Assembly: GCF_003790525.1 (NCBI RefSeq)
Contig: NZ_CP033635.1
Origin: Escherichia coli
GTDB taxonomy: Bacteria > Pseudomonadota > Gammaproteobacteria > Enterobacterales > Enterobacteriaceae
Length of the DNA stretch: 64,000 nucleotides
Reading direction: 5' to 3' (one strand)
Shown: in pieces, positions 1 through 64,000 of the stretch
How the letters are laid out: the number at the start of each line of letters is the position of its first letter
Numbering within the stretch: position 1 is the first letter of the stretch
Translations under genes and position numbers: made by a program
Notes under the pieces: generated by a model
Databases searched by the model: none
What the model was told of the DNA's origin: nothing
What the model saw: only the letters and a program-made list of their open reading frames with translations

Positions 1-32
1 ATGGGGTCCATCACGATGCCGAGCTTGATCAT
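1..32 (-). CDS. gshB: glutathione synthetase, N-terminal fragment (gene continues beyond window start)
   Basis: Reverse complement of 1..32 reads ATGATCAAGCTCGGCATCGTGATGGACCCCAT = MIKLGIVMDP, the GshB N-terminus; lies just downstream of rsmE as in E. coli. Confidence 0.6.
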   Translation of the reverse strand, partial: MIKLGIVMDP

Positions 33-44
33 TATTCTTCTCCG

Positions 45-776
45 TTAGCCCAAATCGCCAAATCGTACTTGTAGCGCGGTAATGGCGGTGAGCGCAGTTG
101 TCTCTGTACGCAAAACGCGAGGTCCCAACAGGATATCAGTAAATTGATAGCGGGCAGTCATGGCAATTTCATCTGCCGATAAACCGCCTTCCGGGCCAAT
201 CAGCAGGCGGACGCGTTCGACCGGTAACGGCAACGTATTGATGCTGTTACTGGCGCGCGGGTGAAGATTCAGTTTCAGTCCTTCATCCTGCTCTGCACAC
301 CAGGCTTCCAGATCCATCGCTGGACGGATTTCCGGCACCCGGTTACGACCACACTGCTCACAGGCAGCAATTGCAATCTTCTGCCACTGCTGGAGCTTCT
401 TGTTCAGACGTTCACTATCCAGTTTAACGCCGCAGCGCTCAGAAAAAAGTGGCGTAATGAGGCTTACACCGAGTTCGATCGATTTCTGGATCGTAAATTC
501 CATTTTTTCGCCACGCGACATCACCTGACCGAGGTGAATATGCAGCGGAGATTCACGATCGTCGATCTGTCCTTCCAGCACCTTCACTTCCACGCTTTTT
601 TTGCTGGCGCTGGTAATTTCGGCGTCAAAGACCTGGTTGCTGCCGTCAAATAATTGCAACGCCTGCCCCGGCCCCATACGCAGTACGCGCCCGATATGGT
701 TGGCGGCATCTTCGCAAAGCGCGATGTGAGAATGGCTGGTCAGTGGTTCAGGATGATAAATGCGGGGGATACGCAT
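45..776 (-). CDS. rsmE: 16S rRNA (uracil1498-N3)-methyltransferase
   Basis: ORF 45..803; internal start [12 protein letters not shown] matches remembered RsmE N-terminus; ATG at 776. Confidence 0.9.
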
Positions 777-855
777 AGTTAAAAATCCGCGTCGTCTCCC
801 CACGCGGTTGTACGCGTGGGGTAGGGGTTAACAAAAAGAATCCCGCTAGTGTAGG

Positions 856-1563
856 TTAGCTCTTTCGCGCCTGGCAAGCGCGTTGCACATACGGGTTATG
901 ATTGCCCTGCACCTTCGCGATGCGTTCATCACGCTCGCACTCCCAGTCGGTAACCGGATACATCTTGTTCCATGCGTTGAACAGCTGCGTTTGCTGGCGG
1001 GAGAGTGTCAGGTTGTATTGGTCGCGCATATAGAAGTAGGTGCGCGCAATGGCACCGCGTGCACGCGCTGGTGGTTCGGCCGCTTTTTCTTTGAAATCGA
1101 CCTTCATGGCGCATTGACCGTACTGGCCTTCGCCGCCATTCCACTGGCTGTACATAAAGTTGCCGCGATCGCCATTCACCTCGCCGACTGACGGTTGCAG
1201 GTTATGCATATCGCTTTCCATCTTGCGATAGACCGGATCTTTGGCGCAATTTTTACGTCCACCGTCCTGCCAGCACTGGCGCTGGTGACCGAATTGCCAG
1301 GCGGGAACGACGTGTTCCCACTCTACGCGGCTGGCGCGGTTTTCATTTTTGCGCACCTGATAGCCGCACGATTGCAGATCAACAACGCCTTTTTTGCCCT
1401 GCCAGTTAATTTTACATCCGCAATAAAACGTACCGGGCGCATCAGCGTGGACTTTTACCGCCGCGGCTTTCGCCTGAGAAAAACTATTGATACCTTCGGC
1501 CAACGCCGGGCCGGAAAATGCTGCGCTCAGTACCACCGCAGCAATAGACAAATAACGGTACAT
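856..1563 (-). CDS. endA: periplasmic endonuclease I
   Basis: ORF translation [22 protein letters not shown]... (signal peptide) matches EndA; second Met taken as start. Confidence 0.9.
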
Positions 1564-1657
1564 CACTTACTCCGTGTTAAAACGAGCCAGCAACGTAGCG
1601 AAAGTTGTTTTAGTATGCAATCAGCCAGATCAGGAAAGTTCCTGATAGTTCAGGTGG

Positions 1658-2155
1658 TTACTTTGCAATCAGCTGTTCACCGCAGTGAACACAGCGATAG
1701 ACGGCCTCGCCACGAACTACGCGATTATGGCGGCGTACGGTAAGCTGATGCTCCTGGCACTTGCAGCGGTAGGGGAAGGTGTTGCGACGCACGGATTGCA
1801 GTTCGAACTGATGCGTACGACGGGCGGGAACGCCCAGCACGTTTTCCATCATCCACTTCCACTCTTTGCCATGTGGCGCTACGCGGCCGAAATGTTTCCA
1901 TACCAGCAAATGTGCCAGTTCGTGCGGCACCACTTCTTCAATAAAGGCTTCACTGTTTTCCAACAGCAAAACGGGATTGAGGCGAATTTCATAGCTTTCC
2001 AGCCAGGCTGTTCCGGCGGAGGTGCCGCGCTGGGTGTAAGAGAGTTTTGGCTCCGGGTAGTTACGTCCTAGCTTCAGGTTGGCCTGGGCGAGTTTTTCCC
2101 GCAGGCGACGCATAACGGCTTGTTGGATGGCGATAGGGAGACGGGATGTTTTCAT
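1658..2155 (-). CDS. sprT: SprT family zinc-metalloprotease-like protein
   Basis: 165-aa ORF with HELAH zinc motif and C-terminal CxxC pairs; position between endA and galP. Confidence 0.85.
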
Positions 2156-2174
2156 AGCGGCAGAGGATAGAGCG

Positions 2175-2223
2175 AAGAAAAGATGACTGCAAGAGGTGGC
2201 TTCCTCCGCGACGGGAGGAAGCC
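2175..2223 (-). terminator. putative intrinsic terminator downstream of galP
   Basis: GC-rich inverted repeat ggcttcctcc...ggaggaagcc followed on minus strand by U-rich tract. Confidence 0.4.
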
Positions 2224-2231
2224 TGAGGAGA

Positions 2232-3626
2232 TTAATCGTGAGCGCCGATTTCGCGCAGTTTACGACCTTTCATCAGATTACGTTCAATATGTTCCAGCGA
2301 AACGTGTTTGGTTTCCGGTACCAGCCACAATGTCAGCAAGATAAACAGTACGTTCAGAGCCGCATACACCCAGAAGGTGTTGGCGTTACCCAGCGTGTTG
2401 AGCATGGTCAGGAACGTTGCGCCAACGATCATGTTGGCAATCCAGTTGGTGGCGGTGGAGCAGGTGATGCCAAAATCGCGGCCTTTCAGCGGCTGAATTT
2501 CGGAGCACAGTACCCAAATCAGCGGACCGGCACTCATGGCAAAACCGACAATAAACATCAGCAGCATGGCGATAGCGAAATACTGCGCCGACGGAGAGTG
2601 GATACCGATATGCATCATTGTACCGAGTACGCCCATGCCAGCAGCCATCACCAGGAAGCCCAGCGTTAGCGTTGGTTTACGTCCCCAGCGGTCAACAAGG
2701 CCGATTGCGATAAAGGTGGCGAGTACGTTAGTCAGGCCGACGATCACCGTCCCCCACATTTGCTCGGTAGTGTTGGTATAACCCGCCAGTTCGAAGATTT
2801 TCGGCGCGTAATACATGATGACGTTCATCCCGGTGAATTGCTGCATTACCTGCAACAGTACGCCAAGGAACACCGCGCGGCGGAAGTTGCTGTTCTCTTT
2901 AAACAGCGCCCAGCCACTCTGTTTAACCTGCAAACTTTCACGGATTTCATCCAGTTCACGTTTCGCTTCCGCGCTGGTGTCACGCAGGCGCAGCAGCACG
3001 CGTTCGGCATCAACAAAACGGCGTTTGGCGGCAAACCAACGAGGGCTGTCTGGCAGGAAGAAGACACCAATCAGCAGCAAAATTGCCGGGATGATAATCA
3101 CACCCAGCATCCAGCGCCATGCACCGGTGTAGCTGAAGGCGGTATCAGAAAGATAAGCACCGAGGATCCCGATAGTGATCATCAACTGATACATCGAGAT
3201 CATACTGCCGCGAATTTTTTCCGGCGCAATTTCTGACAGGTACAGTGGTGCGGTATAAGAGGCCACACCCACCGCCAGCCCCAGCAGAACGCGGGAAAGA
3301 ATCAGTACTTCAACGTTTGGCGCAGCCGCAGAGAACAGTGAACCGGCAACAAACAGGATTGCGCCGATCATCAGGCTCTTTTTGCGCCCGAGTTTAAAGG
3401 AGAGCCAGCCGCTGCCCACCGCACCGACTGCCGCACCGAACATCATGGAGCTTACGACCCATTCTTGCGTGTGCGAAGTAATCTGGAATTCATCTGCAAT
3501 AAACGGCAGTGCGCCAGCAATTACACCGATATCCAGGCCAAAGAGTAATCCCGCCAGAGCAGCAAGGAAGCAGACGAAAAACGTCATTGCCTTGTTTGAC
3601 CGCCCCTGTTTTTTAGCGTCAGGCAT
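2232..3626 (-). CDS. galP: galactose:H+ symporter (MFS sugar porter)
   Basis: ORF 2232..3638; [38 protein letters not shown] matches GalP; start at internal Met. Confidence 0.92.
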
Positions 3627-3970
3627 GATGCCCTCCAATATGGTTATTTTTTATTGTGAATTAAGATAGGTGAGTACGACGTAAAAAGATGTGAAGCAAA
3701 TCACATCAGTGTAATCGCTTACACTAACATTTATCTTGGTTATGATTTAAGTGCATGAAAATAATTGAGTTATATCATCATAGATTAAACGCTGTTATCT
3801 GCAATTAAGACTTTACTGAAAAGAAATGTAACAACTGTGAAAACCGAATAATAATATGAAAATATTACAAATCTTTGGCTGGTGTGGTTGGTGTAATCGG
3901 TTTCAGTAGCGATGATAATTTGCGGTAAAACGTGTTCAGGAAGAATGATGTTATTGTGCGGGCAGCTTTT

Positions 3971-4003
3971 TGCCGGATGCCGCGTGAACGCCTATCCACC
4001 GCG
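3971..4003. repeat. REP-like palindromic element (degenerate)
   Basis: tgccggatgccgcgtgaacgcctatcc resembles E. coli REP consensus GCCGGATGCGGCGTGAACGCCTTATCCGGCC. Confidence 0.35.
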
Positions 4004-4011
4004 GTGAGGTA

Positions 4012-4042
4012 AAAGAAAAAGGCCAGCGCGAGGCTGGCCTTT
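4012..4042 (-). terminator. metK intrinsic terminator
   Basis: Minus-strand hairpin ggccagcctcgcgctggcc followed by UUUUUCUUUU immediately after metK stop. Confidence 0.6.
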
Positions 4043-4061
4043 GAAAGCAGGTGAAGAAAGA

Positions 4062-5216
4062 TTACTTCAGACCGGCAGCATCGCGCAGCAGCTGCGCTTT
4101 GTCGGTTTTTTCCCACGGGAAATGTTCGCGACCAAAGTGACCGTATGCTGCGGTTTCTTTGTAGATCGGGTGCAGCAGATCCAGCATCTGAATCAGACCG
4201 TATGGACGCAGGTCAAAGAACTCACGTACCAGCAGAGTCAGTTGTTCAGAAGGCACTTTCTCGGTACCGAAAGTTTCCACCATGATAGAGGTCGGTTCAG
4301 CCACGCCGATTGCGTAGGAAACCTGAATTTCACAACGATCGGCCAGGCCAGCAGCAACGATGTTTTTCGCGACATAACGTGCTGCGTACGCTGCGGAACG
4401 GTCCACTTTTGATGGATCTTTACCAGAGAATGCACCACCACCGTGACGTGCCATGCCGCCGTAGGTATCAACGATAATTTTACGACCAGTCAGACCGCAG
4501 TCACCCATCGGGCCACCGATAACAAAACGACCGGTCGGGTTGATGAAGAATTTGGTGGCAGAAGTCAGCCATTCAGCCGGCAGAATCGGCTTGATGATCT
4601 CTTCCATTACCGCTTCTTGCAGCGATTTCTGGTCGATTTCTTCAGAGTGCTGAGTGGAAAGCACGACAGCATCGATACCAACGATTTTGCCGTCGTCATA
4701 CTGGAAAGTCACCTGGCTTTTCGCGTCCGGGCGCAGCCACGGCAGAGTGCCGTTTTTACGCACTTCAGCCTGACGCTGTACCAGACGGTGTGCATAGGTG
4801 ATAGGCGCTGGCATCAGCACGTCGGTTTCATTGGTTGCGTAGCCAAACATCAGACCCTGGTCACCCGCGCCCTGTTCCAGCGGATCGGCACGGTCAACGC
4901 CCTGGTTGATGTCAGGAGACTGTTTACCGATGGCGCTCAGAACCGCACAGGAGTTAGCGTCAAAGCCCATGTCGGAATGCACATAGCCAATTTCGCGAAC
5001 GGTGTTACGGGTGATCTCTTCGATGTCTACCCAGGCGCTGGTGGTGATTTCGCCGCCAACTAAAACCATGCCGGTTTTTACGTAGGTTTCGCAAGCAACG
5101 CGTGCTTTCGGATCCTGTTCGAGGATCGCGTCTAAAACGGCATCAGAGATTTGGTCAGCAATTTTGTCAGGATGCCCTTCAGAGACGGACTCGGACGTAA
5201 AAAGGTGTTTTGCCAT
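4062..5216 (-). CDS. metK: S-adenosylmethionine synthetase
   Basis: ORF 4062..5228; [32 protein letters not shown] matches MetK; start at internal Met. Confidence 0.95.
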
Positions 5217-5256
5217 ATTTAATATCACCTAAAGAGAATTTGGTTAGCTCAAACTG

Positions 5257-5523
5257 TTGTGTGGATTTTCTGTGGTAGCGGATCCTACCACGACTCTGCA
5301 GGTTAAAAACACTGGCAGTCTGAGTGTTAATCGGTATGGATGGATTAACATCTGGATGGCTATTTTAGGTCAGTTCTTCACCCAATTTCCACTTTTTTTT
5401 GAATCGTGTCTCATTCTGTTAAAAACGTGGCTGGAAATTTTTCCTGACAATGCTGGCATTCTGCGTATTTATCTTTTGCAATTTTCTGCCATTGTGGGGT
5501 ATAAAACGCGGCGCGCGGCTTAA
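5257..5523 (+). CDS. small hypothetical ORF in metK-speA intergenic region (position of K-12 yqgD; identity unverified)
   Basis: 88-aa ORF only; no recognisable motifs. Confidence 0.2.
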
Positions 5524-5735
5524 ATAAAAAGCACACGACGTTTCTTTCGTGTTGCCACTTCCAGCCGGGTTGAAAACAGAGTTTTGGCTTGTGGGTTCGT
5601 CTTAACAGGCGGCCGTGGAGGTGATACGAAATAATGAACCGTTGTCTGCTGCTTAACCTGTCTCACCGTTCTGGTGAAGATTCGTTCCCCGCACTCTGCA
5701 TCTCTGCTTTGCATACCTGCCGATGTTATACCCAT
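5520..5735 (-). CDS. small hypothetical ORF (position and 71-aa length consistent with K-12 yqgC; unverified)
   Basis: 71-aa ORF only. Confidence 0.25.
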
Positions 5736-5870
5736 CTCGGCGCTTCTCAGGATTCAAGAGCTGGTTACAGCTACTGAGGACTGAACAAGGGCGCTCTTGT
5801 AAAAACAAGAGTTTTCTCGTGGTTTCGCCGAACTGTCACACTTACGTTCGGTTATGTGCTTAATAATGTT

Positions 5871-6002
5871 ATGAAAAAGAAACCGGTTGCGCAGTTGGAG
5901 CGTCAGCATTCACTGCTGGAAAATCCATGTGCTTATGGGTTGTTATCGCAGTTCCAGGCTGCGATAGTCGTTAACTGTTTTACACTTAATAAAATAATTT
6001 GA
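5871..6002 (+). CDS. yqgB: small protein YqgB (43 aa) in speA leader
   Basis: Hand translation from ATG 5871: [43 protein letters not shown], stop TGA 6000..6002; ends 8 nt before speA ATG. Confidence 0.7.
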
Positions 6003-6010
6003 GGTTCGCT

Positions 6011-7987
6011 ATGTCTGACGACATGTCTATGGGTTTGCCTTCGTCAGCGGGCGAACACGGTGTACTACGCTCCATGCAGGAGGTTGCAATGAGCTCCCAG
6101 GAAGCCAGCAAGATGCTGCGTACTTACAATATTGCCTGGTGGGGCAATAACTACTATGACGTTAACGAGCTGGGCCACATTAGCGTGTGCCCGGACCCGG
6201 ACGTCCCGGAAGCTCGCGTCGATCTCGCGCAGTTAGTGAAAACTCGCGAAGCACAGGGTCAGCGTCTGCCTGCACTGTTCTGTTTCCCACAGATCCTGCA
6301 GCACCGTTTGCGTTCCATTAACGCCGCGTTCAAACGTGCGCGGGAATCCTACGGCTATAACGGCGATTACTTCCTTGTTTATCCGATCAAAGTTAACCAG
6401 CACCGTCGCGTGATTGAGTCCCTGATTCATTCGGGCGAACCGCTGGGCCTGGAAGCCGGTTCCAAAGCGGAGTTGATGGCGGTGTTGGCACATGCTGGCA
6501 TGACCCGTAGCGTCATCGTCTGCAACGGTTATAAGGACCGCGAATATATCCGCCTGGCATTAATTGGCGAGAAGATGGGCCACAAGGTCTATCTGGTCAT
6601 TGAGAAGATGTCAGAAATTGCCATTGTGCTGGATGAAGCAGAACGTCTGAATGTCGTTCCTCGTCTGGGCGTGCGTGCACGTCTGGCTTCGCAGGGCTCG
6701 GGTAAATGGCAGTCCTCCGGCGGGGAAAAATCGAAGTTCGGCCTGGCGGCGACTCAGGTACTGCAACTGGTTGAAACGCTGCGTGAAGCCGGGCGTCTCG
6801 ACAGCCTGCAACTGCTGCACTTCCACCTCGGTTCGCAGATGGCGAATATTCGCGATATCGCGACAGGCGTTCGTGAATCCGCGCGTTTCTATGTGGAACT
6901 GCACAAGCTGGGCGTCAATATTCAGTGCTTCGACGTCGGCGGCGGTCTGGGCGTGGACTATGAAGGCACCCGTTCGCAGTCCGACTGTTCGGTGAACTAC
7001 GGCCTCAATGAATACGCCAACAACATCATCTGGGCGATTGGTGATGCGTGTGAAGAAAATGGTCTGCCACATCCGACAGTAATCACCGAGTCGGGTCGTG
7101 CGGTGACTGCGCATCACACCGTGCTGGTGTCAAATATCATCGGCGTGGAACGTAACGAATACACGGTGCCGACTGCGCCTGCAGAAGACGCACCGCGCGC
7201 ATTGCAAAGCATGTGGGAAACCTGGCAGGAGATGCACGAACCGGGAACTCGCCGTTCTCTGCGTGAATGGTTACACGACAGCCAGATGGATCTGCACGAT
7301 ATTCATATCGGCTACTCTTCCGGCACCTTTAGCCTGCAAGAACGCGCATGGGCTGAGCAGCTTTATTTGAGCATGTGCCATGAAGTGCAAAAGCAGCTGG
7401 ATCCGCAAAACCGTGCTCATCGTCCGATTATCGACGAGCTGCAGGAACGTATGGCGGACAAAATGTACGTCAACTTCTCGCTGTTCCAGTCGATGCCGGA
7501 TGCGTGGGGGATCGACCAGTTGTTCCCGGTTCTGCCGCTGGAAGGGTTGGATCAAGTGCCGGAACGCCGCGCTGTGCTGCTGGATATTACCTGTGACTCT
7601 GACGGTGCTATTGATCACTATATTGATGGTGATGGTATTGCCACGACAATGCCAATGCCGGAGTACGATCCAGAGAATCCGCCGATGCTCGGTTTCTTCA
7701 TGGTCGGCGCATATCAGGAGATCCTCGGCAACATGCACAACCTGTTCGGTGATACCGAAGCGGTTGACGTGTTCGTCTTCCCTGACGGCAGCGTAGAAGT
7801 AGAACTGTCTGACGAAGGCGATACCGTGGCGGATATGCTGCAATATGTACAGCTCGATCCGAAAACGTTGTTAACCCAGTTCCGTGATCAAGTGAAGAAA
7901 ACCGATCTTGATGCTGAACTGCAACAACAGTTCCTTGAAGAGTTCGAGGCAGGTTTGTACGGTTATACCTATCTTGAAGATGAATAA
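6011..7987 (+). CDS. speA: biosynthetic arginine decarboxylase
   Basis: ORF 5999..7987; [45 protein letters not shown] matches SpeA; ATG at 6011. Confidence 0.95.
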
Positions 7988-8004
7988 TTAAGATTATTCC
8001 GCTG

Positions 8005-8045
8005 GCGGGTCGATTTATTTACGTAAATCGGCCCGCTTTCTTTTT
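8005..8045 (+). terminator. speA intrinsic terminator
   Basis: Inverted repeat gcgggtcgattta/taaatcggcccgc followed by tttcttttt. Confidence 0.6.
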
Positions 8046-8132
8046 ATATATTCTTAAAAATAATTTAGCTGCTTTTCTTATTAAATAATCCCCCTACAAT
8101 CGCTGCATTAATTAAATGCAGAGGGAACGGTT

Positions 8133-8864
8133 ATGAAAAAATGGAAAGTACGTAGCGCGTTGATAGCATTAGCCGTGCTGCTGGCCGGTTGTTCCAGTAA
8201 TGCGCAGTATAATAGCAGTGCATCAGGCAATGTCGGCACCGCCTGGGGTGGGGATGTGCACTCATCGGTTCAGGGCGTATCTGCTGAACGAGTCTGGCGC
8301 GATCCGGCAGAGATGATCGTTATTAGTTATTCGACTACTGTTCCTTCGGGCTACGACCGCGTTTATAGCATTCGTATTAACGAACTTGAATATGCTATTC
8401 GCGATGGTAATTTTAATTCTCTACCTATTACGCGGGTTTATGATTCGTCAAATAATGAACCACGCTATATTGTCCATGCCAGAGTAGGAATGAATTATCA
8501 ATTATATGTCCGCAATTACAGTCGTAATACCAACTACGAGATCGTTGCTACGGTTGATGGCCTGGATGTGCTGAACGGCAAGCAAGGTTCGCTGAATAAC
8601 AACGGCTATATTGTGAATGCCGGAGATTCGTTAGCGATTAAAGGATTCCGCAAAGATAAACATACCGAAGCGGCTTTTCAGTTCGCCAACGTTGTTGATT
8701 CCTACGCAGCCAATTCGGCGCAAGGCGATGTGCGTAATACCGGTGTAATCGGCTTTGCCGCCTTTGAATTACAAGGCCCGGCGCAAAACGCGCTGCCGCC
8801 GTGCTCTGGACAAGCCTTTCCGGCGGACAACAATGGCTATGCGCCGCCACCGTGTCGGAAATAG
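8133..8864 (+). CDS. predicted lipoprotein of unknown function (243 aa); not recalled in K-12 between speA and speB
   Basis: Signal peptide MKKWKVRSALIALAVLLAGC with lipobox LAGC; SD gagggaa upstream; own terminator downstream; N/S/Y-rich mature region; lower GC than neighbours by eye. Confidence 0.75.
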   Translation: MKKWKVRSALIALAVLLAGCSSNAQYNSSASGNVGTAWGGDVHSSVQGVSAERVWRDPAEMIVISYSTTVPSGYDRVYSIRINELEYAIRDGNFNSLPITRVYDSSNNEPRYIVHARVGMNYQLYVRNYSRNTNYEIVATVDGLDVLNGKQGSLNNNGYIVNAGDSLAIKGFRKDKHTEAAFQFANVVDSYAANSAQGDVRNTGVIGFAAFELQGPAQNALPPCSGQAFPADNNGYAPPPCRK

Positions 8865-8930
8865 CAACCTCGCTTGATGCCTCGTCCATTTAAGGCGATA
8901 ATTAGCGCAAACTTGTGTTTCGCAAATCCA

Positions 8931-8972
8931 ACCCTTCCTCGTCGGGCCTAACGACGCGGAAGGGTTTTTTTA
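8931..8972 (+). terminator. intrinsic terminator after lipoprotein ORF
   Basis: Hairpin cccttcc...ggaaggg followed by ttttttt. Confidence 0.6.
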
Positions 8973-8999
8973 TATCGACTTTGTAATAGGAGTCCATCC

Positions 9000-9920
9000 A
9001 TGAGCACCTTAGGTCATCAATACGATAACTCACTGGTTTCCAACGCCTTTGGTTTTTTACGCCTGCCGATGAACTTCCAGCCATATGACAGCGATGCTGA
9101 CTGGGTGATTACTGGCGTGCCGTTCGATATGGCCACTTCTGGTCGTGCGGGTGGTCGCCACGGTCCGGCAGCGATCCGTCAGGTTTCGACGAATCTGGCC
9201 TGGGAACACAATCGCTTCCCGTGGAATTTCGACATGCGTGAGCGCCTGAACGTCGTGGACTGCGGCGATCTGGTATATGCCTTCGGAGATGCCCGTGAGA
9301 TGAGCGAGAAGCTGCAGGCGCACGCCGAGAAGCTGCTGGCTGCCGGTAAGCGTATGCTCTCCTTCGGTGGTGACCACTTTGTTACGCTGCCGCTGCTGCG
9401 TGCTCATGCGAAGCATTTCGGTAAAATGGCGCTGGTACACTTTGACGCCCATACCGATACCTACGCTAACGGTTGTGAATTTGACCACGGCACCATGTTC
9501 TATACCGCGCCGAAAGAAGGTCTGATCGACCCGAATCATTCCGTGCAGATTGGTATTCGTACCGAGTTTGATAAAGACAACGGCTTTACCGTGCTGGACG
9601 CCTGCCAGGTGAACGATCGCAGCGTGGATGACGTTATCGCTCAGGTGAAACAGATTGTAGGTGATATGCCGGTTTACCTGACCTTTGATATCGACTGCCT
9701 GGATCCTGCTTTCGCGCCGGGAACCGGTACGCCAGTAATTGGCGGCCTGACCTCCGATCGCGCTATTAAACTGGTACGCGGCCTGAAAGATCTCAACATT
9801 GTTGGGATGGACGTAGTGGAAGTGGCTCCGGCATACGATCAGTCGGAAATCACCGCTCTGGCTGCGGCGACGCTGGCGCTGGAAATGCTGTATATTCAGG
9901 CGGCGAAAAAGGGCGAGTAA
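9000..9920 (+). CDS. speB: agmatinase (agmatine ureohydrolase)
   Basis: 306-aa [38 protein letters not shown]... matches SpeB; arginase-family metal-binding motifs (DAHTD, DIDCLD). Confidence 0.95.
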
Positions 9921-10070
9921 GTCATCTGCCTGGTTGAATTTTTTACACAGTCCCTTGTCTGGCACAAGGGACTTATCATTTAAAACCTATCCTGTTAATT
10001 AAGTCATCTTTACCCTGACTGCTGTTTTTTTAATGGATTGTTATTATCACGTTTTTAATGGAATAAATAG

Positions 10071-11633
10071 ATGGAACGCACTCTTCCCTGGAAGCCCCTT
10101 CTTTGTTTGTTATTTCTTTTATCAACTGGCTGCGATAGAGCAGAAAAACAGAAAATTGCCGCACAGCTGCAACAAGACAAAGAAGCTATTTCCTCTGTCG
10201 TCAAAAAGAGTTATCGCGCATTATGTGGCCCTGAGTTTGTCACCAGCACAGATTCGCACGATCGCCTTGCGGAAATGCAGCAAGTATTTACACCTGCTTT
10301 AATGGAGCCTGTACTGAAATACTGGCAAGAGTCACCCAAAACGTGTAAACGACGTTTCCCCAGTTATAGCGATCCTTCAGCGACCTTCGTCGAAGGCGAC
10401 AAGGCGCAGATTGGTGCTTTTTTTGGTCACCAATCTTATATTGATATTCCAATGGAGTTAATCCGGCAAGGGGATGGTAAATGGAAGATTACTGCGATTG
10501 ATTTTGCATCGTTACACGAGTTTGAAAAAAACGGTCGGGTTACTGGTGAGGTGCAGAAGCAAATAGATTTGCTTAAAAAACGCTCATTCAAGCAACATAG
10601 GGATTCCCCTGTGCTGACGAGGACCGCGCCAGAGCGGGTCAGTAAGTCCCCTTTGACATCGATGGAGCAAACAGTTACGGAGCAAGACTCTTCCTGGCTG
10701 GATGTCTTACTGACAATAGGCAAATATGCCCTTTATCTGGTAGCGATAATACTTATTCTCGCCTTGGTGGCTGTTTTGTGGATTGGTTATGGCCTGGTGT
10801 TCGCCGGACATCGCCTTTTCAAAGCATCCTGTAGAGATCCCTCAATTCAAAAAATTCCTGTGGCTGAACGTTGGGCAATGGCAGTCGGCGCGCCTTATGC
10901 CATTGCGGGTAACAATCACTGGGCGCGACGAGTCGTTAATGATGATTCCGTGGAAGCAGAGAATGATTGCAAAAATGAAGTGGAGTCCCTTGCTGACATG
11001 TGGGGCGTCTTTGATCGGGATTCGTTACTTGAGCAACTCTTAGCTTTGTTTGTAGCAGGACATCGTCCAGTTTATGAAGAACAGATCAAAAACGATAGCG
11101 AAATGCCGGATGCTGAATATCGCGCGTTCGCTCAGCAATTAGCTCAGAACGCGAAATCAAGTAGCGAAGCGAAAGAGCGTTTGTGGCAGCTACAGATGGT
11201 CAGAAAAAATCGACGTAAAATATGCGATATAGATTTTTGTGCCTGGGATATGGTGCGTTTTGTCATGCTATGTAATAGCGGGGCGCAAGTGGGATACATT
11301 ACCCAGCGTGAAATGGTCGATTTTTCGATGCTGGCAGCCAGACGCGTACAGCAACATTACAGAAGCTGGCGCGAATTGGCCGGGCATTTTTTGCTGGCCC
11401 GTTGGTACTGGAAAGCAACGGATAAACGGCACCTGATTACCCATATTCTTTTTAAGAAAGCCATTACATCTTTATTAGAAGAGCAGGGGAGTCCGTGGCG
11501 TACTTTACCCTGGGATACTCCATTACCTGAAGGAACAGAGACGGCTTTTGCCTGGGCTTGTGGCGTAAGCACTGCCGATGTCGTAGAGGTGCGATCGGAT
11601 ACACCAGATAAAGCAATCTACGAAGCGAATTGA
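10071..11633 (+). CDS. hypothetical lipoprotein/membrane protein (520 aa): lipobox N-terminal domain, one TM helix, Trp-rich C-terminal domain (possibly DUF1266-like)
   Basis: N-terminus MERTLPWKPLLCLLFLLSTGC (lipobox LSTGC); hydrophobic helix YALYLVAIILILALVAVLWIGYGLVFAG mid-protein; AT-rich coding sequence; not recalled at this position in K-12. Confidence 0.7.
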   Translation: MERTLPWKPLLCLLFLLSTGCDRAEKQKIAAQLQQDKEAISSVVKKSYRALCGPEFVTSTDSHDRLAEMQQVFTPALMEPVLKYWQESPKTCKRRFPSYSDPSATFVEGDKAQIGAFFGHQSYIDIPMELIRQGDGKWKITAIDFASLHEFEKNGRVTGEVQKQIDLLKKRSFKQHRDSPVLTRTAPERVSKSPLTSMEQTVTEQDSSWLDVLLTIGKYALYLVAIILILALVAVLWIGYGLVFAGHRLFKASCRDPSIQKIPVAERWAMAVGAPYAIAGNNHWARRVVNDDSVEAENDCKNEVESLADMWGVFDRDSLLEQLLALFVAGHRPVYEEQIKNDSEMPDAEYRAFAQQLAQNAKSSSEAKERLWQLQMVRKNRRKICDIDFCAWDMVRFVMLCNSGAQVGYITQREMVDFSMLAARRVQQHYRSWRELAGHFLLARWYWKATDKRHLITHILFKKAITSLLEEQGSPWRTLPWDTPLPEGTETAFAWACGVSTADVVEVRSDTPDKAIYEAN

Positions 11634-11680
11634 TGCCCCAAATGATTGAGCTTGTTTAATGACTGTGACCGGCTCTGAAT

Positions 11681-11712
11681 GAAAATTTCTCCGACATTCC
11701 TGTCGGAGAAAT
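11681..11712. terminator. bidirectional hairpin between convergent 520-aa ORF and loiP
   Basis: Inverted repeat ttctccgaca/tgtcggagaa with U-rich flank on minus strand. Confidence 0.5.
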
Positions 11713-11718
11713 ATGAAA

Positions 11719-12477
11719 TCACTTTATCCCATCCGCGCTCATACGATCGCGAATATGCTGGGCGCGTTCGGCGGATGCTGGATGGTCGTCAAACATTGAG
11801 CTTTGACGGCCTTCTTCCAGTTTTGCCAGTTTTTCAAAGCTGGTGGCAAGACCTGCCGGGCTGATGCCGCGTTGGCGCAGAAGATCGTAAGAATAATCAT
11901 CGGCTTCTGCTTCCTGGCGCTGGGAGAATTGCGAATTAACTAATTTCTCGCCCAGATCACCGAGTTGTGATTGAGATAAACTGCCGACAATCCCGCCCGC
12001 AGAGGCCGCAGCTACTCGTACGGCATTTGTACCAAGTGCCACCTGCATCCCTTTCTTCACATGGCCTAACGCTACGTGCCCCATCTCGTGACCGATCACC
12101 GCTTCGACTTCGTTATCTGTCATCATATCCATCAGCCCGCTATAGACGCGGATACAGCCGTTAGCCATTGCAAAGGCGTTCACATCCTTCGCCATATACA
12201 CTTTGTAATTCACCGGCTGACCGTTGATATTGTTGCCTAGCGCATTGGCAATAGTTGTCAGACGTTTAGCGTATTCGCTATTGGTTGGCGCAATCGTCGC
12301 CTTGCTGTCCATCTCCTGACATGCCTGATCGCTCAGGGTTTTCACCTGCGCATCACTCAAACTGTAAGCCTGAAAAGCTTCCGCTCCTGATGAGAGCAGT
12401 CCGTTGGAGTCCATATTCTGGCAACCGGTCAGTACCGTTGCCACGCTCATTGCTACCAATAAGGCGCGAATTTTCAT
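11719..12477 (-). CDS. loiP: outer-membrane M48 metalloprotease lipoprotein LoiP (YggG)
   Basis: ORF 11719..12696; internal start MKIRALLVAMSVATVLTGCQN (lipobox) and HEMGH zinc motif; 252 aa. Confidence 0.9.
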   Translation of the reverse strand: MKIRALLVAMSVATVLTGCQNMDSNGLLSSGAEAFQAYSLSDAQVKTLSDQACQEMDSKATIAPTNSEYAKRLTTIANALGNNINGQPVNYKVYMAKDVNAFAMANGCIRVYSGLMDMMTDNEVEAVIGHEMGHVALGHVKKGMQVALGTNAVRVAAASAGGIVGSLSQSQLGDLGEKLVNSQFSQRQEAEADDYSYDLLRQRGISPAGLATSFEKLAKLEEGRQSSMFDDHPASAERAQHIRDRMSADGIK

Positions 12478-12754
12478 GTTTTCTCTTCCGCACAAGGTCA
12501 GGATTATTCTAAAAATGCGCCGTTTGCAGGTGAATCGACGCTCAGTCTCAGTATAAGGAAAAGCGCAGCGGACGGGCGAGCAGATTGCGCAACATGCGAG
12601 CATGATCCAGAGATTTCTGAAGCGGCAAAAGGATGTTCCATGTACATGACGCGCGGCTTGCGGTAAATTGTTGGCAAATTTTCCGGCGTAGCCCAAAACG
12701 CGCTGTCGTCAAGTCGTTAAGGGCGTGCCCTTCATCATCCGATCTGGAGTCAAA

Positions 12755-14746
12755 ATGTCCTCACGTAAAGAGCTTGCCAATGCTATTCGTGCGCTGAGCA
12801 TGGACGCAGTACAGAAAGCCAAATCCGGTCACCCGGGTGCCCCTATGGGTATGGCTGACATTGCCGAAGTCCTGTGGCGTGATTTCCTGAAACACAACCC
12901 GCAGAATCCGTCCTGGGCTGACCGTGACCGCTTCGTGCTGTCCAACGGCCACGGCTCCATGCTGATCTACAGCCTGCTGCACCTCACCGGTTACGATCTG
13001 CCGATGGAAGAACTGAAAAACTTCCGTCAACTGCATTCCAAAACGCCGGGCCACCCGGAAGTGGGCTACACCGCAGGTGTGGAAACCACTACTGGTCCGC
13101 TGGGTCAGGGTATTGCCAACGCAGTCGGTATGGCGATTGCAGAAAAAACGCTGGCGGCGCAGTTTAACCGTCCGGGCCACGACATTGTCGACCACTACAC
13201 CTACGCCTTCATGGGTGACGGCTGCATGATGGAAGGCATCTCCCACGAAGTTTGCTCTCTGGCGGGTACGCTGAAGCTGGGTAAACTGATTGCGTTCTAC
13301 GATGACAACGGTATCTCTATCGATGGTCACGTTGAAGGCTGGTTCACCGACGACACCGCAATGCGTTTCGAAGCTTACGGCTGGCACGTTATTCGCGGCA
13401 TCGACGGTCATGACGCGGCATCCATCAAACGCGCAGTAGAAGAAGCGCGCGCAGTGACTGACAAACCGTCCCTGCTGATGTGCAAAACCATCATCGGTTT
13501 CGGTTCACCGAACAAAGCCGGTACCCACGACTCCCACGGTGCGCCGCTGGGCGACGCTGAAATTGCCCTTACCCGCGAACAGCTGGGCTGGAAATATGCA
13601 CCGTTCGAAATCCCGTCTGAAATCTATGCTCAGTGGGATGCGAAAGAAGCAGGCCAGGCGAAAGAATCCGCATGGAACGAGAAATTCGCTGCTTACGCGA
13701 AAGCTTATCCGCAGGAAGCCGCTGAATTTACCCGCCGTATGAAAGGCGAAATGCCGTCTGACTTCGATGCCAAAGCGAAAGAATTCATCGCTAAACTGCA
13801 GGCTAATCCGGCGAAAATCGCCAGCCGTAAAGCGTCTCAGAATGCGATTGAAGCGTTCGGCCCGCTGTTGCCGGAATTCCTCGGCGGCTCTGCTGACCTG
13901 GCACCGTCTAACCTGACCCTGTGGTCTGGTTCTAAAGCAATCAACGAAGATGCTGCGGGTAACTACATCCACTACGGTGTTCGCGAGTTCGGTATGACCG
14001 CGATTGCTAACGGTATCTCCCTGCACGGTGGCTTCCTGCCGTACACCTCCACCTTCCTGATGTTCGTGGAATACGCACGTAACGCCGTACGTATGGCTGC
14101 GCTGATGAAACAGCGTCAGGTGATGGTTTACACCCACGACTCCATCGGTCTGGGCGAAGATGGCCCGACTCACCAGCCGGTTGAGCAGGTCGCTTCACTG
14201 CGCGTGACCCCGAACATGTCCACATGGCGTCCGTGTGACCAGGTTGAATCCGCGGTCGCGTGGAAATACGGCGTTGAGCGTCAGGACGGCCCGACTGCGC
14301 TTATCCTCTCCCGTCAGAACCTGGCGCAGCAGGAACGTACTGAAGAGCAGCTGGCAAACATCGCGCGCGGTGGTTATGTGCTGAAAGACTGTGCCGGTCA
14401 GCCGGAACTGATCTTCATCGCGACCGGTTCTGAAGTTGAACTGGCGGTTGCTGCCTACGAAAAACTGACTGCTGAAGGCGTGAAAGCGCGCGTGGTTTCC
14501 ATGCCGTCTACCGACGCGTTCGACAAGCAGGATGCGGCTTACCGTGAGTCTGTACTGCCGAAAGCGGTTACTGCACGCGTTGCGGTGGAAGCGGGTATTG
14601 CTGACTACTGGTACAAGTATGTTGGCCTGAACGGTGCTATCGTCGGCATGACCACCTTCGGTGAATCTGCTCCGGCAGAGCTGCTGTTTGAAGAGTTCGG
14701 CTTCACCGTTGACAACGTTGTTGCGAAAGCAAAAGAACTGCTGTAA
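12755..14746 (+). CDS. tktA: transketolase 1
   Basis: ORF 12725..14746; [41 protein letters not shown] matches TktA. Confidence 0.95.
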
Positions 14747-14767
14747 TCGGTAAGATACTTTGTGAGA

Positions 14768-14793
14768 AGGGCCGCGAAAGCGGCCCTTTTTTT
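14768..14793. terminator. tktA intrinsic terminator (bidirectional, abuts SPFH gene stop)
   Basis: gggccgc-gaaa-gcggccc followed by ttttttt. Confidence 0.7.
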
Positions 14794-15700
14794 ACTTAGT
14801 AGAGATAAACGGAACTGTGCTGCCGGGGATCATGGTATCGGGCAGTTTACCGTCCCAACGTTCGGCAGTGGTGAGGGCTACAAGTCCGGGATTATCCCGC
14901 AGAGCTTCACCGCGCAGGCGGATCGCTTCTGCTTCAGCCGCACTTTTTAAACGAATAGTTTCAGCCTCTGCCGCGCCTCTTACGCGAATAGTTTCCGCTT
15001 CTGCTTTAGCTGCCGCCAGTTTACTGTCTGCTTCTGCCTGGGCCTGAGTTACCGCTATTTGCGCCTGGATTTTCTCTGTTTCCAGATTTTGCTTACGCGT
15101 GGCAATGGCGACTTCTGCTTTCATTCGGTCTTCAATCGACTTTTCATAAGCGTCAGAAAAATCAATATTTTCAATCTGGACCCCGTCAATTACCACTGGC
15201 CCAACAACGGCTTTGCGCATGGCATTTTGCAGATCCTGAACCAGTTTTGTACGATCCTGTACAGCGCTGATGGCGGTATATTGGCCGAAAACGTTCTCCA
15301 GTTGAGTTGGCAACTGACGGACAATCAGACGATCTTTTAATGCTTCAATGGTGTTGTAGGTGGTATAAACCGCGCCTGCTTCTGAAGGTTTAATGTGGAA
15401 GCTGACTGATACTGTCATTTGTGCCGGTTGCTGGTCGCGGCTGTAGGCCTGTAATCCCTGATAGACCACAGCCTGATTACGCGTGGAAATTTTCTCCACG
15501 CTTTCCATAAACGGGATCTTAAAACCCAGACCCGGCTCGGCAACTTTTACGATTTTTCCGTAGCGCAGCAAAATGCCGCGTTCACCTTCATTAACGGTGT
15601 AATACGAGAGAAATGGCAGCACAACCACGGCAAGCACGCCAATGGCGATAGCAAGAGATTTTTGTGGGCGAAATGAGGTTAATGAAACAGGTGCTTTCAT
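14792..15700 (-). CDS. SPFH/band-7 (prohibitin/HflC-like) membrane protein with C-terminal coiled-coil repeats; not recalled in K-12 between tktA and cmtB
   Basis: N-terminal TM helix LAIAIGVLAVVVLPF, SPFH-like core, C-terminal AEAETIR(V/L)RG repeats and ERWDGKLP motif; SD aggaag upstream of ATG 15700. Confidence 0.7.
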   Translation of the reverse strand: MKAPVSLTSFRPQKSLAIAIGVLAVVVLPFLSYYTVNEGERGILLRYGKIVKVAEPGLGFKIPFMESVEKISTRNQAVVYQGLQAYSRDQQPAQMTVSVSFHIKPSEAGAVYTTYNTIEALKDRLIVRQLPTQLENVFGQYTAISAVQDRTKLVQDLQNAMRKAVVGPVVIDGVQIENIDFSDAYEKSIEDRMKAEVAIATRKQNLETEKIQAQIAVTQAQAEADSKLAAAKAEAETIRVRGAAEAETIRLKSAAEAEAIRLRGEALRDNPGLVALTTAERWDGKLPDTMIPGSTVPFISTK

Positions 15701-16077
15701 GACAATCTTCCTTGAGTAAAGTGTGGGAATATGTCACATGAGATGAGGAGAAAACAGCCGACAGGTGAGAATTCAGAATCTATAAAGGGGTATAGCGAAA
15801 AAACATTGCTTTAAAAAAGTATGTTTTCGGACATTCAATAAATAAATGGCGATATGCATCACAAATACAACAATAATCAAAATGTTGATTTTGTGATAAA
15901 CGTAACAAATACAAAGTTGACTTTAAAAATATCAACTTCATGTTGTTATTATTTAAGGTTTTATTATTTTTGTTCATGGGGTTTTTCTTCTCGCGTACCC
16001 AATTGCTTTCATTAAACCGCACGAGTATTTTATTTTTACCGCCGGACGGTACCCTAAAAATAAAATAAGGATAATTT

Positions 16078-16521
16078 ATGCGGCTTAGTGATTATTTTCC
16101 AGAATCATCAATCTCAGTTATACATTCAGCAAAAGATTGGCAGGAAGCTATCGATTTCTCGATGGTATCATTGCTGGATAAAAACTATATCAGCGAGAAT
16201 TACATTCAGGCAATTAAAGATTCCACCATTAACAATGGCCCTTATTATATTCTCGCACCAGGCGTGGCAATGCCTCATGCGCGACCGGAATGTGGGGCGC
16301 TTAATACCGGGATGTCTTTGACATTACTTGAACAAGGTGTTTATTTTCCGGGGAATGACGAACCTATTAAATTACTCATCGGACTCTCTGCTGCCGATGC
16401 CGATTCGCACATTGGCGCTATTCAGGCGTTAAGTGAATTACTGTGCGAAGAAGAAATACTCGAACAACTCTTAACAGCATCATCAGAAAAACAATTAGCG
16501 GACATTATCAGCCGCGGATAA
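16078..16521 (+). CDS. cmtB: PTS mannitol-type EIIA component (cryptic)
   Basis: 147-aa ORF with PTS EIIA-2 fold signature (GVAMPHA); followed by cmtA. Confidence 0.85.
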   Translation: MRLSDYFPESSISVIHSAKDWQEAIDFSMVSLLDKNYISENYIQAIKDSTINNGPYYILAPGVAMPHARPECGALNTGMSLTLLEQGVYFPGNDEPIKLLIGLSAADADSHIGAIQALSELLCEEEILEQLLTASSEKQLADIISRG

Positions 16522-16548
16522 TTACTCTCTCCTCTACAGGATAATATT

Positions 16549-17937
16549 ATGGAAAACAAGTCTGCTCGTGCAAAGGTCCAGGCTTTTGGGGGCTTTTTGA
16601 CTGCAATGGTCATCCCCAATATTGGTGCTTTTATTGCCTGGGGTTTTATTACTGCATTATTTATTCCTACTGGTTGGCTGCCTAACGAACATTTCGCCAA
16701 AATTGTCGGCCCGATGATTACCTATTTATTGCCCGTGATGATTGGTTCTACCGGTGGCCATTTAGTCGGCGGTAAACGCGGCGCGGTCATGGGCGGAATA
16801 GGTACTATTGGTGTGATCGTCGGCGCAGAGATCCCGATGTTCCTTGGCTCAATGATTATGGGGCCGCTCGGTGGGCTGGTCATAAAATATGTCGATAAGG
16901 CACTGGAAAAACGCATACCTGCTGGTTTTGAGATGGTTATCAATAACTTCTCATTAGGTATCGCGGGGATGCTCCTTTGTCTGCTGGGTTTTGAAGTGAT
17001 CGGCCCGGCGGTGTTAATTGCCAATACTTTCGTCAAAGAGTGTATTGAGGCGCTGGTACATGCGGGTTATCTGCCTCTGCTGTCAGTCATCAATGAACCG
17101 GCGAAAGTGCTTTTCCTTAATAATGCGATCGATCAGGGCGTCTATTATCCGCTGGGAATGCAACAGGCTTCGGTTAACGGTAAATCCATCTTCTTTATGG
17201 TGGCCTCTAACCCAGGTCCGGGCCTGGGGCTGCTGCTGGCGTTTACCTTGTTTGGTAAAGGGATGAGTAAACGTTCTGCGCCCGGGGCGATGATTATTCA
17301 CTTCCTCGGTGGGATCCACGAACTGTATTTCCCGTATGTGCTGATGAAGCCGCTGACCATTATTGCCATGATTGCAGGCGGTATGTCTGGCACCTGGATA
17401 TTTAACTTACTGGACGGTGGTCTGGTGGCTGGCCCAAGTCCGGGGTCTATCTTTGCGTACCTGGCACTGACGCCGAAAGGCTCGTTCCTGGCGACAATTG
17501 CTGGTGTTACGGTAGGTACCCTGGTGTCCTTTGCTATCACTTCGCTGATACTGAAGATGGAAAAAACGGTGGAAACGGAGAGCGAAGATGAGTTTGCTCA
17601 GTCAGCCAATGCGGTTAAGGCGATGAAACAAGAGGGTGCATTCTCGCTAAGCAGAGTTAAGCGTATCGCCTTTGTTTGCGATGCGGGGATGGGCTCCAGT
17701 GCGATGGGCGCGACGACCTTCCGTAAACGCCTGGAAAAAGCGGGGCTGCCAATTGAAGTAAAACATTACGCGATAGAAAACGTGCCTGCGGATGCGGATA
17801 TCGTCGTTACTCATGCCAGTCTGGAAGGGCGCGTGAAACGTGTGACGGATAAACCGCTGATATTGATTAATAACTATATTGGCGATCCAAAACTCGACAC
17901 TTTATTTAATCAATTAACCGCCGAACATAAACACTGA
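16549..17937 (+). CDS. cmtA: PTS mannitol-type EIICB component (cryptic)
   Basis: 462-aa polytopic membrane protein with C-terminal EIIB domain (CDAGMGSSAMG). Confidence 0.85.
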   Translation: MENKSARAKVQAFGGFLTAMVIPNIGAFIAWGFITALFIPTGWLPNEHFAKIVGPMITYLLPVMIGSTGGHLVGGKRGAVMGGIGTIGVIVGAEIPMFLGSMIMGPLGGLVIKYVDKALEKRIPAGFEMVINNFSLGIAGMLLCLLGFEVIGPAVLIANTFVKECIEALVHAGYLPLLSVINEPAKVLFLNNAIDQGVYYPLGMQQASVNGKSIFFMVASNPGPGLGLLLAFTLFGKGMSKRSAPGAMIIHFLGGIHELYFPYVLMKPLTIIAMIAGGMSGTWIFNLLDGGLVAGPSPGSIFAYLALTPKGSFLATIAGVTVGTLVSFAITSLILKMEKTVETESEDEFAQSANAVKAMKQEGAFSLSRVKRIAFVCDAGMGSSAMGATTFRKRLEKAGLPIEVKHYAIENVPADADIVVTHASLEGRVKRVTDKPLILINNYIGDPKLDTLFNQLTAEHKH

Positions 17938-17951
17938 TTACAGAGGTAAAA

Positions 17952-19229
17952 ATGAAAACCAAAGTTGCTGCTATTTATGGCAAGCGGGATGTCCGTCTGC
18001 GCGAATTTGAACTGCCAGAAATTACCGATAATGAACTGTTAGTGAGTGTAATTTCTGACAGCGTCTGTTTATCGACCTGGAAAGCGGCGTTGCTTGGTAG
18101 TGAACATAAACGCGTACCCGACGATTTAGAAAATCATCCGGTCATTACCGGGCATGAATGTGCCGGGGTTATTGTTGAAGTGGGTAAAAATCTCACCGAC
18201 AAATATAAAAAAGGCCAGCGTTTTGTATTGCAACCGGCGATGGGGTTACCAAGCGGATATTCAGCGGGCTACAGCTACGAATATTTTGGCGGTAACGCCA
18301 CCTATATGATTATTCCCGAGATCGCCATTAACCTGGGCTGCGTATTACCCTATCACGGCTCTTATTTTGCTGCGGCGTCGCTGGCAGAGCCTATGTGCTG
18401 CATTATTGGCGCTTATCATGCCAATTATCACACTACGCAATATGTTTATGAGCATCGCATGGGCGTCAAACCTGGCGGCAATATTGCGCTGCTGGCGTGT
18501 GCAGGTCCGATGGGCATTGGCGCTATCGATTACGCCATTAACGGCGGTATACAACCGTCGCGGGTGGTGGTGGTCGATATCGACGACAAACGGCTGGCGC
18601 AGGTAGAGAAGCTGCTGCCGGTGGAACTGGCGGCCAGTAAAGGCATTGAGCTGGTGTATGTGAATACCAAAGGGATGAGCGATCCGGTACAGATGCTGCG
18701 GGCGCTGACGGATGATGCCGGATTTGATGACGTATTTGTCTATGCAGCGGTGCCTTCAGTCGTCGAGATGGCTGATGAATTACTGGCGGAAGATGGCTGC
18801 ATGAACTTCTTTGCCGGGCCAACGGATAAAAACTTCAAAGTGCCGTTTAATTTCTACAACGTCCATTACAACAGCACGCACGTCGTCGGTACATCTGGCG
18901 GTTCAACGGACGACATGAAAGAGGCGATTACCCTTAGCGCCACGGGACAGTTACAGCCGTCGTTTATGGTGACCCATATTGGTGGCCTTGATGCGGTGCC
19001 AGAAACCGTGCTCAATCTGCCGGATATCCCAGGCGGTAAAAAACTCATTTATAACGGCGTGACCATGCCGCTCACTGCCATTGCCGATTTTGCCGAAAAA
19101 GGCAAAACCGATCCGCTGTTTAAAGAGTTGGCGCGGCTGGTTGAGGAAACGCACGGCATCTGGAATGAGCAGGCCGAGAAATATCTGCTGGCGCAATTTG
19201 GCGTTGATATCGGGGAGGCCGCGCAATGA
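17952..19229 (+). CDS. yggP: zinc-dependent alcohol/polyol dehydrogenase family protein
   Basis: 425-aa ORF MKTKVAAIYGKRDVRLREFELPEI...; MDR-family features (GHECAG). Confidence 0.8.
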   Translation: MKTKVAAIYGKRDVRLREFELPEITDNELLVSVISDSVCLSTWKAALLGSEHKRVPDDLENHPVITGHECAGVIVEVGKNLTDKYKKGQRFVLQPAMGLPSGYSAGYSYEYFGGNATYMIIPEIAINLGCVLPYHGSYFAAASLAEPMCCIIGAYHANYHTTQYVYEHRMGVKPGGNIALLACAGPMGIGAIDYAINGGIQPSRVVVVDIDDKRLAQVEKLLPVELAASKGIELVYVNTKGMSDPVQMLRALTDDAGFDDVFVYAAVPSVVEMADELLAEDGCMNFFAGPTDKNFKVPFNFYNVHYNSTHVVGTSGGSTDDMKEAITLSATGQLQPSFMVTHIGGLDAVPETVLNLPDIPGGKKLIYNGVTMPLTAIADFAEKGKTDPLFKELARLVEETHGIWNEQAEKYLLAQFGVDIGEAAQ

Positions 19230-20191
19230 TGTCCCTGGCGTGGCCATTATTTCGCGTTACGGAACAGGCAGCGTTGGCTGCCTGGCCGCAAATCGGATGT
19301 GGCGACAAAAATAAAATTGATGGCCTGGCGGTCACCGCGATGCGCCAGGCATTAAACGACGTCGCTTTTCGTGGGCGAGTGGTTATCGGCGAGGGAGAGA
19401 TTGACCATGCGCCGATGCTGTGGATTGGCGAAGAGGTGGGCAAAGGCGATGGGCCAGAAGTCGATATCGCGGTTGATCCGATTGAAGGCACCAGGATGGT
19501 GGCGATGGGGCAGAGCAATGCGCTGGCAGTCATGGCCTTCGCCCCACGAGGCAGCCTGCTACACGCTCCCGATATGTATATGAAAAAACTGGTTGTTAAT
19601 CGGCTGGCGGCGGGCGCGATTGATCTGTCTTTGCCACTGGTGGACAACCTGCGCAACGTGGCGAAAGCGTTAGGCAAACCGCTGGACAAGCTGCGCATGG
19701 TTACGCTGGATAAACCGCGCCTGAGTGCCGCGATTGAAGAAGCAACACAGCTGGGCGTGAAGGTTTTCGCTCTGCCGGATGGCGATGTCGCCGCCAGCGT
19801 GCTGACCTGCTGGCAGGATAATCCTTACGATGTGATGTACACCATCGGCGGTGCGCCAGAAGGCGTGATTTCTGCCTGTGCCGTTAAAGCATTAGGCGGG
19901 GATATGCAGGCCGAGCTGATTGACTTTTGTCAGGCTAAAGGGGATTACACGGAAAATCGGCAGATTGCAGAGCAGGAGCGCAAGCGTTGCAAGGCAATGG
20001 GCGTTGACGTTAACCGTGTGTACTCGCTCGATGAACTGGTGAGGGGGAACGATATCCTCTTTAGCGCTACGGGCGTGACGGGTGGCGAGTTGGTGAACGG
20101 TATCCAACAGACGGCGAATGGGGTGCGGACGCAGACATTACTGATCGGCGGCGCGGACCAAACGTGTAATATAATAGACTCCCTGCATTGA
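19226..20191 (+). CDS. yggF: class II fructose-1,6-bisphosphatase (GlpX-like)
   Basis: 321-aa ORF with GlpX-like motifs; start overlaps yggP stop. Confidence 0.85.
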   Translation: MMSLAWPLFRVTEQAALAAWPQIGCGDKNKIDGLAVTAMRQALNDVAFRGRVVIGEGEIDHAPMLWIGEEVGKGDGPEVDIAVDPIEGTRMVAMGQSNALAVMAFAPRGSLLHAPDMYMKKLVVNRLAAGAIDLSLPLVDNLRNVAKALGKPLDKLRMVTLDKPRLSAAIEEATQLGVKVFALPDGDVAASVLTCWQDNPYDVMYTIGGAPEGVISACAVKALGGDMQAELIDFCQAKGDYTENRQIAEQERKRCKAMGVDVNRVYSLDELVRGNDILFSATGVTGGELVNGIQQTANGVRTQTLLIGGADQTCNIIDSLH

Positions 20192-20212
20192 TGGTGATCT
20201 ATCGGAAGACGA

Positions 20213-20722
20213 ATGGCGACGCTGACAGAAGATGATGTGCTTGAGCAACTGGATGCACAGGACAATTTATTTTCATTTATGAAAACTGCGCATTCTATTT
20301 TGCTCCAGGGGATACGCCAGTTTCTGCCGTCGCTGTTTGTCGATAACGATGAAGAGATCGTCGAATATGCAGTGAAGCCGTTACTCGCCCAAAGCGGCCC
20401 GCTTGACGATATTGATGTTGCGCTGCGTTTGATTTATGCGCTGGGGAAAATGGATAAATGGCTGTACGCCGATATCACGCATTTTTCCCAGTTCTGGCAT
20501 TACCTGAACGAACAGGATGAAATGCCCGGATTTGCCGATGACATGACCTGGGATTTTATCAGCAACGTCAATAGTATAACCCGCAATGCGACGCTCTATG
20601 ACGCATTGAAAGCGATGAAGTTCGCCGATTTCGCCGTCTGGTCAGAGGCGCGTTTTAGCGGGATGGTCAAAACGGCGCTGACGCTGGCAGTAACGACCAC
20701 CTTAAAGGAATTAACGCCGTGA
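20213..20722 (+). CDS. yggD: MtlR-like regulator/fumarase E family protein
   Basis: 169-aa ORF MATLTEDDVLEQLDAQDNLFSFMKTAHSILLQG... matches YggD. Confidence 0.8.
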   Translation: MATLTEDDVLEQLDAQDNLFSFMKTAHSILLQGIRQFLPSLFVDNDEEIVEYAVKPLLAQSGPLDDIDVALRLIYALGKMDKWLYADITHFSQFWHYLNEQDEMPGFADDMTWDFISNVNSITRNATLYDALKAMKFADFAVWSEARFSGMVKTALTLAVTTTLKELTP

Positions 20723-21432
20723 AAATTGAATTAACGGTGAATGGGCTGAAGATACAGGCACAGTACCAGAACGAAGAGATTGAAAATGTACATAAACCGT
20801 TGCTGCACATGTTGGCGGCCTTACAGACGGTAAATCCGCAGCGGCGTACGGTGGTTTTTCTTTGCGCTCCGCCGGGGACGGGTAAATCTACCCTAACCAC
20901 CTTCTGGGAATATATCGCGCAACAAGACCCGGAACTGCCCGCTATTCAGACGCTACCGATGGATGGTTTTCATCATTACAATAGCTGGCTGGATGCGCAT
21001 CAATTGCGCCCCTTCAAAGGCGCACCAGAGACATTTGACGTTGCGAAACTGGCGGAAAATCTGCGCCAGGTCGTGGAAGGGGATTGTACGTGGCCGCAGT
21101 ACGATCGACAAAAGCATGATCCTGTTGAAGATGCGTTGCACGTTACCGCACCACTCGTCATCGTCGAAGGAAACTGGTTGTTGCTGGACGACGAGAAGTG
21201 GCGCCAGCTTGCGCAATTTTGTGATTTCTCGATCTTTATCAAAGCTCCCGCATCTGCGTTGCGGGAGCGTCTGGTGGGGCGCAAGCTGGCGGGAGGGTTA
21301 TCGCTGGCAGACGCAGAAGCCTTTTATGACCGTACCGACGGGCCGAATGTTCGCCGGGTGCTGGAAGAGAGTCTGCCTGCAAATTTGACCTTAATGATGA
21401 CCGCTACGGGTGAATATCGTCTGATGGATTAA
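20719..21432 (+). CDS. yggC: P-loop kinase (uridine kinase/PRK-like)
   Basis: 237-aa ORF, GTG start overlapping yggD stop; Walker A APPGTGKST. Confidence 0.8.
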   Translation: MKIELTVNGLKIQAQYQNEEIENVHKPLLHMLAALQTVNPQRRTVVFLCAPPGTGKSTLTTFWEYIAQQDPELPAIQTLPMDGFHHYNSWLDAHQLRPFKGAPETFDVAKLAENLRQVVEGDCTWPQYDRQKHDPVEDALHVTAPLVIVEGNWLLLDDEKWRQLAQFCDFSIFIKAPASALRERLVGRKLAGGLSLADAEAFYDRTDGPNVRRVLEESLPANLTLMMTATGEYRLMD

Positions 21433-22081
21433 CGTTCCTGATTACACCATCTTCCAGTCGCACCACACGAGAGAAATGACGCCGGGTAAATGCGGCGTCA
21501 TGACTGATTGCTACGACGCTCGTGCCTCGCTGGCGGCACTTTTCCAGCCAACTTTCAAACACGCTCATCCAATTTTCGTCAAAATCCCGACTCGGCTCGT
21601 CCAGCAGCAATAGCGGCGGAGAGAGTGCTTCCAGGCAGGCGACGGCGACCATCCGTCGCTGCGCACTATGCAGATCCAGCGGATGCGCGCTGGCAGTGTC
21701 TGCTAACTGACAGCATTGCAGGGCAGCATTGGTACGTTGAGTGATTTCATCCGCCGGGCATTTTTGCAGTTTCAAACCAAATGCGATCTCGTCAGCGACG
21801 GTGCTGTGAAAAAGCTGGTTTTCCGCTTCCTGAAACAGTACGCCAATCTTTGCCGCGCGCTGGCGGTTTTTCAGGTTTTTCATCGCCTGTTGTTGCAGCA
21901 TAACCGTACCGGCTGTGGGCGTAAGAAGACCTGCCATTACTCGTAACAGCGTCGATTTTCCCGCGCCATTGTCGCCGGTCAGCGCCAACCATTCACCTTG
22001 TTTGAGTTGCAGAGAAATGTCGCAAAGACAATCCGTTGCCGCGTCAGGCCAGCGATAAGTTATCTGATTTAACGTTAACAT
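21404..22081 (-). CDS. ABC-type ATPase, ECF-transporter energizing subunit with degenerate signature motif (EcfA'-like)
   Basis: Walker A GDNGAGKST, Walker B LLLLDEPSRDFD, H-loop ISHD, but signature region reads LHSAQRR instead of LSGGQ; ATG 22081 overlaps upstream ATPase stop (ATGTTAA). Confidence 0.75.
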   Translation of the reverse strand: MLTLNQITYRWPDAATDCLCDISLQLKQGEWLALTGDNGAGKSTLLRVMAGLLTPTAGTVMLQQQAMKNLKNRQRAAKIGVLFQEAENQLFHSTVADEIAFGLKLQKCPADEITQRTNAALQCCQLADTASAHPLDLHSAQRRMVAVACLEALSPPLLLLDEPSRDFDENWMSVFESWLEKCRQRGTSVVAISHDAAFTRRHFSRVVRLEDGVIRNVNPSDDIHP

Positions 22082-22752
22082 AGTGGCTGGAGCGCTCCGT
22101 TTTGCAATTGCCACGCTTGCTGGCAGTAGTTCAGGAAAGGTGTACGATGACGTTCAAAAAGAATAATCAGCGAACCACGTTCAAGCGCCCAGTGTTGTAA
22201 GCGCTGCAACAGCATTTCGCAGGCCTGCGGCGTCAGGCGGCTAAAGGCTTCATCAAGAATTAAGAGCTTTGGCTGCATCGCGATGGCGCAGGCGATGACC
22301 ACACGCTGTGTCTCTCCACCGGAGAGTGTTGCCGGGTGACGATGGCGCAACGGCTGGCACTCGGTCAGAGTCAGGGCGGCATCAATCCGCGCCATAATCT
22401 CCTCTTCAGCAAGACACAGATTTTCTGGCCCAAAGGCAACTTTTTCTTCCACGCTAAAGGTACAGCCGGAGAGCTGCAAATAGGGCGATTGCTGAACGAG
22501 CTGGATGGTGGCGGATTGTTCATTAAGCGGGATATGCCCAATGGGCGTACCGAGAAGCGTCCCCGTGCCGGTTATCTCTCCTGGCAGAAAGTCCGGATAC
22601 CAGCCCGCCATCAGCTGTGCCAGCGTACTTTTGCCACTGCCGTTGTCACCAAAGATGGCGACCATCCCCGGTTTGACATAGTGAAAGTCATAACAGAACG
22701 GAGGATGCGTTGAGTGTGTCGGGCAATAGCGAAACTGTTCTAACGTAACCAT
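22075..22752 (-). CDS. ABC-type ATPase, ECF-transporter energizing subunit (EcfA-like)
   Basis: Walker A GDNGSGKST, canonical signature LSGGETQR, Walker B LLILDEA; start could be 22758 or 22752. Confidence 0.75.
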   Translation of the reverse strand: MVTLEQFRYCPTHSTHPPFCYDFHYVKPGMVAIFGDNGSGKSTLAQLMAGWYPDFLPGEITGTGTLLGTPIGHIPLNEQSATIQLVQQSPYLQLSGCTFSVEEKVAFGPENLCLAEEEIMARIDAALTLTECQPLRHRHPATLSGGETQRVVIACAIAMQPKLLILDEAFSRLTPQACEMLLQRLQHWALERGSLIILFERHRTPFLNYCQQAWQLQNGALQPLC

Positions 22753-23447
22753 ATCCACGCTCCGAATTCAGCCAGCATTAGCAAGATCATGGCGTAACGT
22801 GCTACGCGTTGTAGGGTGCTATCGGCTGGTGCCCATAACGTAGTGCGCCTATTGTTGATTCGAAATGCCCGCATATCCAGCGCCGCACCACGGACAGCCA
22901 GATCGTTAAGCGCATTGTGTGTTAGCGGAATAATTAGCGCGGGCATCGCGCGTAAACGCTGATACCAGCCTTCATCAAGCGGCACGCCGCGGGCGCGCTG
23001 CGCTTCATGAATAATCGCTAATTGCCGTTTTAACTGCTCAACGACCAACAACGGCCCGGCGAACAGATAAGCGACGCCCGGCGGCAGGCGAGAAGCAAAC
23101 AAAGCGCGGATAAAACGTTGCACTGGGACGTACTGCATCCACAACTGCGAGGTTGAAACAATCGCCAGAATCCGCAACCAGAGCGTAATAGCATGCGTCC
23201 ACCGTTCTGGCGAGCGTGGCGTGCCGCTTAGCCATTCTATCAGCCAGCCACCGTGTACCAGCCACAGTCCAGCCCCCAGCGAGAACATCAGCCAGACGAC
23301 ATATTTTGCCCGCCGCCGCGTGGCCTTTAGCGCAATAAGGCAGAAAAAGGTCGCCGCGCTATAGACTGGCAATATTGTCTGTGTGGGCAGGATAAGCGTG
23401 GTGTAGGCCGCCAGCGCCCACAGCGTTAATGAGGTAAACGGATGCAT
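22740..23447 (-). CDS. ECF transporter transmembrane T component (CbiQ/EcfT-like)
   Basis: Polytopic 235-aa protein with Ala-Arg-Gly-type coupling motifs (EAQRARGV; LAVRGAALD); ATG directly follows stop of upstream gene. Confidence 0.65.
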   Translation of the reverse strand: MHPFTSLTLWALAAYTTLILPTQTILPVYSAATFFCLIALKATRRRAKYVVWLMFSLGAGLWLVHGGWLIEWLSGTPRSPERWTHAITLWLRILAIVSTSQLWMQYVPVQRFIRALFASRLPPGVAYLFAGPLLVVEQLKRQLAIIHEAQRARGVPLDEGWYQRLRAMPALIIPLTHNALNDLAVRGAALDMRAFRINNRRTTLWAPADSTLQRVARYAMILLMLAEFGAWIWLR

Positions 23448-24026
23448 TTAGCGCACGGCTGCCATTGCCGGAAAATGGCGCGTGGTGCGAATCGGCAGCT
23501 GACGCAGTAAAAGCCAGACAATCACCGCTGTAAGAATTTTATCGACCAGGTTTGCGCCTATCACCGTAATCGCCACCGACTCCACCAGGTTTTGCCCCAT
23601 AGAGTGCATCCAGGCAACGAACAAATCGGCTCCGCTACCGGTGACACCGCCGAACAGCGCAGTACGCAGCGGTACAGCGACGACCGTTACCGCAAGCGTA
23701 ATAATCACGCCGCTGACAACGACTTTTGGCAGGGTGCGGAACCAACCCGCTCGCGCCAGCCAACCGGCGACCAGGCCGATGACCATCGCCACGGGCGCAA
23801 ATGCGGCGGCGATCGGGTCGGTCAGCAATCCCCAGAGTAAATTGGTCAGTAAGCCGGTCAGCATCCCGATCACCGGACCAAGCAGTACCGCGCTAATAAG
23901 TGTGCCGACGGAGTCGAGAAATATAGGTAATTTGACCATGCTGGCCAGTTGCCCGCCGATCATATTGATGGCGATAGATATAACGATCAACACCAGCGCC
24001 TGACTGGAAAAGTGGCGACGCGCCAT
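23448..24026 (-). CDS. small integral membrane protein, putative ECF substrate-capture S component
   Basis: About 190 aa, 5-6 predicted TM helices, sits first in transporter gene order; start chosen at MARRHFSSQ (ORF extends to 24125). Confidence 0.55.
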   Translation of the reverse strand: MARRHFSSQALVLIVISIAINMIGGQLASMVKLPIFLDSVGTLISAVLLGPVIGMLTGLLTNLLWGLLTDPIAAAFAPVAMVIGLVAGWLARAGWFRTLPKVVVSGVIITLAVTVVAVPLRTALFGGVTGSGADLFVAWMHSMGQNLVESVAITVIGANLVDKILTAVIVWLLLRQLPIRTTRHFPAMAAVR

Positions 24027-24048
24027 AAGAAAACCTCTCTGAAAATAG

Positions 24049-24480
24049 TTAGTTAACGGGGGAAATATGCAACTCGTCGTAACCAGAAAGCGCGCAAGGC
24101 TGGCGGCTAAACGCCAGTTCCTCAAGGCAGCCGATCACCAGTTCAAGCGTGGTCCGCACGGTACAGCCGGGCATCATATGACCGCCAAGCATCGTGCCGT
24201 GTGGATCGGAAACGCAGAGATGAAGATGTTCACCACTCTGTTCCAGCGTGCCGTTCAATGCGATGACTTCGAACTTACCGCTTAGTAGGGCAGTGTTTTC
24301 TTGCCCGGCATAGCGTAAGGCGACGTCAGTCAGACTGCCGGTACAACCTGCAATCCACGCGGCGTGAAGTTGTTGTTGCTGCGCGAAGGCGCGTAATTGG
24401 GAGAGAACTTCCTGCCCGGGGAGCAGGCGCAGCGCGTAAAAACGTGCGGAGGAAGAATATGGGTAGGGCAATGTCATCAT
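24049..24480 (-). CDS. DUF296/PPC-domain-like protein (143 aa) of unknown function, first gene of the cluster
   Basis: 143-aa ORF; family assignment from recollection of PPC-domain proteins, not verified. Confidence 0.5.
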   Translation of the reverse strand: MMTLPYPYSSSARFYALRLLPGQEVLSQLRAFAQQQQLHAAWIAGCTGSLTDVALRYAGQENTALLSGKFEVIALNGTLEQSGEHLHLCVSDPHGTMLGGHMMPGCTVRTTLELVIGCLEELAFSRQPCALSGYDELHISPVN

Positions 24481-24608
24481 TGGAGTACTCCGAAACTCGG
24501 ACGTATTGCGGATAATATCGACGCTGCATCAGTCATATTCTGATATAAGTCAGGGTTTGTGACGGCACAACGAAAAGATTTTGCTACGCTTATTCGTGAT
24601 TCTGCAAA

Positions 24609-24624
24609 GTGGAATAAATTCCAC
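24609..24624. promoter_or_regulatory. inverted repeat GTGGAA-N4-TTCCAC in divergent intergenic region, with a further copy of the motif at 24690..24699
   Basis: gtggaataaattccac at 24609..24624; ttttattccac at 24689..24699 is the same motif inverted; lies between the DUF296/ECF cluster and epd. Confidence 0.3.
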
Positions 24625-24851
24625 AGGGGCGGGGCTGAAAACGTGACGTAAGTCAGATAATTGTCTTCTTTGACTGGACAATCATTCCTTTTATTCCACG
24701 TTTCGCTTATCCTAGCTGAAGCGTTTCAGTCGATTAAATGTTCGACAATTAACCAATCAGTCGCAGTTTGCGACAGGTAAGGTTTCCCCGGACGATTTGC
24801 TGGATTACTCTGTCTGGCAAATTTGCTCAGGGAAAACCTTGCAGGAGATCT

Positions 24852-25871
24852 ATGACCGTACGCGTAGCGATAAATGGCTTCGGTCGCATCGGGCGTAATG
24901 TGGTTCGTGCTTTGTATGAATCCGGACGCCGGGCGGAAATTACCGTGGTGGCAATCAACGAACTGGCGGATGCTGCGGGCATGGCGCATTTGTTGAAATA
25001 TGACACCAGCCATGGCCGTTTTGCATGGGAAGTACGACAGGAACGCGATCAACTTTTTGTTGGTGATGACGCCATCCGCGTATTGCATGAACGTTCACTG
25101 CAATCGCTCCCCTGGCGTGAACTTGGCGTTGATGTAGTCCTCGACTGCACCGGCGTATATGGCTCCCGTGAGCATGGCGAAGCGCATATTGCCGCCGGGG
25201 CCAAAAAAGTGCTCTTTTCACATCCTGGCAGTAACGATCTCGACGCGACCGTTGTTTACGGCGTCAATCAGGATCAACTTCGTGCGGAACACCGCATCGT
25301 TTCTAACGCTTCCTGTACCACGAATTGCATAATTCCCGTCATCAAATTGTTAGATGATGCGTACGGTATTGAGTCCGGCACTGTGACCACAATTCACTCC
25401 GCCATGCACGATCAACAGGTTATTGATGCATACCATCCTGACCTGCGTCGCACTCGGGCAGCCAGCCAGTCGATCATTCCGGTCGATACTAAACTGGCCG
25501 CCGGTATCACACGATTTTTTCCGCAATTTAACGATCGCTTTGAAGCGATTGCGGTACGTGTGCCAACCATAAATGTGACGGCAATCGATTTAAGCGTGAC
25601 GGTGAAGAAACCTGTAAAAGCCAATGAAGTCAACCTGTTGCTGCAAAAAGCAGCACAAGGTGCATTTCATGGTATAGTTGACTATACGGAATTGCCGTTG
25701 GTCTCTGTAGATTTTAACCACGATCCGCACAGTGCCATTGTCGATGGCACCCAAACCCGGGTCAGTGGCGCACACCTGATCAAAACGTTGGTCTGGTGCG
25801 ATAACGAATGGGGCTTTGCTAACCGAATGCTCGACACGACGTTAGCTATGGCTACTGTTGCTTTCAGGTAA
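24852..25871 (+). CDS. epd: D-erythrose-4-phosphate dehydrogenase
   Basis: ORF 24768..25871; [37 protein letters not shown] matches Epd (GapB). Confidence 0.95.
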
Positions 25872-25920
25872 GACGCAAGCAGCGTCTGCAAAACTTTTAG
25901 AATCAACGAGAGGATTCACC

Positions 25921-27084
25921 ATGTCTGTAATTAAGATGACCGATCTGGATCTTGCTGGGAAACGTGTATTTATCCGTGCGGATCTGAACGTACCAGTAAA
26001 AGACGGGAAAGTAACCAGCGATGCGCGTATCCGTGCTTCTCTGCCGACCATCGAACTGGCCCTGAAACAAGGCGCAAAAGTGATGGTAACTTCCCACCTG
26101 GGTCGTCCTACCGAAGGCGAGTACAACGAAGAATTCTCTCTGCTGCCGGTTGTTAACTACCTGAAAGACAAACTGTCTAACCCGGTTCGTCTGGTTAAAG
26201 ATTACCTCGACGGCGTTGACGTTGCTGAAGGTGAACTGGTTGTTCTGGAAAACGTTCGCTTCAACAAAGGCGAGAAGAAAGACGACGAAACCCTGTCCAA
26301 AAAATACGCTGCACTGTGTGACGTGTTCGTAATGGACGCATTCGGTACTGCTCACCGCGCGCAGGCTTCTACTCACGGTATCGGTAAATTCGCTGACGTT
26401 GCGTGCGCAGGCCCGCTGCTGGCAGCTGAACTGGACGCGCTGGGTAAAGCACTGAAAGAACCTGCTCGCCCGATGGTGGCTATCGTTGGTGGTTCTAAAG
26501 TATCTACCAAACTGACCGTTCTGGACTCCCTGTCTAAAATCGCTGACCAGCTGATTGTTGGTGGTGGTATCGCTAACACCTTTATTGCGGCACAAGGCCA
26601 CGATGTGGGTAAATCCCTGTACGAAGCTGATCTGGTTGACGAAGCAAAACGTCTGCTGACCACCTGCAACATCCCGGTTCCGTCTGATGTTCGTGTAGCA
26701 ACTGAGTTCTCTGAAACTGCACCGGCTACCCTGAAATCTGTTAACGATGTGAAAGCTGACGAGCAGATCCTGGATATCGGTGATGCTTCCGCTCAGGAAC
26801 TGGCTGAAATCCTGAAGAATGCGAAAACCATTTTGTGGAACGGTCCGGTTGGCGTGTTCGAATTCCCGAACTTCCGCAAAGGTACTGAAATCGTGGCTAA
26901 CGCTATCGCAGACAGCGAAGCGTTCTCCATCGCTGGCGGCGGCGACACTCTGGCAGCAATCGACCTGTTCGGCATTGCTGACAAAATCTCCTACATCTCC
27001 ACTGGCGGCGGCGCATTCCTCGAATTCGTGGAAGGTAAAGTACTGCCTGCAGTAGCGATGCTCGAAGAGCGCGCTAAGAAGTAA
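25921..27084 (+). CDS. pgk: phosphoglycerate kinase
   Basis: ORF 25858..27084; [25 protein letters not shown] matches Pgk. Confidence 0.95.
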
Positions 27085-27297
27085 AAAATCACAGGGCAGG
27101 GAAACCTGCCCTTGTTGCAGCGCGCTTTTAAAGCACGCACTTTTTCATACTCTAAATAATTCGAGTTGCAGGAAGGCGACAAGAGAGTGAATCCCATGAG
27201 CTTACATAAGTAAGTGACTGGGGTGAGCGAACGCAGACGCAGCACATGCAACTTGAAGTATGACGAGTATAAGGCCCGACGATACAGGACAAGAGAC

Positions 27298-28377
27298 ATG
27301 TCTAAGATTTTTGATTTCGTAAAACCTGGCGTAATCACTGGTGATGACGTACAGAAAGTTTTCCAGGTAGCAAAAGAAAACAACTTCGCACTGCCAGCAG
27401 TAAACTGCGTCGGTACTGACTCCATCAACGCCGTGCTGGAAACCGCTGCTAAAGTTAAAGCGCCGGTTATCGTTCAGTTCTCCAACGGTGGTGCTTCCTT
27501 TATCGCTGGTAAAGGCGTGAAATCTGACGTTCCGCAGGGTGCTGCTATCCTGGGCGCGATCTCTGGTGCGCATCACGTTCACCAGATGGCTGAACATTAT
27601 GGTGTTCCGGTTATCCTGCACACCGACCACTGCGCGAAGAAACTGCTGCCGTGGATCGACGGTCTGCTGGACGCGGGTGAAAAACACTTCGCAGCTACCG
27701 GCAAGCCGCTGTTCTCTTCTCACATGATCGACCTGTCTGAAGAATCTCTGCAAGAGAACATCGAAATCTGCTCTAAATACCTGGAGCGCATGTCCAAAAT
27801 CGGCATGACTCTGGAAATCGAACTGGGTTGCACCGGTGGTGAAGAAGACGGCGTGGACAACAGCCACATGGACGCTTCTGCACTGTACACCCAGCCGGAA
27901 GACGTTGATTATGCGTATACCGAGCTGAGCAAAATCAGCCCGCGTTTCACCATCGCAGCGTCCTTCGGTAACGTACACGGTGTTTACAAGCCGGGTAACG
28001 TGGTTCTGACTCCGACCATCCTGCGCGACTCTCAGGAATATGTTTCTAAGAAACACAACCTGCCGCACAACAGCCTGAACTTCGTATTCCACGGTGGTTC
28101 CGGTTCTACTGCTCAGGAAATCAAAGACTCCGTAAGCTACGGCGTAGTGAAAATGAACATCGATACCGATACCCAATGGGCAACCTGGGAAGGCGTTCTG
28201 AACTACTACAAAGCGAACGAAGCTTACCTGCAGGGTCAGCTGGGTAACCCGAAAGGCGAAGATCAGCCGAACAAGAAATACTACGATCCGCGCGTATGGC
28301 TGCGTGCCGGTCAGACTTCGATGATCGCTCGTCTGGAAAAAGCATTCCAGGAACTGAACGCGATCGACGTTCTGTAA
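27298..28377 (+). CDS. fbaA: fructose-bisphosphate aldolase class II
   Basis: ORF 27214..28377; MSKIFDFVKPGVITGDDVQKVFQVAKENNFALPAVN matches FbaA. Confidence 0.95.
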   Translation: MSKIFDFVKPGVITGDDVQKVFQVAKENNFALPAVNCVGTDSINAVLETAAKVKAPVIVQFSNGGASFIAGKGVKSDVPQGAAILGAISGAHHVHQMAEHYGVPVILHTDHCAKKLLPWIDGLLDAGEKHFAATGKPLFSSHMIDLSEESLQENIEICSKYLERMSKIGMTLEIELGCTGGEEDGVDNSHMDASALYTQPEDVDYAYTELSKISPRFTIAASFGNVHGVYKPGNVVLTPTILRDSQEYVSKKHNLPHNSLNFVFHGGSGSTAQEIKDSVSYGVVKMNIDTDTQWATWEGVLNYYKANEAYLQGQLGNPKGEDQPNKKYYDPRVWLRAGQTSMIARLEKAFQELNAIDVL

Positions 28378-28401
28378 GTCATTCCTTTCTGCTTATCTCA
28401 A

Positions 28402-28426
28402 GGCCCGCTCTGCGGGTCTTTTTTTC
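28402..28426 (+). terminator. fbaA intrinsic terminator
   Basis: gcccgctctgcgggtc followed by ttttttt. Confidence 0.6.
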
Positions 28427-28567
28427 GCCAAAAGCAAGGTGATACAGATGAGAAATCTGTGATCTATTTGGCAAAATTATGCTTTATTGTTTACCCTTGT
28501 CAGACTGCCCGTCATAAGGCGGCGGAGTGTATTTCTCCATTTTGAGTCAGTTGAAAAGGAATATTGA

Positions 28568-29428
<861 letters not shown>

Positions 29429-29436
29429 TCAACGCT

Positions 29437-29476
29437 GAGGCCAGATAATACTCTCTGGCCTCTCTCTTATTAGTTT
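29437..29476 (+). terminator. mscS intrinsic terminator
   Basis: gaggccaga...tctggcctc hairpin followed by T-rich tract. Confidence 0.5.
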
Positions 29477-29566
29477 TTCTGATTGCCAATTAATATTATC
29501 AATTTCCGCTAATAACAATCCCGCGATATAGTCTCTGCATCAGATACTTAATTCGGAATATCCAAC

Positions 29567-30202
29567 GTGTTTTCTTATTACTTTCAAGGTCTTGCGCTTG
29601 GCGCAGCTATGATCCTACCGCTCGGTCCACAAAATGCTTTTGTGATGAATCAGGGCATTCGTCGTCAGTACCACATTATGATTGCCTTACTTTGCGCTAT
29701 CAGCGATTTGGTCCTGATTTGCGCCGGGATTTTTGGTGGCAGCGCGTTATTGATGCAGTCGCCGTGGTTGCTGGCGCTGGTCACCTGGGGCGGCGTAGCC
29801 TTCTTGCTGTGGTATGGTTTTGGCGCTTTTAAAACAGCGATGAGCAGCAATATTGAGTTAGCCAGTGCCGAAGTCCTGAAGCAAGGCAGATGGAAAATTA
29901 TCGCCACCATGCTGGCAGTGACCTGGCTGAATCCGCATGTTTACCTGGATACTTTTGTTGTACTGGGCAGCCTTGGCGGGCAACTTGATGTGGAACCAAA
30001 ACGTTGGTTTGCGCTCGGGACAATTAGCGCCTCTTTCCTGTGGTTCTTTGGTCTGGCTCTTCTCGCAGCCTGGCTGGCACCGCGCCTGCGCACGGCAAAA
30101 TCACAACGCATTATCAATCTGGTAGTGGGATGTGTTATGTGGTTTATTGCCTTGCAGCTGGCGAGAGACGGTATTGCTCATGCACAAGCCTTGTTCAGTT
30201 AG
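29567..30202 (+). CDS. argO: arginine exporter (LysE family)
   Basis: 211-aa ORF, GTG start, [30 protein letters not shown] matches ArgO. Confidence 0.9.
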
Positions 30203-30294
30203 GCGCTATCTGATGGAAAAATAAAACAGAGGCGCTAAGCTTGCCTCCAGAGGTCCTGAATTTTAGGCAAGTCAATTAACACGGAGAGACTAAC

Positions 30295-31035
30295 GTGAAG
30301 TTCAAAGTTATCGCCCTGGCGGCATTAATGGGTATTAGCGGGATGGCAGCGCAGGCTAACGAATTGCCGGATGGACCGCATATTGTCACCTCCGGTACGG
30401 CAAGCGTGGATGCGGTGCCAGACATTGCCACTCTTGCGATTGAAGTCAACGTGGCCGCGAAGGATGCCGCTACTGCCAAGAAACAGGCGGATGAGCGCGT
30501 CGCACAATACATTTCCTTCCTTGAACTCAATCAGATCGCGAAAAAAGATATCAGCTCAGCGAACTTACGCACCCAGCCAGATTATGATTATCAGGATGGT
30601 AAAAGTATCCTGAAAGGCTACCGTGCTGTGAGAACGGTGGAAGTCACGCTCCGTCAGTTAGACAAACTGAATTCCTTGCTGGATGGCGCGCTGAAGGCGG
30701 GTCTTAACGAAATTCGTTCTGTGTCGCTGGGCGTGGCGCAGCCGGATGCCTATAAAGACAAAGCGCGTAAGGCAGCGATTGATAACGCGATTCATCAGGC
30801 GCAGGAACTGGCGAACGGCTTTCATCGTAAACTGGGGCCGGTATATAGCGTGCGCTACCATGTTTCCAACTATCAGCCCAGCCCAATGGTGCGGATGATG
30901 AAAGCCGATGCCGCGCCGGTGTCCGCCCAGGAAACTTACGAGCAGGCCGCTATTCAGTTTGATGATCAGGTCGATGTGGTCTTCCAGTTAGAACCTGTGG
31001 ATCAACAACCCGCTAAAACACCTGCAGCACAATAA
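30295..31035 (+). CDS. yggE: periplasmic oxidative-stress defense protein (DUF541/SIMPL)
   Basis: 246-aa ORF with signal peptide MKFKVIALAALMGISGMAAQA; matches YggE. Confidence 0.85.
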   Translation: MKFKVIALAALMGISGMAAQANELPDGPHIVTSGTASVDAVPDIATLAIEVNVAAKDAATAKKQADERVAQYISFLELNQIAKKDISSANLRTQPDYDYQDGKSILKGYRAVRTVEVTLRQLDKLNSLLDGALKAGLNEIRSVSLGVAQPDAYKDKARKAAIDNAIHQAQELANGFHRKLGPVYSVRYHVSNYQPSPMVRMMKADAAPVSAQETYEQAAIQFDDQVDVVFQLEPVDQQPAKTPAAQ

Positions 31036-31202
31036 TATTTGTAGCCCGACGTATTCGTCGGGCTAATGCCTTTACCCGATATTGCCTCCTTTTTCTGTAA
31101 TTTTCTGTAAAACCATGACGTAATCACCTATCTTTGCTCGCGGTTTCATCAAGGATAGGCTGACTGAAACGGTTAAGCGGACAAGGATGCGGGGGAGGGG
31201 GT

Positions 31203-32099
31203 ATGGACATTTTTATTTCGAAAAAGATGCGCAATTTCATTTTATTAGCGCAAACCAATAATATTGCCCGGGCGGCAGAAAAAATCCATATGACGGCTTC
31301 GCCATTTGGTAAAAGCATTGCCGCGCTGGAAGAACAAATTGGCTATACGCTATTTACCCGCAAAGATAATAATATCAGCCTCAATAAAGCCGGACAGGAA
31401 CTGTATCAAAAACTGTTCCCGGTTTATCAACGACTTTCTGCGATTGATAATGAAATCCATAACTCAGGGCGTCGTTCACGAGAAATTGTGATTGGCATAG
31501 ATAATACTTATCCGACAATTATTTTCGATCAGTTGATTAGTCTCGGAGATAAGTATGAAGGCGTGACCGCCCAGCCAGTTGAGTTCAGCGAAAACGGCGT
31601 TATCGATAATCTTTTTGACCGTCAGTTAGATTTTATAATCTCCCCACAGCATGTGTCTGCACGAGTTCAGGAACTGGAAAACCTGACTATCAGTGAACTA
31701 CCGCCGCTGCGATTGGGCTTTCTCGTTTCTCGTCGTTATGAAGAGCGACAAGAGCAAGAGCTGCTTCAGGAGCTACCCTGGCTACAAATGCGCTTTCAGA
31801 ACCGGGCTAACTTCGAAGCAATGATTGATGCGAATATGCGTCCTTGTGGGATCAATCCCACCATTATTTATCGTCCCTACAGTTTTATGGCCAAAATCAG
31901 CGCCGTGGAGCGCGGACATTTTCTGACGGTGATCCCGCATTTTGCCTGGCGACTGGTGAATCCGGCAACGCTGAAATATTTTGATGCGCCGCACAGGCCG
32001 ATGTATATGCAGGAATATCTTTATTCAATCAGAAATCATCGTTATACCGCCACGATGCTTCAGCATATTGCTGAAGATCGTGACGGGACGAGTCATTAA
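31203..32099 (+). CDS. ygfI: LysR-family transcriptional regulator
   Basis: 298-aa ORF with N-terminal HTH; stop shares 4 nt with convergent scpC. Confidence 0.8.
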   Translation: MDIFISKKMRNFILLAQTNNIARAAEKIHMTASPFGKSIAALEEQIGYTLFTRKDNNISLNKAGQELYQKLFPVYQRLSAIDNEIHNSGRRSREIVIGIDNTYPTIIFDQLISLGDKYEGVTAQPVEFSENGVIDNLFDRQLDFIISPQHVSARVQELENLTISELPPLRLGFLVSRRYEERQEQELLQELPWLQMRFQNRANFEAMIDANMRPCGINPTIIYRPYSFMAKISAVERGHFLTVIPHFAWRLVNPATLKYFDAPHRPMYMQEYLYSIRNHRYTATMLQHIAEDRDGTSH

Positions 32100-33574
32100 C
32101 CCAGCATCGAGCCGGTTGCAATTAAATTACGGTGTAAATCAAAGACGTGGCTAAGATCGTGGTGAATATGTCCGCCGGGCGCATTTTCCAGATAGCGATG
32201 CAGATAATCCCGATACATAGGATGTGCACAATTATCAATGATGGTGCGGGCGCGTTGAAGCGGGGAAAGACCACGCAGATCGGCGATCCCTTGTTCGGTG
32301 ATGATCACTTTGACGCTGTGTTCGCTGTGATCAACATGGCTGCACATTGGCACGACGGTTGAGATCTTGCCTTCTTTAGCAATCGACGGGGCCATAAAGA
32401 TCGACAGATACGCGTTGCGTTCAAAATCACCGCTGCCACCGATGCCGTTCATCAGATCGACCCCGGCTACGTGCGTTGAGTTGGCATGCCCGTAAATATC
32501 AAACTCCAGGCCGACGTTCAGAGCGATGACGCCCAGACGACGGATGATTTCCGGGTTATTGGAAATTTCCTGCGGACGCAACACAATGCGGCTGGCAAAG
32601 TAATCCATATTGTCGTAAATCTTGCGCAGGGAATCGGCCGAGATAGTCAGGCTGGAGGCGCTGGCCCCGCTGATTTTGCCCGTTTCCAGTAAATGCACCA
32701 CCGATTCCTGTAGCACTTCCGAATACATCATGAACGGAGGAATTTCCGGGTTTTCCCCTAGTCGCGCCATGACTGCATTATTGATATTGCCCACGCCACT
32801 TTGCAGCGGCAGAAATTCCGGCGGAATACGCCCATGCGCCATTTCCTGCAACAAGAACGTGACCACGTTATCGGCAATCTGCTGGCACATGGGATTTTGC
32901 TTATCCAGCATATTACCGGCGTCAGGCAAGTTGGTTTCCACGACGGCGACAATCTTTTTCGGATCGATTTGCACATAGCGGGTACCGACGCGATCCATTG
33001 CATGGAAGATCGACACGCTATTGCGCCGCGGTGGCGCGCCAGGAATCACAATATCTGCCAGTTCTGCAACGCGCGGATCGTGATAGTGATTAAGTTCAAT
33101 GATCACTTTCTTCGCTCGCAGCAGCCAGGTCGGCGCATTACCGTTCCCGCTGGTTAACCAGACTCGACCATCCGGTGCCAGTGCCGATGCTTCAATGACG
33201 GCAACATCAATGTCGCCGAAGAAACCGTAATTGACCATTTGCGCCACTTCGCTCAAATGCAGGTCAACGAAACTCACCGCGCCCTGATTGATCTTTTTAC
33301 GTAAACCGGACGATGTTTGATATGGCGCACGCCAGGAAACAGCATCGGCGTCAGAAAGTACATCGTCAGCGGCGGCGCTGATTGACGCCCCCGTCAGCAG
33401 GCGAATTTGATACGGCTTTTTGGCCTCATGCTGTTCGTTAGCTCTGCGGGCAATCGCGGTGGGTAAGGCTTTCGGCGAACCCGCTGGGGTAAAGCCGCTA
33501 AATGCCACCATGTCGTTATGCTGGATAATTTCTGCCGCTTCATCGGCGGTCATCCTTGTCCACTGAGTTTCCAT
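32096..33574 (-). CDS. scpC: propionyl-CoA:succinate CoA transferase
   Basis: 492-aa ORF METQWTRMTADEAAEIIQHNDMVAFSGFT... matches ScpC (YgfH). Confidence 0.9.
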   Translation of the reverse strand: METQWTRMTADEAAEIIQHNDMVAFSGFTPAGSPKALPTAIARRANEQHEAKKPYQIRLLTGASISAAADDVLSDADAVSWRAPYQTSSGLRKKINQGAVSFVDLHLSEVAQMVNYGFFGDIDVAVIEASALAPDGRVWLTSGNGNAPTWLLRAKKVIIELNHYHDPRVAELADIVIPGAPPRRNSVSIFHAMDRVGTRYVQIDPKKIVAVVETNLPDAGNMLDKQNPMCQQIADNVVTFLLQEMAHGRIPPEFLPLQSGVGNINNAVMARLGENPEIPPFMMYSEVLQESVVHLLETGKISGASASSLTISADSLRKIYDNMDYFASRIVLRPQEISNNPEIIRRLGVIALNVGLEFDIYGHANSTHVAGVDLMNGIGGSGDFERNAYLSIFMAPSIAKEGKISTVVPMCSHVDHSEHSVKVIITEQGIADLRGLSPLQRARTIIDNCAHPMYRDYLHRYLENAPGGHIHHDLSHVFDLHRNLIATGSMLG

Positions 33575-33597
33575 TTTAACTCCTTCGTTCGCAGGGA

Positions 33598-34383
33598 TTA
33601 ATGACCAACGAAATTAGGTTTACGTTTTTCGAGGAAAGCGTTCATCCCTTCCTGGTAATCTTCACTGTCATAAACCGCGCGGCGCATCCCCTGAATACGT
33701 TCAAATTCATCGGAGTTCATGGTGTGCGCTTCGCCCAGTACACGCAGCTCTTCTTTGATAACGGCAATGGCTAACGGTGCTTTCTCAGAGATGTGGTGCG
33801 CCATTTGTAAGGTGAAATCTTCCAGTTCTTCCACTTCCACAACATGGTTGAGGATGCCGACAGCCAGCGCGCGCTGGGCGGTGATTGGCGAAGCGGTAAA
33901 AATCAGCTCTTTGACAATGTGGAAGCCCGCGTCGCGGGTCAGATTGTGAATGCCGACCAGGTTATACGGGACACCGAGGTTTACAGGTGTCATTGAGAAG
34001 GTTGAGGTACTGGCGGCGATAATCAGATCGGAACTCATGATCATTTCAAATGCGCCACCCCAAACACTACCTTCCACCATCGAAATGATCGGTTTCGGGA
34101 ATTTTTGGATCATGCGGGTGATTTGACGCAACGGATCATCATAGGAGAGCGGATCGCGACCGCCAGACGGCAGTTCGTGAATATCGTGACCTGCGGAGAA
34201 GACTTTGGATCCACTCGGCGCGCGCAAAATGATACAGCGAATTTCCGGCCGGTTGAGATCGCTTAATGCCTGCATAAGATCATCAATAAAGACTTTACTT
34301 AAGGCATTAAGTTTGCGGCCATAGTTAAACTCAATGACCGCCACTTTGTTGATAGTGACAACGTTCACATACTGATAAGACAT
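33598..34383 (-). CDS. scpB: methylmalonyl-CoA decarboxylase (crotonase fold)
   Basis: ORF 33598..34425; MSYQYVNVVTINKVAVIEFNYGRKLNAL matches ScpB (YgfG). Confidence 0.9.
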   Translation of the reverse strand: MSYQYVNVVTINKVAVIEFNYGRKLNALSKVFIDDLMQALSDLNRPEIRCIILRAPSGSKVFSAGHDIHELPSGGRDPLSYDDPLRQITRMIQKFPKPIISMVEGSVWGGAFEMIMSSDLIIAASTSTFSMTPVNLGVPYNLVGIHNLTRDAGFHIVKELIFTASPITAQRALAVGILNHVVEVEELEDFTLQMAHHISEKAPLAIAVIKEELRVLGEAHTMNSDEFERIQGMRRAVYDSEDYQEGMNAFLEKRKPNFVGH

Positions 34384-34393
34384 AAAAATTCCT

Positions 34394-35389
34394 TTAATCA
34401 AAATATTGCGTCTGGATAAATTCACTGAGCTGTCGCAGGCCGGTGCGCGGTGAGAGCGTATTGTTTTTGACCGCTAAAAGCGTCTGGCGGTAATAGCGAT
34501 CGAAATCTTCATTCGCGAACAGGTGATTCAGTACTTCTTCTTCGGTTTGTTTACGCAGCCATTCCACCGATTGTTGTTGCCGCACTTGTTGTAATCGACC
34601 ACTGGCAGTTAGCGCGGTTTTGAAGTCGATGATGGCGTGCCAGATCTCATCGATTCCACGTTTTTCCAGTGCGCTACAAGTCAGAACCCGTGGCTGCCAT
34701 TCGTCGTATTTACGTCGCAGAATATGCAGGGCACTCTCGTACATATGCTGGGCAATGGCGACATTGGTATGGTTATCGCCATCGTCTTTGTTGATAACGA
34801 TCAGATCTGCCACTTCCATCAGCCCCTTTTTAATGCCCTGCAGATCATCGCCGCCACCGGCAATTTGCAACGAGATAAAACAGTCCACCATGCGGGCGAC
34901 TTCCGTTTCCGACTGTCCGACGCCAACCGTTTCGACAATCACTACGTCATAACCCGCCGCTTCGCATAACAGCATTAATTCCCGCGCTCGCTGACTGGCA
35001 CCGCCCAGATGGCCGGAGGAGGGTACCGGGCGAATAAACGCCGCCTCGGCACGCGCAAGGTCATTCATGCGGGTTTTATCCCCGAGAATGCTACCGCCAG
35101 TGACCGGGCTGCTGGGATCGACCGCAATAACCGCAACCTTTAATCCCTCACGAATCAACAACATGCCAAAGGCTTCAAGAAAGGTACTTTTCCCCGCGCC
35201 GGGTGTGCCGGTAACACCCAGTCGCAGGGCGTTACCACAGAACGGCATAATGGCATCAAGCAGTTGCGTACTTAGCGCCTGATGACGCGGGTGACGGCTT
35301 TCCACCAGCGTCATGGCCTGGGCGAGCGTGGCACGCTCACCCTGACGTAAGCGGCGAATACTTTCTGCCAGCGTGGCTTCATTAATCAT
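34394..35389 (-). CDS. argK: MeaB-like GTPase/methylmalonyl-CoA mutase accessory protein
   Basis: 331-aa ORF with P-loop GTPGAGKST; matches ArgK (YgfD). Confidence 0.9.
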
Positions 35390-37526
35390 GATGCTGGCTT
35401 ATCAGATTCAGTACGTCGCGCACGCTGTCGAGCATAGGCGTACCTGGACCATAAATCGCCGCCACGCCGCGCTCCTGCAGGAAGGCGTAATCCTGCGGCG
35501 GAATGACGCCACCCGCGACCACGCAGATATCTTCGCGTCCCCATTTTTTCAGCGCTTCGACCAGTTCCGGGATCAGCGTTTTATGACCGGCAGCCAGTGA
35601 AGATGCGCCCACTACGTGAACGTCGTTTTCTACTGCCAGGCGGGCGATCTCTTCAGGTGTAGAGAACATCGGGCTTAAATCTACGTCGAAACCGAGATCG
35701 GAATAGGCGCTGGCGATCACTTTCGCGCCGCGATCGTGCCCATCCTGGCCCATTTTGGCGATCAGAATGCGCGGACGACGACCATTGTCGGCAAGGAACT
35801 GCTCCGTTTGCGCAACAATGGCATCGAACTCGGTGGCCGATTTCTCAGACTGATGATAGCTTTGCGCAATCACGCCGGTAACACACTGGCTTGGCACCAG
35901 ATAACGGTCGAAAGCGGCTTCCAGCGCATCGGAAATTTCACCCAGGGTGGCGCGAACGCGAGCGGCATTAACAGCGGCAGCCAGCAGGTTTTCGTTATGC
36001 TGTGCGGCGTGAGTCAGGGCGTTCAACGTGGCGGTTACGGCAGCATCATCACGGGTGGCGCGAATGCGTTCCAGTGAAGCAATCTGCTCGTTACGCACCA
36101 TCACGTTGTCGATCTCAAGTACATCGGTTTCGTCTTCGTGATCCAGTTTGTACTTGTTGACACCAACGATGACACGCTTGCCCTGGTCGATCAGCGACTG
36201 TTCGCGCGCGGAGGCCTCTTCGATCATTCGTTTTGGCAGACCTGCTTCGATCGCTTTCGCCATGCCACCGGCTTCGTCGATCTGTTGGATAATGGCTCTG
36301 GCTTGTTTGACGATTTGATCGGTCAGCGATTCAACGTAATAGGATCCGGCCAGTGGATCGACGGTGCGGCAGAGTTCTGATTCTTCCTGAATGATGATCT
36401 GGGTATTGCGGGCAATGCGTGCTGAGAAATCGGTAGGCAAACCAAGCGCTTCATCAAAGGCGTTGGTATGCAGTGACTGAGTACCGCCCAGCGTTGCAGC
36501 CAGTGCTTCAATGGTGGTGCGGATAACGTTGTTATATGGATCCTGTTCAGTCAGGCTCCAGCCTGAGGTCTGGCAGTGGGTACGCAGCGCCAGTGATTTC
36601 GGATCCTGTGCGCCAAATCCACTGACCGCTTCGCTCCATAAATAACGTGCCGCACGCAACATGGCGACGTTCATAAACAGATCCATGCCAATGCCGAAGA
36701 AGAACGACAGGCGAGGAGCGAAGTCATCAATTTTCAGCCCGGCGGAGATTGCTGCTTTGATGTACTCAATCCCATCAGCGAGCGTAAATGCTACCTGTTG
36801 CACGCAGTTGGCACCCGCTTCACCCATATGGTAACCGCTGATACTGATGGTATTAAATCGCGGCATGTTGCCGGAACACCAGGCGATGATGTCTGCGATA
36901 ATACGCATTGACGGTTTTGGCGGGTAAATATAGGTGTTGCGGCAAAGATACTCTTTGAGGATATCGTTTTGAATGGTGCCGGTCAGTTTATCGGGTGTAA
37001 CACCTTGCTCTTCTGCGGCGACAATATAAAACGCCAGTACTGGTAGTACTGCGCCATTCATGGTCATCGAAACCGACATTTTATCCAGCGGGATCTGGTC
37101 GAACAGGACTTTCATATCTTCCACGGTGTCGATAGCAACGCCCGCTTTGCCGACGTCGCCCGCCACGCGCGGGTTATCGGAGTCGTAGCCTCGGTGGGTG
37201 GCAAGGTCAAACGCAACGGAAAGACCTTTTTGCCCGGCGGCCAGGTTACGGCGATAAAAAGCGTTGGACTCTTTTGCTGTTGAAAAACCAGCATACTGAC
37301 GGATGGTCCACGGTTGGGCGGTATACATAGTGGCACGCGGGCCACGAACGTAGGGGGGCAAACCAGGAAGGGTACCTGTCACCTCCAGATTATCGAGATC
37401 GGCTTCGGTATACAGCGGCTTGATGGCGATCCCTTCCGCGGTTTGCTGAACCAGCGAGTCGACAGTTTTCTCCCGACGGCTCAATTCCTTGTTGGCAAGC
37501 TGTTGCCACTCCTGCACGTTAGACAT
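35382..37526 (-). CDS. scpA: methylmalonyl-CoA mutase (B12-dependent)
   Basis: ORF 35382..37547; [39 protein letters not shown] matches Sbm/ScpA. Confidence 0.92.
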
Positions 37527-37729
37527 TATTTGCTCCGTAAAACGCAATCAAAATGAGGGTATTTGCGCTTACGGTGAGCTTTTTACGTGGGTTTGTCGCC
37601 AGCAAAAAAAATGCATTCAGACGTCGTTTTTTGCCGCCTGAGATTTGTCTATTTTGTGATGTGATTCAAGGAATACAAAAAGAAGTGAGGATAACGCCTG
37701 ATATGTGCTATCAGGCATTATTTGATGGA

Positions 37730-38623
37730 TTAATCCTGACGAAGGACTTTGTGACCATAATCGAGCAACGCATCAGTGACTTTACGCATCATGCGGCTTT
37801 CAGGAGCAAAGCGGTGCCAGTAGAGCATCCGGCGTTGAAATAGCCCCGGCGTTAAGTCAATCAGTTCACCGCTGGCCAGTTCTTTCTCGATTTGCAGGTG
37901 CGGGATCATACAGCAGGTGGTGCCCTGGCGAGCAAGTTGTACGAACGCTTCTGAAGAATTAACGATATGGCACGGTACGCTGCCTGGGGGCAGATCGAAG
38001 TTTTGCTGCAAAAAGGCCTGGTGCATATCGTCAAGATGGTCAAAGGCGACCACAGGTGCTTTCAATAATGCCGAACGCGTTACGCCGTTAGGGAAATATT
38101 TTTCGGCAAACGGTTTTGAGCTGACGAACAGATAGTCAAGCGCACCGAGCTTATCGACAAGGCAACTCGGCAGCGCCTGATGTTGAATACTCACCGCGCC
38201 GACCACTTCGCCGCGGCGCAGACGTTCCTGAGTGCGGGTTTCATCTTCTACCTGCAAGTTGAGGCGGATAGGCGAATCAGCCAACACAGGAGCCAGCGCC
38301 GGAAGCAACCACGTCGCCAGACTGTCGGCGTTGACCGCCAGTGAAAGCAGCAGCGGAGTCGAACCGGTTTGTTCATCGCCCAGCCACTCTTCTTCCAGCA
38401 ACTCCACCTGGCGTAGCAGTGCCAGCAGTTTTTGCCCTTGTTCTGTCGGGCGCGGCGGTACGGTACGCACCAACAGCGGCTGCCCGAACATATTTTCCAG
38501 TTGCTTAATGCGCTGTGAGACGGCTGATTGTGTAATGCACAGCTTTTGTGCCGCGCGCTCAAATCCTCGTTCACGTATCACCGCATCCAGTGCCTGTAAT
38601 GTTCTGTAGTCCGGGCGTTTCAT
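37730..38623 (-). CDS. argP: LysR-family regulator ArgP (IciA)
   Basis: ORF 37730..38689; [43 protein letters not shown] matches ArgP. Confidence 0.92.
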
Positions 38624-39005
38624 TGCTGTTGTCTGCTCCTGGTAAATGCTTTTTCCTGCACTATGACACAATTTTGTGTCAGGTTGCATATACCGAAGCC
38701 GTCGGCGGGTAACATTTGTATCAATGGTTAAACGCGCAGCTTAAAAGATCAGGGATTTGCGCTATTGCATTTCGCTTAGCGACTTCGCGCCCTGGTTATG
38801 TTGAATGGCGTGGCGTTATTGCCTCTGTTCGCACCGTGGAGCGGCATACCCAGACCGTTGTATGCTTTATTTGCCGGGCGAAAGGGGATGCCCGCCATTG
38901 CGCGATATTTTATGGATGAGTTAACCACGCGGCTTGCCAACGGGGTCTGAATCGCTTTTTTTGTATATAATGCGTGTGAAATTTCATACCACAGGCGAAA
39001 CGATC

Positions 39006-39665
39006 ATGACCCAGGATGAATTGAAAAAAGCAGTAGGATGGGCGGCACTTCAGTATGTTCAGCCCGGCACCATTGTTGGTGTAGGTACAGGTTCCACCGC
39101 CGCACACTTTATTGACGCGCTCGGTACAATGAAAGGCCAGATTGAAGGGGCCGTTTCCAGTTCAGATGCTTCCACTGAAAAACTGAAAAGCCTCGGCATT
39201 CACGTTTTTGATCTCAACGAAGTCGACAGCCTTGGCATCTACGTTGATGGCGCAGATGAAATCAACGGCCACATGCAAATGATCAAAGGCGGCGGTGCGG
39301 CGCTGACCCGTGAAAAAATCATTGCTTCGGTTGCGGAAAAATTTATCTGTATTGCAGACGCTTCTAAGCAGGTTGATATTCTGGGCAAATTCCCGCTGCC
39401 AGTAGAAGTTATCCCGATGGCACGTAGTGCAGTGGCGCGCCAGCTGGTGAAACTGGGCGGTCGTCCGGAATACCGTCAGGGCGTGGTGACCGATAACGGC
39501 AACGTGATCCTCGACGTCCACGGCATGGAAATCCTTGACCCGATAGCGATGGAAAACGCCATAAATGCGATTCCTGGCGTGGTGACTGTTGGCTTGTTTG
39601 CTAACCGTGGCGCGGACGTTGCGCTGATTGGCACACCTGACGGTGTCAAAACCATTGTGAAATGA
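39006..39665 (+). CDS. rpiA: ribose-5-phosphate isomerase A
   Basis: ORF 38934..39665; [39 protein letters not shown] matches RpiA. Confidence 0.95.
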
Positions 39666-39920
39666 TCTGACGGGGGAACCTCCCCCGTTAAAAAAATTCT
39701 CTTCATTAAATTTGGTGACATGTGTCACGTTTTTACCTGGCTATTGTCGATTGCTCTAAATAAACCCTCTAAACCAGCATATTCATCCAAGAAATACCTT
39801 TGCGTGATATTTCCTCAACATCGCGACGCAAACGTTCATATTGCCGCAATATTATTTTTTGATATGTTGAAAGGCGGATGCAAATCCGCACACAACATTT
39901 CAAAAGACAGGATTGGGTAA

Positions 39921-41153
39921 ATGGCAAAGGTATCGCTGGAGAAAGACAAGATTAAGTTTCTGCTGGTAGAAGGCGTGCACCAAAAGGCGCTTGAAAGCCT
40001 TCGTGCAGCGGGTTACACCAACATCGAATTTCACAAAGGCGCGCTGGATGATGAACAATTAAAAGAATCCATCCGCGATGCCCACTTCATCGGCCTGCGA
40101 TCCCGTACCCATCTGACTGAAGACGTGATCAACGCCGCAGAAAAACTGGTCGCTATTGGCTGTTTCTGTATCGGAACAAACCAGGTTGATCTGGATGCGG
40201 CGGCAAAACGCGGTATCCCGGTATTTAACGCACCGTTCTCAAATACGCGCTCTGTTGCGGAGCTGGTGATTGGCGAACTGCTGCTGCTATTGCGCGGCGT
40301 GCCGGAAGCCAATGCTAAAGCGCACCGTGGCGTGTGGAACAAACTGGCGGCGGGTTCTTTTGAAGCGCGCGGCAAAAAGCTGGGTATCATCGGCTATGGT
40401 CATATTGGTACTCAATTGGGCATTCTGGCTGAATCGCTGGGAATGTATGTTTACTTTTATGATATTGAAAACAAACTGCCGCTGGGCAACGCCACTCAGG
40501 TACAGCATCTTTCTGACCTGCTGAATATGAGCGATGTGGTGAGTCTGCATGTACCAGAGAATCCGTCCACCAAAAATATGATGAGTGCGAAAGAGATTTC
40601 ACTGATGAAGCCCGGCTCGCTGCTGATTAATGCTTCGCGCGGTACTGTGGTGGATATTCCGGCGCTGTGTGACGCGCTGGCGAGCAAACATCTGGCGGGG
40701 GCGGCAATCGACGTATTCCCGACGGAACCGGCAACCAATAGCGATCCATTTACCTCTCCGCTGTGTGAATTCGACAACGTCCTTCTGACGCCACACATTG
40801 GCGGTTCGACTCAGGAAGCGCAGGAGAATATCGGCCTGGAAGTTGCGGGTAAATTGATCAAGTATTCTGACAATGGCTCAACGCTCTCTGCGGTGAACTT
40901 CCCGGAAGTCTCGCTGCCACTGCACGGTGGGCGTCGTCTGATGCACATCCACGAAAACCGTCCGGGCGTGCTAACTGCGCTCAACAAAATTTTTGCCGAG
41001 CAGGGCGTCAACATCGCCGCGCAATATCTGCAAACTTCCGCCCAGATGGGTTATGTAGTTATTGATATTGAAGCCGACGAAGACGTTGCCGAAAAAGCTC
41101 TGCAGGCAATGAAAGCTATTCCGGGTACCATTCGCGCCCGTCTGCTGTACTAA
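39921..41153 (+). CDS. serA: D-3-phosphoglycerate dehydrogenase
   Basis: 410-aa ORF MAKVSLEKDKIKFLLVEGVHQKALESLRAAGYTNIEFH matches SerA. Confidence 0.95.
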   Translation: MAKVSLEKDKIKFLLVEGVHQKALESLRAAGYTNIEFHKGALDDEQLKESIRDAHFIGLRSRTHLTEDVINAAEKLVAIGCFCIGTNQVDLDAAAKRGIPVFNAPFSNTRSVAELVIGELLLLLRGVPEANAKAHRGVWNKLAAGSFEARGKKLGIIGYGHIGTQLGILAESLGMYVYFYDIENKLPLGNATQVQHLSDLLNMSDVVSLHVPENPSTKNMMSAKEISLMKPGSLLINASRGTVVDIPALCDALASKHLAGAAIDVFPTEPATNSDPFTSPLCEFDNVLLTPHIGGSTQEAQENIGLEVAGKLIKYSDNGSTLSAVNFPEVSLPLHGGRRLMHIHENRPGVLTALNKIFAEQGVNIAAQYLQTSAQMGYVVIDIEADEDVAEKALQAMKAIPGTIRARLLY

Positions 41154-41172
41154 TTCCCCTTCTCTGAAAATT

Positions 41173-41204
41173 AACGGGCAGGTCACTGACTTGCCCGTTT
41201 TTTT
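41173..41204. terminator. serA intrinsic terminator (possibly bidirectional)
   Basis: aacgggcaggtcactgacttgcccgtt followed by ttttttt. Confidence 0.7.
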
Positions 41205-41334
41205 ATCCCTTCTCCACACCGTTGCCGCATTGCGCATTCTACTTTGCGAGTCTGCTCCAGAAAATAAATCAAAGTCAGATCAATGCGTTGTGTTTATTTA
41301 ATGGGGATTTACGATGGCAGGGCAGCATGGGGCT

Positions 41335-41480
41335 GTAACGGTAAAGCCCTCACCGAAGCGAGGGCTTGAAGGAGAAGGGTTATGATGCGACTTGTCATCA
41401 TACTGATTGTACTGTTACTCATAAGTTTCCCAGCTTATTAACAGTCAGTCTCAGGGGAGGAGTCATCCTCCCTTACCCTT
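41335..41480 (-). ncRNA. sibC: SibC (RygC) antisense sRNA, antitoxin to ibsC; ends approximate
   Basis: Antisense to ibsC; candidate minus-strand promoter TTGACA-N17-TAATTT around 41488..41516; 3' end not resolved. Confidence 0.4.
41382..41441 (+). CDS. ibsC: type I toxin, Ibs family small hydrophobic peptide (19 aa)
   Basis: Hand translation: MMRLVIILIVLLLISFPAY, stop TAA; SD ggagaagggtt upstream; in serA-fau intergenic region where K-12 carries ibsC/sibC. Confidence 0.7.
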   Translation: MMRLVIILIVLLLISFPAY

Positions 41481-41541
41481 ACTCACTAAATTAGGTTAAA
41501 GAATCAACGATGTCAATCAGGGCGATGCAGGTGTGTCGCCC

Positions 41542-42144
41542 TTACCACTCCCAGACTTTCGACGGTGTAACCACCGCAGGAAGTGGGATATCCCACTCTT
41601 CAACGGGAAGTTTTTCCACCAACTGACAATCATGCGCATAACCCACCGGTTGCATTTTATAGTGCTGCCAGTTTTGTAAGGTCCGATCATAAAAACCACC
41701 GCCCATTCCCAGGCGCTGGCCGTACTCATCAAAGGCGACCAGCGGTGTGATCAACACGTCTAATCGGGAAAGGGGTAGCACGTCACGCACATCCAGTTTT
41801 GGCTCATGGATCTTCAACCTGTTCATCACCAGTTCGCTTTGCGGATGGTAATTCAGGAACAGCAAGTTACCGGCACTAAAGGGATGCAAAACTGGAAGAT
41901 ATACGCGCTTACCGGCGCGCCAGAGTTGTTCTATGAGTGGCTGGGTGTCGAGTTCGCCATCAAAAGAGAGGAATACAGCGACCGTATGTGCCATCACCAC
42001 CGGGGGATAAGTCATCATCCGGGTAGCGGCTTGTTGACCCATTTCCTGCTGTTGTTCCGGCGTTAACGCACGACGACGTTGCCGAATCATTTTGCGGATT
42101 TCTTGTCGGGATAATGTCAGTGGAAGTTCTGGTAGTTGCGTCAT
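41542..42144 (-). CDS. fau: 5-formyltetrahydrofolate cyclo-ligase
   Basis: ORF 41542..42288 contains MIRQRRRALTPEQQQEMGQQAATRMMTYPPVVMAHTVAVFLSFDGELDTQ (YgfA); start ambiguous: Met at 42144 (200 aa) or 42090 (182 aa); upstream part of ORF overlaps 6S RNA. Confidence 0.8.
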   Translation of the reverse strand: MTQLPELPLTLSRQEIRKMIRQRRRALTPEQQQEMGQQAATRMMTYPPVVMAHTVAVFLSFDGELDTQPLIEQLWRAGKRVYLPVLHPFSAGNLLFLNYHPQSELVMNRLKIHEPKLDVRDVLPLSRLDVLITPLVAFDEYGQRLGMGGGFYDRTLQNWQHYKMQPVGYAHDCQLVEKLPVEEWDIPLPAVVTPSKVWEW

Positions 42145-42162
42145 GGCTGGTGCCAGATAAGA

Positions 42163-42348
42163 AGGGAATCTCCGAGATGCCGCCGCAGGCTGTAACCCTT
42201 GAACCCTTGGTTCAAGGTGAATGTGTCGTCGCAGTTTTAAGGCTTCTCGGACGGACCGAGCATGCTCACCAACCGCGGAGCGCCACATTCTTGTGGTATG
42301 AAATATCGGCTCAGGGGACTGGCCCGCTTGCGAACATCTCAGAGAAAT
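42163..42348 (-). ncRNA. ssrS: 6S RNA
   Basis: Minus strand reads AUUUCUCUGAGAUGUUCGCAAGCGGGCCAGUCCCCUGAGCCGAUAUUUCAUACCACAAGAAUGUGGCGCUCCGCGG...GGAGAUUCCCU, matching remembered 6S RNA; directly upstream of fau. Confidence 0.9.
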
Positions 42349-42389
42349 TTTGTCTTCACGGTTACTCTACCACAGTAAACCGAAAAGTG

Positions 42390-42785
<396 letters not shown>

Positions 42786-42886
42786 CTATAGCTACCCTGA
42801 TGAGAAGAGACAAGCCCTTTTCTGGTCCACCAGGGCCCAAAGTGGTAGCATATCATGAATATTCCTCCCTTTGACGACGAATGCTT

Positions 42887-43465
42887 ATGTCTATACAGAA
42901 CGAAATGCCTGGTTACAACGAAATGAACCAGTATCTGAACCAACAAGGGACGGGTCTGACCCCTGCTGAGATGCATGGTTTAATCAGTGGGATGATATGT
43001 GGCGGTAACGATGACAGCTCATGGCTGCCGCTACTTCACGACCTGACGAACGAAGGCATGGCTTTCGGTCATGAGCTGGCACAGGCACTGCGTAAAATGC
43101 ACTCTGCCACCAGCGATGCCCTGCAGGATGACGGCTTCCTTTTTCAGCTTTATCTGCCTGATGGCGATGATGTCAGCGTTTTCGATCGGGCTGATGCGCT
43201 GGCAGGTTGGGTCAATCACTTCCTGCTTGGTCTTGGCGTTACGCAACCGAAGCTGGACAAAGTGACCGGAGAAACCGGTGAAGCCATCGACGATCTGCGT
43301 AACATCGCGCAGCTGGGCTACGACGAAGACGAAGATCAGGAAGAGCTTGAAATGTCGCTTGAAGAGATCATCGAATACGTTCGTGTTGCCGCGTTGTTAT
43401 GCCACGACACCTTTACTCATCCGCAACCGACCGCGCCAGAAGTACAAAAACCGACTCTACACTAA
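42887..43465 (+). CDS. ygfB: UPF0149 family protein YgfB
   Basis: ORF 42881..43465; [40 protein letters not shown] matches YgfB. Confidence 0.85.
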
Positions 43466-43490
43466 AAACAAAAAACGTAAGGAGAGTGTT

Positions 43491-44816
43491 ATGAGTGAGA
43501 TATCCCGGCAAGAGTTTCAGCGTCGCCGTCAGGCCCTGGTGGAGCAAATGCAACCCGGCAGCGCCGCGCTGATTTTTGCTGCACCAGAAGTAACACGTAG
43601 CGCCGACAGCGAATACCCCTATCGTCAGAACAGTGACTTCTGGTACTTCACCGGCTTTAACGAACCGGAAGCGGTGCTGGTGCTGATTAAAAGCGACGAC
43701 ACTCATAACCACAGCGTTTTGTTTAACCGCGTTCGCGACCTGACGGCAGAGATCTGGTTTGGTCGTCGCTTAGGCCAGGATGCCGCGCCAGAGAAACTGG
43801 GCGTTGACCGCGCACTGGCATTCAGTGAAATCAATCAGCAACTTTATCAACTACTTAACGGCCTGGATGTGGTTTACCATGCTCAGGGCGAATATGCATA
43901 TGCTGATGAAATCGTGAACAGCGCGCTGGAAAAGTTGCGTAAAGGCTCGCGACAGAATCTCACTGCCCCGGCTACGATGATCGACTGGCGTCCCATTGTT
44001 CATGAAATGCGCCTGTTCAAATCCCCAGAAGAGATTGCCGTACTTCGCCGCGCGGGGGAAATTACCGCCCTGGCGCATACCCGGGCGATGGAAAAATGCC
44101 GTCCGGGAATGTTCGAGTACCATCTGGAAGGCGAAATTCACCACGAATTTAACCGCCACGGTGCGCGCTATCCGTCCTATAACACCATTGTCGGCAGCGG
44201 TGAAAACGGCTGCATTCTGCACTACACCGAAAACGAGTGTGAAATGCGCGACGGTGACCTGGTGTTGATTGACGCGGGTTGTGAATACAAAGGTTACGCG
44301 GGCGATATTACCCGCACCTTCCCGGTCAACGGCAAATTCACCCAAGCCCAGCGTGAAATCTACGACATTGTGCTGGAGTCTCTTGAAACCAGCCTGCGGC
44401 TGTATCGTCCGGGAACTTCCATTCAGGAAGTCACTGGTGAAGTGGTGCGCATCATGGTTAGCGGCCTGGTAAAACTCGGCATCCTGAAAGGTGATGTTGA
44501 TGAACTGATCGCTCAGAACGCCCATCGTCCTTTCTTTATGCATGGCCTTAGCCACTGGTTAGGACTGGATGTCCATGACGTTGGCGTTTATGGCCAGGAT
44601 CGCTCGCGCATTCTGGAACCGGGCATGGTACTGACCGTAGAGCCGGGGCTGTATATTGCGCCGGATGCAGAAGTGCCAGAACAATATCGCGGTATCGGCA
44701 TTCGTATTGAAGACGACATTGTGATTACCGAAACCGGCAACGAAAACCTCACCGCCAGCGTGGTGAAAAAGCCGGAAGAAATCGAAGCGTTGATGGCTGC
44801 TGCGAGAAAGCAATGA
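43491..44816 (+). CDS. pepP: Xaa-Pro aminopeptidase (aminopeptidase P II)
   Basis: ORF 43278..44816; MSEISRQEFQRRRQALVEQMQPGSAALIFAAPEV matches PepP; SD aaggagag upstream of ATG 43491. Confidence 0.95.
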   Translation: MSEISRQEFQRRRQALVEQMQPGSAALIFAAPEVTRSADSEYPYRQNSDFWYFTGFNEPEAVLVLIKSDDTHNHSVLFNRVRDLTAEIWFGRRLGQDAAPEKLGVDRALAFSEINQQLYQLLNGLDVVYHAQGEYAYADEIVNSALEKLRKGSRQNLTAPATMIDWRPIVHEMRLFKSPEEIAVLRRAGEITALAHTRAMEKCRPGMFEYHLEGEIHHEFNRHGARYPSYNTIVGSGENGCILHYTENECEMRDGDLVLIDAGCEYKGYAGDITRTFPVNGKFTQAQREIYDIVLESLETSLRLYRPGTSIQEVTGEVVRIMVSGLVKLGILKGDVDELIAQNAHRPFFMHGLSHWLGLDVHDVGVYGQDRSRILEPGMVLTVEPGLYIAPDAEVPEQYRGIGIRIEDDIVITETGNENLTASVVKKPEEIEALMAAARKQ

Positions 44817-45991
44817 GCGTAATCATCGTCGGTGGCGGCATGGCGGGCGCGACGCTGGCGCTGGCTATTTCCCGGTTAAGTCACGGGGCGCTGCCGGTAC
44901 ATTTGATTGAAGCGACTGCGCCAGAGTCACATGCTCATCCGGGCTTTGATGGACGGGCTATTGCGCTGGCGGCGGGCACTTGTCAGCAACTGGCGCGCAT
45001 CGGCGTCTGGCAATCTCTGGCTGATTGCGCAACCGCCATCACCAGCGTGCATGTCAGCGATCGTGGTCATGCCGGATTCGTCACCCTCGCCGCAGAAGAT
45101 TACCAACTGGCGGCGCTGGGACAGGTTGTCGAATTACACAATGTCGGGCAACGGCTGTTTGCATTGCTGCGCAAAGCACCTGGTGTAACGCTGCATTGCC
45201 CTGATCGCGTGGCTAACGTTGCCCGTGCTCAGAGTCACGTTGAAGTGACGCTGGAGAGTGGCGAGACGCTGACGGGCTGCGTGCTGGTAGCCGCTGATGG
45301 CACCCATTCAGCGTTAGCCACTGTGTGCGGCGTTGACTGGCAGCAGGAGCCTTACGAACAACTGGCCGTGATTGCCAACGTTGCGACTTCCGTTGCGCAC
45401 GAAGGCCGCGCTTTTGAACGCTTCACGAAACATGGCCCGCTGGCGATGTTGCCGATGTCTGACGGACGCTGTTCGCTGGTCTGGTGTCATCCACTGGAAC
45501 GGCGCGAAGAGGTGCTGTCGTGGAGCGACGAGAAGTTTTGCCGTGAACTCCAGTCTGCCTTTGGCTGGCGACTGGGGCAAATTACCCACGCCGGTAAACG
45601 CAGTGCTTATCCGCTGGCATTAACCCGCGCCGCCAGACCGATTACCCATCGCACTGTGCTGGTGGGCAATGCGGCGCAAACTCTGCACCCCATCGCCGGG
45701 CAAGGGTTCAACCTCGGTATGCGTGATGTGATGAGCCTTGCAGAAACCCTGACTCAGGCGCAGGAGCGCGGAGAAGACATGGGTGATTACGGCGTATTGT
45801 GCCGTTATCAGCAGCGTCGACAGAGCGATCGCGAAGTAACCATCGGCGTCACGGACAGCCTTGTACATCTTTTTGCCAACCGTTGGACCCCGCTGGTTGT
45901 CGGGCGCAACATCGGGCTGATGACGATGGAATTATTTACCCCGGCACGCGATGTGCTGGCGCAGCGCACCCTCGGTTGGGTGGCGCGTTGA
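44813..45991 (+). CDS. ubiH: 2-octaprenyl-6-methoxyphenol hydroxylase (FAD monooxygenase)
   Basis: 392-aa ORF MSVIIVGGGMAGATLALAIS...; start overlaps pepP stop. Confidence 0.92.
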   Translation: MSVIIVGGGMAGATLALAISRLSHGALPVHLIEATAPESHAHPGFDGRAIALAAGTCQQLARIGVWQSLADCATAITSVHVSDRGHAGFVTLAAEDYQLAALGQVVELHNVGQRLFALLRKAPGVTLHCPDRVANVARAQSHVEVTLESGETLTGCVLVAADGTHSALATVCGVDWQQEPYEQLAVIANVATSVAHEGRAFERFTKHGPLAMLPMSDGRCSLVWCHPLERREEVLSWSDEKFCRELQSAFGWRLGQITHAGKRSAYPLALTRAARPITHRTVLVGNAAQTLHPIAGQGFNLGMRDVMSLAETLTQAQERGEDMGDYGVLCRYQQRRQSDREVTIGVTDSLVHLFANRWTPLVVGRNIGLMTMELFTPARDVLAQRTLGWVAR

Positions 45992-46013
45992 AGGCGGTTT
46001 TAAGGAATAAACA

Positions 46014-47216
46014 ATGCAAAGTGTTGATGTAGCCATTGTTGGTGGCGGCATGGTGGGGCTGGCGGTTGCCTGCGGCTTACAGGGGAGCGGCTTACGCGTT
46101 GCTGTACTGGAGCAGCGCGTACCGGAACCTCTGGCGGCGGATGCACCACCACAACTGCGCGTTTCGGCTATCAATGCCGCCAGCGAAAAATTACTCACCC
46201 GTCTTGGCGTCTGGCAGGACATTCTCTCTCGTAGGGCCAGCTGTTATCACGGTATGGAAGTGTGGGACAAAGACAGTTTTGGTCACATCTCGTTTGACGA
46301 TCAAAGCATGGGCTATAGCCATCTTGGGCATATCGTTGAAAACTCAGTGATTCACTACGCGCTGTGGAACAAAGCGCAGCAGTCGTCAGATATCACTCTG
46401 TTGGCCCCCGCAGAATTACAGCAGGTCGCCTGGGGAGAAAATGAAACCTTCCTGACGTTGAAAGATGGCAGTATGTTAACGGCGCGTCTGGTGATTGGCG
46501 CGGACGGCGCTAATTCCTGGTTGCGCAACAAAGCAGATATTCCGCTGACTTTCTGGGATTATCAGCATCACGCGCTGGTAGCGACCATTCGCACGGAAGA
46601 ACCGCATGATGCGGTGGCGCGGCAGGTTTTCCATGGCGAAGGCATTCTGGCCTTTTTACCGCTTAGCGATCCGCATCTTTGCTCGATTGTCTGGTCACTG
46701 TCGTCAGAGGAAGCGCAGCGGATGCAGCAGGCAAGTGAAGACGAATTTAATCGCGCGTTAAATATCGCTTTTGATAATCGCCTGGGCTTATGCAAGGTTG
46801 AGAGCGCGCGTCAGGTGTTCCCACTGACGGGGCGTTATGCGCGCCAGTTTGCCGCGCACCGTCTGGCGCTGGTGGGCGACGCCGCGCATACCATTCACCC
46901 GCTGGCGGGGCAGGGGGTAAATCTTGGCTTTATGGATGCTGCAGAGCTGATTGCTGAACTGAAACGGTTGCATCGTCAGGGTAAAGACATCGGGCAGTAC
47001 ATTTATCTGCGTCGCTATGAGAGTAGCCGCAAGCACAGTTCGGCGCTGATGCTGGCTGGTATGCAGGGATTCCGTGATCTGTTTTCCGGTACCAATCCGG
47101 CGAAAAAACTGCTGCGTGATATTGGTTTGAAACTGGCCGACACGCTTCCTGGCGTTAAACCACAACTCATCCGCCAGGCAATGGGATTAAACGATTTGCC
47201 TGAATGGCTGCGTTAA
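46014..47216 (+). CDS. ubiI: 2-octaprenylphenol hydroxylase (FAD monooxygenase)
   Basis: 400-aa ORF MQSVDVAIVGGGMVGLAVACGLQGSGLRVAVLEQ matches UbiI (VisC). Confidence 0.92.
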   Translation: MQSVDVAIVGGGMVGLAVACGLQGSGLRVAVLEQRVPEPLAADAPPQLRVSAINAASEKLLTRLGVWQDILSRRASCYHGMEVWDKDSFGHISFDDQSMGYSHLGHIVENSVIHYALWNKAQQSSDITLLAPAELQQVAWGENETFLTLKDGSMLTARLVIGADGANSWLRNKADIPLTFWDYQHHALVATIRTEEPHDAVARQVFHGEGILAFLPLSDPHLCSIVWSLSSEEAQRMQQASEDEFNRALNIAFDNRLGLCKVESARQVFPLTGRYARQFAAHRLALVGDAAHTIHPLAGQGVNLGFMDAAELIAELKRLHRQGKDIGQYIYLRRYESSRKHSSALMLAGMQGFRDLFSGTNPAKKLLRDIGLKLADTLPGVKPQLIRQAMGLNDLPEWLR

Positions 47217-47662
47217 AAATTTCTCTTCTGTTGTTTATTTGATACCCATCACACTTTCATCTCCCGGTTTTTTCGCCGGGAGATTTTCCTCATTTGAAAT
47301 AAACTAATTTCACCTCCGTTTTCGCATTATATTTTCTAATGCTATGATTTTTTGATTTAGTGTTTTTTGACATTTTTTTAGTTCTTAATATTGCCTTATT
47401 CAAATTAACTTTCTAATGGCATCATCTTTATATAGAAACTAGAGTGTTTTTTGGTTTTTTATTCTGTCGCGATTTTGGCGTTTTTTAACCATAAGCTAAT
47501 GTGATGATCAATTTTACCTTATGGTTAACAGTCTGTTTCGGTGGTAAGTTCAGGCAAAAGAGAACGATTGCGTTGGGGACCGGGAGTGGCTCCGATGCTG
47601 GGTTTCGTGGTGATAATTTCACCATGAAAAGTTGTCAGCCCCGCTTATTCAATGAGGACAAG

Positions 47663-48757
47663 ATGGCACAACAGACTCCTTTGTACGAACAACACACGCT
47701 TTGCGGCGCTCGCATGGTGGATTTCCACGGCTGGATGATGCCGCTGCATTACGGTTCGCAAATCGACGAACATCATGCGGTACGTACCGATGCCGGAATG
47801 TTTGATGTGTCACATATGACCATCGTCGATCTCCGCGGCAGCCGCACCCGGGAGTTTCTGCGTTATCTGCTGGCGAACGATGTGGCGAAGCTCACCAAAA
47901 GCGGCAAAGCCCTTTACTCGGGGATGTTGAATGCCTCTGGCGGTGTGATAGATGACCTCATCGTCTACTACTTTACTGAAGATTTCTTCCGCCTCGTTGT
48001 TAACTCCGCCACCCGCGAAAAAGACCTCTCCTGGATTACCCAACACGCTGAACCTTTCGGCATCGAAATTACCGTTCGTGATGACCTTTCCATGATCGCC
48101 GTACAAGGGCCGAATGCGCAGGCAAAAGCTGCCACACTGTTTAATGATGCTCAGCGTCAGGCGGTGGAAGGGATGAAACCGTTCTTTGGCGTGCAGGCGG
48201 GCGATCTGTTTATTGCCACCACTGGTTATACCGGTGAAGCGGGCTATGAAATTGCGCTGCCCAATGAAAAAGCGGCCGATTTCTGGCGTGCGCTGGTGGA
48301 AGCGGGTGTTAAGCCATGTGGCTTGGGCGCGCGTGACACGCTGCGTCTGGAAGCGGGCATGAATCTTTATGGTCAGGAGATGGACGAAACTATTTCTCCT
48401 TTAGCCGCCAACATGGGCTGGACTATCGCCTGGGAACCGGCAGATCGTGACTTTATCGGTCGTGAAGCCCTGGAAGTGCAGCGTGAGCATGGTACAGAAA
48501 AACTGGTTGGTCTGGTGATGACCGAAAAAGGCGTGCTGCGTAATGAACTGCCGGTACGCTTTACCGATGCGCAGGGCAACCAGCATGAAGGCATTATCAC
48601 CAGCGGTACTTTCTCCCCGACGCTGGGTTACAGCATTGCGCTGGCGCGCGTGCCGGAAGGTATTGGCGAAACGGCGATTGTGCAAATTCGCAACCGTGAA
48701 ATGCCGGTTAAAGTGACAAAACCTGTTTTTGTGCGTAACGGCAAAGCCGTCGCGTGA
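47663..48757 (+). CDS. gcvT: glycine cleavage system T protein (aminomethyltransferase)
   Basis: ORF 47501..48757; [41 protein letters not shown] matches GcvT. Confidence 0.95.
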
Positions 48758-48780
48758 TTTACTTTTTTGGAGATTGATTG

Positions 48781-49170
48781 ATGAGCAACGTACCAGCAGA
48801 ACTGAAATACAGCAAAGAACACGAATGGCTGCGTAAAGAAGCCGACGGCACTTACACCGTTGGTATTACCGAACATGCTCAGGAGCTGTTAGGCGATATG
48901 GTGTTTGTTGACCTGCCGGAAGTGGGCGCAACGGTTAGCGCGGGCGATGACTGCGCGGTTGCCGAATCAGTAAAAGCGGCGTCAGACATTTATGCGCCAG
49001 TAAGCGGTGAAATCGTGGCGGTAAACGACGCACTGAGCGATTCCCCGGAACTGGTGAACAGCGAACCGTATGCAGGTGGCTGGATCTTTAAAATCAAAGC
49101 CAGCGATGAAAGCGAACTGGAATCACTGCTGGATGCGACCGCATACGAAGCATTGTTAGAAGACGAGTAA
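48781..49170 (+). CDS. gcvH: glycine cleavage system H protein (lipoyl carrier)
   Basis: [34 protein letters not shown] matches GcvH. Confidence 0.95.
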
Positions 49171-49287
49171 CGGCTTTATTCCTCTTCTGCGGGAGAGGAT
49201 CAGGGTGAGGAAATTTACACCTCACCCTCACTCTCTTCGCAAGGAGAGAGGTTCACAATTCACTGCACGTTTCAGGAACCATCGCTC

Positions 49288-52161
49288 ATGACACAGACGT
49301 TAAGCCAGCTTGAAAATAGCGGCGCTTTTATTGAACGCCATATCGGACCGGACGCCGCGCAACAGCAAGAAATGCTGAATGCCGTTGGCGCACAATCGTT
49401 AAACGCGCTGACCGGCCAGATTGTACCGAAAGATATTCAGCTTGCGACCCCGCCGCAGGTTGGCGCACCGGCGACCGAATACGCCGCGCTGGCGGAACTC
49501 AAGGCTATTGCCAGTCGCAATAAACGCTTCACGTCTTACATCGGCATGGGTTACACCGCCGTGCAGTTACCGCCGGTTATCCTGCGTAACATGCTGGAAA
49601 ATCCGGGCTGGTATACCGCGTATACTCCGTATCAACCTGAAGTCTCGCAGGGCCGCCTTGAGGCACTGCTCAATTTCCAGCAGGTAACGCTGGATTTAAC
49701 CGGGCTGGATATGGCCTCTGCTTCTCTTCTTGACGAAGCCACCGCTGCCGCCGAAGCAATGGCGATGGCGAAACGCGTCAGCAAACTGAAAAATGCCAAC
49801 CGCTTCTTCGTGGCTTCCGATGTGCATCCGCAAACGCTGGATGTGGTCCGTACTCGTGCCGAAACCTTTGGTTTTGAAGTGATTGTCGATGATGCGCAAA
49901 AAGTGCTCGACCACCAGGACGTCTTCGGCGTGCTGTTACAGCAGGTTGGCACTACCGGTGAAATTCATGACTACACTGCGCTTATCAGCGAACTGAAATC
50001 ACGCAAAATTGTGGTCAGCGTCGCCGCCGATATTATGGCGCTGGTGCTGTTAACTGCGCCGGGTAAACAGGGCGCAGATATTGTCTTTGGTTCGGCGCAA
50101 CGCTTCGGCGTGCCGATGGGCTACGGTGGCCCACACGCGGCATTCTTTGCGGCGAAAGATGAATACAAACGCTCAATGCCGGGCCGTATTATCGGTGTAT
50201 CGAAAGATGCAGCTGGCAATACCGCGCTGCGCATGGCAATGCAGACTCGCGAGCAACATATTCGCCGTGAGAAAGCGAACTCCAACATTTGTACTTCCCA
50301 GGTACTGCTGGCAAACATCGCCAGCCTGTATGCCGTTTATCACGGTCCGGTTGGCCTGAAACGTATCGCTAACCGCATTCACCGTCTGACCGATATCCTG
50401 GCGGCAGGCCTGCAACAAAAAGGTCTGAAGCTGCGCCATGCGCACTATTTCGACACTCTGTGTGTGGAAGTGGCCGACAAGGCGGGCGTACTGGCGCGTG
50501 CCGAAGCGGCTGAAATCAACCTGCGTAGCGATATCCTGAACGCGGTGGGGATCACCCTTGATGAAACCACCACGCATGAAAACGTAATGCAGCTTTTCAG
50601 CGTACTACTGGGGGATAACCACGGGCTGGACATCGACACGCTGGACAAAGACGTGGCTCACGACAGCCGCTCTATCCAGCCTGCGATGCTGCGCGACGAT
50701 GAAATCCTCACCCATCCGGTGTTTAATCGCTACCACAGCGAAACCGAAATGATGCGCTATATGCACTCGCTGGAGCGTAAAGATCTGGCGCTGAATCAGG
50801 CGATGATCCCGCTGGGTTCCTGCACCATGAAACTGAACGCCGCCGCCGAGATGATCCCAATCACCTGGCCGGAATTTGCTGAACTGCACCCGTTTTGCCC
50901 GCCAGAACAGGCCGAAGGTTATCAGCAGATGATCGCGCAGCTGGCTGACTGGCTGGTGAAACTGACCGGTTACGACGCCGTTTGTATGCAGCCGAACTCC
51001 GGCGCACAGGGCGAATACGCGGGCCTGCTGGCGATTCGTCATTATCATGAAAGCCGCAACGAAGGGCATCGCGATATCTGCCTGATCCCGGCTTCTGCGC
51101 ACGGAACTAACCCCGCTTCTGCACATATGGCAGGAATGCAGGTGGTGGTTGTGGCGTGTGATAAAAATGGCAACATCGATCTGGCTGATCTGCGCGCGAA
51201 AGCGGAACAAGCGGGCGATAACCTCTCCTGTATCATGGTGACCTATCCTTCCACCCACGGCGTGTATGAAGAAACGATCCGTGAAGTGTGTGAAGTCGTG
51301 CATCAGTTCGGCGGTCAGGTTTACCTTGATGGCGCGAACATGAACGCCCAGGTCGGCATCACCTCACCGGGCTTTATTGGCGCGGACGTCTCGCACCTTA
51401 ACCTGCATAAAACTTTCTGCATTCCGCACGGTGGCGGCGGCCCTGGTATGGGACCGATCGGCGTGAAAGCGCATCTGGCACCGTTTGTGCCAGGTCATAG
51501 CGTGGTACAAATTGAAGGCATGTTAACCCGTCAGGGCGCGGTTTCTGCGGCACCGTTCGGTAGCGCATCCATTCTGCCAATCAGCTGGATGTACATCCGT
51601 ATGATGGGCGCAGAAGGGCTGAAAAAAGCAAGCCAGGTGGCAATTCTTAACGCCAACTATATTGCCAGCCGCCTGCAGGATGCTTTCCCGGTGCTGTATA
51701 CCGGTCGCGACGGTCGCGTGGCGCACGAATGTATTCTTGATATTCGTCCGCTGAAAGAAGAAACCGGCATCAGCGAACTGGATATTGCCAAGCGTCTGAT
51801 CGACTACGGTTTCCACGCGCCGACCATGTCATTCCCGGTGGCGGGTACGCTGATGGTTGAACCGACTGAATCTGAAAGCAAAGTGGAACTGGATCGCTTT
51901 ATCGACGCGATGCTGGCTATCCGCGCAGAAATTGACCAGGTGAAAGCCGGTGTCTGGCCGCTGGAAGATAACCCGCTGGTGAACGCGCCGCACATTCAGA
52001 GCGAACTGGTCGCCGAGTGGGCGCATCCGTACAGCCGTGAAGTTGCAGTATTCCCGGCAGGCGTGGCAGACAAATACTGGCCGACAGTGAAACGTCTGGA
52101 TGATGTTTACGGCGACCGTAACCTGTTCTGCTCCTGCGTACCGATTAGCGAATACCAGTAA
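49288..52161 (+). CDS. gcvP: glycine dehydrogenase (decarboxylating), P protein
   Basis: 957-aa [41 protein letters not shown] matches GcvP. Confidence 0.95.
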
Positions 52162-52184
52162 TTTACTGATTCGACTATCTTCTA

Positions 52185-52206
52185 AAGGCGCTTCGGCGCC
52201 TTTTTC
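52185..52206 (+). terminator. gcvP intrinsic terminator
   Basis: ggcgc-ttcg-gcgcc (UUCG tetraloop) followed by ttttt. Confidence 0.65.
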
Positions 52207-52326
52207 GCTTGTTAATAAAGTGCGCTTTGTGTGTTTCGGCTGAGGCGTAATATAAAATATTGCGAGCTCAATATATTAAAAGAGTGCCAGGCCTGATGAG
52301 CGGAGCACATCAGGCACATCGGCTAA

Positions 52327-53787
<1,461 letters not shown>

Positions 53788-53804
53788 TTACAGGAAATAG
53801 TACC

Positions 53805-54116
53805 ATGCAGCCAAACGACATCACTTTTTTTCAACGTTTCCAGGATGACATTCTGGCTGGGCGTAAAACCATCACCATCCGCGACGAGTCTGAATCGCAC
53901 TTCAAAACGGGTGATGTGCTTCGTGTCGGACGGTTTGAAGATGACGGTTATTTTTGCACGATTGAAGTTACCGCAACCTCAACCGTAACGCTGGATACGC
54001 TGACGGAAAAACATGCAGAGCAGGAAAATATGACCCTGACTGAACTGAAAAAGGTCATTGCCGACATCTATCCCGACCAGACACAGTTTTATGTGATTGA
54101 ATTTAAATGCCTTTAA
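53805..54116 (+). CDS. yqfB: ASCH-domain protein YqfB
   Basis: 103-aa [37 protein letters not shown] matches YqfB. Confidence 0.85.
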
Positions 54117-54204
54117 ATTGAACTCACGCCTGTTAGTTGAAATTTCGCATTTAATTTCATGATTTTTCAGAGATTAATCTCAAATCTGAATTTATTTTAG
54201 CTAA

Positions 54205-54939
<735 letters not shown>

Positions 54940-54952
54940 TTGGTGTTCCTTT

Positions 54953-55009
54953 GTAGGCATGATAAGACGCGTCAGCGTCGCATCAGGCGATAAATGCCTG
55001 ATGCGATAC
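54953..55009. repeat. REP element (one full copy plus partial second copy)
   Basis: gtaggcatgataagacgcgtcagcgtcgcatcaggc followed by gataaatgcctgatgcgatac; matches E. coli REP consensus. Confidence 0.7.
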
Positions 55010-55015
55010 AGAGAT

Positions 55016-55996
55016 TTACTCTTCGAGCGAATACGGCAGTGGCTCGATACGCAATGTATTCGCATCGTCACGCACGCGGAAGATGCTGTCCGGTTCCATA
55101 TCGTTATTCATGACGACCTGTACCACGACCTGACCATCTTCCAGTTTTACCGCAGCCAGCACCGTACCGGTACGACGCCAGTTCTCGCCCATTTTCAGCT
55201 CTAAATCTTCACCAGCTTCCGGCAGTCGGCTGGCACTACCTGCCAGCAACCAGAGCGCGCGTTTGTTGGCACCGCGGAATTTGGCCCGCGCCACCATCTC
55301 TTGTCCGGTATAGCATCCTTTCTTAAAGCTGATGCCGCCCAGCGCCTGGAGGTTGGTCGCCTGTGGGATAAACTGCCCGCTGTTGGCGGCATCAATCACC
55401 GGGAAACCCGCTTCAATGTTTAATGCCAGCCACTGTTGGCTATTGTTCAGTTCCGCTTCACCGCGCAGTTTATCGGTCAGCATATTGGCAGTGGCTTCAT
55501 CGGTTACGATCAGGAAACGTTCTGCCGGGTGTTCAAACCATAGCAAAGTGGTCGCGCCTTCTTTAACTACCTGTTTTTCTTTCGAAGGCAGTTCACTAAA
55601 GATATTTGCCAGCGCGGCGCGCGCCTGAAAACCGGCAACACCAAGCAGCACACGCTCGTCGTCTGGCGCGATGGTCACTTTAGAGAATACCGCATATTTT
55701 TTCAGTTCAGTCAGCTGCGATTCACGCACGCTGCGCCGTTCAATCCATGCAAAGCCATCGCCGTCGCGGAACAGACGTAAATTGCTCCACATTTTACCTT
55801 TGGCGTCGCAATGGGCGGCGAGCAGGTGCTGATCTTCTGTCATCTGGCTGACATCTGCTGTCACCTGACCCTGCATATATTTTTCGCTGTCCGCGCCAGT
55901 AATGGCGGCAAGCGCCCAGTCATCAAGCGTCATCAGCGTCAGTGGCAAACGGGCAGAAGCCGTAGGCTGACGGGGAGGAAAAGGTGTAAAAGCCAT
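55016..55996 (-). CDS. ygfZ: folate-binding Fe-S cluster repair protein YgfZ
   Basis: 326-aa [49 protein letters not shown] matches YgfZ. Confidence 0.9.
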
Positions 55997-56226
55997 AATA
56001 GAGTCCTGAGTTGCTTAACGGCGTATTAATGACTAATGGTAAAAGAGCTATGAGGCAATGCAAGTGCTTTCACTACGCGATCTGTGCCTTCTGCGAGGCG
56101 ACTTCCAAAAAAATGAAGCCCTTGAATTGTTGTGAATTAATTTCGCGATCGCGATTGTGTTTACTGATATTCCCGTAAAAGAAGTCGAAAAACACGTTAC
56201 AATAGCGGGGTACTGGATTTTCGTGA

Positions 56227-56893
<667 letters not shown>

Positions 56894-56932
56894 AGATGAC
56901 GGCAAAGCATATGTGCTAAGCCGTCAGTGACA

Positions 56933-57454
56933 TCAGGCGTAATGCTCTGCCATTTCGTTGAGGATTTGCTCGCACCAGCTCTGAATACGCTCGTCGCTAA
57001 GGTCATACTGGTTAGTTTCATCCAGCGCCAGACCCACGAACAGTTGCCCGTCAGCAATCACCGGTTTCGGACTGGTAAATTCATATCCTTCCGTTGGCCA
57101 GTAGCCGACGAACTTCACGCCTTTGGTCGAGAGTTTGTCATGCAGCATACCGAGCGCATCGAGGAACCACTCGCCGTATCCCAGTTGATCGCCAAGCCCA
57201 TACAGCGCAACAATTTTACCTTCGAGGTTCAGGTCGTCGAGCTGATCCCAGACGGCTTCCCAGTCTTCCTGGATTTCACCAAAATCCCAGGTCGGGATAC
57301 CCAGAATGAGCACATCGTACTGCTCCATTAATTTCGGGGAGTCGTCCTTGAGGTTATGTAAGGTCACCAGTTCTGGGCCGATAATATCGCGGATTTTTTC
57401 TGCCGCCATTTCGGTGTAACAGGTGCTGGAACCGTAAAAAAGACCCATATTCAT
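56933..57454 (-). CDS. fldB: flavodoxin 2
   Basis: 173-aa [38 protein letters not shown] matches FldB. Confidence 0.92.
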
Positions 57455-57565
57455 AACGTAAGCTTCTCGATTCTGCTGTGGCTTTTGCGGCTAGTGTATC
57501 AGAATCGCTTTAGTCACGGCACAATAAGGCATAATGGATCAAATGAGTGACCATAAGGGGCGCAA

Positions 57566-58462
57566 GTGAAACAGGATCTGTCACGCATCGAGCAGTTTCT
57601 TGATGCTCTGTGGCTGGAAAAAAATCTGGCTGAAAATACGTTGAACGCTTACCGTCGCGATCTGTCAATGATGGTGGAGTGGTTGCATCACCGCGGGTTG
57701 ACGCTGGCGACGGCGCAAAGTGACGATTTGCAGGCATTACTGGCAGAACGGCTGGAGGGCGGGTATAAAGCCACCAGCTCAGCGCGTTTGCTGAGTGCAG
57801 TGCGCCGATTGTTCCAGTATCTTTATCGCGAAAAGTTTCGTGAAGACGATCCCAGTGCGCATCTCGCTTCACCGAAATTGCCCCAGCGTTTGCCAAAAGA
57901 TTTAAGCGAAGCGCAGGTCGAACGTTTATTACAGGCACCATTAATTGATCAGCCACTGGAGCTACGCGATAAAGCCATGCTTGAAGTGTTGTATGCTACC
58001 GGGCTGCGTGTCTCTGAACTGGTCGGGCTGACAATGAGTGATATCAGCCTGCGTCAGGGCGTAGTGCGGGTCATTGGTAAAGGCAACAAAGAGCGCCTGG
58101 TGCCGTTAGGTGAAGAGGCGGTTTACTGGCTGGAAACGTATCTCGAGCATGGGCGACCGTGGCTGCTGAATGGTGTGTCAATTGACGTGTTGTTCCCCAG
58201 TCAGCGTGCGCAGCAGATGACGCGACAGACCTTCTGGCACCGCATTAAACATTATGCCGTGCTGGCGGGGATCGACAGCGAAAAGCTGTCACCGCATGTG
58301 TTGCGTCACGCTTTTGCCACTCACTTATTAAATCATGGTGCGGATTTACGCGTGGTGCAGATGCTACTGGGCCACAGCGATCTCTCCACCACGCAAATTT
58401 ATACGCATGTCGCTACCGAGCGTCTGCGGCAACTTCATCAACAGCATCACCCGCGGGCGTGA
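57566..58462 (+). CDS. xerD: site-specific tyrosine recombinase XerD (chromosome dimer resolution)
   Basis: 298-aa ORF, GTG start; C-terminal catalytic motifs HxxR...LLGHSDLSTTQIYTH. Confidence 0.92.
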   Translation: MKQDLSRIEQFLDALWLEKNLAENTLNAYRRDLSMMVEWLHHRGLTLATAQSDDLQALLAERLEGGYKATSSARLLSAVRRLFQYLYREKFREDDPSAHLASPKLPQRLPKDLSEAQVERLLQAPLIDQPLELRDKAMLEVLYATGLRVSELVGLTMSDISLRQGVVRVIGKGNKERLVPLGEEAVYWLETYLEHGRPWLLNGVSIDVLFPSQRAQQMTRQTFWHRIKHYAVLAGIDSEKLSPHVLRHAFATHLLNHGADLRVVQMLLGHSDLSTTQIYTHVATERLRQLHQQHHPRA

Positions 58463-58486
58463 TGTCTGAAAAGAACGGGAAGATTT

Positions 58487-59197
58487 ATGAAGAAAGGTTT
58501 TATGTTGTTTACTTTGTTAGCGGCGTTTTCAGGCTTTGCTCAGGCTGATGACGCGGCAATTCAACAAACGTTAGCCAAAATGGGCATCAAAAGCAGCGAT
58601 ATTCAGCCCGCGCCCGTAGCTGGCATGAAGACAGTTCTGACTAACAGCGGCGTGTTGTACATCACCGATGATGGTAAACATATCATTCAGGGGCCAATGT
58701 ATGACGTTAGCGGCACGGCTCCGGTCAATGTCACCAATAAGATGCTGTTAAAGCAGTTGAATGCGCTTGAAAAAGAGATGATCGTTTATAAAGCGCCGCA
58801 GGAAAAACACGTCATCACCGTGTTTACTGATATTACCTGTGGTTACTGCCACAAACTGCATGAGCAAATGGCAGACTACAACGCGCTGGGGATCACCGTG
58901 CGTTATCTTGCTTTCCCGCGCCAGGGGCTGGAGAGCCAGGCTGAGCAACAAATGAAAGCCATCTGGTGTGCGAAAGATAAAAAGAAAGCGTTTGATGATG
59001 TGATGGCGGGTAAAGCTGCCACTCCGGCAAGTTGCGATATCGATATTGCCGATCATTACGCACTTGGCGTCCAGCTTGGCGTTAGCGGCACTCCGGCAAT
59101 TGTGCTGAGCAATGGCACACTTGTTCCGGGTTACCAGCCACCGAAAGACATGAAAGAATTCCTCGACGAACACCAAAAAATGACCAGCGGTAAATAA
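58487..59197 (+). CDS. dsbC: periplasmic disulfide isomerase DsbC
   Basis: 236-aa ORF with signal peptide and CGYC active site. Confidence 0.95.
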   Translation: MKKGFMLFTLLAAFSGFAQADDAAIQQTLAKMGIKSSDIQPAPVAGMKTVLTNSGVLYITDDGKHIIQGPMYDVSGTAPVNVTNKMLLKQLNALEKEMIVYKAPQEKHVITVFTDITCGYCHKLHEQMADYNALGITVRYLAFPRQGLESQAEQQMKAIWCAKDKKKAFDDVMAGKAATPASCDIDIADHYALGVQLGVSGTPAIVLSNGTLVPGYQPPKDMKEFLDEHQKMTSGK

Positions 59198-59202
59198 TTC
59201 GC

Positions 59203-60936
59203 GTGAAACAACAGATACAACTTCGTCGCCGTGAAGTCGATGAAACGGCAGACTTGCCCGCTGAATTGCCTCCCTTGCTGCGCCGTTTATACGCCAGCCG
59301 GGGCGTGCGCAGTGCGCAAGAACTGGAACGCAGTGTTAAAGGGTTGCTGCCCTGGCAGCAACTGAGCGGCGTCGAAAAGGCCGTTGAGATCCTTTACAAC
59401 GCTTTTCGCGAAGGAACGCGGATTATTGTGGTCGGTGATTTCGACGCCGACGGGGCCACCAGCACGGCTCTAAGCGTGCTGGCGATGCGCTCGCTTGGTT
59501 GCAGCAATATCGACTACCTGGTTCCAAACCGTTTCGAAGACGGTTACGGCTTAAGCCCGGAAGTAGTCGATCAGGCTCATGCCCGTGGCGCGCAGTTAAT
59601 TGTCACGGTGGATAACGGTATTTCCTCCCATGCGGGGGTTGAACACGCTCGTTCGTTGGGCATTCCGGTTATTGTTACCGATCACCATTTGCCAGGCGAC
59701 ACATTACCCGCAGCGGAAGCGATCATTAACCCTAACTTGCGCGACTGTAATTTCCCGTCGAAATCACTGGCAGGCGTGGGTGTGGCGTTTTATCTGATGC
59801 TGGCTCTGCGCACCTTTTTGCGCGATCAGGGCTGGTTTGATGAGCGCGGCATCGCAATTCCTAATCTGGCAGAACTGCTGGATCTGGTCGCGCTGGGGAC
59901 AGTGGCGGACGTCGTACCGCTGGACGCTAATAATCGCATTCTGACCTGGCAGGGGATGAGTCGCATCCGTGCCGGTAAGTGCCGTCCGGGGATTAAAGCG
60001 CTGCTGGAAGTGGCAAATCGCGATGCGCAAAAACTCGCCGCCAGCGATTTAGGTTTTGCGCTGGGGCCACGTCTCAATGCTGCCGGGCGACTGGACGATA
60101 TGTCCGTTGGCGTGGCGCTGTTGCTGTGCGACAACATCGGCGAAGCGCGCGTGCTGGCAAATGAACTCGATGCGCTAAACCAGACGCGAAAAGAGATCGA
60201 ACAGGGAATGCAAGTTGAGGCCCTGACCTTGTGCGAGAAACTGGAGCGCAGCCGCGACACACTACCCGGCGGGCTGGCAATGTATCACCCCGAATGGCAT
60301 CAGGGCGTTGTCGGTATTCTGGCTTCGCGCATCAAAGAGCGTTTTCACCGTCCGGTTATCGCCTTTGCGCCAGCAGGTGATGGTACGCTGAAAGGTTCCG
60401 GTCGCTCCATTCAGGGGCTACATATGCGTGATGCGCTGGAGCGGTTAGACACACTCTACCCCGGCATGATGCTGAAGTTTGGCGGTCATGCGATGGCGGC
60501 AGGCCTGTCGCTGGAAGAGGATAAATTCGAACTCTTTCAGCAACGGTTTGGCGAACTGGTTACTGAGTGGCTGGACCCTTCGCTATTGCAGGGCGAAGTG
60601 GTGTCAGATGGTCCGCTAAGCCCAGCCGAAATGACCATGGAAGTGGCGCAGCTGTTGCGCGATGCTGGCCCGTGGGGGCAGATGTTCCCGGAGCCGCTGT
60701 TTGATGGTCATTTCCGTCTGCTGCAACAGCGGCTGGTGGGCGAGCGTCATTTGAAAGTCATGGTCGAGCCGGTCGGCGGCGGTCCACTGCTGGACGGGAT
60801 TGCTTTTAATGTCGATACCGCCCTCTGGCCGGATAACGGTGTGCGCGAAGTGCAACTGGCTTACAAGCTCGATATCAACGAGTTTCGCGGCAACCGCAGC
60901 CTGCAAATTATCATCGACAATATCTGGCCAATTTAG
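59203..60936 (+). CDS. recJ: single-stranded-DNA-specific 5'-3' exonuclease RecJ
   Basis: 577-aa ORF, GTG start; DHH motifs (VVGDFDADG, DHH). Confidence 0.92.
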   Translation: MKQQIQLRRREVDETADLPAELPPLLRRLYASRGVRSAQELERSVKGLLPWQQLSGVEKAVEILYNAFREGTRIIVVGDFDADGATSTALSVLAMRSLGCSNIDYLVPNRFEDGYGLSPEVVDQAHARGAQLIVTVDNGISSHAGVEHARSLGIPVIVTDHHLPGDTLPAAEAIINPNLRDCNFPSKSLAGVGVAFYLMLALRTFLRDQGWFDERGIAIPNLAELLDLVALGTVADVVPLDANNRILTWQGMSRIRAGKCRPGIKALLEVANRDAQKLAASDLGFALGPRLNAAGRLDDMSVGVALLLCDNIGEARVLANELDALNQTRKEIEQGMQVEALTLCEKLERSRDTLPGGLAMYHPEWHQGVVGILASRIKERFHRPVIAFAPAGDGTLKGSGRSIQGLHMRDALERLDTLYPGMMLKFGGHAMAAGLSLEEDKFELFQQRFGELVTEWLDPSLLQGEVVSDGPLSPAEMTMEVAQLLRDAGPWGQMFPEPLFDGHFRLLQQRLVGERHLKVMVEPVGGGPLLDGIAFNVDTALWPDNGVREVQLAYKLDINEFRGNRSLQIIIDNIWPI

Positions 60937-61026
60937 CGTCATCTTCTCTATAAAAAAGAGCGTGGATTGGGTACAATCCCGCTCTTATCACCGCATTTTG
61001 ACTAGCTCAATAAAAGAAATCAGACC

Positions 61027-62125
61027 ATGTTTGAAATTAATCCGGTAAATAATCGCATTCAGGACCTCACGGAACGCTCCGACGTTCTTAGGGGGTATCT
61101 TTGACTATGACGCCAAGAAAGAGCGTCTGGAAGAAGTAAACGCCGAGCTGGAACAGCCGGATGTCTGGAACGAACCCGAACGCGCACAGGCGCTGGGTAA
61201 AGAGCGTTCCTCCCTCGAAGCCGTTGTCGACACCCTCGACCAAATGAAACAGGGGCTGGAAGATGTTTCTGGTCTGCTGGAACTGGCTGTAGAAGCTGAC
61301 GACGAAGAAACCTTTAACGAAGCCGTTGCTGAACTCGACGCCCTGGAAGAAAAACTGGCGCAGCTTGAGTTCCGCCGTATGTTCTCTGGCGAATATGACA
61401 GCGCCGACTGCTACCTCGATATTCAGGCGGGGTCTGGCGGTACGGAAGCACAGGACTGGGCGAGCATGCTTGAGCGTATGTATCTGCGCTGGGCTGAATC
61501 GCGTGGTTTCAAAACTGAAATCATTGAAGAGTCGGAAGGTGAAGTGGCGGGTATTAAATCCGTGACGATCAAAATCTCCGGCGATTACGCTTATGGCTGG
61601 CTGCGTACAGAAACCGGCGTTCACCGCCTGGTGCGTAAGAGCCCGTTTGACTCCGGCGGTCGTCGCCACACGTCGTTCAGCTCCGCGTTTGTTTACCCGG
61701 AAGTTGATGATGATATCGATATCGAAATCAATCCGGCGGATCTGCGCATCGACGTTTATCGCGCATCCGGCGCGGGCGGTCAGCACGTTAACCGTACCGA
61801 ATCTGCGGTGCGTATTACTCACATCCCAACCGGGATCGTGACTCAGTGCCAGAACGACCGTTCCCAGCACAAGAACAAAGACCAGGCCATGAAGCAGATG
61901 AAAGCGAAGCTTTATGAACTGGAGATGCAGAAGAAAAATGCCGAGAAACAGGCGATGGAAGATAACAAATCCGACATCGGCTGGGGCAGCCAGATTCGTT
62001 CTTATGTCCTTGATGACTCCCGCATTAAAGATCTGCGCACCGGGGTAGAAACCCGCAACACGCAGGCCGTGCTGGACGGCAGCCTGGATCAATTTATCGA
62101 AGCAAGTTTGAAAGCAGGGTTATGA
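61027..62125 (+). CDS. prfB: peptide chain release factor 2; requires programmed +1 frameshift (join 61027..61101, 61103..62125)
   Basis: ATG 61027 encodes [25 protein letters not shown] then in-frame TGA at 61102; +1 frame continues [25 protein letters not shown]... to stop 62125; GGQ motif present (SGAGGQHVN). Confidence 0.92.
61090..61105 (+). other. prfB +1 frameshift site with upstream SD-like stimulator (AGGGGG UAU CUU UGA C)
   Basis: agggggtatctttgac read directly from sequence. Confidence 0.9.
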
Positions 62126-62134
62126 GGAACCAAC

Positions 62135-63652
62135 ATGTCTGAACAAAACGCACAGGGCGCTGACGCGGTAGTCGATCTTAACAATGAACTGAAAACGCGT
62201 CGTGAGAAGCTGGCGAACCTGCGCGAGCAGGGGATTGCCTTCCCGAACGATTTCCGTCGCGATCATACCTCTGACCAATTGCACGCAGAATTCGACGGCA
62301 AAGAGAACGAAGAACTGGAAGCGCTGAACATCGAAGTCGCCGTTGCTGGCCGCATGATGACCCGTCGTATTATGGGTAAAGCGTCTTTCGTTACCCTGCA
62401 GGACGTTGGCGGTCGCATTCAGCTGTACGTTGCCCGTGACGATCTGCCGGAAGGCGTTTATAACGATCAATTCAAAAAATGGGACCTTGGTGACATCCTC
62501 GGCGCGAAAGGTAAACTGTTCAAAACCAAAACCGGCGAACTGTCTATCCACTGTACCGAGCTGCGTCTGCTGACCAAAGCACTGCGTCCGCTGCCGGATA
62601 AATTCCACGGCTTGCAGGATCAGGAAGCGCGCTATCGTCAGCGTTATCTGGATCTCATCTCTAACGATGAATCCCGCAACACCTTTAAAGTGCGCTCGCA
62701 GATCCTCTCTGGTATTCGCCAGTTCATGGTGAACCGCGGCTTTATGGAAGTTGAAACGCCGATGATGCAGGTGATCCCTGGCGGTGCCGCTGCGCGTCCG
62801 TTTATCACTCACCATAACGCGCTGGATCTCGACATGTACCTGCGTATCGCGCCGGAACTGTACCTCAAGCGTCTGGTGGTCGGTGGCTTCGAGCGTGTAT
62901 TCGAAATCAACCGTAACTTCCGTAACGAAGGTATTTCCGTACGTCATAACCCAGAGTTCACCATGATGGAACTCTATATGGCTTACGCAGATTACAAAGA
63001 TCTGATCGAGCTGACCGAATCGCTGTTCCGTACTCTGGCACAGGATATTCTCGGTAAGACGGAAGTGACCTACGGCGACGTAACGCTGGACTTCGGTAAA
63101 CCGTTCGAAAAACTGACCATGCGTGAAGCGATCAAGAAATATCGCCCGGAAACCGACATGGCGGATCTGGACAACTTCGACTCTGCGAAAGCGATTGCTG
63201 AATCTATCGGCATCCACGTTGAGAAGAGCTGGGGTCTGGGCCGTATCGTTACCGAGATCTTCGAAGAAGTGGCAGAAGCACATCTGATTCAGCCGACCTT
63301 CATTACTGAATATCCGGCAGAAGTTTCTCCGCTGGCGCGTCGTAACGACGTTAACCCGGAAATCACAGACCGCTTTGAGTTCTTTATCGGTGGTCGTGAA
63401 ATCGGTAACGGCTTTAGCGAACTGAATGACGCGGAAGATCAGGCGCAGCGCTTCCTGGATCAGGTTGCCGCGAAAGATGCAGGTGACGACGAAGCGATGT
63501 TCTACGATGAAGATTACGTCACCGCACTGGAACATGGCTTACCGCCGACAGCAGGTCTGGGAATTGGTATCGACCGTATGGTAATGCTGTTCACCAACAG
63601 CCATACCATCCGCGACGTTATTCTGTTCCCGGCGATGCGTCCGGTAAAATAA
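62135..63652 (+). CDS. lysS: lysyl-tRNA synthetase (constitutive)
   Basis: 505-aa [36 protein letters not shown] matches LysS. Confidence 0.95.
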
Positions 63653-63672
63653 GCATTACGTTATGCTCACAA

Positions 63673-63696
63673 CCCCGGCAAATGTCGGGGTTTTTT
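63673..63696. terminator. lysS intrinsic terminator (shared with convergent idi)
   Basis: ccccggcaaatgtcgggg followed by tttttt. Confidence 0.65.
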
Positions 63697-64000
63697 AATT
63701 GTGCTGCGCGAAAGCAGACAACAATTTTCTTGCTTCACTATTGGCTGCCTGCATCACCATCCACGGACTGAACGCCCACGGCGTGGCATCAATACCGTGT
63801 AATACATCTGCTAAATCACACCATTGATAATCCATCACTTCATCATCGTTGATCTGTAACGCACTGGTGGTGCGTGCGGCAAATACCGGACACACTTCAT
63901 TTTCCACAATGCCATTCGGATCGGTGGCGCGATAGTAGAAGTCAGGATAGATAGATTCAGGAGGCGTAATTTCCACGCCAAGCTCATAACGGCAACGGCG
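63695..64000 (-). CDS. idi: isopentenyl-diphosphate delta-isomerase, C-terminal part (gene continues beyond window end)
   Basis: Translation ...[76 protein letters not shown] resembles Idi C-terminus; adjacent to lysS as in E. coli. Confidence 0.8.

Follow-up and report, generated by a model that had tools for sequence, protein, structure and literature searches.

The cmtBA-yggPFDC cluster of Escherichia coli: a tentative PTS catabolic operon for a mannitol-like polyol

Architecture of the cluster and its upstream region

Within the window, the 64,000-nucleotide stretch of Escherichia coli DNA analyzed here, positions 16078–21432 hold cmtB, cmtA, yggP, yggF, yggD (fumE) and yggC, all on the plus strand according to the ORF listing. 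The six ORFs together fill this span exactly:

16078–16521, plus strand: cmtB, PTS EIIA of the mannitol/fructose class, 147 aa
16549–17937, plus strand: cmtA, PTS EIICB of the mannitol family, 462 aa
17952–19229, plus strand: yggP, Zn-dependent medium-chain dehydrogenase, SorE paralogue, 425 aa
19226–20191, plus strand: yggF, paralogue of class II (GlpX-type) fructose-1,6-bisphosphatase, 321 aa
20213–20722, plus strand: yggD (annotated fumE), MtlR-family protein and proposed pathway regulator, 169 aa
20719–21432, plus strand: yggC, P-loop kinase of the PRK/uridine-kinase/pantothenate-kinase group (FrcK/YggC family), 237 aa

The cluster is long known and already annotated: RefSeq lists these six genes for identical strains as well as for K-12. 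From cmtB to yggC, the intergenic distances are 27, 14, −4, 21 and −4 nt. The original prediction of six co-directional genes with two stop/start overlaps agrees with both the ORF listing and our direct reading, which places the yggP/yggF overlap in an ATGA at 19226–19229 and the yggD/yggC overlap in a GTGA at 20719–20722; the latter marks yggD and yggC, as judged from the sequence, as translationally coupled. A Shine-Dalgarno-like motif precedes each of the six starts, no terminator-like site with a convincing T-run was found between the six genes, and promoter-like and terminator-like matches inside the region do not exceed the shuffle expectation. This anatomy suggests a single transcript for all six genes. 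A chance run of ORFs is excluded, because gene order and orientation are conserved in 45 enterobacterial loci.

The following regulatory features were located upstream of cmtB and within yggP:

15848–15863, plus strand: distal CRP-like site GGCGATATGCATCACA, two mismatches to TGTGA-N6-TCACA
15892–15907, plus strand: proximal CRP-like site TGTGATAAACGTAACA, one mismatch to TGTGA-N6-TCACA
15923–15952, plus strand: sigma-70 promoter-like match (TTAAAA-18-TATTAT with TG extension), a consensus match only
16001–16077, plus strand: best-conserved upstream block, with TTGCTT (16003–16008), a 17-nt spacer, TATTTT (16026–16031) and the cmtB Shine-Dalgarno sequence
18472–18488, plus strand (sense): intragenic sigma-54 binding motif in yggP, CTGGCGGCAATATTGCG

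In the upstream alignment, the proximal CRP-like site is conserved in relatives and the distal site, which falls within a 20-nt direct repeat with a spacing of 44 bp, has a counterpart in K-12 and relatives. CRP binding at the cmtB promoter and CRP dependence have been reported, and reporter assays show the cmt promoter to be active and to depend on CRP (PMC3105977; PMC12412646). The sigma-70-like match lies ~60 bp 3′ of the proximal CRP-like site, and such matches occur in the region in numbers at chance level. The block at 16001–16077, whose conservation was assessed by alignment across Escherichia, Citrobacter, Salmonella, Klebsiella and Raoultella, is a candidate core promoter, operator or leader. 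The sigma-54 motif has one mismatch relative to site IS35, mapped in K-12 by ChIP-seq (PMC4591121).

Protein families of the transporter and enzymes

Pfam and NCBIfam matches support the gene identities and protein families originally assigned. CmtB matches PF00359 (PTS_EIIA_2) with 102 bits and NF007358 with 324 bits, and carries the AMPH motif typical of the EIIA_2 active-site His. CmtA scores 480 bits against the mannitol-specific EIIC model TIGR00851 (cut-off 468), comprises PF02378 and PF02302, and has the IIB motif FVCDAGMGSS. It shares 59–67% identity with cluster-linked orthologues in Vibrionaceae and Clostridia and 52.7% with E. coli MtlA, to which the CmtA orthologues across phyla are just 49–55% identical. 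By sequence comparison, the CmtA clade is a separate cross-phylum orthologous group, distinct from MtlA.

YggP (PF08240 and PF00107) had been described as a polyol dehydrogenase; the dehydrogenase assignment holds, while the substrate needs sharpening. Its only close characterized relative is SorE, the L-sorbose-1-phosphate reductase, which operates reductively in the sorbose pathway. YggP is 42–45% identical to SorE of genuine sorCDFBAME operons (44.8% over 98% of the length, E about 1e-112), compared with at most about 29% for the other dehydrogenases among the matches listed, and comparison with MtlD revealed no similarity. The two proteins have in common the Zn ligands C39/H68/E69/E146, GPMG at 185–188 and D209, comprising the catalytic Zn and NAD motifs. 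Because YggP is paralogous to L-sorbose-1-phosphate reductase, its substrate is most likely phosphorylated.

YggF scores 587 bits against TIGR00330 (cut-off 259) and, by visual estimate from the alignment, shares roughly 60% identity with E. coli GlpX structures; its GlpX-type family includes dual FBP/SBPases. PGAP labels it "glpX", although it is a paralogue and not GlpX itself. YggC matches NF006742 (PRK09270 P-loop "nucleoside/nucleotide kinase") with 520 bits, has the Walker A motif APPGTGKST, and aligns with the "fructokinase" of PDB 3c8u at E=8.5e-24. YggD matches PF05068 (MtlR family) with 179 bits, is essentially identical to PDB 3c8g and is related to the MtlR structures 6kcr and 3brj. 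MtlR-family proteins (structures 3c8g and 3brj) are not known to contain a classical DNA-binding domain. Two members carry published biochemical labels that the original prediction did not mention: YggF, as an FBPase, and YggD, as fumarase E. For YggF, in vitro FBPase activity is credited to Brown 2009 where that work is cited in PMC8719807 and PMC10733421. RefSeq and EcoCyc-derived annotation now call YggD fumarase E, which counts against a view of it as a regulator only.

Conservation and genomic neighbors

Nearly every complete E. coli genome (5425 of 5426) carries the cluster. All six genes are under strong purifying selection, with dN/dS of 0.02–0.16 against orthologues from E. albertii, Citrobacter, Salmonella and Klebsiella, and the operon is not decaying. 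A core of EIIA, EIICB, YggP and YggC is kept together, in differing gene orders, in Enterobacterales, Vibrionaceae and Clostridia, and every near-complete cluster of the three lineages has a YggC orthologue. Tight packing, joint conservation in three distant lineages and purifying selection bear out the view of the genes as a functional unit.

Around this core, the remaining positions vary. YggD is found in every near-complete proteobacterial locus, adjacent to yggC in all of them, and in no clostridial locus; most clostridial loci with readable flanks encode a PRD regulator instead, with YggC placed next to it, between EIIA and EIICB. Non-homologous enzymes occupy the phosphatase slot: GlpX-type YggF in Enterobacterales, a YcdX-like PHP protein in Vibrionaceae and, adjoining some clostridial clusters, a PPi-dependent (reversible) phosphofructokinase (NF010675, 483 bits). 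Rahnella, Budvicia and most Clostridia have no phosphatase gene in the cluster, so the phosphatase is not obligatory, which counts against the pathway proposed below.

Transketolase, with or without class II aldolase, belongs to or borders the operon in no fewer than five distinct arrangements. Specifically, transketolase stands within the co-directional run in L077 (PHP-tkt) and is joined there by aldolase in L088 (PHP-tkt-fba, gaps of 16–18 nt) and L046 (yggC-fbaA-tktA); L004 and L082 have a split transketolase, and four Vibrionaceae loci have tal-tkt just upstream. In Enterobacteriaceae, the cluster is flanked by tktA and epd-pgk-fbaA, and in this window the neighbor is:

12755–14746, plus strand: tkt (transketolase 1), not an operon member

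This gene has its own terminator, a hairpin with T8 at 14764–14793 that is conserved in relatives. It is possibly linked to the cluster in function; its adjacency in Enterobacteriaceae could be inherited synteny, and transketolase is missing from the vicinity of most Vibrionaceae and clostridial loci, which counts against the link. The original description of an uptake-oxidation-phosphorylation module is right as to its parts and understates this recurrent tie to a 1-phosphatase, transketolase and aldolase.

Pooled across lineages, the accessory genes, which encode a PRK-family kinase, transketolase, transaldolase, class II aldolase and either an FBP/SBPase or a PPi-PFK, amount to the FBP, SBP, S7P and E4P enzyme set, as in Calvin-cycle cbb operons and in the sedoheptulose-bisphosphate bypass of the pentose phosphate pathway. 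The likeness is an analogy of enzyme repertoire only; unlike those systems, the cmt loci have no RuBisCO, Rpe or Rpi, and join the set to a PTS and a polyol-phosphate dehydrogenase.

A tentative pathway and its alternatives

Our full-text literature search found no substrate assignment for cmtBA-yggPFDC, in line with the original statement that the substrate is undefined. We tentatively favor, at a little under even confidence, a self-contained, CRP-activated PTS catabolic operon in which a mannitol-like polyol is used through a ketose 1-phosphate route linked to transketolase and aldolase. The proposed chemistry differs from that of the classical mtl, srl and gat operons. On the basis of family membership, CmtB and CmtA would import the polyol and phosphorylate its terminal carbon; YggP, by homology to SorE, would oxidize the carbon beside the phosphorylated one to give a 2-ketose 1-phosphate. 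YggC might then phosphorylate the free terminal hydroxyl, yielding an FBP-like or SBP-like ketose 1,ω-bisphosphate. Which hydroxyl YggC phosphorylates is a guess; action at C1 would set up a futile cycle with the operon's 1-phosphatase. Either a class II aldolase could then cleave the bisphosphate, or YggF, in its presumed pathway role, could remove the C1 phosphate, and the resulting ketose ω-phosphate would feed transketolase. YggD would serve the pathway as its own MtlR-type regulator and would not be a dedicated fumarase.

A PTS-derived ketose 1-phosphate that is phosphorylated at its other end to a 1,6-bisphosphate is also the intermediate of fruBKA (fructose PTS to F1P, then FruK to FBP) and of the tagatose-1-phosphate kinase pathways. 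Unlike in those systems, the ketose 1-phosphate would come from oxidation of a polyol phosphate and not directly from the PTS.

Reporter data weigh against a polyol substrate: among 198 Biolog carbon sources, no polyol induced PcmtA-gfp, and the strongest inducers were uridine and other nucleosides, an effect common to 13 other sugar-transporter promoters (PMC12412646). Under the favored pathway, silence of the operon in laboratory media would reflect the absence there of its specific inducer, and hence of its substrate. Plain mannitol is probably not the substrate, which may be a heptitol such as volemitol, used via sedoheptulose 1,7-bisphosphate.

An unlikely alternative keeps a catabolic pathway and makes YggC and YggD a regulatory pair controlling the transporter or promoter. 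YggP alone would then deliver a normal glycolytic or pentose-phosphate intermediate and YggF would do no more than provide fructose-6-P, as GlpX does in glpFKX, where a class II (GlpX-type) FBPase likewise sits inside a catabolic operon and carbon enters below fructose-6-P, although substrate class and transporter differ. The coupling and constant adjacency of yggD and yggC favor such a pair, as does the missing DNA-binding domain of MtlR-family proteins. The best-studied YggC relative, FrcK of S. meliloti, is not the fructokinase; its loss alters transport and induction, and its authors suggested a transporter-modulating role (PMC10433430). We counted this case against a catalytic YggC step. 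The frcBCAK operon likewise attaches such a kinase to fructose/polyol-related uptake, but has an ABC transporter in place of a PTS and no YggP-like enzyme. Against a regulatory pair, Clostridia retain YggC without YggD and with a PRD regulator already on hand, the characterized relatives PRK, uridine kinase and pantothenate kinase all phosphorylate small molecules, and a ketose 1-phosphate from a SorE-type enzyme requires a further kinase for use.

It is rather improbable that the cluster is a redundant, poorly expressed second mannitol PTS, whose mannitol-1-P is handled like that of MtlA to fructose-6-P with the ygg genes as loose helpers. The TIGR00851 match, the identity of CmtA to MtlA, an MtlR-family protein and CRP control are all mtlADR-like, as would be the proposed NAD-dependent oxidation of a polyol phosphate, and in bovine gut contents cmtB expression rises together with that of other sugar systems (PMC6199705). 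Unlike in mtlADR, the cmt EIIA is encoded separately, at only 27.6% identity to the MtlA IIA domain, and a kinase and class II FBPase are added. Against redundancy, the Zn-dependent MDR enzyme YggP is unrelated to MtlD and is instead a SorE paralogue, and CmtA stands apart from MtlA and is conserved across phyla beside YggP and YggC. E. coli also keeps mtlADR, and in Rahnella an MtlA-like and MtlR-like pair lies next to the cluster; pure redundancy is unlikely with dN/dS held below 0.1 in three lineages. The PcmtA-gfp screen included mannitol, with no report of induction by it (PMC12412646).

Very improbable, in our assessment, is operation in the SorE direction, with CmtBA importing a ketose as ketose 1-phosphate, YggP reducing it to a polyol phosphate and a dehydrogenase encoded elsewhere forming fructose-6-P. 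The closest characterized homologue is reductive, fructose and mannitol PTSs belong to related families, and one review tabulates CmtA with "fructose and mannose" (PMC10305011). In the Klebsiella/Lactobacillus sor operon (sorCDFBAME, L-sorbose), SorE acts at the carbon beside the phosphate, converting a ketose 1-phosphate and a hexitol phosphate into each other. That operon has a mannose-family EIIABCD, the SDR SorD and the regulator SorC, the latter two absent from the cmt cluster, and no kinase or phosphatase, and its presumed reaction direction is opposite. Against a reductive cmt pathway, the EIIC is of the mannitol and not the fructose type, a second, SorD-like SDR dehydrogenase was found in none of the loci examined, and the scheme would leave no role for the conserved kinase or for the association with phosphatase, transketolase and aldolase.

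That the six genes are an evolutionary relic heading for loss, without a current joint function, is already disfavored and hardly credible: at GC 0.38–0.41, cmtB and the promoter region share the AT richness of silenced loci, the cluster has no known laboratory phenotype and public assemblies contain truncated or fused gene calls, but near-universal presence in E. coli, six intact ORFs in the window and K-12, low dN/dS and an active, CRP-dependent promoter stand against it.

New relative to the existing annotation are the cross-lineage core, the kinship of YggP with SorE, the variable phosphatase slot and the association with transketolase and aldolase. If the favored pathway is true, YggC, a P-loop PRK/PanK-like and not a PfkB ribokinase-family protein, would be a non-homologous replacement of the PfkB-family kinase.

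Anatomy, retention and surroundings of the gene cluster

The ORF listing resolves the following six genes:

16078–16521, + strand, cmtB
16549–17937, + strand, cmtA
17952–19229, + strand, yggP
19226–20191, + strand, yggF
20213–20722, + strand, yggD
20719–21432, + strand, yggC

These coordinates are identical to those of the original prediction, which described six co-directional genes with overlapping stop and start codons, and all of its protein-family calls were borne out by domain searches, so that the observation is confirmed. Read directly from the sequence, the yggP/yggF overlap is ATGA (19226–19229) and the yggD/yggC overlap is GTGA (20719–20722), the other intergenic gaps measure 27, 14 and 21 nt, and a Shine-Dalgarno-like motif lies ahead of each of the six starts. 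The same genes are present in the RefSeq annotation and in K-12 MG1655 (b2934–b2928), and a 6.5-kb query around the region matched 5425 of 5426 complete E. coli genomes. Compared with orthologues from E. albertii to Buttiauxella, all six genes gave dN/dS values of 0.02–0.16, a sign of strong purifying selection; "cryptic" thus denotes a lack of induction under laboratory conditions and not decay.

The cluster has the anatomy of an operon: its genes are co-directional, separated by short or negative gaps, conserved in order and free of an internal terminator. A promoter/terminator scan between the genes from cmtB to yggC returned no convincing terminator and no above-chance promoter, with counts at or below the shuffle expectation. 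From this arrangement we infer that cmtB to yggC are co-transcribed as one mRNA. Within yggP, positions 18472–18488 (+) differ by one mismatch from the sigma-54 ChIP-seq site IS35 of K-12 (PMC4591121); this motif reads in the sense direction, 744 bp ahead of yggF, and leaves room for internal initiation in the unit.

YggC is only 87.7% identical to the K-12 protein, compared with 97.6–99.6% for the other five products, and across Escherichia loci the most divergent genes are likewise those at either end of the operon, cmtB and yggC. This pattern points to recombination breakpoints associated with the variable islands on both sides. Rare fused gene calls occur in public assemblies (CmtA-YggP of 671 aa; YggD-YggC of 406 aa, in two clusters; proteins P0020, P0123 and P0129) and probably reflect frameshifts or read-through across junctions that are short or overlap.

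Upstream, tkt is followed by a strong hairpin and T8 terminator (14764–14793), which the alignment shows to be kept in relatives lacking the intervening gene. Co-transcription of tktA with cmtB was rejected on account of this terminator, here and in those relatives, and the transketolase is therefore a neighbour in the window, not an operon member. The intervening gene, 14792–15700 (-), encodes a 302-aa SPFH/prohibitin (Band 7) protein and shares the terminator, which is bidirectional, with tkt; K-12 lacks it, with just 313 bp between tktA and cmtB, and 1830 of 5426 complete E. coli genomes have it. Between yggC and epd lies an ECF-transporter island, 21404–24480 (-), comprising two ABC ATPases, a T component, an S component and a PPC-domain DNA-binding protein, again missing in K-12 and found in 3328 of the 5426 genomes. 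The first ATPase gene of the island runs towards yggC and shares 29 bp with its 3′ end, and there is therefore no terminator between the two units. Farther upstream, a DUF1266 gene annotated at 10071–11633 (+) between speB and loiP is not at that position in K-12.

The 377-bp region upstream of cmtB is AT-rich (GC 0.38) and contains three elements, the first two identified by motif match and the third by alignment of enterobacterial relatives:

15848–15863, distal CRP-like site
15892–15907, proximal CRP-like site
16001–16077, most conserved upstream block, directly before the start codon, including TTGCTT-17-TATTTT

Both CRP-like sites, spaced 44 bp, are kept in K-12, E. albertii, Citrobacter, Salmonella, Klebsiella and Raoultella, and the cmtB promoter is bound by CRP and CRP-dependent (PMC3105977, PMC12412646). 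When 198 Biolog compounds were applied to a PcmtA-gfp fusion, uridine and other nucleosides gave the strongest signals, uridine also switched on 13 other sugar-transporter promoters, and mannitol, one of the compounds tried, was not reported as an inducer (PMC12412646). A 20-nt direct repeat, GATA..C.T.ACAAATACAA, occurs at 15851–15870 and 15895–15914 with the same 44-bp spacing; it contains the right halves of both CRP-like sites, each followed by AATACAA(C/A), which weakly resembles the CytR octamer. Nucleoside induction and tandem CRP-like sites raised the idea of CytR control, which we set aside because the octamer is matched weakly and K-12 conserves it poorly; CytR-type control of the cmt promoter is conceivable. 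An Rfam search found no riboswitch or leader, the sole match being sub-threshold and on the tkt terminator.

Protein families and relation to known operons

CmtA contains PF02378 and PF02302 and scores 480 bits against TIGR00851 (cut-off 468) and 593 bits against NF011663 (cut-off 589), while CmtB matches PF00359 and NF007358 (PTS EIIA_2). The motifs FVCDAGMGSS (IIB, CmtA) and VAMPHARPE (IIA, CmtB) are present in the translations. With EIIC, IIB and a separate EIIA_2, the pair is a PTS Enzyme II of the mannitol subfamily of the fructose-mannitol family. Full-text literature searches found no transport data for CmtA or CmtB, and the solved structures of the CmtA family comprise the IIB domain and not the EIIC pocket.

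YggP is a Zn-dependent medium-chain dehydrogenase. BLASTP gave no match between it and E. coli MtlD, and Pfam detected no MtlD-family domain in any of the six proteins; lacking MtlD, the cluster is not of the mtlADR type. In tblastn searches of plasmid records, YggP was 44.8% identical over 98% of its length (E about 1e-112) to SorE of a Klebsiella sorCDFBAME operon and 42% identical to SorE of a Lactiplantibacillus sorbose operon. Among the matches listed, SorE proteins were the sole close relatives outside the YggP clade, the other dehydrogenases being at most about 29% identical. Alignment of YggP and SorE proteins showed C39, H68, E69 and E146 (Zn ligands), GPMG 185–188 and D209 to be invariant, and loop 95–112 to differ between the two clades. 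Full-length similarity, including a C-terminal extension of roughly 60 residues, together with the Zn ligands and the NAD(P) fold, identifies YggP as SorE-type. The Asp after β2 is the same in both, which bears on NAD versus NADP preference and gives no clue to reaction direction. No Man-family PTS, SorD or SorC was found near yggP in any locus examined, which separates the cluster from sorbose operons, where the SorE substrates are L-sorbose-1-P and D-glucitol-6-P.

Class II fructose-1,6-bisphosphatases (FBPases; GlpX family) hydrolyse the 1-phosphate of fructose-1,6-bisphosphate (FBP) and, in some members, of sedoheptulose-1,7-bisphosphate (SBP). YggF belongs to this family by full-length match above the curated cut-off (TIGR00330, 587 bits, cut-off 259; PF03320, 406 bits; E=2e-112 to GlpX structures), and two later papers credit it with in vitro FBPase activity (Brown et al, 2009, as cited in PMC8719807, PMC10733421). 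YggD matches the MtlR family, which has an all-helical fold, over its full length (PF05068, 179 bits, residues 5–167); PDB entry 3c8g is essentially the same protein, followed by the MtlR structures 6kcr (3.6e-12) and 3brj (2.2e-8). It belongs to neither known fumarase family (class I Fe-S; class II FumC/aspartase fold), MtlR being its sole Pfam match; the name fumE reportedly goes back to one metabolomics assignment, made by Sévin and colleagues in 2017. In the annotation of this locus, PGAP gives yggF the symbol of its paralogue, glpX, and labels the MtlR-family protein fumarase E, labels that are likely to mislead automated pathway reconstruction.

YggC scores 520 bits against NF006742 (cut-off 402; PRK09270 group), with weaker matches to PanK and Udk models, and carries the Walker A motif GTGKST. 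Its structural matches are 3c8u (8.5e-24) and PanK structures (about 1e-9), placing it in the FrcK/YggC subfamily of the phosphoribulokinase/uridine kinase/pantothenate kinase P-loop family, while the Vibrionaceae and clostridial copies match the sister equivalog NF006745. A homologue search with YggC returned only close enterobacterial relatives and no new distant contexts. The family was predicted in 2011 to be a sugar/polyol kinase (PMC3223725), and by 2023 no substrate had yet been assigned to FrcK, its rhizobial relative (PMC10433430).

The cluster thus resembles several known systems in part. It shares transporter and regulator families with mtlADR but has no MtlD; it shares the dehydrogenase family with the sor operon but has no Man-type PTS, SorD or SorC; it follows the fruBKA logic from ketose 1-phosphate to bisphosphate, although its kinase is not of the PfkB family; and, like glpFKX, it has a class II FBPase embedded in it. 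Being a member of none of the four, it is most aptly regarded as a variant of the PTS polyol-catabolic operon.

A conserved core with accessory enzymes that vary by lineage

Starting from a YggP orthologue alignment, we scanned one genome per species and then carried out tblastn and ORF-cluster censuses supplemented by single-protein look-ups, covering 80 genome loci and a handful of metagenomic contigs. The core of EIIA, EIICB, YggP and YggC forms a block in three distant groups, Enterobacterales, Vibrionaceae and Clostridia. Enterobacterales have the order cmtB-cmtA-yggP-yggF-yggD-yggC (45 near-complete loci, 27 of them with tktA directly upstream), and Rahnella and Budvicia keep this order minus yggF. 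In Vibrionaceae the genes run EIIA-EIICB-YggP-MtlR-like-YggC, after which comes a YcdX-like PHP-domain protein (NF006702, 357 bits) instead of the GlpX-type enzyme. Clostridia have EIIA-YggC-EIICB-YggP without the MtlR-like gene, and most of their loci adjoin a PRD-type activator of about 680 aa; a PPi-dependent phosphofructokinase (PPi-PFK; NF010675, 483 bits) also adjoins the cluster in loci L003/L060 and L080. An apparent unknown 300-aa protein in L003 proved to be the C-terminal half of the PRD regulator, split in that assembly.

Cluster-linked CmtA orthologues are 59–67% identical across phyla, as against 49–55% to E. coli MtlA; judged by these identities, they are a separate orthologous group that co-exists with mtlADR. 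In the Rahnella loci L049–L053, the cmt-type cluster is followed a few kb further on, at about 13950–17800, by an MtlR-like gene and a second MtlA-like EII that shares 52% identity with CmtA, so these genomes carry both systems side by side.

Transketolase accompanies the cluster in at least five different arrangements:

L077, Vibrio mediterranei, PHP-tkt
L088, 265-kb metagenomic scaffold, PHP-tkt-fba with gaps of 16–18 nt
L046, Rahnella laticis, yggC-fbaA-tktA, aldolase confirmed
L004 and L082, Bacillota, split transketolase
Four Vibrionaceae loci without epd-pgk-fba nearby, tal-tkt immediately upstream

In Enterobacteriaceae the cluster is placed between tktA and epd-pgk-fbaA, where the tktA adjacency may be inherited synteny. 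In L082 (Anaerotalea alkaliphila), ptsI (PTS Enzyme I, 640 bits; 7619–9439) lies between YggP and the split transketolase and belongs to their co-directional run. An aldolase and PfkB kinase adjoining the cluster in L067 and L089 were discarded as a link, being part of a separate galactitol operon (EIIC-GAT, GatD-like, GatY-like). Neither Rpe nor Rpi was found in any of the 80 genome loci or the metagenomic contigs.

Proposed pathway, candidate substrates and significance

Taking family memberships, conservation, CRP dependence and the FBPase activity as given, we infer all substrates and the regiochemistry as follows. CmtBA would turn a polyol into polyol-1-P, which YggP would turn into a 2-ketose 1-phosphate. 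MtlD, SrlD and GatD make ketose 6-phosphates. SorE, an L-sorbose-1-phosphate reductase, acts on the carbon next to the phosphate and turns a ketose 1-phosphate and a hexitol phosphate into one another; with SorE proteins as the close relatives listed for YggP outside its clade, the most parsimonious product of YggP would be a ketose 1-phosphate, not a ketose 6-phosphate. A ketose 1-phosphate needs a second phosphorylation at the other end before use, the logic of FruK and tagatose-1-phosphate kinase. YggC, the sole kinase in the cluster and present in every lineage, would convert it into a ketose-1,ω-bisphosphate; phosphoribulokinase, uridine kinase and pantothenate kinase all phosphorylate primary hydroxyls. 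An aldolase could then cleave the bisphosphate, or YggF, the PHP protein or PPi-PFK could remove its 1-phosphate and deliver a ketose-ω-phosphate to transketolase. The slot after YggC is occupied by three non-homologous enzymes, a GlpX-type YggF, a PHP phosphoesterase and a reversible PPi-PFK, each of them able to take off or exchange the phosphate at C1 of a ketose bisphosphate. As an MtlR-type protein, YggD would regulate the pathway: every near-complete proteobacterial locus has it, and the PRD activator usually takes its place in Clostridia, a pattern that fits a regulator better than a fumarase.

The original prediction described the substrate as undefined, and this stands: full-text literature searches found no substrate assignment for cmtBA-yggPFDC. 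The lineage-specific accessory genes (GlpX, PHP, PPi-PFK, transketolase, class II aldolase and transaldolase) form a set handling SBP, sedoheptulose-7-P (S7P) and erythrose-4-P (E4P). Because the accessory enzymes all act on FBP, SBP, S7P or E4P, the most interesting surviving candidate, albeit a speculative one that we consider rather improbable, is a C7 sugar alcohol with the manno configuration, for which volemitol (D-glycero-D-manno-heptitol) serves as prototype. CmtBA would then yield heptitol-1-P, YggP sedoheptulose-1-P and YggC SBP. Class II aldolase could split SBP into DHAP and E4P, or alternatively YggF, the PHP protein or PPi-PFK could convert it to S7P, and transketolase and transaldolase would recombine the pieces. 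If true, a heptitol substrate would explain the accessory-gene set without Rpe or Rpi, the position of the enterobacterial cluster between tktA and epd-pgk-fbaA, and the missing phenotype, as standard carbon-source panels contain no heptitols. Our literature search found no bacterial heptitol pathway.

We rank a hexitol variant of the route second and pentitols lower. Plain mannitol is unlikely, since the route would duplicate mtlAD and match it in energy terms, the cmt cluster and mtlADR are retained together in genomes, and mannitol was tried on PcmtA-gfp without being reported as an inducer (PMC12412646). D-arabitol and other pentitols rank low, as neither Rpe nor Rpi was seen with the cluster. 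In addition, no activity towards pentulose bisphosphates is known for GlpX, PPi-PFK or aldolase, and the classical phenotype of E. coli K-12 is arabitol-negative, both of which count against pentitols.

The genes are long known and do not in themselves amount to a discovery; what the analysis offers is a concrete, testable mechanism proposal for a near-universal E. coli gene set and for an uncharacterised kinase family. All six genes belong to the part of the near-universal E. coli repertoire to which no physiological role has yet been given, and no YggC/FrcK family kinase has been characterised in any organism. Our comparisons reduce the problem to a short list of testable reactions (polyol-1-P 2-dehydrogenase, ketose-1-P ω-kinase and 1-phosphatase) and a short list of candidate substrates. 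Deletion of cmtA reportedly raises the tobramycin MIC and CmtAB overexpression reportedly increases aminoglycoside uptake (PMC12412646), on which the proposal, if true, would have a bearing. It would also correct the "mannitol-specific" label of CmtAB and probably the "fumarase E" label of YggD. A heptitol substrate would make this the first bacterial heptitol pathway and YggC the first kinase of the FrcK/YggC family to be characterised. More generally, the pathway would be a new point of entry to the FBP/SBP and transketolase node, and would identify a nutrient common to gut Enterobacteriaceae, marine vibrios and gut Clostridia.

Follow-up and report, generated by a model that had tools for sequence, protein, structure and literature searches.

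The lmiA operon (O-island 119) of Escherichia coli as a probable ECF-type importer with a cytoplasmic PPC protein

Five genes lie between yggC and epd in the stretch of E. coli DNA considered here, ‘the window’, which is 64,000 nucleotides long. These genes are best read as an lmiA-ecfS-ecfT-ecfA1-ecfA2 operon, that is, as one specifying a dedicated ‘group I’-style ECF importer together with a cytoplasmic PPC protein, LmiA. To this reading we give a probability of about 0.7. The locus itself has been described before, being both annotated in RefSeq and published as O-island 119 (OI-119) of EHEC, z4267–z4271, with lmiA being z4267. That literature regards lmiA as a virulence regulator acquired horizontally, whereas comparison of genomes shows an ancestral operon which K-12 has lost. 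Coordinates are collected in Table 1.

Table 1. The lmiA operon and its upstream elements, as positions in the window
Feature	Position	Strand	Match or basis
lmiA, PPC/DUF296 protein, 143 aa, operon gene 1	24049-24480	-	PF03479
ECF S component, substrate-binding membrane subunit, 192 aa	23448-24026	-	PF12822
EcfT, T component, scaffold with two coupling helices, 235 aa	22740-23447	-	CbiQ PF02361
ABC ATPase 1; LSGG signature canonical, H-loop His not conserved	22075-22752	-	TIGR04520 best
ABC ATPase 2; signature degenerate (LHSAQ), Walker A/B and SHD H-loop canonical	21404-22081	-	TIGR04521 best
Block present or absent in E. coli: O-island 119 plus diverged 3' third of yggC	21178-24631	.	Full versus empty haplotype alignment
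PhoP footprint/PhoP box of lmiA promoter	24634-24654	-	Exact match to published GACTTACGTCACGTTTTCAGC (PMC7667037)
lmiA promoter P1 (published), whole element	24570-24607	-	Matches PMC7667037
lmiA P1, -35 TTGCAG	24602-24607	-	
lmiA P1, -10 TAGCAAAAT	24578-24586	-	
lmiA P1, TSS (T)	24570	-	Fits published TSS 90 nt 5' of ATG
Candidate class II FNR-type promoter: palindrome CTGACTTATATCAG (24540-24553) plus TATTAT (24512-24517)	24512-24553	-	Phylogenetic footprint

The ORF list places five ORFs on the minus strand of the yggC-epd interval, all in one direction and with abutting or overlapping junctions. The same five genes are annotated by RefSeq (PGAP) in strain CM2, which is 100% identical, the four beyond lmiA being labelled there as ECF S, T, and ATPase components. 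The two ATPase genes have ATGTTAA in common at their junction, the S and T genes meet as TAA-ATG, and the EcfT gene overlaps that of ATPase 1 by 13 nt, while the PPC-to-S spacer is 22 nt long and includes a GAGAGG ribosome site. At the other end, ATPase 2 and the convergent yggC overlap by 29 nt, stop against stop. The sole correction to the ORF calls is that the mechanical starts of the S, ATPase 1, and ATPase 2 ORFs lie upstream of the true ones. A first-pass annotation had described this same co-directional cluster, including the ATGTTAA and TAA-ATG junctions, as an ECF-type importer with a DUF296/PPC gene, one absent from K-12. That description holds, i.e., in K-12 MG1655 epd directly adjoins yggC without the five genes, and the domain assignments are borne out by HMM searches against Pfam and NCBIfam models.

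Two ABC ATPases are encoded, and no extracytoplasmic binding-protein gene is found among the ORFs of the cluster, as is expected of an ECF importer. The S component is a small integral-membrane protein with the S-component fold (PF12822, E = 2.3e-8). Against NF045596, i.e., the CD3073 family, it scores 134.9 bits, which is below the curated cut-off of 180, and the PPC-linked and hydrolase-linked S clades described below both score 101–152 bits. Judged by these scores, the S family is related to the CD3073 family rather than a member of it. The genome scan for S used a four-sequence alignment, broad S alignments being too diverse. EcfT matches CbiQ weakly (PF02361, E = 1.5e-4), but relatives in which it is fused to S do so with E values as low as 8e-24. 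In addition, the alignment columns of its x-Arg-Gly coupling motifs (A152-R153-G154 and V185-R186-G187) are conserved in 73 orthologues. Relatives include S-T and T-A-A' fusions, and among the fused proteins examined for a joining of PPC to S, which proved to be S-T or histidine-kinase fusions, no PPC-S fusion was seen. Both ATPases are diverged and short (225 aa). Their best NCBIfam models are ECF ones, TIGR04520 (ECF_ATPase_1) for ATPase 1 (E = 1.7e-34, 119.5 bits versus a cut-off of 315) and TIGR04521 (ECF_ATPase_2) for ATPase 2 (E = 8e-44, 149.8 bits versus a cut-off of 330), such that neither ranks as an equivalog. Their degeneracy is complementary, and the degenerate signature of ATPase 2 is retained across orthologues.

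LmiA has the PPC/DUF296 domain and fold (PF03479, E = 2.7e-27). Sequence identity amounts to 79% with the Salmonella protein whose structure is 2HX0/2NMU, and to 93% with the protein that O157:H7 has annotated in this place. Twenty residues are invariant across 74 LmiA orthologues, and these include H85, H87, and H101, which form a His-x-His...His site in what is probably an acetolactate-decarboxylase-like fold. The protein is acidic (pI 5.6), and neither an RGRP nor a GRP motif, i.e., no AT-hook, is found in it.

The five-gene layout, the PhoP box, the promoter, and the three histidines, the last as numbered for z4267 (His85/87/101; PMC7667037), all identify the locus as OI-119, an island reported to be 3.12–3.27 kb in size (PMC7667037, PMC8565820). 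LmiA has been published as a PhoP-activated regulator of ler (LEE) and of gadA/gadBC (PMC7667037, PMC11657066), so that the DUF296 partner is not, as the first-pass annotation had it, without an assigned role. The two papers on DNA binding by LmiA are both from one laboratory. The rival to be taken most seriously follows directly from this work, i.e., that LmiA is a stand-alone transcription factor of a horizontally acquired EHEC island, with the four transporter genes being unrelated passengers. LmiA has indeed been placed at the LEE1 and gadA/gadBC promoters by EMSA, DNase footprint, and ChIP-qPCR, with complementation, and deletions of z4268–z4271 have no adherence phenotype (PMC7667037, PMC11657066). 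That view is nevertheless unlikely. The locus is syntenic in Enterobacteriaceae, with the K-12 state derived, the PPC-S-T-A-A' order is kept in phyla which lack LEE, and LmiA is an acidic protein without an AT-hook, whose fold is enzyme-like and whose His triad is invariant. Furthermore, in plant AHL proteins it is the AT-hook that contacts DNA, with the PPC domain (PF03479) itself not being the DNA-binding element.

A role for LmiA alongside the importer is suggested instead by its relatives. In 73 of the ~78 assessable loci, spread over several phyla, S is immediately preceded by the PPC gene, with PPC-S-T-A-A' order retained from Proteobacteria to Synergistaceae and Chloroflexi, and PPC and S bit scores co-vary (Spearman 0.95). 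In eight independent relatives lacking PPC, which belong to a sister clade of the S component, an IU-type nucleoside hydrolase gene is found directly upstream of S, and one locus (L086) has both, ordered PPC-hydrolase-S-T-A-A'. Beyond the five-gene core, no gene is conserved between clades other than this hydrolase, as seen in relatives, and a gene for a DsrE/YedF-C-like CxxC protein. The latter joins the operon in nine loci and suggests a part in the handling of sulfur, selenium, or metal, which the preferred reading leaves unexplained. A heavy-metal P-type ATPase gene adjoins one locus. Because PPC-S order is conserved, because the His site is invariant, and because the hydrolase holds the PPC slot in the sister clade, we infer that the conserved role of LmiA is that of cytoplasmic partner to the importer, probably one of nucleoside type.

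As to what is carried, a nucleoside or nucleoside-like micronutrient is a plausible candidate at somewhat under even odds. This is because of the hydrolase gene upstream of S in relatives, the order seen in L086, the precedent of queK-qrtT (see below), and an enrichment for nucleotide metabolism among genes up-regulated in an lmiA deletion mutant. With sister-clade S components just 40–49% identical, specificity there may differ from that of the E. coli clade. Some other substrate is a serious possibility as well.

A transition metal such as Co2+, by contrast, is an improbable cargo, and with it the view that LmiA serves as a metal-sensing regulator or metallochaperone. Co2+ import is proposed in a Salmonella thesis on STM3071, as cited in PMC11481890, and would fit with the His3 site of LmiA, the induction of the operon by PhoP and low Mg2+, the CxxC partner in nine loci, and the adjoining P-type ATPase gene. 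Against this, no conserved His, Cys, or Met is found in the S component, which also lacks the CbiM/NikM N-terminal motif, and the cluster has no CbiN gene, unlike CbiMNQO/NikMNQO systems. The word ‘cobalt’ in older annotations derives from CbiQ/CbiO family names, and it is nucleoside hydrolases that are linked to the sister clade. More speculative, and on balance doubtful, is the generalization that prokaryotic PPC/DUF296 proteins, with LmiA among them, are metal-dependent partners, in the cytoplasm, of a widespread ECF importer of a nucleoside-like compound, possibly a thio- or seleno-modified one, thereby filling the hydrolase slot of the sister clade.

Regulatory elements upstream of lmiA match the published PhoP footprint and P1 promoter, from which the operon is PhoP-activated, at low Mg2+ (PMC7667037). 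Downstream of P1, a phylogenetic footprint of 16 enterobacterial sequences shows conservation of the CTGACTTATATCAG palindrome. The box, cTGAT-N4-ATCAg, for which most genera have a fixed position of -76 to -78 relative to the ATG, matches only 7–8 of 10 FNR consensus positions, with the TATTAT hexamer beginning 29.5 nt from the palindrome's center. An FNR-like class II promoter thus probably adds to transcription of the operon, a prediction that agrees with the anaerobic activation reported for the Salmonella operon (PMC11481890). A scan for consensus promoters and terminators gave no signal above chance. In a search for riboswitches, Rfam models gave no hit in the window region and none in eleven loci linked to the hydrolase, and nine PPC-linked loci yielded just a tRNA. 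The window does not contain the LmiA-binding motif as published and therefore offers no support for autoregulation via that motif.

The cluster is carried by 3318 of 5426 complete E. coli genomes (61%), contrary to the initial statement that ECF-type transporters are rare in this species. It is syntenic beside epd-pgk in Escherichia, Citrobacter, Salmonella, Klebsiella, Kluyvera, Atlantibacter, and other genera. The 3' end of yggC, as linked to the cluster, is 95% identical to that of E. albertii, versus 67% for the K-12-type allele, whose sequence at the empty site looks foreign. From these alignments, the cluster-linked allele is the vertically inherited one, whereas the empty-site allele does not track the species tree. 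With synteny across genera, this argues that K-12 lost the cluster by replacement. A recent horizontal insertion of the cluster, which was initially annotated as inserted between yggC and epd, might be supposed from its absence in K-12 and the ‘O island’ label of the EHEC literature, but is very improbable, being contradicted by the shared position in many genera, the yggC alleles, the 61% prevalence, a GC shift that is not marked (0.55–0.57 versus 0.50–0.55), and borders at which no integrase, tRNA, or repeat is found.

The preferred reading, of an importer with a cytoplasmic partner, may be put together as follows. The six-helix S component would bind a low-abundance substrate outside of the cell and then topple against the EcfT scaffold, which bears the two conserved x-Arg-Gly coupling helices, with the cycle driven by a heterodimeric ATPase in which one ATP site is of consensus type and the other degenerate. 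Transcription would be from the PhoP-activated promoter, i.e., under low Mg2+. LmiA, as a His3-metal protein, would receive, convert, or sense the imported compound, and its published control of ler and gad in EHEC would represent a lineage-specific addition to that conserved role. The operon itself was already at the epd locus in the ancestor of Enterobacteriaceae, and its loss from K-12-like E. coli involved a replacement event that also swapped the 3' end of yggC.

As the PPC-ECF partnership is conserved across phyla, the biochemistry of LmiA needs re-examination. Should PPC proteins indeed be importer partners, then the PPC domain of prokaryotes would gain its first role in biochemical terms, and EHEC ‘virulence regulator’ phenotypes would be metabolic consequences or instead moonlighting. 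Most E. coli carry the transporter, as do Salmonella and many other enteric bacteria. Its induction is reported for low Mg2+ and anaerobiosis, and K-12 supplies a natural null background for identification of its substrate.

Among known systems, the EHEC O157:H7 OI-119 is the same locus, matching in genes, order, promoter, PhoP box, and TSS, with proteins 93–98% identical. The window copy, however, comes from a chicken isolate (strain CM2) and has 10 substitutions in LmiA, and the literature treats the EHEC locus as a horizontally acquired island while giving z4268–z4271 no function. The queK-qrtT genes of C. difficile belong to a queuosine salvage operon with queL (PMC11477304). There, as in the sister clade, an IU-type hydrolase gene is directly upstream of a PF12822 S gene, whereas in the E. 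coli clade PPC takes the hydrolase position, and no preQ1 riboswitch is found in any locus examined here. The group I systems BioMNY, CbiMNQO, and QrtTUVW likewise have S, T, and two ATPases in one operon, with the same S fold and T coupling motifs. The operon of the window differs from them in its fifth, soluble PPC gene, in its short ATPases (225 aa) with one site degenerate, and in an S component of CD3073-like type.

For LmiA itself, PF03479 is held in common with plant AHL proteins, which however carry an AT-hook, whereas LmiA is acidic and does not. Alpha-acetolactate decarboxylase and PTD012, sharing a fold, hold Zn by means of three His, as might the invariant triad of LmiA, a protein that is nevertheless a single domain of 143 aa, and whose membership in the decarboxylase family is not apparent at the level of sequence. 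Lastly, the ykoFEDC operon of B. subtilis is also an ECF operon which includes the gene for a soluble cytoplasmic ligand-binding protein, YkoF, one that binds HMP/thiamine by way of a fold unrelated to PPC.

The five genes between yggC and epd constitute an already known locus, that is, O-island 119 of EHEC O157:H7. This is a 3.12-kb block in which z4267 (lmiA) encodes a DUF296 protein whose His85, His87 and His101 are predicted to bind Zn, z4268 and z4269 are hypothetical, and z4270 and z4271 encode ABC ATPases (Liu et al., mBio 2020, PMC7667037). Reported activities of LmiA are binding to the LEE1 promoter and activation of ler (PMC7667037) and, in a 2024 follow-up, activation of gadA and gadBC (PMC11657066); deletion of z4268-z4271 left adherence unchanged (PMC7667037/PMC11657066). 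A Salmonella thesis on STM3071 is cited in PMC11481890, and crystal structures 2HX0 and 2NMU exist for the Salmonella LmiA orthologue. Among the five proteins LmiA shows the lowest identity to its O157:H7 counterpart (93.0%, window 24049-24480 versus locus L089, 3250-3681; the other four, 96-98%), with 10 substitutions, all of them outside the invariant positions.

What the first-pass annotation observed is confirmed. Five minus-strand ORFs lie between yggC and epd, with the same genes annotated by RefSeq in the 100%-identical strain CM2, and the junctions are as had been described, i.e., ATGTTAA between the ATPases and TAA-ATG between S and T. T and ATPase 1 (A1) overlap by 13 nt, and the PPC-S spacer is 22 nt, with a ribosome site. 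The 3' end of ATPase 2 (A2) lies 29 nt inside convergent yggC (21404-21432), leaving therefore no space for a terminator between them.

Features of the locus and of its relatives (window coordinate = CM2 locus coordinate + 17999)
Feature	Position or loci	Strand	Source or remark
yggC	20719-21432	+	window
ABC ATPase (ATPase 2, A2)	21404-22081	-	RefSeq annotation of CM2
ABC ATPase (ATPase 1, A1)	22075-22752	-	RefSeq annotation of CM2
ECF T component	22740-23447	-	RefSeq annotation of CM2
ECF S component	23448-24026	-	RefSeq annotation of CM2
'PPC domain-containing DNA-binding protein' (lmiA)	24049-24480	-	RefSeq annotation of CM2
Conserved TATTAT	24512-24517		29.5 nt from palindrome centre
Palindrome, E. 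coli form CTGACTTATATCAG	24540-24553		phylogenetic footprinting
Published lmiA TSS, a T 90 nt 5' of ATG	24570	-	PMC7667037 mapped on window
Published lmiA -10	24578-24586	-	PMC7667037 mapped on window
Published lmiA -35	24602-24607	-	PMC7667037 mapped on window
Published PhoP footprint	24634-24654		zero mismatches
Palindrome CTGAAACGCTTCAG	24716-24729		upstream of epd
CxxC protein upstream of PPC	L054, L058, L073, L074, L075, L081
CxxC protein downstream of A2	L055, L071, L084
Hydrolase directly upstream of S, PPC-less	L067, L082, L083, L085, L087, L091/92, L093, L096/97

The accompanying interpretation is only partly supported. Absence from K-12 holds, as in MG1655 epd adjoins yggC, but it is the K-12 state which is derived. 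The whole block is present in 3318 of 5426 complete E. coli genomes (megablast), the remainder having the K-12-type empty site. Divergence between haplotypes begins within yggC at roughly nucleotide 460 of 714, where identity drops from 100% to about 60-75%, and stops about 220 nt upstream of epd. The C-terminal third of the window's YggC is 95% identical to that of Escherichia albertii and 72-78% to those of Citrobacter and Salmonella, similar to the rest of YggC, whereas the K-12-type third reaches only 67% and 59-65%, respectively. The empty haplotype is hence the derived one, having arisen via a replacement that took out the operon. The description of the cluster as 'inserted' is contradicted by this vertically inherited yggC allele, by the lack of mobility genes (or of a marked composition shift), and by synteny across genera. 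An S-component alignment scan of genomes gave 80 loci, with the cluster adjoining epd-pgk in E. albertii, Citrobacter, Salmonella, Klebsiella, Kluyvera, Atlantibacter, Superficieibacter, Phytobacter, Pseudescherichia and Enterobacter, often with yggC-fumE opposite. In E. coli NZ_CP180597.1 (match H30) a larger deletion places epd beside cmtA, with yggC, fumE, glpX/yggF and yggP apparently missing. Some lineages show signs of decay: the type strain of E. albertii has ATPase 1 broken into two ORFs (L008 9269-9952), S is split in Salmonella diarizonae (L019 148-726), and Citrobacter sp. R56 (L078 7428-8579) has no separate PPC ORF.

HMM searches bear out the assignments. Pfam matches the PPC protein (PF03479, 2.7e-27), S (PF12822, 2.3e-8) and, weakly, T (CbiQ, 1.5e-4). 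The nearest NCBIfam models are ECF ATPase models for both ATPases and a 'CD3073 family' S component for S, all scoring under curated cut-offs. EcfT retains two x-Arg-Gly motifs. Across about 70 orthologues ATPase degeneracy is complementary: A2 has LH(S/T/A)(A/G)Q instead of LSGGQ while retaining SHD, and A1 lacks the H-loop histidine while retaining LSGG(E/Q). From this pattern the ATPase pair is predicted to have a consensus ATP site and a degenerate one. Fusions in relatives, both S-T and, in Synergistaceae, T-A-A', confirm that the components function together. The Synergistaceae-type variant is, at L066 8568-10640, a single 690-aa protein of EcfT (SRG/ARS motifs) plus both ATPases; it occurs also in L062, L068 and L004, the last with three S paralogues. 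Fusion of S-like membrane domains to PAS/HisKA/HATPase histidine-kinase modules (P0220, 935 aa; P0243, 569 aa) suggests that the S fold may serve as a ligand sensor too.

Of about 78 assessable loci, 73 have a PPC gene immediately upstream of S. They span Enterobacteriaceae, Morganellaceae, Budviciaceae, Aeromonas, Wohlfahrtiimonas, beta-proteobacteria, Rhizobiales, Paracoccus, Desulfobulbaceae, Synergistaceae and Chloroflexi, with the bit scores of PPC tracking those of S (Spearman 0.95). Twenty PPC residues are invariant (R18, P21, G48, S49, R56, A58, E71, L75, H85, H87, D92, G95, G99, H101, T110, T111, E113, R126, E136, L137), and the HxH…GGH motif is common to all prokaryotic DUF296 structures. 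As most host organisms lack LEE or gad targets, the conserved role of PPC would seem to concern the transporter. This conservation is no disproof of the DNA binding reported for LmiA. Of remaining interest are the transporter's substrate and the conflict between LmiA as published, an 'acquired regulator', and LmiA as a deeply conserved companion of an ECF importer.

In addition to the PhoP promoter of PMC7667037, a palindrome, cTGAT-N4-ATCAg, with fixed spacing to the ATG emerges from phylogenetic footprinting. Together with the conserved TATTAT it is spaced as in a class II FNR promoter, a candidate only, in agreement with the anaerobic activation noted for the Salmonella operon (PMC11481890). 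A further, near-perfect palindrome, CTGAAACGCTTCAG, is invariant in 16 enterobacterial sequences and belongs to the epd promoter rather than to the five-gene cluster. It resembles the Cra (FruR) operator. Rfam searches of the window region, nine PPC-linked loci and eleven hydrolase-linked loci found no riboswitch.

As to cargo, a nucleoside-like compound ranks first. The Co/Ni idea is weakened by the absence of any conserved His, Cys or Met from S, in which the invariant polar residues are Asn, Gln, Asp, Ser, Thr, Arg and Lys. Nine operons, of Chloroflexi and one beta-proteobacterium, include a CxxC protein of roughly 115 aa whose match to TIGR03527, 'selenium metabolism protein YedF', falls in the DsrE-like C-terminal half of the model (E 1e-29 to 1e-31). 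On a metagenome contig the gene immediately after S-T-A-A' (L005 3633-4196) weakly matches putative 2-thiouracil desulfurase (PF27735). The ranking of nucleoside-like cargo draws on enrichment for nucleotide metabolism among genes up-regulated in an lmiA deletion mutant, and on PPC-less S relatives (40-49% identity), in which an IU-type nucleoside hydrolase stands directly upstream of S. Companions there include a uridine phosphorylase, a 5'-nucleotidase and a LacI-ribokinase-type regulator, and the hydrolase itself is present in up to three copies. At L086 the order is PPC-hydrolase-S-T-A-A'. Neighbour-joining places the S clade linked to the hydrolase as sister to the one linked to PPC, with two crossovers. 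Given nucleoside-like cargo, LmiA might be its cytoplasmic acceptor, enzyme or sensor. The ranking draws, lastly, on likeness to a known system, that is, the hydrolase-S layout of the PPC-less relatives is like that of C. difficile queK-qrtT.

Follow-up and report, generated by a model that had tools for sequence, protein, structure and literature searches.

In this study, we analyzed a five-gene accessory cassette in a 64,000-nucleotide stretch of Escherichia coli DNA (contig NZ_CP033635.1; hereafter, the window). The window is chromosomal and shares 100% identity with strain CM2. The cassette encodes, in gene order, a PCC protein, the S component and putative T component of an energy-coupling factor (ECF) transporter, and two ABC ATPases, A1 and A2 (Table 1). 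The five ORFs are contiguous on one strand and overlap or abut, placing the S, T and A genes in one operon. The RefSeq CDS boundaries of A1 and A2 coincide exactly with the ORFs read here, and the ATG of A2 overlaps the stop codon of A1 within ATGTTAA. The cassette was found in 3330 of 5426 complete E. coli genomes (about 60%; absent from 39%) and also occurs in many other bacteria. When all flanking ORFs were clustered for about 65 loci, the conserved neighbourhood consisted of PCC, S, T, A1 and A2 only; the other flanking ORFs reflected genus-specific synteny, and the neighbour genes gave no clue to the substrate. In most loci outside Chloroflexi, the best PCC match precedes the S gene by approximately 1.0–1.5 kb and shares its strand, and the Salmonella ortholog of the PCC protein is represented by solved structures (2HX0/2NMU). 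Full-text searching for literature on DUF296/PPC yielded plant AHL papers only. No riboswitch or RNA leader was matched in Rfam at E ≤ 1 across window positions 20000–26000. A promoter and terminator scan was uninformative, as its hits remained within what shuffled sequence would give.

Table 1 Features of the ECF cassette, with positions in the window.
Feature	Position	Strand	Basis
Whole accessory cassette	21404..24578	.	blastn of cassette-less strain BS-04 against the window; 51 bp in its place in cassette-less E. coli
PCC/PPC (PF03479, DUF296) protein, first cassette gene	24049..24480	-	Pfam 2.4e-27
ECF S (substrate-capture) component, 192 aa	23448..24026	-	Pfam ECF_trnsprt 34.9 bits (cut-off 30.7); NCBIfam CD3073 family 135.6 bits (cut-off 180)
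ECF T (transmembrane coupling) component, 235 aa	22740..23447	-	Pfam CbiQ (PF02361) 22.4 bits, under cut-off 25; RefSeq [quoted passage not shown]
A1, proximal ABC ATPase, 225 aa	22075..22752	-	Pfam ABC_tran 1.2e-21; RefSeq CDS WP_024175771.1; AF2 pLDDT 95.6; canonical signature, degenerate H-loop
A1 Walker A GDNGSGKST, residues 35-43	22624..22650	-	G40 and K41 in 54/54; G38 in 43/54
A1 signature LSGGETQR, residues 143-150	22303..22326	-	L, S, G, G and Q149 invariant in 54/54
A1 H-loop region F199-E200-R201-H202, Arg201 in switch-His column	22147..22158	-	Ungapped family alignment; AF2 strand 195-200 precedes
A2, distal ABC ATPase, 225 aa	21404..22081	-	Pfam ABC_tran 2.9e-27; RefSeq CDS WP_000956898.1; AF2 pLDDT 95; catalytic motifs intact, signature degenerate
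A2 Walker A GDNGAGKST, residues 36-44	21950..21976	-	GxNGxGK invariant, 54/54
A2 LHSAQRR, residues 137-143, at ABC signature position (canonical LSGGQxQR)	21653..21673	-	Alignments and column counts
A2 Walker B LLLLDEP, residues 157-163, catalytic Glu162	21593..21613	-	D161 and E162 in 54/54
A2 H-loop S193-H194-D195	21497..21505	-	H194 and D195 in 54/54

The S component belongs to the ECF_trnsprt superfamily (PF12822), which covers residues 10–173 with a score above the gathering score. PF12822 is its sole Pfam match at E ≤ 0.01, and no CbiM/NikM-type S component was found; likewise, no cassette protein matched a CbiM or CbiN family in the Pfam search. Judged by its profile score, the S component is a relative, not a member, of the CD3073-family putative ECF S components (NF045596), as it falls short of their curated cut-off. 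The T component has no NCBIfam match, and its CbiQ score lies below the gathering score. It carries two conserved xRG motifs, A152-R153-G154 and V185-R186-G187, in which R153 and G154 are each retained in 76 and R186 in 75 of 77 orthologs.

A sequence-only reading of this DNA had noted Walker A, Walker B and the H-loop in A2, with LHSAQRR at the signature position; a canonical LSGGQ elsewhere in the protein would have counted against it. All of these points held. The three catalytic motifs are retained in 54/54 family members; the Q-loop residue is Q84, and the D-loop reads SRDFD. At the signature position, the partner A1 has LSGGE where A2 has LHSAQ. phmmer comparison with the ABCB4/ABCB1 NBDs places "ldlhsaqrrmvava" of A2 on "tqlsggqkqriaia", BLASTP of A1 against A2 pairs HPATLSGGETQRVVIAC with HPLDLHSAQRRMVAVAC, and the MAFFT alignment of the family likewise sets LHSAQ on the signature motif. 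The Proteus ortholog of A2 (LHAGQ) matches, residue by residue, the LSGGQ of L. brevis EcfA1 in a solved structure (4HUQ_B) and that of 4MKI_B. In the AlphaFold model of A2, L137-H138 directly precede the helix of residues 139–153, which is the canonical signature position. SGG is absent from the entire A2 sequence by direct reading. The degenerate motif is kept as LH[STA]AQ in 113/120 close homologue clusters, and SGG occurs in 0/54 A2 but 54/54 A1 sequences; therefore, the degenerate signature of A2 is not due to chance. At the individual signature columns of A2 (n = 54), Ser is found at position 2 in two sequences, Gly at position 3 in none, and Gly at position 4 in 19, while R142, which follows the signature, is kept in 53.

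For A1, the canonical Walker A, LSGGETQR signature and Walker B named in the sequence-only reading were recovered, the last as LLILDEA. That reading overlooked a second defect, in A1 itself: the switch-His column holds Arg201 (FERH), and the D-loop is SRLT, with the Asp replaced. Across the family, column 201 contains Arg in 26, His in 10, Gln in seven and Lys in five sequences, and column 202 contains His in only 7/54; Asn is present at position 202 in Citrobacter, Salmonella and Proteus. A gapped HMMER alignment pairs His202 with the canonical His, and we therefore considered this residue a candidate for the switch His in A1. This role is unlikely family-wide, given its rarity and the ungapped alignment from the "RG" and the strand start, which gives Arg201; in E. 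coli itself, His202 might partly substitute as the switch His. E. coli A1 keeps the catalytic Glu168 and the Q-loop. A natural Walker B E-to-Q change (LDQA) is found in Aeromonas A1, and in many distant A1s Walker A is altered to GxN[NE]xGK. Nucleotide binding by A1 is plausible because G40 and K41 of Walker A are retained. With Arg201 in A1 and LHSAQ in A2, the degenerate pocket, composed of the A1 P-loop and the A2 signature, is therefore affected from both sides.

Column counts were made on 54 non-redundant A1 and 54 A2 sequences from Enterobacterales, Aeromonas, Paracoccus, Crenobacter, Desulfobulbaceae, Synergistaceae and Chloroflexi. In A2, Walker A, Walker B DE, D-loop D and H-loop HD are present in 54/54 and the Q-loop in 53/54; 18 columns, including all the catalytic motifs, are invariant across phyla. 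In A1, LSGG and the Walker A Lys are present in 54/54, and the switch His in only 10/54. Thus, A1 keeps only what the pocket of A2 borrows, and A2 keeps the whole catalytic set minus the signature. These counts point clearly to relaxed selection on the residues of one pocket and maintained selection on those of the other. Natural A1-A2 and T-A1-A2 fusions occur in several lineages, and the order is never different. Both ATPases are under purifying selection: nearly every comparison of A1 or A2 that gave a finite dN/dS fell at 0.07–0.16 (about 0.1–0.16 for A2 against its Escherichia, Citrobacter, Salmonella and Budvicia orthologs), with similar values for T. The sole outlier (0.35) is the A1 of E. 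albertii, whose ORF is truncated to 154 aa in strain NBRC 107761. Full-length 225-aa A2 proteins occur in thousands of sequences.

Both ATPases are short, as the sequence-only reading had noted, and lack the long C-terminal extension. The NCBIfam profile ECF_ATPase_2 is covered at positions 5–226 of 279, and the target-normalized TM-scores in Foldseek are about 0.88 for FtsE/LolD, which have the same length, versus 0.70–0.73 for EcfA/CbiO (265–285 aa). The AlphaFold model of A2 ends with β-strands (residues 205–216) followed by a disordered tail; the use of the monomer models was confined to fold, chain length and secondary structure. Relatives in Proteus, Budvicia and Chloroflexi have a C-terminal extension; the two subunits are most likely short because Enterobacteriaceae lost C-terminal helices that relatives retain. 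This extension, which mediates dimerization, is optional in group I ECF transporters and mandatory in group II (PMC6828968). The short length is not odd for a dedicated group I module.

From the motif positions, complementary conservation, fusions, purifying selection and bare-NBD fold observed here, we propose that a dedicated, group I-like ECF importer contains A1 and A2 as an obligate heterodimer, in which one ATP site is catalytic and the other is degenerate and only binds ATP (estimated probability about 0.78). The sequence-only reading had predicted a heterodimer in which one ATP site is consensus and the other degenerate, and the comparative evidence (complementary conservation, fusions and purifying selection) strongly supports such an arrangement. 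Solved ECF modules and heterodimeric ABC exporters provide the analogy from which we infer how the dimer is arranged, that site 1 binds ATP without hydrolyzing it, and how the transport cycle runs. By this analogy, A1 and A2 most likely assemble head-to-tail on the T component. Site 2 would be the complete catalytic pocket, formed by Walker A, the Q-loop, Walker B (Glu162) and the H-loop (His194) of A2 with LSGGE of A1. Site 1 would be formed by Walker A and Walker B of A1 and closed by LHSAQ of A2, with Arg201 of A1 in the switch-His column; the signature Ser and Gly that contact the γ-phosphate are missing there. As the Walker A Lys and Walker B Asp of A1 are invariant, site 1 probably binds ATP and hydrolyzes it slowly or not at all. 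[quoted passage not shown] The deviations at the A2 signature and A1 H-loop are confined to one composite site, and the motifs of the other pocket are kept, although the D-loop Asp of A1 is also lost. Since this D-loop (SRLT) extends into the consensus site, site 2 also falls short of a fully canonical form.

A non-canonical signature alone does not prove loss of hydrolysis, and LHSAQ and His202 could instead be tolerated variants in an ordinary EcfA/EcfA' motor with two active sites. ATPase activity and transport by the model group II ECF module depend on both sites, as either E169Q or E'171Q is enough to eliminate activity (PMC10368641); an ECF motor with one working site would thus depart from the characterized mechanism. 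In addition to this precedent, E. coli A1 keeps Walker A, Glu168 and the Q-loop, and His202 adjoins the switch column, where HMMER can align it with the canonical His. We nevertheless consider two active sites unlikely: His202 is rare and replaced by Asn in three genera, no A2 retains SGG, Walker B of Aeromonas A1 and Walker A of many distant A1s have changed, and selection is relaxed on exactly one pocket's residues while the other's are maintained. A1 and A2 might also be unpaired, each forming a homodimer, or one serving the transporter and the other a separate (e.g., regulatory) role. Group I ECF transporters such as BioMNY do use ATPase homodimers (PMC6828968). However, a homodimer of A2 would lack the signature at both sites, a homodimer of A1 would lack the switch His at both, and the complementary conservation makes sense only for an A1:A2 pair. 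Together with the translational coupling of the two genes and their occurrence as a single polypeptide in several lineages, this makes unpaired ATPases highly improbable.

Erosion of A2, or of the entire cassette, as a non-functional remnant in an accessory island could also produce an odd signature, and both the absence of the cassette from 39% of the complete genomes and the truncated A1 ORF of E. albertii NBRC 107761 fit such decay. The low dN/dS of A2 and its invariant catalytic columns led us to reject this explanation, which retains hardly any probability; the thousands of full-length A2 sequences and the transcription of the Salmonella operon (PMC11481890) also argue against it.

The preferred one-site heterodimer has consequences for ECF transport in general. 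A design with one degenerate site is well known in ABC exporters and is central to their mechanism (CFTR, TAP and TM287/288). The systems on which the description of ECF importers is based have two canonical sites, neither of which is dispensable (PMC10368641), and full-text literature searching found no paper on a degenerate ATP site in ECF ATPases. The cassette may, tentatively, represent a widespread and unremarked ECF subclass with a single hydrolytic site, a degenerate pocket acting as a semi-permanent ATP latch, and a dedicated PCC partner in the cytoplasm that probably binds metal; that whole picture is rather doubtful. If present, a latch formed by the A1 P-loop and A2 LHSAQ could explain how Enterobacteriaceae discarded the C-terminal dimerization helices of both subunits, and the two-site requirement of group II modules would not be general. 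How many ATPs drive an ECF motor, and which purpose its second site serves, could readily be tested in this family, as natural variants are at hand (the Aeromonas E-to-Q change, fused forms, and long and short forms) and E. coli and Salmonella are genetically tractable. The finding also flags a candidate vitamin-type (ECF) transporter, apparently expressed anaerobically, in about 60% of E. coli genomes.

The Salmonella Typhimurium STM3071–STM3075 region contains the same five genes, adjoining epd. This operon is transcribed and appears to be anaerobically activated (PMC11481890). The one passing mention of it found by full-text searching does not address ATPase asymmetry, and the S-component family identified in the cassette appears to lend no support to its "cobalt" label. 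Among characterized systems, the ECF ATPases of group II EcfA-EcfA'-EcfT modules (L. brevis, 4HUQ/4RFS; L. delbrueckii, 5JSZ/8BMS; T. maritima EcfA-A', 4HLU) are the best single-domain sequence and fold matches. As in group II, two different ATPases are combined with one T component bearing two Arg-containing coupling helices and with a membrane-embedded S component. Unlike in group II, the S, T and A genes form one dedicated operon with a PCC gene, and the subunits lack C-terminal dimerization helices. The ATPases also fall far below the NCBIfam equivalog cut-offs for EcfA1/EcfA2 (TIGR04520/TIGR04521), with 150.0 bits against 330 and 145.6 against 315 for A2, and 119.5 against 315 and 104.9 against 330 for A1. 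The cassette has one degenerate signature and one degenerate H-loop, whereas in the L. delbrueckii module LSGGQ is engaged at each of the two sites and neither Walker B Glu is dispensable (PMC10368641). An ECF Q-helix motif has been described after the Q-loop, in which an acidic residue pairs with the Arg following the signature (PMC6828968). On inspection of the sequences, this region reads FQEAENQLF in A2 (FQNPDDQ in relatives) and QQSPYLQL in A1, which has no acidic residue at the expected position.

In having a dedicated operon, the cassette resembles BioMNY and NikMNQO, which are group I transporters whose ATPases are short, and CbiMQO (5X3X). The examples CbiO (5X40/5X3X) and BioM (PMC6828968) have one ATPase gene and therefore form homodimers with two identical sites, whereas the cassette has two diverged genes; its S component also differs from the CbiM/NikM of CbiMNQO/NikMNQO. 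Fused two-NBD ECF ATPases of the YkoD type (YkoEDC) correspond to A1 as NBD1 and A2 as NBD2, although the cassette ATPases are split into two subunits. These fused proteins dominate the representative ranking because their two domain scores add up. The polarity of degeneracy is commonly the same: among 144 fused relatives, which were picked by similarity to A2 so that the statistic may be biased, the signature is canonical in 131 NBD1 versus 40 NBD2, and the H-loop His is present in 105 NBD1 versus 141 NBD2. The YkoE structure paper contains no discussion of ATPase asymmetry. Degenerate-site ABC transporters are defined by non-identical NBDs with deviations in a single composite site, the other being canonical (PMC3971661). 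As in the heterodimeric exporters TM287/288, TAP1/2, CFTR, MRP1 and Rv1273c/72c, the H-loop of one NBD and the signature of the other deviate in one pocket, and in relatives Walker B or Walker A of the same NBD also deviates. In membrane architecture and in direction, those type IV exporters differ entirely from an ECF importer with a toppling S component. The cassette NBDs are, moreover, separate soluble subunits, and the LHSAQ signature of A2, with Ser and both Gly lost, is more radically altered than that of the exporters.

In the Escherichia coli window, the proximal and distal ABC ATPases A1 and A2 are encoded within a five-gene cassette (PCC-S-T-A1-A2), in which the operon, the substrate-capture component S and the coupling motifs of the transmembrane component T match those of an ECF importer. 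All five genes lie on the minus strand and abut or overlap their neighbors, and the A1 stop codon overlaps the A2 start codon (ATGTTAA), which indicates a single, translationally coupled operon. RefSeq names the ATPase genes generically ("ABC transporter ATP-binding protein").

Coordinates of the cassette genes and their flanking genes
Feature	Position	Strand	Remark
yggC-like kinase gene	20719-21432	+	flanks the cassette
A2, ABC ATPase gene	21404-22081	-	
A1, ABC ATPase gene	22075-22752	-	
ECF T component gene	22740-23447	-	
ECF S component gene	23448-24026	-	
PCC/PPC-domain protein gene	24049-24480	-	
epd	RefSeq CDS ~24852-25871; raw ORF start 24768	+	other flank of the cassette

The chromosomal segment 21300-24600 matches strain CM2 at 100% identity and 3309 further complete genomes at 95-99%; the cassette is accessory and occurs in 3330 of 5426 complete E. 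coli genomes. Strain BS-04, which has no cassette, carries 51 bp in place of 21404-24578. The left boundary is exactly the last base of the A2 stop codon and falls within the convergent kinase gene, at its 3′ end (29-bp overlap, 21404-21432). Since the 51 bp of BS-04 are unrelated to the cassette sequence, strains with and without the cassette differ in the last ~10 kinase codons; the kinase in the window ends in TATGEYRLMD and a stop codon, and its counterpart in BS-04 carries a frameshift annotation. Upstream of the operon (24481-24767, intergenic and divergent from epd), Rfam gave neither a riboswitch nor a match to any other family. Upstream riboswitches are common among dedicated ECF operons. 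In Salmonella, a sigma-54 ChIP site at STM3072 is on record (PMC3844500) and anaerobic activation of the operon has been reported (PMC11481890).

The sequence-only reading held that A2 keeps Walker A, Walker B and the H-loop but has LHSAQRR at the signature position, and both points were borne out. A2 has Walker A GDNGAGKST, Q-loop Q84, Walker B LLLLDEP, D-loop SRDFD and H-loop SHD, with LHSAQRR at residues 137-143. In a phmmer search against the PDB, its "ldlhsaqrrmvava" lies opposite "lsggqkqriaia" in both nucleotide-binding domains (NBDs) of ABCB4 and ABCB1, and BLASTP of A1 against A2 places HPATLSGGETQRVVIAC opposite HPLDLHSAQRRMVAVAC without gaps. Comparison with characterized EcfA proteins agrees: LHAGQ of the Proteus penneri ortholog matches column for column LSGGQ of the solved L. 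brevis EcfA1 (4HUQ_B/9KYM_A) and of EcfA2 4MKI_B. In the AlphaFold2 model of A2 (pLDDT 95), L137-H138 directly precedes helix 139-153, and the signature motif directly precedes this helix in all NBDs. An SGG was sought elsewhere in the A2 sequence and none was found, so neither of the outcomes that the sequence-only reading named as refuting it occurred.

A1 has the canonical motifs ascribed to it (Walker A GDNGSGKST, signature LSGGETQR, Walker B LLILDEA). Its H-loop, on which the earlier reading was silent, is non-canonical. In an ungapped family alignment anchored on a conserved "RG" and the β-strand ahead of the H-loop, L-F-E-R-H of A1 lies opposite A-I-S-H-D of A2, placing Arg201 in the switch-histidine column; the AlphaFold2 model of A1 (pLDDT 95.6) has a strand at 195-200 just ahead of Arg201. 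The A1 D-loop is SRLT versus SxLD. Both NBDs of an ABC dimer contribute to each ATP pocket, one supplying Walker A, Walker B, Q-loop and H-loop and its partner the signature (PMC3971661, PMC10368641). Because the pockets are composite, the altered H-loop of A1 and the altered signature of A2 belong to one pocket, and the other pocket (A2 catalytic motifs and A1 LSGGE) is complete as read from sequence.

We scanned one genome per species with the S-component alignment and obtained 80 loci from Enterobacterales, Aeromonas, Paracoccus, Crenobacter, Desulfobulbaceae, Synergistaceae and Chloroflexi. Wherever both NBDs were readable, LSGG[EQ] occurred in the first and never in the second, which has LH[STAVI][AG]Q in enterics, LN/LD-AGQ in Aeromonas, LNAAE in Synergistaceae, LGYSE in Desulfobulbaceae, and LGYSR or LPPAR in Chloroflexi.

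Motif conservation in 54 non-redundant A1 and 54 non-redundant A2 sequences
Motif	A2	A1
Walker A	GxNGxGK 54/54	Lys 54/54, fourth-position Gly 43/54
Q-loop Gln	53/54	Q88 48/54
Walker B	Asp-Glu 54/54	Glu 53/54
D-loop Asp	54/54	21/54
H-loop	His-Asp 54/54	switch His 10/54 (Arg 26, Gln 7, Lys 5)
Signature	Ser 2/54, first Gly 0/54, second Gly 19/54	LSGG 54/54, Q149 54/54

The one A1 sequence lacking the Walker B Glu comes from Aeromonas, where Gln naturally replaces it. The motif reads LLILDQA in A. finlandensis (L047) and A. sobria (L048), a natural counterpart of the standard experimental mutation for abolishing hydrolysis.

This complementary conservation is the pattern predicted for selection on a single catalytic pocket in an A1:A2 heterodimer. 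Homodimers of A1 and of A2, or two active sites, are hard to reconcile with it. Natural fusions also support the pairing; their order is fixed, A1-A2 in metagenome P0122, Paracoccus and Chloroflexi, and T-A1-A2 in Synergistaceae and P0133. In Synergistaceae and some metagenomes, T-A1-A2 forms one polypeptide of ~650-930 aa (fusion loci: L005-L007, L050, L058, L059, L062; L004, L055, L056, L071, L072, L076, L077). A decaying A2 gene is ruled out by purifying selection, with dN/dS of 0.07-0.16 for A1 and A2 in nearly all finite comparisons and T alike; the outlier (0.35) is the truncated A1 of Escherichia albertii. In strain NBRC 107761 (L009, ~7212-7736), this ORF is cut to ~154 aa with A2, T, S and PCC intact, which may reflect strain-specific inactivation or an assembly error. 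Fused two-NBD ATPases, 144 of the best 150 cluster representatives (50% identity) similar to A2, show the same polarity in a sample whose selection by similarity to A2 may bias it: the signature is canonical in NBD1 of 131/144 and NBD2 of 40/144, and the H-loop His is present in 105/144 and 141/144, respectively. Sequence and predicted monomer folds thus favor the proposed heterodimer with one consensus and one degenerate ATP site.

Both ATPases are short and lack the EcfA-type C-terminal extension, as had been noted. They are bare NBD cores: coverage of NCBIfam ECF ATPase profiles ends at ~226 of 279, the A2 model ends in two β-strands and a disordered tail, and target-normalized Foldseek TM-scores are ~0.88 to the equal-sized FtsE/LolD versus 0.70-0.73 to EcfA/CbiO chains (265-285 residues). 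A1 and A2 are ~225 aa in Escherichia, Citrobacter, Salmonella, Atlantibacter, Kluyvera and Buttiauxella, and longer (A1 ~270-290 aa, A2 ~250-275 aa) in Proteus, Morganella, Providencia, Budvicia, Crenobacter, Desulfobulbaceae and Chloroflexi; the Proteus tail aligns to the C-terminal helices of EcfA2 4MKI_B. Therefore, Enterobacteriaceae sensu stricto lost the extension in both subunits, ~45-55 residues being jointly gone (comparison of L033-L046 and L052-L085 with L008-L032; helices kept in Morganellaceae, Budviciaceae, Crenobacter, Desulfobulbaceae and Chloroflexi). According to published reviews, these helices help dimerization, and group II requires them whereas group I can do without them (PMC6828968), so their absence fits a dedicated group I-type module and is no anomaly in itself. 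Because the long forms are degenerate too, degeneracy is older than truncation; it could have been permissive for helix loss rather than a consequence of it.

T has a pair of xRG motifs in its coupling helices, conserved as R153/G154 and R186 in at least 75 of 77 orthologs, and scores slightly under the Pfam CbiQ threshold. S is a relative of the CD3073 family, scoring under that family's cut-off. Its family assignment differs from CbiM/NikM, leaving the "cobalt" label of the Salmonella ortholog (PMC11481890, citing a thesis) without support from that side. A glycine-rich loop in S (residues 127-134, G-V-T-G-S-G-A-D) is near-invariant in 65 orthologs from several phyla, as is K32-L-P-x-F-L-D38, making the loop a candidate substrate-binding or gating element. 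In most loci of proteobacteria and Synergistaceae, the PCC/DUF296 gene lies upstream of that for S, and the conserved His85-x-His87, His101 and Glu113/Asp92 of its product look like a metal site. Candidate roles for this product are regulator, chaperone or enzyme. The Salmonella PCC ortholog has structural-genomics structures (2HX0 and 2NMU, of the unpublished type) titled "putative DNA-binding protein".

In the proposed cycle, S would capture the substrate, the xRG coupling helices of T would sit in grooves of A1 and A2, ATP binding would close the heterodimer, and hydrolysis at the A2-centered consensus site would reopen it. The A1-centered site, which retains Walker A Lys and Walker B Asp, would probably bind ATP with slow or no turnover, as in heterodimeric ABC exporters (PMC3971661), and its long-lived nucleotide might keep A1 and A2 associated in forms without the C-terminal helices. 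The full texts covered by our literature search gave no description of a degenerate site in an ECF ATPase, though an earlier mention may exist. In the group II module of L. delbrueckii, an E-to-Q mutation in Walker B of just one ATPase, whichever of the two it is, abolishes ATPase activity and transport, and both nucleotides contact LSGGQ in the ATP-bound structure (PMC10368641). Unlike group II EcfA1/EcfA2, A1 and A2 score far under the NCBIfam equivalog cut-offs and lack the C-terminal helices, and therefore should not be filed as EcfA/EcfA′. By analogy, A1 and A2 would function as the consensus/degenerate NBD pairs of ABC exporters do, without belonging to their structural class.

Follow-up and report, generated by a model that had tools for sequence, protein, structure and literature searches.

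A 29-nt convergent overlap between yggC and an ECF-type ATPase gene in Escherichia coli, probably a passive 3′ extension at an old junction without spacer

We analyzed a 64,000-nt stretch of Escherichia coli DNA (contig NZ_CP033635.1, called the window here; all positions refer to it), in which yggC on the plus strand and the last gene of an ECF transporter operon on the minus strand run into each other. The genes concerned and their overlap are the following.

20719–21432, plus strand: yggC, P-loop sugar/nucleoside-kinase family protein, 237 aa (ORF, RefSeq annotation, NCBIfam)
21404–21432, both strands: convergent overlap of 29 nt, with YggC residues 230–237 and stop (plus) and ATPase residues 218–225 and stop (minus)
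21404–22081, minus strand: A′, distal ECF-type ABC ATPase, 225 aa from the PGAP start (Pfam ABC_tran, NCBIfam ECF_ATPase models)
22075–22752, minus strand: A, proximal ECF ABC ATPase, 225 aa (Pfam/NCBIfam matches, RefSeq)
22740–23447, minus strand: ECF transmembrane T component, CbiQ-like (PF02361, below cut-off; RefSeq)
23448–24026, minus strand: ECF S (substrate-capture) component (Pfam PF12822; NCBIfam NF045596)
24049–24480, minus strand: PPC/PCC (DUF296) domain DNA-binding protein, first gene of the ECF operon, divergent from epd (Pfam PF03479, RefSeq)

The yggC gene is the last of the cassette cmtBA-yggP-glpX(yggF)-fumE(yggD)-yggC. Its product is similar to pantothenate and uridine kinases, and residues 37–225 align with the solved structure 3c8u ('fructokinase', PDB). 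The opposing operon, which diverges from epd, has the order PPC-S-T-A-A′, so that A′ is its last (distal) gene, and this order is kept in all genera examined. As S, T and two ABC ATPases (2 × PF00005) are encoded together, it codes for a group I (dedicated-operon) ECF transporter. The S component matches NF045596 (CD3073 family) with E = 1.3e-39 and 135.6 bits, below the curated cut-off of 180, and both ATPases are short (225 aa), lacking the C-terminal ~50 residues of canonical EcfA profiles (positions ~227–279). Both overlapping ORFs are real coding genes: YggC matches the NCBIfam equivalog NF006742 over its full length (520 bits, aligned 1–237 of 237), A′ has more than 600 homologs, and RefSeq annotates both.

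The ORF list and the sequence place the yggC stop (TAA) at 21430–21432 and the ATPase stop (TAG on the minus strand, read as 'cta' on the plus strand) at 21404–21406. The ORFs, the stops and the RefSeq annotation all agree with the coordinates and the length of 29 nt given in a preliminary description of this DNA. The shared bases hold codons T230–D237, the stop and 2 nt of the A229 codon of yggC and, on the other strand, codons N218–P225, the stop and 2 nt of the V217 codon of the ATPase gene; the translations end in MMTATGEYRLMD (YggC) and RLEDGVIRNVNPSDDIHP (ATPase), each directly followed by the stop. Codon positions 1 face each other across the overlap, and positions 2 face positions 3 and vice versa, which by elimination corresponds to 'phase 1', the most frequent one in convergent overlaps longer than 4 nt (preprint 10.1101/2025.11.07.687268). 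The same overlap stands in the RefSeq/PGAP annotation of O157:H7 OK1, of ws5-3 and of strain CM2, the last of which matches the 1.5 kb queried around the junction with 100% identity. Ten convergent junctions lie in the 64-kb window according to the CM2 annotation, eight with spacers of 39–165 nt and two overlapping. Overlap per se is not rare, and 29 nt exceeds the common 4-nt type. The second overlapping pair, srsR (plus, 31203–32099) and scpC (minus, 32096–33574), is of this common type and shares the 4 nt at 32096–32099.

We compared the downstream neighbor of the distal ATPase gene among enterobacteria in a script-processed scan with one genome per species. The ECF operon adjoins epd in Escherichia, Salmonella, Citrobacter, Klebsiella, Kluyvera, Buttiauxella, Atlantibacter and others, and the piece that varies between genera is the cmt-yggC cassette. 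Where yggC is the convergent neighbor, the two genes overlap at all 21 loci (19 non-duplicate, from eight genera), by 11–92 nt; since these loci are not phylogenetically independent, the count largely reflects one ancestral junction. Where tkt is the neighbor, none of the 21 loci (20 non-duplicate, and likewise not independent) overlaps, and the spacers measure 42–211 nt. The lengths of the yggC-adjacent overlaps are distributed as follows.

11 nt: Phytobacter
26 nt: Silvania confinis
29 nt: an E. coli-like MAG, E. albertii and E. whittamii
32 nt: three Salmonella lineages
41 nt: Superficieibacter
44 nt: seven Citrobacter / Atlantibacter loci
68 nt: C. koseri
92 nt: UBA5654

All of these lengths are congruent to 2 mod 3, so the genes stand in the same relative phase throughout; the length varies among relatives and depends on where the first antisense stop falls. 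In Salmonella Djakarta and on an Atlantibacter hermannii contig, for example, epd and yggC flank the ECF operon, whose overlap with yggC measures 32 and 44 nt, respectively, whereas C. freundii has no cmt-yggC cassette and its ATPase gene (216 aa) faces tkt over a 62-nt spacer. Neither a spacer nor a terminator is present at the yggC–ATPase junction in any of the sampled yggC-adjacent lineages.

Two of the scanned entries carry questionable labels. The MAG contig named Citrobacter sp. HRGM_Genome_0066 (L009) encodes an ATPase with 99% protein identity to that of the window and has the same 29-nt overlap; it is probably a mis-binned or mislabeled E. coli. The locus of 'Citrobacter freundii' M-21 (L017) is only ~70–75% identical across the ECF operon to that of a bona fide C. 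freundii (L005), which makes the species label doubtful. Mosaic recombination inside the ATPase gene, as a possible accompaniment of the cassette, was also considered and rejected: when tkt-adjacent relatives are compared with yggC-adjacent ones by sliding identity, the values stay uniform until they drop sharply in the final ~100 nt. The C. freundii L005/M-21 pair is little informative here because the two are not close relatives. An apparent breakpoint after ATPase Leu209 was dropped, as Gly212 and a hydrophobic residue at 214 are conserved in most lineages.

The overlap begins beyond the conserved part of the ATPase. The core of A′ ends at about residue 214 (RLEDGVI), and residues 215–225 form a variable tail; the full-length FtsE model aligns to residues 1–212 and ECF_ATPase_2 to residues 6–217. 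Orthologs found by protein search in E. marmotae, E. ruysiae, Salmonella, Citrobacter, Atlantibacter and Klebsiella are conserved up to RVVRLxxG, beyond which sequence and length diverge. Tkt-adjacent orthologs are mostly 214–224 aa long (two reach 227) and yggC-adjacent ones mostly 225–235 aa (one has 221). On the other strand, the overlapped YggC residues lie near or after the end of the aligned part of 3c8u. Judged from these alignments, the overlap falls in the peripheral tails of both proteins.

We then looked at how transcription could end at the junction. Bidirectional intrinsic terminators are reportedly pervasive between convergent genes in E. coli, and the orthologous ECF operon, in the same tail-to-tail geometry, uses one in C. 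freundii, Klebsiella, Kluyvera and others. In genomes without the cmt-yggC cassette, an ortholog of the tkt hairpin lies directly behind the ECF ATPase gene as a bidirectional terminator; in 17 of 19 tkt-adjacent spacers, it is found 0–20 nt past the ATPase stop in the form AAAAAAA-CGGGCCGC...GCGACCCG-TTTT (A-run, GC-hairpin, T-run). In the window, this hairpin has stayed with tkt:

14767–14793, plus strand: tkt intrinsic terminator hairpin, AAGGGCCGC-GAAA-GCGGCCCTT, followed by a T-run

Unlike junctions with such a terminator, that of yggC and the ATPase gene has no spacer and no hairpin with an A-run and a T-run between the stops. A consensus scan of 20600–24900 gave no intrinsic terminator or promoter near 21404–21432, with total counts no higher than in shuffled sequence, in agreement with the preliminary description, which had reported neither a spacer nor a terminator here. 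The RNA of the junction does not fold better than shuffled sequence on either strand (z-scores −0.06 and +0.62), and an Rfam scan of 20000–25500 returned no match at E ≤ 1. With no intrinsic terminator at the end of either operon, each transcript would have to run into the other gene, and transcriptional interference between the two operons is possible. Past the yggC stop, the plus-strand RNA contains the following feature.

21511–21614, plus strand: C-rich, G-poor tract, antisense to the ATPase gene, with C/G up to 2.8

This ratio exceeds the window-wide 99th percentile of 2.17, although such tracts are expected antisense to most genes; by its composition, the tract is a candidate Rho-utilization region. 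Two further observations concern hairpins in these regions. A perfect 9-bp inverted repeat at 21476–21501 (ATGACGCCG-N8-CGGCGTCAT), within the conserved ATPase codons HDAAFTRRH, forms the only stable hairpin near the junction; it has no T-run on the plus strand and is followed by UUCUCUC on the minus strand, 70 nt before the stop. In Klebsiella oxytoca (L026), K. grimontii (L027) and K. michiganensis (L032), the ATPase–tkt spacers owe their enlarged size of 129–211 nt to GC-rich palindromic (REP-like) elements; these insertions adjoin the bidirectional terminator and occur only where a true intergenic spacer exists.

In a published model, convergent overlaps originate when a gene is extended at random at its 3′ end until the next stop is reached (Kingsford et al. 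2007, summarized in PMC3887535). The yggC/ATPase pair resembles this model, as outlined in PMC3887535, in that two bona fide genes overlap only in non-conserved C-terminal tails, orthologs with another neighbor stop earlier, and the length changes in steps of 3; from the model as outlined there, it shows no essential difference. We consider it quite likely that the overlap is a passive 3′-extension overlap at an old junction with zero spacer. The ancestral enterobacterial state would have been an ECF operon (PPC-S-T-A-A′, divergent from epd) standing tail-to-tail with tkt and sharing the bidirectional hairpin terminator of tkt. With the cmt-yggC cassette between tkt and the ECF operon, the yggC stop would abut the last conserved ATPase residues, RLxxGx[LIV], and the ATPase frame, having no intergenic DNA to end in, would continue through the antisense of yggC to the first chance stop. 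The length of the overlap would then drift within the observed range as stop codons come and go and in-frame indels occur, the junction never having been reopened, and a single segment replacement would account for the E. coli strains that lack the ECF operon. As for the ancient event itself, the taxon distribution suggests either that the cassette was inserted beside the ATPase gene or that it was lost from the tkt-adjacent lineages.

According to the same scheme, each transcript may enter the other gene for 29 nt or more, probably extending much further. The ribosome would leave at the stop codon, so that the untranslated antisense RNA beyond it would be a natural Rho substrate, and transcripts stopped by Rho or by polymerase collision would have complementary 3′ ends. 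The yggC/ATPase pair is an ordinary convergent overlap of a known kind, documented across genera. Its value is that of a clean natural example of how such an overlap originates and persists: the junction can be traced in eight genera, and the arrangement with tkt provides a matched 'control', in which the same ATPase gene has its own stop and a bidirectional terminator, whereas beside yggC it reads into the yggC antisense.

The complete absence of lineages with a spacer or a terminator could also reflect selection for the overlap. In the excludons of Listeria, antisense crosstalk between genes has been demonstrated, with overlapping transcripts and an RNase III-dependent effect. In E. coli, the same two features have been demonstrated for the convergent genes mscL and arfA (PMC10070815), a precedent for functional antisense crosstalk. 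By analogy, selection could have shaped the terminator-less overlap into a regulatory arrangement like that of excludons or mscL/arfA; the complementary 3′ ends would then lead to RNase III cleavage or to polymerase collision and hence to mutually antagonistic expression of the two operons. Like those pairs, yggC and the ATPase gene are convergent, with transcripts that, judged from the sequence, necessarily overlap at their 3′ ends; no intrinsic terminator intervenes between the operons, and the arrangement is kept in every sampled yggC-adjacent lineage of the eight genera, in none of which a spacer has evolved. However, the length of the overlap is not conserved (11–92 nt), neither folding nor the Rfam scan revealed a conserved RNA structure at the junction, and, unlike in the mscL/arfA and excludon cases, the partners are frequently found apart: 2089 E. 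coli genomes of the K-12 type have yggC without the ECF operon, and many Citrobacter (including C. freundii), Klebsiella, Kluyvera and Buttiauxella genomes have the ECF operon without yggC. The conservation of the arrangement is also explained by common descent together with the damage that an insertion into the overlap would do to both genes. We therefore regard a regulatory architecture of this type as unlikely. Its more specific form, in which selection would have kept the zero-spacer junction as an antisense coupling device, cmt-yggC transcription silencing the ECF operon and the reverse, appears slightly less likely still; if true, it would explain the absence of a spacer or terminator in eight genera.

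The preliminary description had also named co-evolved 3′ ends as one of two possibilities, beside transcriptional interference. A true co-evolution would imply that the extended ATPase tail is functional, for example, by contacting the partner ATPase or the T component, and that the YggC C-terminus has adapted to it. The recurrence of the tail motif [SP]D[IT][HR]P in Escherichia, Salmonella and Citrobacter could be taken in this sense. However, this motif is the exact antisense of YggC GEYR: GGT GAA TAT CGT, read on the other strand, gives D I H P, just as the antisense of LEMT gives S S P A, so that SDIHP and SSPA in the ATPase tail correspond, as reverse complements, to GEYR and LEMT. The corresponding YggC motif EMT..G.Y (EMT..GRYH) is retained in K-12-type strains, in which no ATPase gene lies opposite (EMTEEGRYHFTS). 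Furthermore, the tkt-adjacent orthologs lack the tail entirely and end 2–13 residues past the conserved glycine, and the C-terminal domains of canonical EcfA proteins are absent from both ATPases here. A functional tail is thus very improbable. Since the YggC motifs are kept without an overlap and the tkt-adjacent ATPases have no tail, the ATPase tail appears to be a passive read-through of the yggC antisense. In keeping with this, the ATPase stops in the yggC-adjacent lineages are formed by TTA, CTA or TCA in the codon context of yggC; in Escherichia, the TAG stop is the CTA that spans the yggC codons GCT|ACG. Hence, we propose that YggC 'owns' the shared bases and that the eight overlapped ATPase residues may be a dispensable tail outside the ABC fold. 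The two ends have been inherited together, and in this respect the proposal of co-evolution stands, but it is trivial beyond that, as the ATPase tail is dictated by the antisense of a conserved YggC C-terminus.

To place the junction within the species, we compared the window with E. coli genomes that lack the ECF operon. The difference extends beyond the operon itself:

21179–24630: segment dimorphic in E. coli, comprising the ECF-linked yggC 3′ end and the whole ECF operon

In K-12-type genomes, this segment is replaced by a divergent yggC 3′ end and about 65 nt, and their yggC has the same length and the same stop position and is followed by 284 nt and then epd. DNA identity between the window and a K-12-like genome is ~98–99% up to yggC nt 460, 65% at nt 461–600 and 58% at nt 601–714; weaker similarity returns from about 24608, and from 24631, a position just upstream of the epd promoter/Cra-site region, identity is high again (99%). 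At the protein level, the N-terminal 150 aa of YggC are 98.7% identical and the C-terminal 87 aa 67–70%. The comparison of the yggC 3′ end with K-12 that the preliminary description had suggested shows the same stop position and a C-terminal third that differs (~67% protein identity). Among the 5416 E. coli genomes with yggC, 3320 have the ECF junction and 2089 the K-12-type segment (~61% versus 39%). Over the last ~250 nt of yggC (21179–21432 of the window versus 6480–6733 of the K-12-type locus L002), identity is 58–65% between the two classes and 91–100% within a class. The K-12-type class alone is 91–99% diverse internally, so it is old.

The ECF-linked YggC C-terminus is 95% identical to that of E. 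albertii, 92% to that of E. whittamii and 67–79% to those of other genera, and E. albertii and E. whittamii share both the ECF-linked yggC allele and the 29-nt overlap. With 58–70% identity, the K-12-type C-terminus stands apart from all genera compared. A search for a donor with its 81 C-terminal residues gave 10 matches, all fragmentary E. coli-like proteins, and no close relative was found among 19 yggC loci of other genera (58–68% amino-acid identity). Because the ECF-linked allele is shared with E. albertii and E. whittamii and the K-12-type allele is the outlier, the ECF operon appears to be ancestral in Escherichia. The K-12-type strains would then descend from one replacement, in which the yggC 3′ end and the ECF operon gave way to a xenologous yggC 3′ end and ~65 nt.

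The preliminary description had considered the opposite, that the cluster is an insertion; in this reading, the ECF cluster would have been acquired horizontally in some E. coli and have landed directly against a pre-existing yggC. Indeed, no more than 61% of the complete E. coli genomes have the cluster, K-12 and B are without it (PMC3032704), and the GC content of the cluster (54–57%) is slightly higher than that of the flanks (~50%). The E. coli W genome paper describes it as a 'cbiQ-O2 cobalt transport system in the region epd-yggC' that is polymorphic with respect to K-12 and B (PMC3032704); this is the same cluster and the same presence/absence polymorphism as here. The paper is silent on the overlap, on the yggC 3′ allele linked to the cluster and on the conservation across genera, and its 'cobalt' is a similarity-based annotation; the S component here is only a sub-cut-off match to a CD3073-type model. 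Against an insertion, the same operon adjoins epd in many enterobacterial genera, the same 29-nt overlap occurs in E. albertii and E. whittamii with a divergence that scales with the species distance, and the yggC 3′ end of the ECF-less strains is not an 'empty site', being only 58–65% identical in DNA and an outlier among the genera compared. The cluster, which encodes only the transporter and PPC genes, carries no integrase or tRNA and no direct repeats at its boundaries. An insertion against yggC is therefore highly improbable, and the picture of K-12 as ancestral and of the extra genes as inserted has to be corrected for this locus. A 20-nt repeat pair (D1) was considered as an island boundary; its copies are 80% identical and lie in the Walker-B codons of YggC and in the PPC gene, and the match was judged to be due to chance.

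There is next to no chance that the overlap is an artefact of sequencing, of assembly or of gene-end calling: nothing was found in favor of this, and the 161-nt junction is present at ≥95% identity in 3320 independent genomes among the 5426 complete ones of E. coli. Each ORF is a homolog over its full length and has a defined stop; neither contains an earlier stop in frame, so that a shorter ATPase C-terminus using a stop upstream of 21406 is impossible.

In E. coli BS-04 (L076, NZ_CP172819, 3065–3117), the ECF operon has been removed (the equivalent of 21404–24578 of the window) and 51 nt of unrelated filler stand in its place. One end of the deletion is exactly base 1 of the ATPase stop codon, and the other lies ~100 nt upstream of the PPC gene; as a result, yggC is cut short and carries the annotation of a frameshifted pseudogene, a case that illustrates what the overlap can cost. 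An ORF-to-ORF deletion of the ECF operon necessarily truncates yggC, as happened in this strain, and antisense read-through is to be expected when the expression of either operon is studied in ECF+ strains (O157:H7, ExPEC, E. coli W). A 14-nt inverted repeat, 21178–21191 / 21597–21610, is made up of the codons for the two Walker-B motifs, LLLDD in YggC and LLLLDE in the ATPase, which lie on opposite strands; it is a motif coincidence between two convergent P-loop NTPase genes. Elsewhere in the window, a prohibitin-family gene (~14792–15700, minus strand) lies between tkt and cmtB and is absent from a K-12-like genome; the region 15000–17000 has a low GC content (39–44%), which suggests another indel or foreign segment.

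Follow-up and report, generated by a model that had tools for sequence, protein, structure and literature searches.

A conserved TTATTCC/GGAATAA element in the epd-pgk-fbaA promoter of Enterobacteriaceae, probably the site of a putative regulator

The stretch of DNA analyzed in this study (hereafter the window) comprises 64,000 nucleotides of Escherichia coli and includes an intergenic spacer of 371 bp (24481-24851) between an ECF cluster and epd. Around this spacer, the 1-kb segment 24000-25000 shows 100% identity to strain WP2-W18-ESBL-08. To the left of the spacer, on the minus strand, lie the five genes of the ECF cluster, which code for a PCC-domain protein, an ECF S component, an ECF T component and two ATPases; the PCC-domain protein gene (24049-24480, minus strand) is the first of them, with its ATG at 24480. 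To the right, on the plus strand, lies epd-pgk-fbaA, with the epd ATG at 24852. The ECF cluster is carried by 3,327 of 5,426 complete E. coli genomes (61%), and K-12-type strains are devoid of it, yggC adjoining epd there. Divergent placement of the cluster and epd is shared by E. albertii, E. whittamii, Leclercia, Salmonella, Citrobacter koseri, Klebsiella oxytoca, Atlantibacter and an Enterobacter. Since the same arrangement recurs in several other genera, it is old and was lost in K-12. In Serratia, Buttiauxella and Proteus the ECF cluster is located away from epd.

Two features of the surrounding genes can be recorded here. At their 3' ends yggC (plus strand) and the last of the ECF ATPase genes (minus strand) share 29 bp (21404-21432), and the yggC C-terminus differs between the ECF-positive and the K-12 alleles, so that the presence/absence polymorphism of the cluster is not a clean insertion or deletion. 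The S component (23448-24026) attained 135.6 bits against the NCBIfam model 'CD3073 family putative ECF transporter S component', for which the cut-off is 180, and it is not CbiM/CbiN-like; on both these grounds the 'cobalt' label, which stems from annotation and is cited from a thesis, is unproven.

A preliminary description of the spacer had pointed to an inverted repeat and to a second, inversely oriented copy of its motif about 80 bp away, and both are indeed present. The inverted repeat GTGGAATAAATTCCAC occupies 24609-24624 and consists, strictly, of 7-bp arms GTGGAAT/ATTCCAC around a 2-bp AA centre, while the second copy, TTTTATTCCAC, occupies 24689-24699. The exact 10-mer GTGGAATAAA occurs twice in the 64 kb when both strands are counted, both times in the epd upstream region, and at one mismatch it yields 9 matches against 4.0 +/- 2.1 expected. 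The dyad TGGAATNNATTCCA has no further match at up to one mismatch within the 64 kb, the chance expectation at that stringency being about 2 matches per Mb, and at up to two mismatches its match count equals expectation. Perfect 7+7 palindromes with a spacer of 0-4 number 40 in the 64 kb against a Markov expectation of 24, and inverted exact 10-mer pairs not more than 120 bp apart number 35 against 8.5 expected, collapsing to roughly 22 distinct places by our own count. As a class, therefore, both words are ordinary on the statistics within the window; as such statistics cannot decide the matter, the support for a non-chance origin comes from conservation.

A generic promoter and terminator scan of 24400-24900 found nothing. 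The real promoters are non-consensus, and they were located by means of literature and conservation. The start site of epd P0 has been mapped 132 nt 5' of the ATG, within ...TTATCCTAGCTGAA, with control by Crp and FruR (PMC2759082), which corresponds to position 24720 on the plus strand. From the start site position and conservation, the -10 hexamer TATCCT (plus strand) can be assigned to 24708-24713 (-12 to -7); it reads TATTCT in other genera, with T, A, T,.,., T invariant. At epd, CRP acts in class I manner upstream of the core promoter, and the Cra footprint obtained by ChIP-exo spans the -10 box together with the start site (PMC5888115). The class I CRP site, CGTGAcgtaagTCAGA (CGTGA-N6-TCAGA; 24642-24657, plus strand), is centred at -70.5, and its K-12 allele is TGTGAtgtgagTCAGA. 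In about 25 promoters TGTGA-N6-TCAGA keeps this distance to the start (centre -70.5), and against TGTGA-N6-TCACA the score is 8/10 for the window site and 9/10 for that of most genera. The true Cra (FruR) operator is GCTGAAGCGTTTCAGT (24715-24730, plus strand), which lies over the start site with its centre at +3.5, matches the position of the published Cra footprint and has a mean column identity of 1.00 over 17 promoters.

The preliminary description had instead proposed a 'Cra-like half-site' between the two words. The letters gctgaaaacgtgacg (about 24635-24649) are present as written, but they constitute no conserved Cra element, being composed of an A-rich 5' flank and the left half of the CRP site. 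The GCTGAAA portion is confined to ECF-positive Escherichia, other genera having CCATGAAA, GGGCGAAA or GGTAAAAA in its place; as a Cra operator gctgaaaacgtgacg was rejected, since a conserved 16-bp LacI-family dyad near GCTGAAnCGnTTCAGC is not to be found there. In the same part of the spacer, some ECF-positive strains, such as E. coli Z1323PEC0010 (locus L148), have the K-12-type CRP allele TGTGATGTGAG joined to the ECF-type upstream segment (compare 24640-24660 of the window), and this junction points to recombination inside the spacer.

The downstream copy, CATTCCTTTTATTCCAC (24683-24699, plus strand), includes TTTATTCC together with a preceding direct ATTCC repeat. With reference to the mapped start, TTTATTCC (24690-24697) corresponds to -30 to -23 and TTTTATTCCAC to -31 to -21, in the -35/spacer portion of epd P0, and CATTCC at -37 to -32 covers the -35 region. 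When compared with the dyad, the downstream copy is a lone ATTCC(A) half-site (8/12, centre -28.5). Each column of TTTATTCC is at least 90% identical among 17 Enterobacteriaceae promoters and exceeds the neighbouring columns, and in the same promoters the mean identity amounts to 0.98 for the block from -31 to -24, 0.86 for the CRP site and 0.85 for the -10 hexamer, next to the 1.00 of the Cra operator. The copy sits between the -35 and -10 regions of the mapped start, where a sigma-70 core element is expected, and its conservation could simply reflect a core promoter role.

The epd upstream regions of about 30 orthologous promoters were compared. The sample took in E. coli with and without the cluster, eight further ECF-positive genera or species, the ECF-less genera Buttiauxella, Cronobacter, Erwinia and Cedecea, and eleven distinct metagenomic epd promoters; a contig scan with the PCC protein provided 7 loci, and the broader sampling was achieved by exact-protein look-ups and one metagenome DNA-pattern scan. 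Every 14-mer was scored against TGGAAT-NN-ATTCCA (12 scored bases), with positions anchored on the epd start site. By our binomial estimate, a match of at least 10/12 would arise by chance about 4e-5 times per position and about 4e-3 times per 100-bp promoter.

In the window the core of the upstream dyad, TGGAAT-AA-ATTCCA, lies at 24610-24623 with its centre at -103.5 of epd P0. Across the sample the best dyad match was found at two positions only, -103.5/-104.5 or -92.5. The former class, 33-34 bp from the CRP centre, consists of genera with the ECF cluster (Escherichia 12/12, E. albertii 11, Salmonella 11, K. oxytoca 10 and C. koseri 8) and the latter, 22 bp from the CRP centre, of genera without it (Cronobacter 12/12, Buttiauxella 10, the metagenomic promoter L127 10, Cedecea 9 and L078 8). 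With the CRP site fixed at -70.5, the dyad thus stands three or two helical turns away from it, and the lineages differ by 11 bp with the phase kept; on the alignments, the distance between dyad and CRP site changes only by a full helical turn.

The perfect palindrome is restricted to Escherichia and Cronobacter (TGGAATTTATTCCA in the latter), two separate lineages in which the centres differ, AA in E. coli and TT in Cronobacter. Elsewhere one half is kept, and which half it is varies, TGGAAT in the -103.5 class and ATTCCA in the -92.5 class. Retention of either half is as expected of a dyad site, and together with perfect symmetry in two lineages it establishes, at the level of comparative evidence, that the upstream copy has the properties of such a site. 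Where the cluster adjoins epd, and likewise in ECF-less E. coli, the left half TGGAATAA (24610-24617) is invariant; among the genera with the adjoining cluster the right arm is specific to Escherichia. The alignment columns T130 and A133-A137 show no variation across 9 genera and ECF-less E. coli. Degenerate forms of the palindrome are seen in Salmonella (TGGAATAAATTGCA), C. koseri (TGGAATAAATCGGG, 8/12), Leclercia (TGGAATAAAAATGG) and K-12 (TGGAATAAAGCTTC); in Leclercia and the Enterobacter sp. the left half alone remains. The ECF-less genera carry TTATTCCA, in the opposite orientation to the ECF-positive copy and 11 bp nearer to the CRP site, and so the inverted arrangement over about 80 bp is not a constant one, the two copies being in direct orientation and 11 bp closer in these genera.

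Between the two classes the flanks of the upstream word cannot be aligned, owing to terminators and different upstream genes, and the word is retained nonetheless; its conserved bases include GG/CC besides A/T. Repetition within a genus was also observed, CATTTATTCC occurring twice in Buttiauxella and TTTATTCCA twice in Cronobacter. The motif fades in Erwinia and in the more distant promoters L055, L066, L107 and L137, and the agreement within the -103.5 class is not fully independent, as many of its promoters are related by descent. Comparison of orthologous regions therefore sustains the core TTATTCC/GGAATAA as conserved, but not the full palindrome, outside Escherichia and Cronobacter. Dyad symmetry, conservation and fixed phase, which are the general marks of a dimeric operator, were all found at 24609-24624. 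Taken together as comparative evidence, these observations identify the word as a selected cis-element of the epd promoter.

Within E. coli, the segment 24580-24652 is carried by 3,330 genomes, of which 2,439 show no difference over its 73 bp. The variants sampled include ATTCCG in the right arm, in isolate AF5, and changes outside the dyad; in E. albertii the left arm reads GTGAAAT. The epd P0 of K-12 is the same promoter, with the start site, the -10 hexamer, the Cra operator and the CRP site identical or nearly so; its dyad is broken (7/12). ECF-less E. coli retain TGGAATAAA in an otherwise strongly diverged segment.

The palindrome had also been offered as a candidate operator of the ECF cluster, and this part of the proposal does not hold. 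The motif is absent upstream of the cluster where the latter is located away from epd (Serratia, Buttiauxella, Proteus) and is present at epd where there is no cluster (Buttiauxella, Cronobacter, Cedecea, metagenomic Enterobacteriaceae, K-12); among the epd promoters that bear it are some with yggC, tktA or an unrelated gene as upstream neighbour. Because the motif follows epd, and not the cluster, it is no operator of the ECF genes. The ECF operon has conserved promoter elements of its own at 24487-24553, at least 56 bp from the dyad, and in anchored alignments this control region is conserved far better than the dyad. It comprises, on the minus strand, the palindrome CTGACTTATATCAG (CTGAyTTATATCAG; 24553-24540, centre about -41.5) of CRP/FNR-family type, a -10 element TATTAT (24517-24512) situated 22 nt 3' of the palindrome with T, A, T,., A, T invariant in 10 genera, and, 7 nt 3' of the -10 element, the invariant ACGTCCGAGTTTCGGAGT (24504-24487) with the Shine-Dalgarno sequence GGAG. 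The start site is predicted at about 24504/24505 on the minus strand. The palindrome, the spacing and a predicted hairpin in ACGTCCGAGTTTCGGAGT are kept in Buttiauxella, with its cluster remote from epd, and the hairpin is kept in Serratia as well, which has a CRP-like TGTGA-N6-TCAGT near the same place as the palindrome.

The predicted layout of this promoter is that of a class II CRP/FNR-type promoter. As in FNR-type class II promoters, a TGAT-N4-ATCA core (CTGAT-N4-ATCAG) stands 22 nt before the -10 element; unlike the FNR consensus, the outer C/G is invariant and not T/A, so that the match is 8/10 in most genera and 7/10 in E. coli. The five-gene ECF operon of Salmonella is reported to be anaerobically activated and to cluster with FNR-activated genes (PMC11481890), and the promoter model, with its CRP/FNR-type palindrome at about -41.5, fits this anaerobic induction. 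In mRNA sense ACGTCCGAGTTTCGGAGT is invariant from Escherichia to Serratia and Buttiauxella, and the hairpin that it can form has 5 bp, includes GGAG and was computed at -8.9 kcal/mol (z = -1.4). As nothing varies in it and there is thus no covariation, ACGTCCGAGTTTCGGAGT may equally be a DNA operator at +1 to +18. No riboswitch or known RNA was recognized by Rfam within 24300-25000 at E <= 1, ACGTCCGAGTTTCGGAGT included.

In the published descriptions consulted, only CRP and Cra are reported for K-12 epd P0, and neither the words nor the dyad are mentioned (PMC2759082, PMC5888115). A literature search for the motif strings did not find the dyad sequence and returned nothing relevant. Several familiar readings of the words were tried and set aside. 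A sigma-54 reading of TGGAAT...TTCCA/TTGCA has a GG-to-GC spacing 2 nt too short, and the published sigma-54 site 'STM3072' is intragenic. For a SigmaE reading (GGAATAA-N17-TCAAA on the minus strand) the TCAAA part is not conserved, being CCGAA in K-12 and TCGAA in Salmonella; the CytR octamer GTTGCATT occurs in Buttiauxella only; and an extended -10 reading of TGgAATAAA is unlikely, with A at -7 in most genera. Compared by eye with what we take to be their consensus sequences, the DnaA box, the ARG box, Lrp, IHF and Fis, and likewise NarL 7-2-7, RcsAB, HexR, NagC/Mlc and YpdB, mismatched in spacing or in the conserved bases. Two further resemblances may serve as leads. The IclR/AllR box, which we take to be the 15-bp TGGAAAT-N-ATTTCCA, shares the TGGAA/TTCCA ends only and is 1 bp off in spacing. 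Written as TGGAA-N4-TTCCA, the dyad has a 5-4-5 geometry that suits the CRP/FNR family, with bases matching, by inspection, 6/10 for FNR (TTGAT-N4-ATCAA) and 4/10 for CRP; to our knowledge there is no member of that family with TGGAA-N4-TTCCA specificity.

Of the earlier proposal that the palindrome is an operator for a dimeric regulator, what can be upheld is a conserved dyad-like cis-element, most likely serving epd-pgk; control of the ECF cluster has to be dropped. [quoted passage not shown] In the reading that we prefer, to which we would give an even chance, the upstream dyad is a putative dimer site that cooperates with or antagonizes CRP, and the downstream copy is a half-site and possible second contact. 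A putative dimeric protein would bind TGGAAT-NN-ATTCCA 5' of the class I CRP site, sharing its helical face, and by cooperation or antagonism would affect how CRP recruits RNA polymerase; the promoter-proximal half-site may be a further contact, reached across the bend that CRP induces. The outcome would be modulation of epd-pgk-fbaA alongside CRP as activator and Cra as repressor. A dedicated factor is favoured by the two phased positions, the perfect palindromes in two lineages, the conserved GG/CC and the divergence of the flanks; it is weakened by the 7/12 dyad of K-12, by the single halves in several genera, by the commonness of palindromes in the window and by the single arm substitutions in E. 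albertii and one E. coli isolate. In tandem or 'class III' CRP promoters, and in CytR anti-activation at deoP2, an extra activator or repressor dimer sits in phase upstream of a class I CRP site. The epd dyad resembles them in standing 22 or 33 bp upstream of the CRP dimer, the 11-bp shift keeping the phase, and differs in that it is not a CRP site (4/10 to TGTGA-N6-TCACA) and no CytR octamer is generally present.

The main rival to such a factor is that none is dedicated to these words, the downstream copy being -35/spacer sequence and the upstream copy an A/T-rich element at which, for instance, the alpha C-terminal domain of RNA polymerase might dock upstream of class I CRP or a nucleoid protein such as H-NS, Lrp or Fis might dock or bend the DNA, with the likeness of the two words incidental; this is a minority possibility, yet one of real weight. 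At class I promoters the alpha C-terminal domain docks near CRP, and as the upstream word lies on the helical face of CRP, it could dock there. AATAAA/TTTATT is A/T-rich, and the word at -30 to -23 belongs to a mapped promoter with a poor -35 element (TTCCTT), where polymerase contacts are expected. Against this, a spacer is normally free to vary and this one is conserved above the -10 hexamer, and 12/12 dyads occur in two lineages; the invariant bases include GG/CC and the same 7-10-mer is repeated within Buttiauxella and within Cronobacter. Chance alone, by which an ordinary short palindrome would stand beside an unrelated promoter word, has in its favour the 40 similar palindromes and the roughly 22 places with inverted 10-mers in the window, and a dyad match count that equals expectation at up to two mismatches. 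It is nevertheless distinctly unlikely in view of the conservation data, the word being kept in about 25 promoters at two phased positions with flanks that are diverged or non-homologous.

The notion of an operator for the divergent ECF cluster, with its PCC-domain protein perhaps as the regulator, is unlikely too. In its favour, the palindrome is perfect in ECF-positive Escherichia and degenerate in ECF-less K-12, the -103.5 class coincides with the genera having the cluster beside epd, and some databases call the PCC protein 'DNA-binding' or 'putative regulator of transporter operon'. The right arm, however, is not kept in other ECF-positive genera, and the motif is missing at clusters away from epd while the epd promoter of cluster-less Cronobacter has a perfect palindrome. 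The dyad centre would moreover lie about 112 bp upstream of the predicted ECF start, and its distance to the ECF promoter palindrome, 70 bp or 6.7 turns, puts it out of phase. As for the protein, it consists of a PCC domain only (residues 13-119 of 143), devoid of a helix-turn-helix or AT-hook, and its Salmonella orthologues in the PDB (2HX0, 2NMU) are structural-genomics entries named 'putative DNA-binding protein' by homology only. The title of a thesis cited in PMC11481890 indicates that the PCC protein has been considered a potential regulator. Highly improbable, finally, is a lineage-specific operator of GalR/GalS type in E. coli, made by symmetrizing the right half of galOE. galOE reads GTGTAAACGATTCCAC, and the gal regulatory sequence matched 5,292 genomes at 99% or more. 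Its right half has the same letters as the arm ATTCCAC (12/16 overall), and the gal control region is alike in sharing ATTCCAC and TTTATTCCA and in having two sites that bracket a CRP site and promoter. In LacI-family operators the central CG step is invariant, but the epd dyad has AA in its place; the GTG/CAC ends are not kept outside Escherichia, other genera having ATGGAAT and ATTCCAT/A, so that the bases specific to GalR are not conserved. The second site at epd is a half-site in the -35/spacer portion and not an internal operator, and there is no functional link to galactose.

If a protein does bind the dyad, the picture of epd-pgk-fbaA as governed by the two regulators CRP and Cra would be incomplete, and the missing input would be a conserved one in Escherichia, Salmonella, Klebsiella, Citrobacter, Enterobacter, Cronobacter and relatives. 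Put at its widest, and only tentatively since we would rather expect it to fail than to hold, the proposal is of a third regulator of epd P0 across Enterobacteriaceae, a dimer at -92.5 or -103.5 reaching to -28.5 across the CRP bend. Through it epd-pgk-fbaA, which serves glycolysis and the entry into vitamin B6 synthesis, would respond to more than cAMP and fructose phosphates. More boldly still, the neighbouring PCC-domain protein might be this third regulator, and that domain would then have a DNA-binding role in bacteria. The broken dyad of K-12 may explain why the element went unnoticed. The element itself is a modest and locally new one, a candidate site of a familiar kind in a well-studied promoter. 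The annotation of the region is also revised, with the CRP site and the Cra operator placed correctly and the ECF operon given a testable promoter model.

Further words of the same kind were noticed in the vicinity of epd. The block CGAAAAGATTTTGCTACGCTTATTCGTGATTCTG (24568-24606) is near-identical in E. coli, K. oxytoca, C. koseri and Leclercia and is not kept in Salmonella, Atlantibacter and the Enterobacter sp.; it contains the additional words TTATTCg and ATTCtg, and together with the dyad it makes ATTC-N9-GAAT. In the yggC-epd spacer of ECF-less E. coli (K-12-type locus L002, 2942-2987) a third copy of the word, TTTATTCCAG, directly follows the yggC stop codon. It is inverted with respect to CTGGAATAAA, which lies 28 nt downstream, and is kept in all four of the ECF-less strains examined.
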